Under the pieces are notes generated by a model. It worked only from the letters and a program-made list of their open reading frames with translations, was not told where the DNA came from and searched no databases. From positions 1-22,263 of the forward strand of contig JBHIFL010000063.1 in the NCBI GenBank assembly GCA_046761065.1: a DNA stretch of 22,263 nt, written 5' to 3'. This DNA is from Candidatus Heimdallarchaeota archaeon. Lineage in GTDB: Archaea > Asgardarchaeota > Wukongarchaeia > Wukongarchaeales > JBHIFL01. A program made the position numbers and the translations under genes. Each line of letters begins with the position of its first letter. Positions within the stretch are counted from its first letter, which is position 1. Positions 1 through 22,263 of this stretch are shown here, piece after piece.

Positions 1-77
1 TTCATAATATCTAGATATATATCTCCCCCTCATTGTGGGTGTAACAGAGTACTAGTTTTTGTGAACTGCAATTTTTT

Positions 78-516
78 TCAGCTTACCTTAGCTTTTTCTT
101 CCAACCAAGTTAGGATAATGGTTTGATACTCGTTGAAATCCTTAACAAGACCTCTTAAAGCGGTGAAAAGAATATCGTAATCGATAGTTTCATATTGATG
201 GACGATAAGGTTTCGCATTTTGATCAGAGAGCTAAATGTGCTTGCTTTTTCATGTGGGAGAATATCAAGCTCAGATAATCGTTGCATACATTCAGAATAA
301 GATTGAGGGACTTGGATATTAGAATGAGCAATAATATGAATGCATACATCCCAGTATAATCTGACTAAGCACCTCATAAAGTCGTTCAGCTTGGAGTTGC
401 AGATCTAAACGTTCGAGAAATTCCTCTTTTGAAAAAGAAGTCATTTTTTCAGCTACTTCTAAATACTTCTTTCCAAAATTGAATTTTTCTTTAATTCGAA
501 TCGAATCAATAGACAC
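78..516 (-). pseudogene. hepT: HepT-like (DUF86) HEPN ribonuclease toxin, frameshifted
   Basis: ORFs 319..516 and 78..377 join into one 145-aa protein if one G is removed from CTGGGAT (ccc at 350-352), giving ...LYEVLSQIILDVCIHIIAH...KMRNLIVHQYETID. It has the HEPN R-X4-H-X-Y motif (RNLIVHQY) and overlaps the upstream MNT gene. Confidence 0.88.
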
Positions 517-973
517 GGTAGTTCAACTTTGTTTGCTTTAAACTCAGATTTAACATGTTTTCATACCAAATAATATGATCATAATACAGTTTCATAATTC
601 GCTCTTTATAGTCTAACCGTGTCTTTTCAGATTTCTCATAAAGAACAATACCCTCAGCAATAACCTGAAATTGCACATGAATCGGTAATGTTTCAAGGAT
701 CCAAACCTCTAAAGTTGAAATGCCCGTGACTTGTTCAGCTTCGGTATTTAATGAAACGAGCATATCAAAGGTCGTTTGATCATCAATTGTATGTATCCTA
801 GGGATTGAAACAAAAACATCAATGTCACTCCACCGCGTTACTTGCCCTGTTGCCCAAGAACCCGCTAAATAAACAAATTGACAATTATATTTTTCAAATA
901 TTGGGGTGAGTTTCGATTTTAGAGCAACAACTAGATCCTTAAGGTTAAGGGAAGCATTGTCCTTATTTTGCAT
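506..973 (-). CDS. mntA: Minimal nucleotidyltransferase (MntA-type antitoxin)
   Basis: GS-X10-DXD motif (YLAGSWATGQVTRWSDIDVFV) and C-terminal LPIHVQFQVIAEGIVLYE. The ATG at 973 gives 155 aa. Its stop overlaps the HEPN GTG start region. Confidence 0.88.
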   Translation of the reverse strand: MQNKDNASLNLKDLVVALKSKLTPIFEKYNCQFVYLAGSWATGQVTRWSDIDVFVSIPRIHTIDDQTTFDMLVSLNTEAEQVTGISTLEVWILETLPIHVQFQVIAEGIVLYEKSEKTRLDYKERIMKLYYDHIIWYENMLNLSLKQTKLNYRVY

Positions 974-1524
974 CTTAATTATAAGAGAAGCATATGGGAA
1001 TAAAAAGACTTTGATAAAACGTGACCTGCACTGTAGGGTGTAGCGGAGCTCCATTCATGGCCGTCTTTAAAGTACAACAATAGCCGATCTGATATGATTT
1101 CAGGTTTTGAATCACTCATTCTGACCGAATTATACTTTTCCACCGTTGAAGTAATCTGCCCATCTCCAATGTGACTGCCAAGGGCCTAGATTTTCCCATT
1201 TACCACTCTCAGTAAACTGTTAAATTGGTTATTAACTCTCTTATTGAATCACTTAGTCGGCAATATCAAAGTAAAGAGGGAACTCAAGTGGAATCTTAAG
1301 CACCCATCATATCGCGAAGGATTACCAGAGACTGTTAAGACGCTATAGAAGATTACATGACAGACAATCTCCTAACAGCCACTTTAAGCTCCTAACTTGC
1401 GGCTATTAAGGGAATTATTAAGGCGATTCGAATCTTGAAGTGTTTTTGAGTCCAATTTGGAACGGAAAAAAAGCCACAAATGTTTTTAAGTAAACTGATG
1501 ATCTTACATGCCGAGATGAGAAGA

Positions 1525-3267
1525 ATGAATGCCGCAAAATTGCTTTTGCAGATATTAAAGGAACACGATATTAGACATGTTTTTGGGTTGCCAGGTGAGA
1601 CTACACTCCCTTTATATGCTGCATGGCAAGATTTGGAACCCTTTCCAATTGAACATGTTTTAGCTCGAGATGAAAGAAGTGCTGTTTTCATGGCAGATGC
1701 ATATGCGAGAGTTAGCTTTCAGCCCGGAGTGTGCGAATCACCTAGTGTCGGATCAACTCACTTGGTTCCCGGTGTGGTGGAAGCATATAAAGCCTCAGTT
1801 CCAATGTTAGTTTTTACCTCAGATTGTCCACTTCATCTTGAAACAAGAAATATGCTAACAAGCTTTAATCAAACTGCACTTTTTCAAGGAATTACTAAGG
1901 ACACTATTACAGTAACGAAAGGTTCTGAGATTCCCAATATTCTTCGAAGAGCATTTAGAATCGCAACCACGGGGAAACCCGGACCAGTACATGTCAGATT
2001 ACCAATGGATATACTAGAAGAAGAGATAGATGATTCAGAAATAGATACTCAAATTTATGCACAGAAGGATTTTACAAAATATCCAGGGCATCGCCCTATC
2101 GCAGGATTTGAGAAGATCAACGAAGCTTTAAACTTATTATATAATGCAGAAAGACCAGTTCTGATATGCGGGCAAGGAGTACTGTATTCTCAAGCGTGGG
2201 ATGAAGTTACAGAGTTTGCAGAACTCTTTGGGGTACCTGTTGGAACTACCATTACTGGGAAAGGGAGTATTGCCGAAACACATCCTCTATCGATCGGAGT
2301 TATTGGAAGCCGCGGAGGAACAAGATTTTCAAACAAGATTGTAAGAAACGCCGATTTAATCTTTTATATTGGATGTAACACCGACTCGGCTGGAACATCA
2401 AAATGGACATTGCCAGCTCAGGATTCAGACACCAAAATCATTCATTTAGATATTAGTGGAGTTGAAACGGGAAACAATTACCGAACAGATGTGGTTTTGA
2501 TCGGGGACGCAAAAGCCACGTTATCGCGAATGATAAAGGTTGCAACCATTAAAATAACGCCAGATAAGTATGAAGAACTCCCCCGGATCAAACAAATTCT
2601 CAAGGAAGCGAAAGAATATAATGAATTTATAAAAGAAGTTAGCCAATCGGATGAAAAACCAGTACACCCCATGCGATTTATCCAAGAGCTGGTACAAGCC
2701 CTACCAAATGAGCATATCTTAGTTACAGACCCTGGAATCAGTGCAATCTATCCCTCCGCATTCTACAAGGTGAGAAAAGCCGGAAGAAGCATTATATTCA
2801 ATTATGCTCTCGGCGCGTTGGGATACGCGATCCCTGCATCGGTTGGGGCTTATTATGCAAAACCTGAAAGTTGTATCGTTGCATTAACAGGAGATGGCAG
2901 CTATGGATTTTCTGTAGGAGAGTTCGAAACCATTAGTAGAATGGGTGGTAATATTAACATTATTCTCTTCAACAATAGATGTTATGGGTGGATAAAAGCG
3001 GAACTTCAAGCCTCGTATGGCTCCAAATATGTTGATTTTTCAACGAACTTTAAGGAGATTGACTATCAAAAAATTGCTGAAGGTTTTGGGTTAGTAGCTT
3101 TTAAAGTTGAAAAGGCTAAAGATCTTTCTGAAACTCTTCAAAAGGCTGTTAAACTCCATGAACCTACGTTTACAGAGTTGATAGTAAAACCAGAGAACGA
3201 GTTAATTCCTCCAGTCCCGTCTTGGGTTAAAAAAGCTGAAGAAATCGGGCTAAAATACGTTTATTAA
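1525..3267 (+). CDS. Thiamine-diphosphate-dependent enzyme, acetolactate synthase large subunit-like fold
   Basis: VFGLPG, catalytic Glu in ARDER, GKPGPVHVRLP and the ThDP/Mg motif GDGS...NN. The start is uncertain (1480, 1516 or 1525). Confidence 0.9.
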   Translation: MNAAKLLLQILKEHDIRHVFGLPGETTLPLYAAWQDLEPFPIEHVLARDERSAVFMADAYARVSFQPGVCESPSVGSTHLVPGVVEAYKASVPMLVFTSDCPLHLETRNMLTSFNQTALFQGITKDTITVTKGSEIPNILRRAFRIATTGKPGPVHVRLPMDILEEEIDDSEIDTQIYAQKDFTKYPGHRPIAGFEKINEALNLLYNAERPVLICGQGVLYSQAWDEVTEFAELFGVPVGTTITGKGSIAETHPLSIGVIGSRGGTRFSNKIVRNADLIFYIGCNTDSAGTSKWTLPAQDSDTKIIHLDISGVETGNNYRTDVVLIGDAKATLSRMIKVATIKITPDKYEELPRIKQILKEAKEYNEFIKEVSQSDEKPVHPMRFIQELVQALPNEHILVTDPGISAIYPSAFYKVRKAGRSIIFNYALGALGYAIPASVGAYYAKPESCIVALTGDGSYGFSVGEFETISRMGGNINIILFNNRCYGWIKAELQASYGSKYVDFSTNFKEIDYQKIAEGFGLVAFKVEKAKDLSETLQKAVKLHEPTFTELIVKPENELIPPVPSWVKKAEEIGLKYVY

Positions 3268-3391
3268 GCGATCTTCATGGAAATCTAATAAAGAAACTGC
3301 CACCTAATCGATTATAAAGTAAGCTAGTTATGTGTAGTTATTGTCTTGTTTTTGTTTTCTTTTGGGGTCTGTTATCTGTTCTATATGTATC

Positions 3392-4510
3392 TTACGGGGT
3401 AAAGATCGGAAAGGGTACGGGAATGAAGGATAGAATGAAAATGATGATGGCAATGATCCCAAGAGCCAAATTTTTGGCATCCACTTTTGTGACATCATCA
3501 AGAGGGAAAACCCCACGACCTCCTAGCATAAACGCTATAAAGGCCCAAAACCACCATCCTTCATAACCGAGTACAGCCCCTAAAATAACTAGACCAGCAA
3601 TTGCTGCCATAGACACCCGTCTCGCCCAGACATCGCCAAGAACTGCACGACTAATATGGCCACCATCTAGCTGACCAATAGGTATCAAGTTGATTGAGGT
3701 GACCAGAAGTCCTACCCAGCCAGCAAATGCAACTGGGTGGAGAAATAAAGTCATTCCCTCAGGTGGGAGTGAGCCTTTGACAACAATGACAATCTGCGTG
3801 AATAATAGTGATGAGCCCAAAAAAAAGGCTCCTGGTTCCTCAGGGATTTCTCCAAACTCGGATAGCAGAACCCCTATAATAATTGCAACCACTGAAAGAA
3901 CAAAACTTGTGAATGGCCCGGTGAAACCGATCTTTAGCAAGGATTTGCGGTTCAGAATCGGTGATCTGATTTGAATGAATGCGCCAAATGTCCCAATGGG
4001 GAAAATTGGAACAGGTAAGAAATAGGGGAATGTAGCATGAACTCCACTTCTCTTGCTTTGGATGTAGTGACCCAACTCGTGTAACCCTAAGATGGTCATG
4101 ATAGAAAACGAATAGAGTCCTGCCAACCCCAGAACTCTCCAGGAAAAAGTAAATGATTCGAAATCGAGGTAACCTAAACTGTGTATATAACCAATATACA
4201 ATGTCGAAGCAATTGTTGCGAAAAACAAGACAATATTGAGCCAAGGACCGCGAGTCTCTCTTTTTGGTGGAAGCAGTCCTATAGCAAGCAGAAGCTTCCC
4301 TTCTTTTTCTCTCAGGATAGGAATTCGCCCTGATGGCTCAAGGCGTTCTTTCACGGCCATAAGGCTACTGTGAAGATCGAATAGTCGTGGTCGAACAACA
4401 AACTGCACATAATTTGGAGTAAATGCGAGTTCTAATATTTCAAAACCGCTCTCAATGGCATCTCTAAGCTCTGAATCCATCTTCCAGGCAAGAGTTGGGT
4501 CTGATTCCAT
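3392..4510 (-). CDS. Site-2 protease family (M50) intramembrane zinc metalloprotease
   Basis: HELGH zinc motif, NLIPIGQLDGGH motif and multiple hydrophobic segments. GGTGA ribosome-binding site upstream of the ATG. Confidence 0.93.
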   Translation of the reverse strand: MESDPTLAWKMDSELRDAIESGFEILELAFTPNYVQFVVRPRLFDLHSSLMAVKERLEPSGRIPILREKEGKLLLAIGLLPPKRETRGPWLNIVLFFATIASTLYIGYIHSLGYLDFESFTFSWRVLGLAGLYSFSIMTILGLHELGHYIQSKRSGVHATFPYFLPVPIFPIGTFGAFIQIRSPILNRKSLLKIGFTGPFTSFVLSVVAIIIGVLLSEFGEIPEEPGAFFLGSSLLFTQIVIVVKGSLPPEGMTLFLHPVAFAGWVGLLVTSINLIPIGQLDGGHISRAVLGDVWARRVSMAAIAGLVILGAVLGYEGWWFWAFIAFMLGGRGVFPLDDVTKVDAKNLALGIIAIIIFILSFIPVPFPIFTP

Positions 4511-4770
4511 TCAAGTCACCATGATTAAAAAGAACGATCAGCCATGAACTGGCTAAATATCTCTTATTCGTCCAGCTATAAAAGTCTCTCCTTCTTCCCC
4601 CTGATGTAGATGAAAATTCGACAAAAAACAAGGCAATGCATTCGAAACCTAGACACTAACAATTGAAATTAAATAATCGGGGATGTTTATATATCATATG
4701 AGTGTGAAAACCCATGGTTGTAGTAGAACGGGCTTGTTCTTTCGCTTCTTTTTTATAAGTGGGAAAATAG

Positions 4771-5074
4771 TCACTCTTCATATATCTTTACCACAATATC
4801 GGTTATTTTATCACCACCACTTATATTAAGATCCATTAGACATGATGATATCGCACAAATCGTATCCATCAACGCTCGTAAAAAAAGACTTCCATCCTGC
4901 TTTTCTATTATACTTAATTCAAGAGTATTTGATTCGCTGTAGACAATGCCCATTCATCTGATCCCTAAGCCCAAAAAAAGATACTATACGATCGATTTCG
5001 CTTGCGAATGGCGTGAGTGACTCAATCGATAGAATGAGGGCCTTCTTGTTCATAGCATGGGTATATTAAATGTC
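4771..5074 (-). pseudogene. Degenerate internal fragment of an M19 membrane dipeptidase
   Basis: Hand translation with one frameshift gives DI*YTHAMNKKALILSIESLTPFASEIDRIVSFFGL/GIR*MGIVYSESNTLELSIIEKQDGSL. This aligns without gaps to DILNAHEAGKCALVLTLESLSPIENEIDRIDVLYGLGIRSMGICYSESNMLGSGMRENQDGGL of the gene at 10587-11798 (35/63 identical by manual count). Confidence 0.88.
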
Positions 5075-5077
5075 AAA

Positions 5078-5283
5078 ATTTCCATACTTGTCCGCAATGA
5101 ATCCAAAAATAGGAGCGAGAAATGCAGCAAGGAAGTGTATAGATCTGCAATAACTAGTCCAATATCCTCTTCAGAATCATTCAATGCAATCTGAATCAAA
5201 GGTAGGACTAGTGCAAAAAGTTACAGTCGATAATATGTGGGATAGATAATTTAACTCAAATGGGAGTTATATCCCGCCTTCAT
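5078..5283 (-). pseudogene. N-terminal remnant of an MFS transporter
   Basis: From the ATG at 5283, with two stops and two 1-nt insertions, it reads ...LFALVLPLIQIALNDSEEDIGLVIA(IYTLP)AAFLAPIFGFIADKYG, i.e. TM1-TM2 plus the start of MFS motif A (GxxxDxxG). Confidence 0.7.
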
Positions 5284-5295
5284 ATTGGATTTTGA

Positions 5296-5658
5296 CTAGA
5301 CATGTAGTTCTTTCTTATCCTGTTCTTGCCGTTCCTTATTTTGCCTATAAAAGCGGTCTAGGTCTTTTTCAGCTGTTACAATAATATAGATAAATCCTAA
5401 GGCTGTAACAAATATTGTAGGAATGATAAAACCGAACCAGTCTCCAGGGATTAAGGGGCCGAATACGTAATAAAACGCATATTCTTCGTTATAATTAAAC
5501 CCGAGGAGCTGGTTGAGTCCAATCCAAATAATCCCTGAGAGGAGAGATACCAAGATGAAAGCTATTAGTGCTTTACGACCCTGTAACATAATCCCTATCC
5601 AGCAAAAAGCAACCAGTATGATGGTGACAATCATATTCCCTAAACCACCTAGTTCCAT
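5296..5658 (-). CDS. Small membrane protein (about 3 TM helices), unknown function
   Basis: 120-aa ORF with three hydrophobic stretches and a charged C-terminal tail. Confidence 0.7.
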   Translation of the reverse strand: MELGGLGNMIVTIILVAFCWIGIMLQGRKALIAFILVSLLSGIIWIGLNQLLGFNYNEEYAFYYVFGPLIPGDWFGFIIPTIFVTALGFIYIIVTAEKDLDRFYRQNKERQEQDKKELHV

Positions 5659-5991
5659 CTTTTAAATTGGTTAATTTATTGAGTACTCAGTCTTTGGTTA
5701 AATTAAGAGTTTAAGGTTTAAGGCATCGAAACGTTCAATGATGACATTCCTGCTTCGGAAGAGGGATTGGACCTCCTGTATTTCTTTTCATGCCAACTCA
5801 TTGATTGTACTTGTCTGGCTATTTTATTTTAGTTTCGATTAGTTCAAAATTATTCTAAATTCAATTATTTAACTCGTATTTATTATTCATTTCTTCTTAT
5901 TATTGGCACATTATTCAAAGCATCAGCTAACCAAAGACGTTATAATTGCATTTTAGGAGAATGGAATGAAAAATTCTGAGATGTCTCGAAA

Positions 5992-6384
5992 ATGTTTGAA
6001 GAAATTAGTATTTCTACAAATCAGAAGATCAATATCGTGGATATCACAGCCAAAGTTGAAGAACAGGTAAAAAAGAGTGGGGTCGCTACAGGCATTTGTT
6101 CCATAATTACCTTACACTCCACCGCAGCCGTGATTCTCCAAGAGGTCGAACATTCTCTACTCGAGGATCTCAATATGAAACTCGAAGAAATCTTCTACCA
6201 AAGCCCGTATCGCCACAGGAATGCAGCTGCGCATCTAGCTACTAGCTTTCTAGGTCAATCTGTTACGCTCGCAATAAGAAATTCCTTACTGAGACGAGGA
6301 ACATGGCAACAAATCCTTCTTGTTGAACTCGATGGGCCAAGAACTCGATCTGTCGCAATTCAGATCATAAAAGATGAAGGATAG
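5992..6384 (+). CDS. yjbQ: YjbQ/UPF0047 family protein
   Basis: IVDIT, HSTAAV, NAAAHL and GTWQQILLVELDGPRTR family motifs; 130 aa. Confidence 0.92.
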   Translation: MFEEISISTNQKINIVDITAKVEEQVKKSGVATGICSIITLHSTAAVILQEVEHSLLEDLNMKLEEIFYQSPYRHRNAAAHLATSFLGQSVTLAIRNSLLRRGTWQQILLVELDGPRTRSVAIQIIKDEG

Positions 6385-6433
6385 GTAACATTATATCTCT
6401 ACTATATTCAACAGGGATCTTTCGTAAACGATT

Positions 6434-7588
6434 TCATGTTTTTGTCTTTATTTCTTCAAGTAATTCATGAATCAACGCCAATCCAGCTATCAGATAATCT
6501 GTTTCCGGTCCATAACCGATTCGGAGATGGTGATCATATCCAAAATGATCCCCTGGTACGACAAGGCAGCTTTTTTCATGAAGCAGTCGTTGAACCAACT
6601 CTGTTGAATTGATGTCTAAATTGTATTTTACAAAGGCTATCGCTCCTGCTTTGGGGGGAATGACTTCAAATAGCTCACCATGGCCTATGAACCATTCATT
6701 GAGCACGGGCCAGTTCGTCTGTAGAATTGATCTCGTTCGTTCGAGGAGCATAGGCCTGACTTCTGGGTGGAGTGTGACTTGTGCTAAAAAGTCGCTTAGA
6801 TTCGAAGGAGAAATAGTCGTGTAGTCTTTATACTTCCAAAATTCCGCAATCTGCGTTTCATCATGGCTGACAATCCAACCAATTCGCAAACCGGGCAACC
6901 CATAGGCTTTAGAAAGTCCAGAAATTGCTAAGACTTGATCATAGTAATCATATATGGTCGGAGTTATCAGTCCCTCCCGTTCTGCACCTTGGTAGACTTC
7001 ATCGGAAAGTATCCACGCATCATAATCTGCGGCAAGGTCTGCAATTATCTTCAGTTGTGTCGCGTCTAATACGGCACCTGTGGGGTTATTCGGGTTGACA
7101 ATCGCAATGGCGCGGGTTTTCTTGGAAACGGAGTCCTGAAGTGCAGCAAGATCTGGAACCCATTCATTTTTCTCTTTTTTTAGAAAGAGCGGCTTTATTT
7201 GCGCTCCAAATGCTTCGGCAAGGCCCGGGATTTGCATGTAATTCGGAAGCATGAGCACAAGTTCGTTTTTTTCGTCATCTTTTTGATCAAAAAGGCTCCA
7301 CGTTGCAATATAATTTGCTTCGGCAGTACCATTTGTGATGATGACATTTTGTATACTTGCTTCATGATACATCTGTGCTATCAACATTCTGAGTTCCTCT
7401 GTCCCATTAGTCTGAGGATAGCCTAGTCTACGATTCAATAATTGTTTATGAAGTTCTTCTCCATTTTCTAGCATGTTCAAAAGCTCAGAAACTTTCAGTG
7501 GCTCGACCCCACTCTCAGACAAATTATATCGCACAATATTTTCCCATTCGGATTGAAGGCGCTCCATTTTGAACGGTTCAAGTACCAT
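6434..7588 (-). CDS. PLP-dependent aminotransferase class I/II
   Basis: NPNNPTG, SDEVY and SGLSKAYGLPGLRIGW (PLP lysine). The ATG at 7588 is preferred over the TTG at 7597. Confidence 0.93.
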   Translation of the reverse strand: MVLEPFKMERLQSEWENIVRYNLSESGVEPLKVSELLNMLENGEELHKQLLNRRLGYPQTNGTEELRMLIAQMYHEASIQNVIITNGTAEANYIATWSLFDQKDDEKNELVLMLPNYMQIPGLAEAFGAQIKPLFLKKEKNEWVPDLAALQDSVSKKTRAIAIVNPNNPTGAVLDATQLKIIADLAADYDAWILSDEVYQGAEREGLITPTIYDYYDQVLAISGLSKAYGLPGLRIGWIVSHDETQIAEFWKYKDYTTISPSNLSDFLAQVTLHPEVRPMLLERTRSILQTNWPVLNEWFIGHGELFEVIPPKAGAIAFVKYNLDINSTELVQRLLHEKSCLVVPGDHFGYDHHLRIGYGPETDYLIAGLALIHELLEEIKTKT

Positions 7589-7844
7589 TGGAATCAATTC
7601 CTTGAGGTTGATGGGTTCACTTAATCACAATCTTTATGCTAGTAATTAATTTCCCACAAAACAATAGGATCTATCCTTTAATTATGAAAAGGTTTCTGTT
7701 CTGTTTCAATAAAGTTTGGATACAAATCAGATATCAACACTTGTAAATGCCTAAAGCTCTCTTCAGAAATTTCAGAATGTTTCACTTACCACAACAGAAG
7801 AAATATTTACGCACAGCAAGATGCGAGAGAAAGAGGTAGATACC

Positions 7845-8357
7845 ATGGATCCTAAAATTAAACAACGGTGTGAATGGGCGGAGGGAGATCCACTTATGGA
7901 ACACTATCATGATACAGAATGGGGGTTTCCTGCTAAAGACGATAATGAGTTGTTCGAACGGTTAACCCTTCAAATCTTTCAAGCAGGATTGAGTTGGAAA
8001 ATTATTTTAAATCGGCGGAAAGCCTTTCGGAAAGCCTTTTCAAACTTTAATGTTAAAGAAGTTGCCGATTATGGACCTACAGAGATGGAACGCCTCTTAA
8101 CAGATAAAAATATTATCCGGAATAAACTAAAGATTCAATCCACTATAGATAATGCTAAACGGATTCTAAAACTCCAAAAGAAGTATGGGAGTTTTCAAAA
8201 TTTTCTCGAGCAACTTCCCAATGAGCTTTCGGTACTTCAAAACGAACTGAAACGGACATTCAAATTTATCGGCCCCGAGATTGCTCGGATGTTTGTTATG
8301 AGCATCGGAAAAATTGAAGTTCCGCATGATCATTACTGTTGGCGCTACAAGGAATAA
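7845..8357 (+). CDS. tag: DNA-3-methyladenine glycosylase I-like protein
   Basis: RCEW...YHDTEWG, QAGLSW, IIRNKLKI, FKFIG and C-terminal H-x3-C zinc ligands. GAGGT ribosome-binding site before the ATG at 7845. Confidence 0.9.
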   Translation: MDPKIKQRCEWAEGDPLMEHYHDTEWGFPAKDDNELFERLTLQIFQAGLSWKIILNRRKAFRKAFSNFNVKEVADYGPTEMERLLTDKNIIRNKLKIQSTIDNAKRILKLQKKYGSFQNFLEQLPNELSVLQNELKRTFKFIGPEIARMFVMSIGKIEVPHDHYCWRYKE

Positions 8358-8601
8358 GGACATTCAATTAGTGGTTTATATGCGTAATGACCGATGTTCT
8401 TAGCGATTTTTTTGGTAGGATAAATTGTTGTAATGTTGCAGATATTTTGATGAGTCATCATTCTAGAATAAGAGGTTTTGCAAGTTTAAATGCATTAATA
8501 TAACACTAGCTGCCATAACAATCCATTTCAAAGGACCCATATGTCTCATAAAGTCCTAATCGACGTTTAACACTGATTAATTTCTTTCAAGAGGGACCAT
8601 T

Positions 8602-9567
8602 ATGGTTAGTATTCCGAATTTTAGTCCTGATAAGAGCAAAGAATTTATCAAACACATCAATTCCCCATTTGTTAATTTACTGTTTCAAAGGGATATCGAG
8701 CGCCTTCCTATTTCAGATCTTGCCTTTTTAGACCAACAAGAACACCTTTTATCCGAAGATGAGTTTACAAATTTGTTTGCACGGCAATTAGATACGGGAG
8801 GTTGGCTCTCACTGAGTGAAGACCGTGTGTATAATCCGATGTATCAGTCGACCATCTGGCATCTAATTTATCTGGGATATCTCGGTCTAAATGGAACTGT
8901 AATCCCTCACTTGACCAAAGCTGTTAATTACTGTTTTCGAAATTTCTATGATCAAGATGAACAAATATTTCCAAGCGTAAATCGGCGTTATTCTGGGTTT
9001 CTTCAATGTGTAAATGCAATGCTTTTGCGATCTCTACTCAAGATGGGTTTTGCGGATCAAGAAGAGGTTCATGAAGCGTCCTTAGCTCACTTAGATCGCA
9101 TCCATGGTGAAGAAGGCTATTGTCGGTATAAAAAGGGAGGATTCCGCTGTGGCTGGGGGTTGATCAAGGATTTACTCTTTTTAAACGAGTTTCCATCATC
9201 GTGGCGTAACAAAAAGTTCTCAGAAAGTGTCAAAACAAGCCAAGATTACTTACTTTCGTACAACCTATCTGAGGCAAAGCTTCCACGCGCAAAACTGCAG
9301 ATTAGCAGACACTGGCTGACTTATGCATATTTTCGTAGTTATCACAGTGATATTTTTGAAGCTGCTGAAGCTTTGGTTCTTACCGGAGTTAAGAACCACC
9401 GTGAGCTCACAAAAACCCTAAAAGTCATTGGTTCACATTGCCTTAATAGGGCCACTTGGAAATCTGAATATTATCAACCAAAGTGGCCATTCAAGCTCGA
9501 GAGAAGAGCCCCGAGCCCATGGTTGACCTTGAGGGGGCTGCGAATAACAGGTGCAAAGTCTTCTTGA
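8602..9567 (+). CDS. Hypothetical protein, probable prenyltransferase/terpene-cyclase-like alpha/alpha toroid
   Basis: 321-aa ORF with QLDTGGW (QW-like motif), YNPMYQSTIWHLIYLGYLG, YHSDIFEA and terminal PSPWLTLRGLR. The fold call is by pattern recognition only. Confidence 0.65.
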   Translation: MVSIPNFSPDKSKEFIKHINSPFVNLLFQRDIERLPISDLAFLDQQEHLLSEDEFTNLFARQLDTGGWLSLSEDRVYNPMYQSTIWHLIYLGYLGLNGTVIPHLTKAVNYCFRNFYDQDEQIFPSVNRRYSGFLQCVNAMLLRSLLKMGFADQEEVHEASLAHLDRIHGEEGYCRYKKGGFRCGWGLIKDLLFLNEFPSSWRNKKFSESVKTSQDYLLSYNLSEAKLPRAKLQISRHWLTYAYFRSYHSDIFEAAEALVLTGVKNHRELTKTLKVIGSHCLNRATWKSEYYQPKWPFKLERRAPSPWLTLRGLRITGAKSS

Positions 9568-9643
9568 GTTTATAGTATTCAAAGATTGAACTAACCGAGA
9601 CACATATAAGAGCGATACCAACCGTTTGGTGGATGGTGATAAT

Positions 9644-10384
9644 GTGAGAATTCTTTATTTGGTTCCTGGCCAAATGCCTGAACAAGAACAAAAACGCCGG
9701 GAACAGATTGCGCAAACTTTTGTGACAAATCCCGCTACCGAAGTACGAGTTGAAGCTGTTGAAAGGGGGCCATTATCGATAGAATCAGCAATTGAAGATT
9801 ATATGGCCGTTCCAGAGATCCTGAAGAAACTCCTCGGCGTTCAGAAAACATATGATGCCGCAATTATCGGATGTTTTGGAGATCCCGGGCTTAGACCCGC
9901 ACGAGAGCTGGTAGAAATCCCTGTTATTGGCCCTTCTGAAGCCTCTGTCTCATTTGCTTCGATGATTGGCGATACCTTCAGTATTTTGACTGTCCTTGAC
10001 TCAGTGGTTCCACTAATGGAAGCCCAAATGCGAGAGATGGGGGCGGATTCCCGTTGCAAATCGATCCGGACTCTAAACATTCCTGTCTTGGAATTGGCGA
10101 CTGACAAGGAGAGAACCCTTCAAGTCATGATTGATCTTGCAAAACAAATGACCCGTGAAGATCGACCAGCTAGTATCATTTTAGGGTGTATGAGTGAAGC
10201 ATTTCTGCTCTTTGATGAAAAAATGCAACCCTCAATTGATGTGCCTATTATTAATCCAGCTAAAGTTTGCATAAAGACTGCTGAAATGTTTTCCTCACTC
10301 AAAATGACTCATAGCAAGGCATCATATCCCGCTCCCAACTTAGAAAAGTTTTACGAAGCGGGTCTCCTCCGACCCCCGCTCTAG
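9644..10384 (+). CDS. Asp/Glu/hydantoin racemase family protein
   Basis: Two catalytic Cys motifs, IIGCFGDPGL and IILGCMS, plus GPLSIES and IPVIGP. GGTGA ribosome-binding site before the GTG at 9644. Confidence 0.9.
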   Translation: MRILYLVPGQMPEQEQKRREQIAQTFVTNPATEVRVEAVERGPLSIESAIEDYMAVPEILKKLLGVQKTYDAAIIGCFGDPGLRPARELVEIPVIGPSEASVSFASMIGDTFSILTVLDSVVPLMEAQMREMGADSRCKSIRTLNIPVLELATDKERTLQVMIDLAKQMTREDRPASIILGCMSEAFLLFDEKMQPSIDVPIINPAKVCIKTAEMFSSLKMTHSKASYPAPNLEKFYEAGLLRPPL

Positions 10385-10545
10385 TCTAGTTGATAACCCT
10401 GTACAAGATACCCCACATATGATGTGCATCTGTGTTATGGGGCTTCATACCCCTCAATAGTTACCCAGTTGTGTTAATATATCCAGTTACTTAAGTAGAA
10501 ACGACACACACATTCTACGCTTCTTCTTCTCCTTTACTTTTCCTC

Positions 10546-10558
10546 AAAAAAAGGGTAG
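10546..10558 (-). terminator. Oligo-T terminator of the dipeptidase gene
   Basis: CTACCCTTTTTTT on the minus strand, 28 nt after the stop codon. Confidence 0.6.
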
Positions 10559-10586
10559 AATGGAGAAGTAGCTCGATGCTCCAGAC

Positions 10587-11798
10587 TCAGAGTCCCCAAG
10601 CTGCCTTCAGGACCCGCAGCGCATTCTCCCCTATGACTTTCTTAATCTCCTCATTGGAGTATCCGTGCTTAACCAACCATCTGACGATGTTAGGGAAGCA
10701 TTCGGAAGGATTTTCGGCACCTTTAACATACTCTGACTCTTCTGGCTGCTCTTGATCCCGAACTTGGAACCGACTCATGGACAAGTGCGCAGCAAAGACA
10801 TGATGAAGGCCGACATGGTCGCCATACAAGGTGTCTGGGCCAAAACCCACATGTTCCAGACCCATCAACTCTACACAATGCTCAAAATGTTCCATAATGG
10901 CTTCTATACCATGTTCAGGATGTTTTTTCGTTAATGTGGTATGGGGGGCTGCCTCTACACCAATAATACCGCCTTTTTCGGCGAGGGCTTGGAGAACTTC
11001 ATCGGGCTTCATCCGTGGGGTATCCCAGAGCGCCCTTGCTCCGGCATGACTCATGAAAATTGGAGTTTTACTAGCTTCGATCACATCAAGACTAGACTGA
11101 TCCCCCGCGTGACTGATGTCAATAGCAACACCAAGTTTATTCATTCTATCAACTGCTTCGTGCCCTAGAGCCGTTAATCCACCATCTTGATTCTCTCTCA
11201 TGCCCGAACCAAGCATATTGGATTCACTATAGCATATTCCCATCGAACGAATTCCTAAACCGTAAAGTACATCGATACGATCAATTTCATTCTCAATAGG
11301 GGACAAAGATTCAAGTGTTAGGACTAGGGCGCATTTACCGGCCTCATGAGCATTGAGGATGTCCTCTACCCGCTCAGCTCGTATAACAAAATCTTGGTGC
11401 GCAATGTCAGAAAGTCGCATCCCGATATCAAAAACAATATCGTTCCATTTCCAACCATGCTTCGAGGTAATAGTGGCGATACCATCCATTAAATTGTCGA
11501 AGACTGCATCTAGGTGTGACACACTCAACCCTTCGTATGCTGTGAACCATCTCCCCTGCCTGTTGTATTCGAAAACATGGTGAATATCGGCAGGAAACAA
11601 AACTGGGTGGTCATGCGTTGAAATCACTATAGACTCCTTGAGGAGTTGTTGGACAAGTTCCTCCTCCGATTCGTTCACTGGATAAACATAAGGCTCCACA
11701 CGACCAATCTCCTTAGCCAACTCGAACGTTACATAATCAACACCGGGCTCAAGATATTGAAATGACTTATAGCCTGCATATTCTTTGTTACTGCCCAT
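10587..11798 (-). CDS. Membrane dipeptidase (peptidase M19, amidohydrolase superfamily)
   Basis: THDH, LTLES, DISH, MSHAG, GFGPD and GENALRV metal/catalytic motifs. GGTGA ribosome-binding site before the ATG at 11798. Confidence 0.92.
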   Translation of the reverse strand: MGSNKEYAGYKSFQYLEPGVDYVTFELAKEIGRVEPYVYPVNESEEELVQQLLKESIVISTHDHPVLFPADIHHVFEYNRQGRWFTAYEGLSVSHLDAVFDNLMDGIATITSKHGWKWNDIVFDIGMRLSDIAHQDFVIRAERVEDILNAHEAGKCALVLTLESLSPIENEIDRIDVLYGLGIRSMGICYSESNMLGSGMRENQDGGLTALGHEAVDRMNKLGVAIDISHAGDQSSLDVIEASKTPIFMSHAGARALWDTPRMKPDEVLQALAEKGGIIGVEAAPHTTLTKKHPEHGIEAIMEHFEHCVELMGLEHVGFGPDTLYGDHVGLHHVFAAHLSMSRFQVRDQEQPEESEYVKGAENPSECFPNIVRWLVKHGYSNEEIKKVIGENALRVLKAAWGL

Positions 11799-11902
11799 TT
11801 GAATCACCCATTTGTTCAGAATATTAGTTTCTATGTCAAATATTTTTCGAGTTTCGTGAAGGTCTCCCAAAAATGTATTAAGCGTTGTTGATATAGAGAG
11901 GT

Positions 11903-13807
11903 CTACTGAGGTAATCGTCCATATTCCTTAAGCCGGTTAGCCACTTCCATTAGATCTAGGGCTTCCAAGGTTTTCTGTGTGGGCCAGCCTGTCTTCGGGT
12001 CCCACCCATGCCAAATATAATATGCATCTAACAACTTGTCCCATTTTGTTTTATCAATCCACTGGGCTTCTCCATCCACGATTATTGGTTCTTCGATAAA
12101 TCGCCATGGGGGATAATCGGCTTGTCGTGTCCACCCCGCATGTAAAACATTGAAGGCCTTTTCTACGGTATGAATCCTCTCACCAATTTGGAGTAGGTCC
12201 GGCACTTGAATAGATTCTCCAATGGCTGCGGACAAAAGGCTTGCACAGTCCCCAGGCATCAGCATGTCTGTTGTTAGGCTGTTAAAAAAGAAGCATATTC
12301 CAAGGGCATCAAGTACAGCCTCAAATCGTTCATAAAATCCCACTACTTTCTCTTTGTTGGTATATGAGTTCATTGGGCCAATAGAAGGGATCTCAAATAA
12401 CTGTAAACTCTGTTCTCGGGACAGGTGTTGAAGTCGAGATTCGATTGCCGCGCCCCGGGTGTGGGTTCCTCCCCGTGCTGCAACCATTGTGCCAAGAGCC
12501 CACGATTTGGAGTGCCATAAGCATTCCATGAGGTCCTGCCCCTTCACATGAATGGCATATCGATCTGTTCCTCGCCCAATAATCTCCGCTGCCTTTTTAC
12601 TTCCCTCTGCCAGTAGATCTCCGAACCCTTCTCTTTTTGAGATTTTATTAAGTAGATCGAGTATAACTTGCGCATTTCCCCATTCAAGAGGAATTCCCCC
12701 GGTATCCTCTTCGGTGAGAAGGCCTCGTTGATAGCATTCAAAGGCCCAAGCCAGAACTCCGGTTACATTATCACAATCCAAGCCCAGATCATTAGAGAGT
12801 GCATGGGCCTCTAGGATGACTTTTGCATCACACAGGTCCAACTTTGCTCCAAAATCATGAAGATCGTTACCTTGAAGGGCTTCTGAGATCACCTGGCTCC
12901 CGTCTTCTTTTTTTTCAAACTCGTAGACGCCCCAACATTGAATGGGGCAACCATGGCACCCTTTCTTGGATGTCCGGTATTGCAGGAATACCTCTGGGTA
13001 TACATTCTGGGTCTTGTCGAGATTAGGAACACCTCCCTGAAAGTTTCGATATGGGCTTTCCTCCCCCCACGGCGCATCATAGCAGTAGACCCCATATTTC
13101 AGTCGCCTTTGGCTGAACTCGCTAGCCATCACTTTCTTCATGATGTCGTTGATTGCCTCCTTGAAAGCGTTTTCATCCGCCACCTGAATTGATTGGCTGC
13201 CCCGGACAGCAATAGCTTTCAGGTTCTTAGAACCCATGATAGCCCCAAGACCGCATCGGCCTGCCGCCCGTGCTTGATTGACCATGATGCAAGCAGACCT
13301 CACCAAATGTTCTCCCGCTGGCCCGATAACCAGGATCTGAATATTCTCACCTAGCTCTTTTCGAATCAAGGTCTCTGTCTCAGAGACCGGACGGCCCACT
13401 AGATGTGTGGCATCGCGAAGTTCGATTGTTCCGTCGTCTATCCATAGATAGGATAGATCCTTGCATTTTCCTGTGACTAGGATGTGACTGATCCCTGCAG
13501 CTCGTAACTCTGGGGCAAAATCACCTCCTACATTACTGGATCCAATGCCATCCGTCAAGGCATTCTTTGAATCAATGTTCAAACGGACTGCTCCGGGTGT
13601 GGTGGTACCAGCAAGCAATCCTGCTCCAAAAATGATTACATTGGCGGGATCATAAGGGGAAATGTCGATAGGACATTCTTTGAAGAGGAGGTATTGGTTA
13701 ATACCTCGGCCCCCTAAGAATCGTGGATAATACTCCTTTATGGATTCAAAGGAGATTTTGGAGCGGATCAAATCGACTCGAAGAATCATCCCATCTAATA
13801 GATCCAT
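11903..13807 (-). CDS. aor: Tungsten-dependent aldehyde:ferredoxin oxidoreductase family protein
   Basis: FLGGRG, IGPAGE, AAGRCGLGAIMGSKNLKAI, CxxCxxxC (CHGCPIQC) plus a distal Cys in DALGIC, NDLGLD and GWD..TGWP. GAGGTGA ribosome-binding site. Confidence 0.93.
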   Translation of the reverse strand: MDLLDGMILRVDLIRSKISFESIKEYYPRFLGGRGINQYLLFKECPIDISPYDPANVIIFGAGLLAGTTTPGAVRLNIDSKNALTDGIGSSNVGGDFAPELRAAGISHILVTGKCKDLSYLWIDDGTIELRDATHLVGRPVSETETLIRKELGENIQILVIGPAGEHLVRSACIMVNQARAAGRCGLGAIMGSKNLKAIAVRGSQSIQVADENAFKEAINDIMKKVMASEFSQRRLKYGVYCYDAPWGEESPYRNFQGGVPNLDKTQNVYPEVFLQYRTSKKGCHGCPIQCWGVYEFEKKEDGSQVISEALQGNDLHDFGAKLDLCDAKVILEAHALSNDLGLDCDNVTGVLAWAFECYQRGLLTEEDTGGIPLEWGNAQVILDLLNKISKREGFGDLLAEGSKKAAEIIGRGTDRYAIHVKGQDLMECLWHSKSWALGTMVAARGGTHTRGAAIESRLQHLSREQSLQLFEIPSIGPMNSYTNKEKVVGFYERFEAVLDALGICFFFNSLTTDMLMPGDCASLLSAAIGESIQVPDLLQIGERIHTVEKAFNVLHAGWTRQADYPPWRFIEEPIIVDGEAQWIDKTKWDKLLDAYYIWHGWDPKTGWPTQKTLEALDLMEVANRLKEYGRLPQ

Positions 13808-13843
13808 TCATTCACCTCGAGTTTTTTAATAAGGGGTGAAATC

Positions 13844-13857
13844 ATTGCATGTGCAAT
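13844..13857. promoter_or_regulatory. Candidate operator palindrome upstream of aor
   Basis: ATTGCA-TG-TGCAAT perfect inverted repeat, 37-50 nt upstream of the aor start. Confidence 0.35.
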
Positions 13858-14007
13858 CCAGGGTATTCAAGACACGTGGGATTCATTCTAGATCTTCTTC
13901 GACTTAGCTATATTAGAGTTCAAAGACAAAAATTACTGTTATCACAGAAACCGAGCCATCAGTTTAAACTCCGGTATATACATTTTCACCTGGGATTCTT
14001 GTCTGTT

Positions 14008-14406
14008 CTAGCTCATGAAGTCGATGATCTCGAAAGCTTCTTTTATTTCCGGTTTGATCAGTAAGTAAAGAATAATCACATCAAGGATGAGCAAGATGAA
14101 TCCTAAGGGGAGTAGTAGGATAGCAAGGAGGAAAAATATGATTGTAAAAATCCTTGCGACCTGAAAACACCATTTCTTCATCGTCCAGAGCCCCACTCCG
14201 ACAATAATTGCACCAAATCCTAGAAGAAATATTATAACCAGAAAAGTCCAACTGATCCCTCCATCTCCATTGCTTGTTAACTCCTTACGGAGATTCAGGA
14301 GAGCAAGTCCGATGAGAATAACAATAATTCCGCTACTAGTTTGTAAGATCGCAGTAATGGAGACTCCAGTTGGTTGTTTAATTTTAGTCATTGATTGTTT
14401 CGTCAA
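14008..14406 (-). CDS. Small membrane protein (about 4 TM helices), unknown function
   Basis: PTGVSITAIL...GVGLWTMKKW...YLLIKPEIKEAF pattern resembling small archaeal membrane proteins. The start is uncertain (14421, 14406 after GGAGG, or 14391). Confidence 0.75.
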   Translation of the reverse strand: MTKQSMTKIKQPTGVSITAILQTSSGIIVILIGLALLNLRKELTSNGDGGISWTFLVIIFLLGFGAIIVGVGLWTMKKWCFQVARIFTIIFFLLAILLLPLGFILLILDVIILYLLIKPEIKEAFEIIDFMS

Positions 14407-14587
14407 ATATATTTCCTCCACAACCGAGTGTGACGCATTTTAGATCCATTGTGACTTTTTCTGGGCAGTTTAGGCTATTTTGTCATAATTTTCTTTAACA
14501 ATCAAGTCTTTTAAGAGAAGTAAATTTTTACCAAGCAGTTTTTACTTTTCCTACGACATACTTCTATTTAAAAGCGTTATGAAAGGT

Positions 14588-14757
14588 TCTGTTTGGCTAA
14601 TGGACATCTTTTCCTCATTTACGGATGTTAAAAGGAGTGAAAACATCCTAAGTGGTGTAATCACGCATCATGGATTTCAATGACCACTTATTTGATGGAC
14701 TAACTTCAAAGATATTGTTTAAGTTTAAAGAATAAATTATCAAATAGGCCAAACAGA
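14588..14757. ncRNA. Candidate structured RNA or MITE-like element
   Basis: A 10-bp closing inverted repeat plus three abutting 7-8 bp internal stems in a 590-nt intergenic gap. No family recognised. Confidence 0.35.
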
Positions 14758-15010
14758 TGTCAAATTTTCCTCATGTCAATTTAAATCTGGGGAGTCCCAA
14801 TCTTTGTTGGTATTCTGCTAAAAATATTGATTTCTGTAGATGGATGTGCCTTACTGAATTAACATTGGCACCTACAACGAAATAATCGGATCGTCACCGG
14901 ATTGATTCTTCAAATTTAACACAAACTAACAAATCATACAAATACAAATTATAATCAAGAACTTCTCCTCTCTTACTCCAACTTGGTTGATAGGCATTTT
15001 GGCAGTTCAG

Positions 15011-16093
15011 CTAGCTTAGTTGTGATTTGTCCAAAGTTATTCCAAGGCCGATGTCCTCTGAGACGCTAACTTTAGGGCTTTGTTTTAAGATAGGGGTAAC
15101 AGGCTGGGTTGTTAATATCCAACTGCCGATTTCTAGGGCTGAATGTAAGTTTGGGGTAACAACAGCTAGGTTAACCCAGACCCGCTCGTCTAATGATGTA
15201 CCCAACGCGCTGATCATGGTCACATCTGTCTTAAACTCTCGTGCCATATCAGCCATAAGCTTAATTTGGGTGGGCCCCCCCGCTTTGGCCATTTTAAGAC
15301 AAAGACCATCTACAATCTCGTTAACTAACAGATTCATTGCATCTTTTGGTGTATGACAACTCTCATCGGCAAAGATTGGTGTATTAAATTCTTGACTGAG
15401 CTTTTTCAAATCAGATAAGTTCTCTCTGGCCACCGGTTGCTCGACATATTCGATTAATTCCTCTTTATCGAGCCTTGTCAAGACTTTGCTTGCTGTTTCA
15501 TAATTCTTCCAACCACAATTGGCGTCGACTCGTACCTTACAGTCTGGAGTCATGATTTCGAGAACACGCATGATCCGCTCTAAATCCTCTTCGACCTGGC
15601 CATGAGCCTTTAGCTTAAAATATTTGAAACCTTTTTTAACCCCTTCTGCTGCACTTTCCGCTGCTTGGGTCGGTTCAATGGCCCCCACCGGGTAGATTGT
15701 ATCAACCTCGTTCCGCACTTTGAAGCCAAACAATTCATAAAAGGGAATTTTACGGAGCTTGCAGTAGAGATCTAACAAGGCGATTTCAACCCCGGCCCTA
15801 GCGCCTGGGTTCTCTTGAACTCGCTCGACCATCGCTCTAAGCAAGGGGAGTGCCTCTTGTACCTCCACTCCTATGAGTAGATCAACAAACTGTTGATCAA
15901 TCAGGGTTTTCATGGAGACGGGAGTTTCTCCTGTGAAAAGGGCAAGGCTTGTGCCCTCCCCATATCCAACTGCACCAGTAGAATCTGTAATCTCTACAAA
16001 AACATGACCTGTGGGCATGTGCTCTCCATACGAGGTGGGAAATGAAATGGTTAAAGGAATTTCCGCTGTATATGTTTCAATCTTCGTGATCAT
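15011..16093 (-). CDS. Enolase-superfamily enzyme, MLE subgroup (dipeptide epimerase / N-acyl amino acid racemase-like)
   Basis: GYGEG, KxK (FKLKA), metal ligands VDAN, EQP and ADES, and second lysine in LKMAKAGG. Confidence 0.9.
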   Translation of the reverse strand: MITKIETYTAEIPLTISFPTSYGEHMPTGHVFVEITDSTGAVGYGEGTSLALFTGETPVSMKTLIDQQFVDLLIGVEVQEALPLLRAMVERVQENPGARAGVEIALLDLYCKLRKIPFYELFGFKVRNEVDTIYPVGAIEPTQAAESAAEGVKKGFKYFKLKAHGQVEEDLERIMRVLEIMTPDCKVRVDANCGWKNYETASKVLTRLDKEELIEYVEQPVARENLSDLKKLSQEFNTPIFADESCHTPKDAMNLLVNEIVDGLCLKMAKAGGPTQIKLMADMAREFKTDVTMISALGTSLDERVWVNLAVVTPNLHSALEIGSWILTTQPVTPILKQSPKVSVSEDIGLGITLDKSQLS

Positions 16094-16142
16094 CGTGAGA
16101 TCAACCCCATTTATCAAGTAACTTGGTTCAAAATTAATTTTT

Positions 16143-16161
16143 AAAAAAGAAAAAAGGGTAG
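16143..16161 (-). terminator. Oligo-T terminator after the substrate-binding protein gene
   Basis: CTACCCTTTTTTCTTTTTT on the minus strand, 28 nt after the stop codon. Confidence 0.6.
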
Positions 16162-16189
16162 TGGTTACATTTGTTCCCTATAAACCAGG

Positions 16190-17923
16190 CTAGTTGACTT
16201 TTCGTCGCCATTGGCGTATCACTAAAGCTAGGGATGCAGTGACAACAGCCGTTCCTACTAGGCCTAGTGAGGTAAAGAATTCATTAACCGGAACCTCGCC
16301 CTCGGTCCAATACATGTTGTGCAGGGAATCCCAGAACACATATCGGCCATCTGGTAAGGTTCCCCATTTAGCTCCATCGACAGCCTTGAAAGTCTTTCGT
16401 ACTACATTGATGAACACTACGTCGTATAGTAAGATCTCTGGGACATCGTGTGATATCAGTGCTTCAGCTTCTTGTAGATATTGTCGCTGTTTTACGGGGT
16501 CTGCTTCAAGTCTCCAATTATCAAATGCTTTGTCGACATCCGGATTGTCATATTGGATGGAGTTGGCAAAGTACTGGCCTTTAATGATCCAGTCGGAATG
16601 GAATAGCTGGAGGGTCCAAAATGTCATGACCCAACGTTTATACAGCTGAAAGTCGAACTCAAAGTTTGATCCGAGTTCGAGCATTGTGGCAAAGTCGACG
16701 ACTTTGCGCTCGATAGTGAATCCAACAGCTTCAAGATCGTCTTCGATTATATCAGCAGCGAGAGCTTCCTCGGGTTCTCCACGGCGTGTCAAAAACTCTA
16801 ATTCAAGGCCAGCACGTACTCCTGACGCATCCGCTGGATAACCTGCCTCGTCCAAGAGTTCTTTGGCTTTATCAGGATTGTAGGTGTAGATAGTACGATC
16901 GGGACTTGGTGTGGTGATATCAGGAGTCCAGTAAGAATCAGTCACGGATCCGAGACCATTGGTGGCAGACGCTACAATGGAATCTCGATCGATAGCATAG
17001 GACATGGCCTGGCGTACTTTGACGTTGGATAAGACGGGGTGTTTCGTATTAATTGGCATGACCATTTTATAGGGTGGGCGGTTGTTCGTGTAGACGTTTA
17101 AGTTTTCATCGGCAACGAGGGTATCGTACGCTTCATATGGCATACCTCTGAAGACATAATCAGCTTCTCCAGTCTGAAACGCGGCTAAGACTGCTGAAGG
17201 TTCTGGAATAATTTTGATGACGATTTCATCTAGGTACGGAGCTGGGGCACCCCAGAAGTCATCAAAACGTTCCAACACAATGTGGGAGCCCTTCACCCAT
17301 TCTTTGAACTTGAACGGGCCAGTACCGATAGTTCTTTCCGGATCACCAGACCGGAATGTGTCGTCTAAGTATCCTTCCACATTGTCGCCAAGAATGTGTT
17401 CAGGGACAATAACCGTGTCTAACCCACCAAATAGTGTCATCTGAATTCCGGGATAAAAGGTTCCAGGGGTTATCTTCACGGTGTAGTCATCCAGGATTTC
17501 GACCACTGTATCTTTGAAGTACAAAGAGGAAAATATATCGTATTGCGCCATCTGTTCAAACGTGAACTTAACATCCTCGGCGTTGAATTCTTCCCCGTCA
17601 TGCCATTTCACACCTTCCCGGAGCTTGAAGGTATAACTACCTTCTGCCTCATTGATCTCTGGTAATTCTTTAGCCAAATTAGGGATAGTTGGTTCCATAT
17701 TATCATCGATTGCCAGCAGAGAGTTCCAGATCTGGCCAGCCACAAAACCAGGGGTCCACGACCCAGTGTATGGACTGACTACTCTAGGCTCTGAAATAAG
17801 TACCGCATTAAAAGTACCACCCTTTGGAATCTGTCCAGCGGTCTTGCAGACAGGAATCAGCAAGAACATACTCAGTACTAGTGTCACTGCAGCAATTCGA
17901 GACAATTTCACTTTTTTATTCAT
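16190..17923 (-). CDS. oppA: Peptide ABC transporter substrate-binding protein (family 5, OppA/DppA-like)
   Basis: Signal peptide, YTFKLREGVKWHDGEEFNAEDVKFT signature, IGTGPFK, VRQAMSYAIDR, and a C-terminal TM helix with basic tail. Confidence 0.95.
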   Translation of the reverse strand: MNKKVKLSRIAAVTLVLSMFLLIPVCKTAGQIPKGGTFNAVLISEPRVVSPYTGSWTPGFVAGQIWNSLLAIDDNMEPTIPNLAKELPEINEAEGSYTFKLREGVKWHDGEEFNAEDVKFTFEQMAQYDIFSSLYFKDTVVEILDDYTVKITPGTFYPGIQMTLFGGLDTVIVPEHILGDNVEGYLDDTFRSGDPERTIGTGPFKFKEWVKGSHIVLERFDDFWGAPAPYLDEIVIKIIPEPSAVLAAFQTGEADYVFRGMPYEAYDTLVADENLNVYTNNRPPYKMVMPINTKHPVLSNVKVRQAMSYAIDRDSIVASATNGLGSVTDSYWTPDITTPSPDRTIYTYNPDKAKELLDEAGYPADASGVRAGLELEFLTRRGEPEEALAADIIEDDLEAVGFTIERKVVDFATMLELGSNFEFDFQLYKRWVMTFWTLQLFHSDWIIKGQYFANSIQYDNPDVDKAFDNWRLEADPVKQRQYLQEAEALISHDVPEILLYDVVFINVVRKTFKAVDGAKWGTLPDGRYVFWDSLHNMYWTEGEVPVNEFFTSLGLVGTAVVTASLALVIRQWRRKVN

Positions 17924-17956
17924 TTAGATACACCTCATAAATAGTGCTGAAAAAAA

Positions 17957-17975
17957 GCTTTTATAAATATTTCTC
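17957..17975 (-). promoter_or_regulatory. BRE/TATA promoter of oppA
   Basis: GAGAAATA-TTTATAAA on the minus strand about 40 nt upstream of the ATG, with a GAGGTG ribosome-binding site at 17931-17936. Confidence 0.6.
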
Positions 17976-18053
17976 GCCTCCTTGGAGTACTAATTGGTTT
18001 CAATGATTGAGTTAAAAAGGGCATTAAAAGGTTTGAAAAGCCCGGTTACCGGC

Positions 18054-18168
18054 CGTAGATAGAACCCTTGTTGTGAACTATCTGGTCGTGTGGAAAAAAA
18101 GCTCACTTATAAAACTTGGAAATTCACACTCGCCAAGCGTAGATAGTGCCCAAACTTTGAAACTATAT
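18054..18168 (+). promoter_or_regulatory. Permease promoter with twin candidate operators
   Basis: TTATAAAA at 18107-18114, flanked by CGTAGATAG-N15-CTATCT and CGTAGATAG-N16-CTATAT. Confidence 0.5.
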
Positions 18169-18197
18169 CAAATCGATCATGTGGGGACTGAAAACAC

Positions 18198-19181
18198 ATG
18201 GGAATCCGCTGGTATATTATAAAACGTCTTCTTAACGCTATACCGGTTTTGTTTTCGGTTTTAGTTATTGCATTCTTCTTAGTTCGCCTAGCGCCAGGAG
18301 ATCCTGCCGTGTTAATGGCCGGAGAAGGAGCAACAGAAGAATACCTTGATCTAATGCGTGAGAAATACGGATTGAATGACCCCATTTGGATTCAGTTTGG
18401 GCGACAAATGAAGAATTTCCTCACGGGTGACTGGGGGAAATCTTGGACATTCGAGAGACCGGTCTTGGATGTGATTATCGACCGGATCCCGCAAACCTTG
18501 CTGCTGGTGGGAGTTGGACTAACGCTAGCTATAATTTTTGGAATTTTTCTGGGATTGGCTGCGGCTCGCGTGCCTTATTCTCTAAAGGATAACCTAATCA
18601 CCTTCTTTTCCTTTTTAGGGTTTTCTCTTCCGGTTTTTTGGTTTGCACAAATCCTTGTTCTGGTCTTTGGAATCAAATTGGGTTGGCTTCCACCTTTTGG
18701 ACTAATAGACTATGGAGTAAATCCAGAATCCAAACTGTTTTGGGGCTGGACATATACAAAAAACATTTTAAAACATTTAATCTTACCAGCTACCGCCTTG
18801 GCTACGGTTTTTTTAGCCACATACACAAAATTAACCCGAGCAGGACTCCTTGAAGTTCAAAGGCAGAATTTTATAATGGCTGCGCGGGCCAAAGGTGTCC
18901 CCGAGGATAAAATTCTTCGTAAACATGGGCTAAGGAATGCGCTGCTGCCTGTCATTACAGTTGCGGGGATACAATTCGGAGTAGCGATCGCAGGAGTCGT
19001 TCTCACAGAGACGGTGTTTGCGTGGCCGGGTGTCGGGCGCCTGCTGTACGATGCCCTATTATTTCGGGATTATCCTTTAGTAATGGGCACATTTGTGTTT
19101 GTATCCCTTTCGGTGGTCTTTTTCAACATACTCGCGGATATCCTCTACGCATGGGTCGATCCACGCATCACATATACATAA
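18198..19181 (+). CDS. oppB: Peptide ABC transporter permease (OppB/DppB-like)
   Basis: LAPGDPA, GDWGKSW, EAA-loop ARAKGV...HGLRNALLP, ETVFAWPGVG and DPRI. Confidence 0.95.
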   Translation: MGIRWYIIKRLLNAIPVLFSVLVIAFFLVRLAPGDPAVLMAGEGATEEYLDLMREKYGLNDPIWIQFGRQMKNFLTGDWGKSWTFERPVLDVIIDRIPQTLLLVGVGLTLAIIFGIFLGLAAARVPYSLKDNLITFFSFLGFSLPVFWFAQILVLVFGIKLGWLPPFGLIDYGVNPESKLFWGWTYTKNILKHLILPATALATVFLATYTKLTRAGLLEVQRQNFIMAARAKGVPEDKILRKHGLRNALLPVITVAGIQFGVAIAGVVLTETVFAWPGVGRLLYDALLFRDYPLVMGTFVFVSLSVVFFNILADILYAWVDPRITYT

Positions 19182-19196
19182 GAAGGGTGAATTGAA

Positions 19197-20057
19197 ATGA
19201 GTGAAAGCGCAGTACAAGAGTTTCAGGAATGGCGAGAAGCATGGCGACGGTTTAAACGCAATCGAGCAGCTGTTGTAGCGTTAGGGTTGTTTCTTGTTAT
19301 CGTGTTTCTGGCGATCTTTGCCGACTGGATTGCTCCATTTGACCCGTTGAAGACTAAAGTTGCGCCCAGCCGCTTACCACCCTCCCGCGATCATCTCTTT
19401 GGGACAGATCAGGTTGGCCGGGATATCTTTAGTGGAGTAATCCATGGCACAAGGACCGGGTTACTTGTAGGAATCATTTCAACCCTCATTTCAGTCACGA
19501 TTGCAATTATTATAGGTATTCTCGCTGGTTATCTAGGTGGCACAGTCGATATGGTCATCATGCGAATAGTAGAAATCCTATTATCGATTCCACCATTTAT
19601 CTTCGCGATGACTATCGTAATACTCTATGGAGTGAGACTTCCAATCATCATCCTCGTTATTGGGTTGTTATCCTGGCCAACGTTAGCACGGATCGTGCGT
19701 GCGGAGGTATTATCACTGAAAGAGCGCGAATTCGTCATGGCGATCCGGTCAGTTGGTGCGAGTGACTTTAACATCGTATTTGATGAAGTGTTACCGAACG
19801 CGCTTCCCCCACTCATCCCTGCGGCAACATTGCAAGTTGCCACCGCGATCTTATTTGAGGCAGCCCTGAGCTTCCTTGGGTTTGGCGATCCAAATGTAGC
19901 CAGTTGGGGAAAATCGCTGTGGATAGCGCAACAAGCGTTGTATGCCGGGAAATGGTGGCCCGTCATTTTCCCGGGAGTTTTTATTGTTCTAACAGCTTTA
20001 TCATTTTCAGTAGTCGGAGATGGGCTGAATGATGCCTTAAATCCAAAACTCCGCTAA
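19197..20057 (+). CDS. oppC: Peptide ABC transporter permease (OppC/DppC-like)
   Basis: HLFGTDQVGRDI, EREFVMAIRSVGA, LSFLGFG and GDGLNDALNPK. GGTGA ribosome-binding site. Confidence 0.95.
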   Translation: MSESAVQEFQEWREAWRRFKRNRAAVVALGLFLVIVFLAIFADWIAPFDPLKTKVAPSRLPPSRDHLFGTDQVGRDIFSGVIHGTRTGLLVGIISTLISVTIAIIIGILAGYLGGTVDMVIMRIVEILLSIPPFIFAMTIVILYGVRLPIIILVIGLLSWPTLARIVRAEVLSLKEREFVMAIRSVGASDFNIVFDEVLPNALPPLIPAATLQVATAILFEAALSFLGFGDPNVASWGKSLWIAQQALYAGKWWPVIFPGVFIVLTALSFSVVGDGLNDALNPKLR

Positions 20058-20059
20058 CT

Positions 20060-21046
20060 CTAGATGTGGAAGCAGGCCACATAATGGTCAGGTTCGCTCT
20101 CGACCAATTGCGGTTCTCGAGCGGCGCAATCCGCATCCGCCAATGCACACCGCGTCCGGAACCGACACCCAGATGGTGGATCGATTGGACTAGGCACATC
20201 TCCAGTGAGGGGTGGGTTTTCGATCCAGTCCCGTTGCTCCGGATCCACTGAAGGAGCGGAAGCAAGGAGTGCTCGGGTATAAGGGTGTAATGGTTTTTCT
20301 AAGACATTGGTTATTGGACCAACCTCAACAAGTTTTCCTAGATACATCACAATTACGCGTTCTGCTAGGAAACGGACGACTGGGAGATCGTGGGAAATGA
20401 TGACATAATTGACATTATACAGCTTTTGCAGGTTCCTCATTAGTTCTAAGATTTGGACTCGAACCGTGACATCGACAAAGCTCACGGGTTCATCAGCGAT
20501 AATAAGTTTAGGGCGTAAAGATAATGCTCGGGCAACCAACGCTCTCTGACGTTGGCCTCCACTGAGCTCATGGATGTATCGGTTGAGAAAACTTTCGGGA
20601 GGTGTTAACCCGACAGTTTCAAGCAGTCCTAAAATTTCTGCATCAGTGACAGGGATCTTATGGATTTTAAACGGTTTGAGTAAGATTTTTCGAATCGTTT
20701 TACGCGGGTTGAGCGCGGAGGAGGGGTCCTGGAAGACAACTTGGATATTCCGTCGAATTGTTAGTTGCTCTTCTTTGCTTAATTGGGTCATGCTACTTAT
20801 GGGAAGATCCATAAAAGTGATGGTGCCGTCAGTTGGCTTGATTAACCCACTGAGTATCCTTCCGAGCGTAGTTTTGCCGCAGCCACTTTCTCCCACAATC
20901 CCAACGTTTTGTCCTGCATAGATGTCAAGGCTACAATCATCAACTGCTCGAACTACCTTTTTTGTCCGGTCAAAGATGCCACTGATGGAAAAATATTTTT
21001 TCACATGGCGGGCTTTAAGCAGCGGTTGAGTTGTTGTGGTTGTCAT
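20060..21046 (-). CDS. oppF: Peptide ABC transporter ATP-binding protein (OppF/DppF-like)
   Basis: Walker A GESGCGKTT, LSGGQRQR, IIADEP, HPYT and C-terminal GCRFRTRC...VACF. Confidence 0.95.
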   Translation of the reverse strand: MTTTTTQPLLKARHVKKYFSISGIFDRTKKVVRAVDDCSLDIYAGQNVGIVGESGCGKTTLGRILSGLIKPTDGTITFMDLPISSMTQLSKEEQLTIRRNIQVVFQDPSSALNPRKTIRKILLKPFKIHKIPVTDAEILGLLETVGLTPPESFLNRYIHELSGGQRQRALVARALSLRPKLIIADEPVSFVDVTVRVQILELMRNLQKLYNVNYVIISHDLPVVRFLAERVIVMYLGKLVEVGPITNVLEKPLHPYTRALLASAPSVDPEQRDWIENPPLTGDVPSPIDPPSGCRFRTRCALADADCAAREPQLVESEPDHYVACFHI

Positions 21047-22004
21047 ATTCCCAACACGTCACCCATCTGTCTTTTGTAAGCTGTGTTTTCAAAGGTCTCT
21101 GCTCCTTGCACTGGGAGCGCGCATCGGAGCACCGGGGATGAAATGGACACCCTGGGGGAAGATTCGTCAAGTCGGGAGATGAGCCTTTGATCAACTCTAC
21201 GGTACTTGTCTCCCCGGCATAACTAGAAGCTGCTAGGAGAACCTTTGTATAAGGATGCTTCGGATCCTTAAAAATCTCCAAACAGGGACCTTCTTCCACT
21301 AGATGTCCTGCGTACATCACGATGACCTTGTCAGTTAGTCCTGCTACACACCCTAGGTCATGTGTGATCAGCAGAATTGCAAGGTTCAGTTCACGATTCA
21401 GGGTTTTCAAGAGGTGCAAAATCTGTGCTTGAATGGTCAGGTCCAGTGCCGTAGTTGGCTCATCTGCCAATAAAAGAGAAGGATAATGGGCGATAGCCAT
21501 CGCAATAATTGCCCGCTGAGACATTCCCCCACTCAATTGGTGTGGATAATAATTATAGACCCGTTCCGGATCGGCAATCCGTACCAAATTCAAGATCTCA
21601 ATTACTCGGCGCTCGGCCTCTTTTTGGGTCACTCCTACCTCATGAAGTAAGATAGCTTCCCGAATCTGGTTCCCCACTTTATGAAGGGGGTTCAAAAACG
21701 AAGCAGGGTCCTGAAAGATCATTGAAATCTCTTTTCCTCGAATAGATTGAATAACCTCATCCGGTGCTTGGACAAGTTCAGTATCTTTGAAAAATATGCG
21801 ACCCCCGACGATTTTTGCTGGCGGTGAGATCAAACGAGGGATAGCAATGGCGGTAGTTGTCTTTCCGGAACCGGATTCTCCCACTAAAGCTACAATTTCT
21901 CCTTCCCGGATCTGAAAGCTCACATCATCTACTGCTCGAACTTCAGCGTTGTGTAATAGATATGAAACTCTAAGATTTTCGATCGAAAGTAAGGATGGTT
22001 TCAT
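21015..22004 (-). CDS. oppD: Peptide ABC transporter ATP-binding protein (OppD/DppD-like)
   Basis: GESGSGKTT, YPHQLSGGMSQR, ADEPTTALD and GCPFHPRC. The ATG at 22004 follows GGAG, and the gene overlaps oppF by 32 nt. Confidence 0.95.
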   Translation of the reverse strand: MKPSLLSIENLRVSYLLHNAEVRAVDDVSFQIREGEIVALVGESGSGKTTTAIAIPRLISPPAKIVGGRIFFKDTELVQAPDEVIQSIRGKEISMIFQDPASFLNPLHKVGNQIREAILLHEVGVTQKEAERRVIEILNLVRIADPERVYNYYPHQLSGGMSQRAIIAMAIAHYPSLLLADEPTTALDLTIQAQILHLLKTLNRELNLAILLITHDLGCVAGLTDKVIVMYAGHLVEEGPCLEIFKDPKHPYTKVLLAASSYAGETSTVELIKGSSPDLTNLPPGCPFHPRCSDARSQCKEQRPLKTQLTKDRWVTCWEYDNHNNSTAA

Positions 22005-22153
22005 GTACTCCACGACTTTAACTTGTATGATTCTGGAACGGTGCCATCCAACACGCACACGTGAAGAGCGTTTTTATGTTCTTCGTTCATGTTATTCTAA
22101 GGGGATACGTACCATTAGGGGAAACAAGAAAGTTGAGAAATGGAGAGTTCTTA

Positions 22154-22263
22154 TCAGCCACCCCATATCTCTGTAAGGATCCGTAAAGCGTTTTTCCCGA
22201 TGATTTTCTGAATTTCCGTATCGCTATATCCGTTCTTGACAAGCCACCTAGTAACATTGGGGA
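22154..22263 (-). CDS. C-terminus of a second M19 membrane dipeptidase (truncated by the window edge)
   Basis: PNVTRWLVKNGYSDTEIQKIIGKNALRILTEIWGG* is 22/35 identical (manual count) to the end of the 10587-11798 protein. Confidence 0.9.
   Translation of the reverse strand, partial: PNVTRWLVKNGYSDTEIQKIIGKNALRILTEIWGG

Follow-up and report, generated by a model that had tools for sequence, protein, structure and literature searches.

An Opp-linked gene cluster of an Asgard archaeon: a candidate catabolic module for small peptide-like amides

A 22,263-nucleotide contig of a Candidatus Heimdallarchaeota archaeon (GCA_046761065.1, JBHIFL010000063.1; analyzed at its full length and referred to below as the window) carries the genes of an ABC importer next to those of a racemase, two M19 peptidases, an enolase-superfamily enzyme and a member of the aldehyde oxidoreductase (AOR) family. 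This arrangement raises the question of whether the proteins act in one pathway and, if so, on which class of substrate. A preliminary description of the region had read it as an archaeal pathway that imports stereochemically unusual peptides, corrects their chirality and hydrolyzes them. Asgards and similar sediment archaea are thought to feed on detrital protein, and much of the old organic nitrogen is bound up in peptides that are cyclic or blocked, in murein fragments and in D-amino acids. To our knowledge, few anaerobic catabolic genes for D-amino-acid, murein-fragment, cyclic or blocked peptides are known.

A Pfam search located every gene named in the preliminary description within 9.6-22.3 kb of the window. 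The features of this region are as follows.

9626-10384, plus strand: Cys/Cys racemase, assigned to the hydantoin/allantoin type (Asp_Glu_race, PF01177, 1e-31, 108 bits)
10587-11870, minus strand: M19a, H-[D/E]-H subfamily, predicted renal-dipeptidase fold (Peptidase_M19, PF01244, 1e-67, 229 bits)
11903-13807, minus strand: AOR-family tungstopterin/[4Fe-4S] enzyme, 'VQGNCHA' clade (AFOR_N and AFOR_C)
14008-14421, minus strand: multi-pass membrane protein, 137 residues (no Pfam family)
15011-16117, minus strand: MLE-subgroup enolase-superfamily enzyme, 'FPTSY' family (MR_MLE_N and MR_MLE_C)
16190-17923, minus strand: OppA-type family-5 binding protein (SBP_bac_5, PF00496, 290 bits)
18198-19181, plus strand: OppB permease (BPD_transp_1 and BPD_transp_1_N)
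19197-20057, plus strand: OppC permease (BPD_transp_1 and OppC_N)
20060-21046, minus strand: OppF ATPase (ABC_tran and oligo_HPY)
21015-22058, minus strand: OppD ATPase (ABC_tran and oligo_HPY)
22154-22263, minus strand: M19b, C-terminal 35 residues (gene cut at the contig end)

The inventory given before was largely borne out: all five OppABCDF genes have the expected Pfam domains, the MLE-subgroup gene starts 72 nt directly downstream of oppA, and both the Cys/Cys racemase (PF01177 match, both Cys motifs) and the AOR (AFOR_N and AFOR_C) are present. The racemase gene is convergent with that of M19a, the AOR gene precedes M19a by 33-104 nt in the same orientation, oppB and oppC are divergent from oppA, and oppF and oppD follow M19b on the same strand. 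At least four transcription units, distributed over the two strands, make up the cluster. The likely starts of M19a and of the MLE enzyme are MGSNKEY at 11798 and MITKIETY at 16093, and translation of the racemase could alternatively begin with the GTG at 9644.

The description of two M19 paralogues holds in full for M19a, which is intact, and in part for M19b, of which the window has only a 35-residue piece because it ends where the contig ends. The first 108 bases of a second contig, C66, are 95% identical to the end of the window. This contig contains a full M19 gene (5-1210, minus strand), 67% identical to M19a, and then an MFS gene, the same order as in the related locus L022. Therefore, C66 is the probable continuation of the window and would supply the full M19b gene. 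M19b groups with the copies located upstream of oppD in the closely related loci L022 and L023 (99% local support), and the presence of two M19 copies per cluster evolved twice independently, in an Asgard-like clade and in Bacillota.

The OppABCDF proteins are assigned to a complete Opp/Dpp (PepT-family) ABC importer. OppA starts with a signal or lipobox-like segment and ends in a membrane anchor. Family-5 binding proteins also include nickel, opine and sugar binders, and some archaeal and Thermotoga systems of this family import a sugar or a metal chelate. Among the solved relatives of OppA the best match was the oligopeptide binder AppA of B. subtilis (1xoc, 5e-46), with NikA (9e-33), DppA (3e-30) and sugar binders (about 1e-18 to 4e-18) below it. 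The NCBIfam models Opp4A (155 bits) and NikA-type (144 bits) scored closely, and all equivalog cut-offs were missed. The best NCBIfam matches of both ATPases were dipeptide/oligopeptide ATPases. By these comparisons OppA most resembles peptide binders.

The MLE enzyme, the M19 peptidase and the AOR had each been said to deviate from their characterized relatives at active-site positions. Alignments confirmed this in all three cases (absence of DxD, H-D-H for HxD, and Glu313 replaced by Asn, respectively), and the deviations proved to be signatures of a whole family, subfamily and clade. In the MLE enzyme, K168-x-K170, D198, E226, D251 and K275 align with YkfB and are invariant in 13 family members. 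In dipeptide epimerases, the free alpha-ammonium group of the dipeptide is bound by a DxD located where strand 8 ends. Strand 8 of the window enzyme reads ALE(I/L)G, and the DFD of YkfB and DLD of 3jva align with A-L-E-(I/L). The proposed dipeptide (L-Ala-D/L-Glu) epimerase function was consequently abandoned: the KxK, the Lys and the metal ligands are found but the DxD is absent, and the NCBIfam epimerase models reached 118 bits (cut-off 500) and 71 bits (cut-off 343). Muconate/chloromuconate cycloisomerase was also rejected (TIGR02534, 161 bits against a cut-off of 335; the neighbors are Opp, racemase and peptidase genes). Strand 8 resembles that of muconate cycloisomerases as well as that of the N-succinyl-Arg/Lys racemase 2p88. 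The best profile matches were 1jpm and 2p88, each at about 3e-65. The features of N-succinyl/N-acyl racemases fit the sequence, and the window has no acyltransferase or deacylase partner genes. According to PMC2948282, which summarizes Song et al. 2007, 2p88 (BC0371 of B. cereus) belongs to the MLE subgroup and groups with Ala-Glu epimerases, but lacks their signature residues and racemizes N-succinyl-Arg. It has in common with the window family the strand-8 E-L-x-G and an end-to-end alignment at 3.8e-65, but identity is about 30%, the FPTSY loop is absent from 2p88, and no succinyltransferase or desuccinylase gene occurs in the window.

Five zinc ligands have been described in M19 enzymes, His20, Asp22, Glu125, His198 and His219 (PMC9305348). 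Four of the five are kept in M19a, and Asp22 is replaced by His in all 13 subfamily members aligned, giving H-[D/E]-H. The first metal motif of M19a is HDH, with the bridging Glu, both His and the Asp retained; a Tyr takes the place of the substrate His, and an extra YGDHVGLH follows GPD. Canonical M19 paralogues of the same genome carry HxD, and H-x-H is typical of the wider amidohydrolase superfamily. M19a is accordingly assigned to a distinct M19 subfamily with H-[D/E]-H for HxD, whose members come from more than 10 phyla and share about 60% identity. The Pfam match (229 bits against a cut-off of 26) begins only at profile position 84, and the N-terminal 134 profile positions matched no solved M19 by sequence. 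In an AlphaFold model (pTM 0.85) the HDH lies on strand 1. The top 18 Foldseek matches of this model were all M19 structures, with 2i5g nearest and Sco3058 next, so that the nearest folds are dipeptidases and not cyclic amidohydrolases. Characterized bacterial M19 enzymes cleave L-Xaa-D-Xaa, and solved bacterial M19 structures bear, according to their titles, L-Leu-D-Ala and L-Ala-D-Ala mimics.

Both Cys motifs of the racemase, GCFGDPG and LGCMS, are kept and align with those of 3qvj. The best solved relatives were the allantoin racemase 5lfd (3e-27) and 3qvj; no Asp or Glu racemase was found among the solved relatives at E < 1e-3, and no NCBIfam model matched. The enzyme is assigned to the two-Cys hydantoin/allantoin-racemase type rather than to the known amino-acid racemases. 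The only characterized relatives have hydantoins and allantoin, not peptides, as substrates. The L022 orthologue is 90% identical.

The window AOR aligns with the P. furiosus enzyme (1aor) at 1e-92 and resembles it in fold, in pterin and Fe-S binding residues (the [4Fe-4S] ligands C288, C291, C295 and C494 are all retained) and in its peptide-catabolic context. They differ at the active site, where P. furiosus T243/E311/Y312/E313/Y427/H448/Y452 read V/Q/G/N/C/H/A. Every characterized AOR clade that oxidizes aldehydes conserves the second-shell residues Thr243, Glu313, Tyr427 and His448, and enzymes without this set are known only for the YdhV and BamB clades (PMC12096430). His448 is the one kept here, the other three being Val, Asn and Cys, and the NCBIfam AOR equivalog scored 231 bits against a cut-off of 868. 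Unlike the YdhV and BamB clades, the 'VQGNCHA' clade (99% local support) aligns best with AOR sensu stricto. Since Thr243, Glu313 and Tyr427 are absent, the simple oxidation of aldehydes from amino-acid fermentation, as suggested before, is doubtful, and an ordinary aldehyde-oxidizing role is unlikely for the window AOR. Members of the clade adjoin M19 or racemase genes in eight distinct loci (the window, P0125, L024, L113/L116, L114/L199, L117, L207 and L223), against none of 73 loci of other AOR clades, and a literature search found no paper describing this link.

The case for a single pathway depended on homologues occurring together in other genomes, and here the evidence is strong and phylogenetically wide. 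Of 11 related loci, 10 have the gene of the MLE family next to an Opp system, and in most it is also next to the racemase. The relatives of the MLE enzyme at 77%, 76%, 66%, 45%, 41% and 36-38% identity all have Opp genes as neighbors, and most of them also adjoin Asp_Glu_race and either an M19 of the same subfamily or M28/Amidohydro_1. The neighbors of the H-x-H M19 genes in 79 species-level loci were SBP_bac_5 (49), OppC (44), racemase (22) and the further peptidases M24 (14), M28 (12) and M20 (9), counts that span related genomes and are not independent. Elsewhere in the same genome, an MLE gene and a racemase gene again lie next to each other, accompanied by three Amidohydro_3 genes. The expansion of the M19 (8 matches) and AOR (at least 12 copies) families in this genome raises the background of local juxtaposition. 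The co-occurrence of the cluster genes is far beyond chance. Not all parts are constant. An MLE relative was found in only one of the 79 M19 loci, and the AOR is absent from the closest relatives, L022 and L023, which makes both optional. In other clusters ECF-type or MFS transporters replace Opp, so the importer type is not fixed, and where distant clusters do have Opp, its binding proteins share only 23-30% identity. The carriers include Bacillota, Chloroflexota, Deinococcota, Actinomycetota, Thermotogota and others, as well as other archaea, and within the Asgard phylum the module is patchy (10 of 120 other genomes). It is not, then, the archaeal pathway that had been envisaged.

In the window as well as in distant genomes, the importer shows genetic coupling to a two-Cys racemase and to cytoplasmic M19 amidohydrolases of the H-x-H type, of which there are one or two, and in some lineages the coupling extends to the MLE enzyme and to an AOR-family enzyme with a rebuilt active site. 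We propose that the cluster is probably a catabolic module, mobile and widely shared, in which small peptide-like amides have their alpha-carbon configuration edited before or during hydrolysis. OppA would capture di- or oligopeptide-sized compounds. The MLE enzyme would remove and return the alpha-proton on the C-terminal residue of an N-acylated amino acid; the Lys/Lys pair and the metal ligands are in place, but nothing in the enzyme would accommodate a free amino terminus, so its substrate is likely N-blocked or bound in another manner. The racemase would invert the carbon adjoining the amide carbonyl, probably in a ring or otherwise activated form, and the two M19 paralogues would cleave amide bonds with different stereo- or regio-preference. 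The AOR-clade enzyme may use an intermediate of the pathway, instead of generic aldehydes, as the substrate of a ferredoxin-linked redox step. D-peptides, murein fragments or cyclic dipeptides are named as substrates purely by inference. Linear D-containing or N-blocked peptides are a reasonable candidate class, although short of an even chance; cyclic dipeptides or hydantoin-like peptide derivatives are a lesser possibility, and so, to the same degree, is something else.

The alternative that survives best, although we consider it improbable, is the catabolism of non-peptide hydantoins or ureides (allantoin-like compounds, 5-substituted hydantoins, N-carbamoyl amino acids). The racemase would then be a true hydantoin/allantoin racemase, the H-x-H M19 would open the ring in the manner of a cyclic amidohydrolase, the MLE enzyme would racemize the N-carbamoyl amino acid, and the AOR would oxidize an aldehyde or imine carbon of the ring-derived product. 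The closest solved relatives of the racemase and the amidohydrolase-like H-x-H of M19 agree with this scheme, as do the surroundings of P0125, the closest AOR relative, which lies among DUF917/S-Me-THD, AroM, racemase and M20 genes, and a CN_hydrolase beside M19-AOR-racemase at L117. PMC10557607 also reports hydantoin racemase, DUF917 and AroM as enriched with peptide transporters in nitroreductase-type clusters. However, Opp and classic peptidases (M28, M24, M20) dominate the neighborhoods of the M19 subfamily, OppA is nearest to oligopeptide binders, the folds nearest to M19a are those of dipeptidases, and genes for hydantoinase, carbamoylase and DUF917 are all absent from the window.

Still less probable is the ordinary uptake and hydrolysis of L-peptides, with the MLE enzyme, racemase and AOR as unrelated housekeeping proteins, the AOR acting on fermentation aldehydes, and no special role for stereochemistry. 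The richness of the genome in M19 matches and AOR paralogues, the TPP enzyme and aminotransferase genes upstream in the window, and the retention of Glu313 in the AORs of three Bacillota M19 clusters would suit this explanation. It leaves unaccounted for the recurrence of racemase and MLE beside importer and M19 across phyla, the lack of an M19/racemase link in the 73 loci of other AOR clades, and a window AOR clade without Thr243, Glu313 and Tyr427 in a genome where most other paralogues keep EGPEYE. Chance juxtaposition, or import of a sugar or metal chelate by Opp such that the enzymes form no single pathway, could draw on the near-equal NikA-type and Opp4A scores, both under cut-off, and on the scattered transcription units, but it is very improbable given synteny that holds from 77% to 36% identity and between domains of life, sugar binders at 1e-18 against peptide binders at 5e-46, and no glycoside hydrolase or metallophore gene nearby.

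The proposed module for peptide-like amides has partial counterparts among known systems. Bacterial murein-peptide recycling employs MppA/Opp import, MpaA, the L-Ala-D/L-Glu epimerase YcjG/YkfB and PepD. Like it, the cluster combines an Opp-type importer with dipeptidases and with an MLE-subgroup enzyme that would act on N-acylated amino acids by inverting their C-terminal residue, and YkfB (structures 1jpm and 1tkk) is the best sequence match of the window MLE. In contrast to that system, the window MLE has no DxD for the dipeptide amino terminus, the peptidases are M19 H-x-H enzymes instead of PepD or MpaA, there are in addition a hydantoin-type racemase and an enzyme of the AOR clade, and the host is an archaeon without murein. 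Clusters for hydantoin utilization (Hyu) and for allantoin (Hpx/All) that have a hydantoin or allantoin racemase share the combination of two-Cys racemase, amidohydrolase-superfamily hydrolase and dedicated importer, but the window lacks hydantoinase, allantoinase and carbamoylase, its hydrolase is M19-fold and its importer is Opp-type.

Hydantoin racemases and peptidases are likewise combined with ABC di/oligopeptide transporters in the non-CDPS cyclodipeptide-oxidase-like clusters that Andreas et al. noted by bioinformatics (PMC10557607/PMC11055893), and anaerobic archaea are among the carriers; M19, MLE and AOR partners are not mentioned in the accessible text. These oxidases consist of CDOA and CDOB (overlapping PF00881 and PF19585), and the window has no nitroreductase gene. 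In the close relatives L022 and L024 the cluster includes two nitroreductase genes in tandem, both PF00881, and no CDOB (PF19585), and the AOR and the nitroreductase pair swap around the same M19 gene between close relatives. A bolder suggestion, to which we give a low probability, is that the 'VQGNCHA' clade is a tungsten enzyme other than an aldehyde oxidoreductase, whose ferredoxin-linked redox chemistry would target an intermediate derived from peptides or hydantoins, for instance at C=N or C-alpha. With H-x-H M19 and racemase as partners, and exchangeable with tandem nitroreductase-like flavoproteins, it would serve the anaerobic erasure of stereocentres in D-containing or cyclic peptides.

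The cluster defines three uncharacterized subfamilies, the H-x-H M19, the FPTSY-loop MLE without DxD and the AOR clade minus three of the four second-shell residues, which are linked by gene order in both prokaryotic domains. Cultured carriers exist (Bacillaceae, Deinococcus, Lutispora, Halogranum, Halolamina; examples are Halogranum rubrum, Halolamina pelagica, Rossellomorea vietnamensis and Lutispora saccharofermentans), and the function is therefore directly testable. If the proposal is correct, a new tungsten-enzyme reaction or the first anaerobe gene set for D-peptide, cyclic-dipeptide or hydantoin-like breakdown would interest enzymologists and geomicrobiologists; if the substrates are ordinary dipeptides, the outcome would be a useful annotation correction and nothing beyond. 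The position of the membrane-protein gene at 14008-14421 is also kept in close relatives: its product is 69% identical to that of a 137-residue gene in the equivalent slot of L022, and the gene is present on the P0006 contig too.

The window makes up the whole of contig C63 (22,263 bases) of a 4.4-Mb assembly in 234 contigs, which is 91% complete with 8% contamination. Each of the genes named in the preliminary description was borne out by Pfam, and the cluster was arranged as follows.

Genes of the cluster in the window (Pfam assignments, except for the membrane protein)
9626-10384, + strand, racemase of the Cys/Cys type (PF01177)
10587-11870, - strand, M19 enzyme (M19a)
11903-13807, - strand, AOR-family enzyme
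14008-14421, - strand, conserved membrane protein of 137 residues
15011-16117, - strand, MLE-type enolase enzyme
16190-17923, - strand, family-5 binding protein (oppA)
18198-20057, + strand, OppB and OppC
20060-22058, - strand, OppF and OppD

The second M19 gene that had been proposed (M19b) is present, but the window holds just a 35-residue C-terminal piece of it at the contig end. The end of the window is 95% identical to the first 108 bases of contig C66, which encodes a full-length M19 enzyme (67% identity to M19a) and, after it, an MFS transporter. The order MFS-M19-oppD-oppF was also seen in related metagenomic loci. Because of this overlap and gene order, C66 is the probable continuation of the window. 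A few kb past M19b and the MFS gene, C66 (locus L109, 4715-6584) includes two tandem Amidohydro_2 genes and a ketol-acid reductoisomerase gene. The transcription units deduced from strand and spacing were M19b-oppD-oppF, oppB-oppC, oppA-MLE (72-nt gap), the membrane protein gene by itself, AOR-M19a (separated by 33-104 nt, according to which start codon is used) and the racemase gene, convergent with M19a. The largest gap of the cluster, 590 nt at 14422-15011, lies between the MLE and membrane protein genes. It had no Rfam match, nor did any other part of the window, and no further copy was found in the genome.

Because this genome has expanded sets of both M19 enzymes (8 matches) and AORs (at least 12), their local juxtaposition by itself proves little. 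Whether the grouping goes beyond chance is settled by synteny. Relatives of the MLE enzyme at 77%, 76% and 66% identity in public assemblies lie in the same arrangement as in the window: M19, oppD, oppF, oppC/oppB on the other strand, oppA, MLE, racemase and M19. At loci L024 and L025, where the MLE enzyme is 45% identical, a single operon, racemase-AOR-nitroreductase-nitroreductase-oppABCDF, is convergent with M19-MLE. The MLE gene adjoins Opp genes even at 41% (an uncultured archaeon) and 36-38% identity (Halogranum, Halolamina, Halovenus and other haloarchaea), usually with one or two racemase genes directly alongside it and, as a further neighbor, M28, Amidohydro_1 or an M19 gene whose product belongs to the window enzyme's subfamily (48-52% identity). 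The linkage of MLE to Opp genes, usually with a racemase gene as well, extends to other genomes down to 36-38% MLE identity, in agreement with the co-occurrence expected at the outset. Among species genomes, a query with the alignment placed only six haloarchaeal loci within the specific MLE family, and a single-sequence pattern search with the MLE enzyme produced no matches.

The neighborhood was also surveyed from the M19 side. Every reading frame flanking 79 loci of the M19a subfamily was clustered, the clusters were named by Pfam, and the loci containing each were counted. The components of the importer were the most frequent: SBP_bac_5 (49/79), OppC (44/79), OppB (35/79) and Opp ATPases (31/79). 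They were followed by Asp_Glu_race (22/79), Amidohydro_3 (16/79), M24 (14/79), M28 (12/79), M20 (9/79), AOR and nitroreductase (7/79 each) and PGA_cap (6/79).

The alignment showed that this M19 subfamily is sharply defined and has a conserved N-terminal extension, MGxNKKYSGYKSxQYLE. Its metal motif, H-[D/E]-H, replaces the His20-x-Asp22 of renal dipeptidase (zinc ligands of the human enzyme as in PMC9305348). The bridging Glu, both later His residues and the Asp are retained, a Tyr is found at the position of the family's substrate-binding His, and the segment YGDHVGLH is inserted after GPD. The other M19 paralogues of the genome retain HxD. Profile positions 1-134 had no sequence match among solved structures. 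In an AlphaFold model of M19a (pTM 0.85) the HDH motif is located on the first barrel strand, and the nearest folds were all M19 proteins, with the uncharacterised 2i5g at the top. Sco3058 reportedly prefers L-Xaa-D-Xaa substrates, as PDB entry titles also indicate. Identity within the subfamily is about 60% over a range of taxa that includes Thermotogota, Bacillota, Chloroflexota, Deinococcota, Actinomycetota, Bathyarchaeia and Thermococci, so the pathway cannot be called archaeal, as it had been. Since the subfamily is this wide across phyla yet patchy in the window's own phylum (10 of 120 other genomes), its distribution fits an accessory, mobile module. In the tree, the presence of two M19 copies per cluster has independent origins in an Asgard-like clade and in Bacillota, which suggests that two specificities are useful. 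Of the Asgard-like copies, M19a branches with the one on the racemase side in L022, and M19b with copies upstream of oppD; L022 is the closest relative of the window locus and lacks the AOR gene.

Other M19 copies were observed. A third full H-x-H enzyme, 54% identical, is encoded on contig C14 of the same genome, G000 (locus L112, 6732-9531), directly adjoining a RuBisCO-large-subunit-like gene of 421 residues. L022 has a third copy between oppF and oppC (4960-6196) that is broken into three reading frames and so is frameshifted or decaying. In the window, tblastn identified a decayed MFS-M19 pair at 4885-5220 on the - strand (M19 pieces at 4885-5074, MFS pieces at 5069-5220), the intact counterpart of which is on C66. 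This agrees with a pseudogene chimera noted separately before.

The MLE enzyme family retains the KxK pair, the strand-6 Lys and the three metal ligands, and has invariant FPTSY and FTGE loops that are peculiar to it. Structural relatives were obtained by profile search; a PDB search with the 81-residue C-terminal piece found no match. Strand 8 reads A-L-E-(I/L)-G at the location where DxD is found in YkfB and 3jva, which are dipeptide epimerases. It matches instead the E-L-x-G that is shared by 2p88, a racemase of N-succinyl-Arg/Lys, and muconate cycloisomerases. A muconate cycloisomerase was rejected since the enzyme falls below the NCBIfam equivalog cut-off. 2p88 (BC0371) clusters with Ala-Glu epimerases without having their residues, and its substrate is an N-succinyl amino acid (PMC2948282). 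Because of this precedent, the absence of DxD and the failure to reach any of the NCBIfam equivalog cut-offs, the enzyme was not filed as a dipeptide epimerase, the class originally suggested. It should nonetheless remove the alpha-proton from an N-acylated residue that bears a carboxylate.

Among solved structures, the racemase is related only to allantoin and hydantoin racemases (3e-27 and below), and both catalytic cysteines align with theirs; the fungal epimerase OpaE is a weak match (4e-5). To our knowledge, no characterised member of the family has free amino acids or linear peptides as substrates, and for this reason ring-shaped substrates, such as hydantoins, diketopiperazines and succinimides, stay in play.

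The window AOR matches Pyrococcus furiosus AOR at 1e-92 and retains the Fe-S cysteines and His448. Motif sites read from the alignment showed six replacements in the pocket: Thr243 by Val, Glu311 by Gln, Tyr312 by Gly, Glu313 by Asn, Tyr427 by Cys and Tyr452 by Ala. EGPEYE is retained by most AOR paralogues elsewhere in the genome. According to a 2025 review (PMC12096430), aldehyde-oxidising AOR clades conserve Thr243, Glu313, Tyr427 and His448, and only YdhV and BamB lack them. A canonical AOR was rejected because only His448 of these four is retained. WOR4 of P. furiosus was also rejected: it has lost one Fe-S Cys and has Trp for Tyr, whereas here all four Cys are kept and the Tyr is replaced by Cys. 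A tree built from 103 AOR-family proteins placed the enzyme in a clade of 17-18 rows (99% local support), every one with Asn at the Glu313 position. The gene contexts in this clade include ECF-type transporter-PGA_cap-M19-AOR in Methanomicrobia, the same plus racemase and MFS genes in a Thermococci MAG, CN_hydrolase-UroD-M19-AOR-racemase in Halanaerobiales and, at locus P0125, DUF917-AroM-AOR-racemase-DUF917-M20-ABC. The exact signature VQGNCHA (the window residues at 243, 311, 312, 313, 427, 448 and 452) was found in Ignavibacteriales (M19-MLE-AOR) and Bipolaricaulota (oppABC-racemase-M19-AOR-PGA_cap). An M19 or hydantoin-type racemase gene was nearby in 0 of 73 loci of other AOR clades. Around the same M19 gene, neighboring slots are occupied by the AOR gene in the window and by a tandem nitroreductase pair in L022; L024 carries both. 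The replaced pocket residues make the oxidation of fermentation aldehydes, the role first attributed to this enzyme, doubtful. Yet Glu313 is retained by the AORs of three Bacillota M19 clusters, and a conventional role in aldehyde oxidation after peptides have been broken down may therefore apply.

Gene content, subfamily signatures and conserved linkage are matters of observation, and we lean towards regarding the cluster as a real and mobile catabolic module that handles small peptide-like amides whose stereochemistry has to be edited. In such a module the importer would take up di- or oligopeptide-sized compounds, the MLE enzyme would invert the C-terminal residue, the racemase would invert an amide-flanked carbon, the two M19 paralogues would hydrolyse the substrate, and the AOR-clade enzyme would perform a ferredoxin-linked redox step. 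The substrates may be linear D-containing or N-blocked peptides, cyclic dipeptides or hydantoin-like compounds, among which we make no choice. The pathway idea and the active-site deviations of the preliminary description hold; its archaeal scope, epimerase class and aldehyde chemistry fail or are in doubt. A literature search found no paper with both "aldehyde ferredoxin oxidoreductase" and "hydantoin racemase". A search combining hydantoin racemase, dipeptidase and oligopeptide found only a study of cyclodipeptide-oxidase filaments. That study describes nitroreductase-type clusters without cyclodipeptide synthases, whose function it gives as unknown and in which hydantoin racemases, DUF917, AroM, peptide ABC transporters and peptidases are overrepresented, also in anaerobic archaea (PMC10557607). 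The window was rejected as a CDOA/CDOB cluster because it has no nitroreductase gene.

Additional features were observed in the genome and in the window flank. Contig C99 (locus L110, 1354-6885) has a second adjacent pair of MLE and racemase genes (identities of 32% and 45%, respectively), with two Amidohydro_3 genes adjoining, a third further on, and DUF166 and Fe-S or dehalogenase-like genes nearby. Upstream of the cluster, the window encodes a three-domain TPP enzyme (1480-3267, + strand) and a class I/II aminotransferase (6434-7597, - strand), which together with an AOR could constitute a route from 2-oxoacid to aldehyde to acid. This flank is syntenic with L022, since genes for M50 and a TPP enzyme are also located at the end of L022. 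A 321-residue protein (8602-9567, + strand) is encoded 58 nt upstream of the racemase gene on the same strand; it had no Pfam family and no paralogue in the genome, and was not found in related loci. Its ESM Atlas model (pTM 0.89) and structural neighbors suggest that it is one alpha/alpha-toroid domain like those of squalene-hopene cyclases or prenyltransferases. At 78-1054 on the - strand, a HepT-like RNase gene (78-377) adjoins one for a Pol-beta-type nucleotidyltransferase (506-1054), the usual HepT/MNT toxin-antitoxin pairing.
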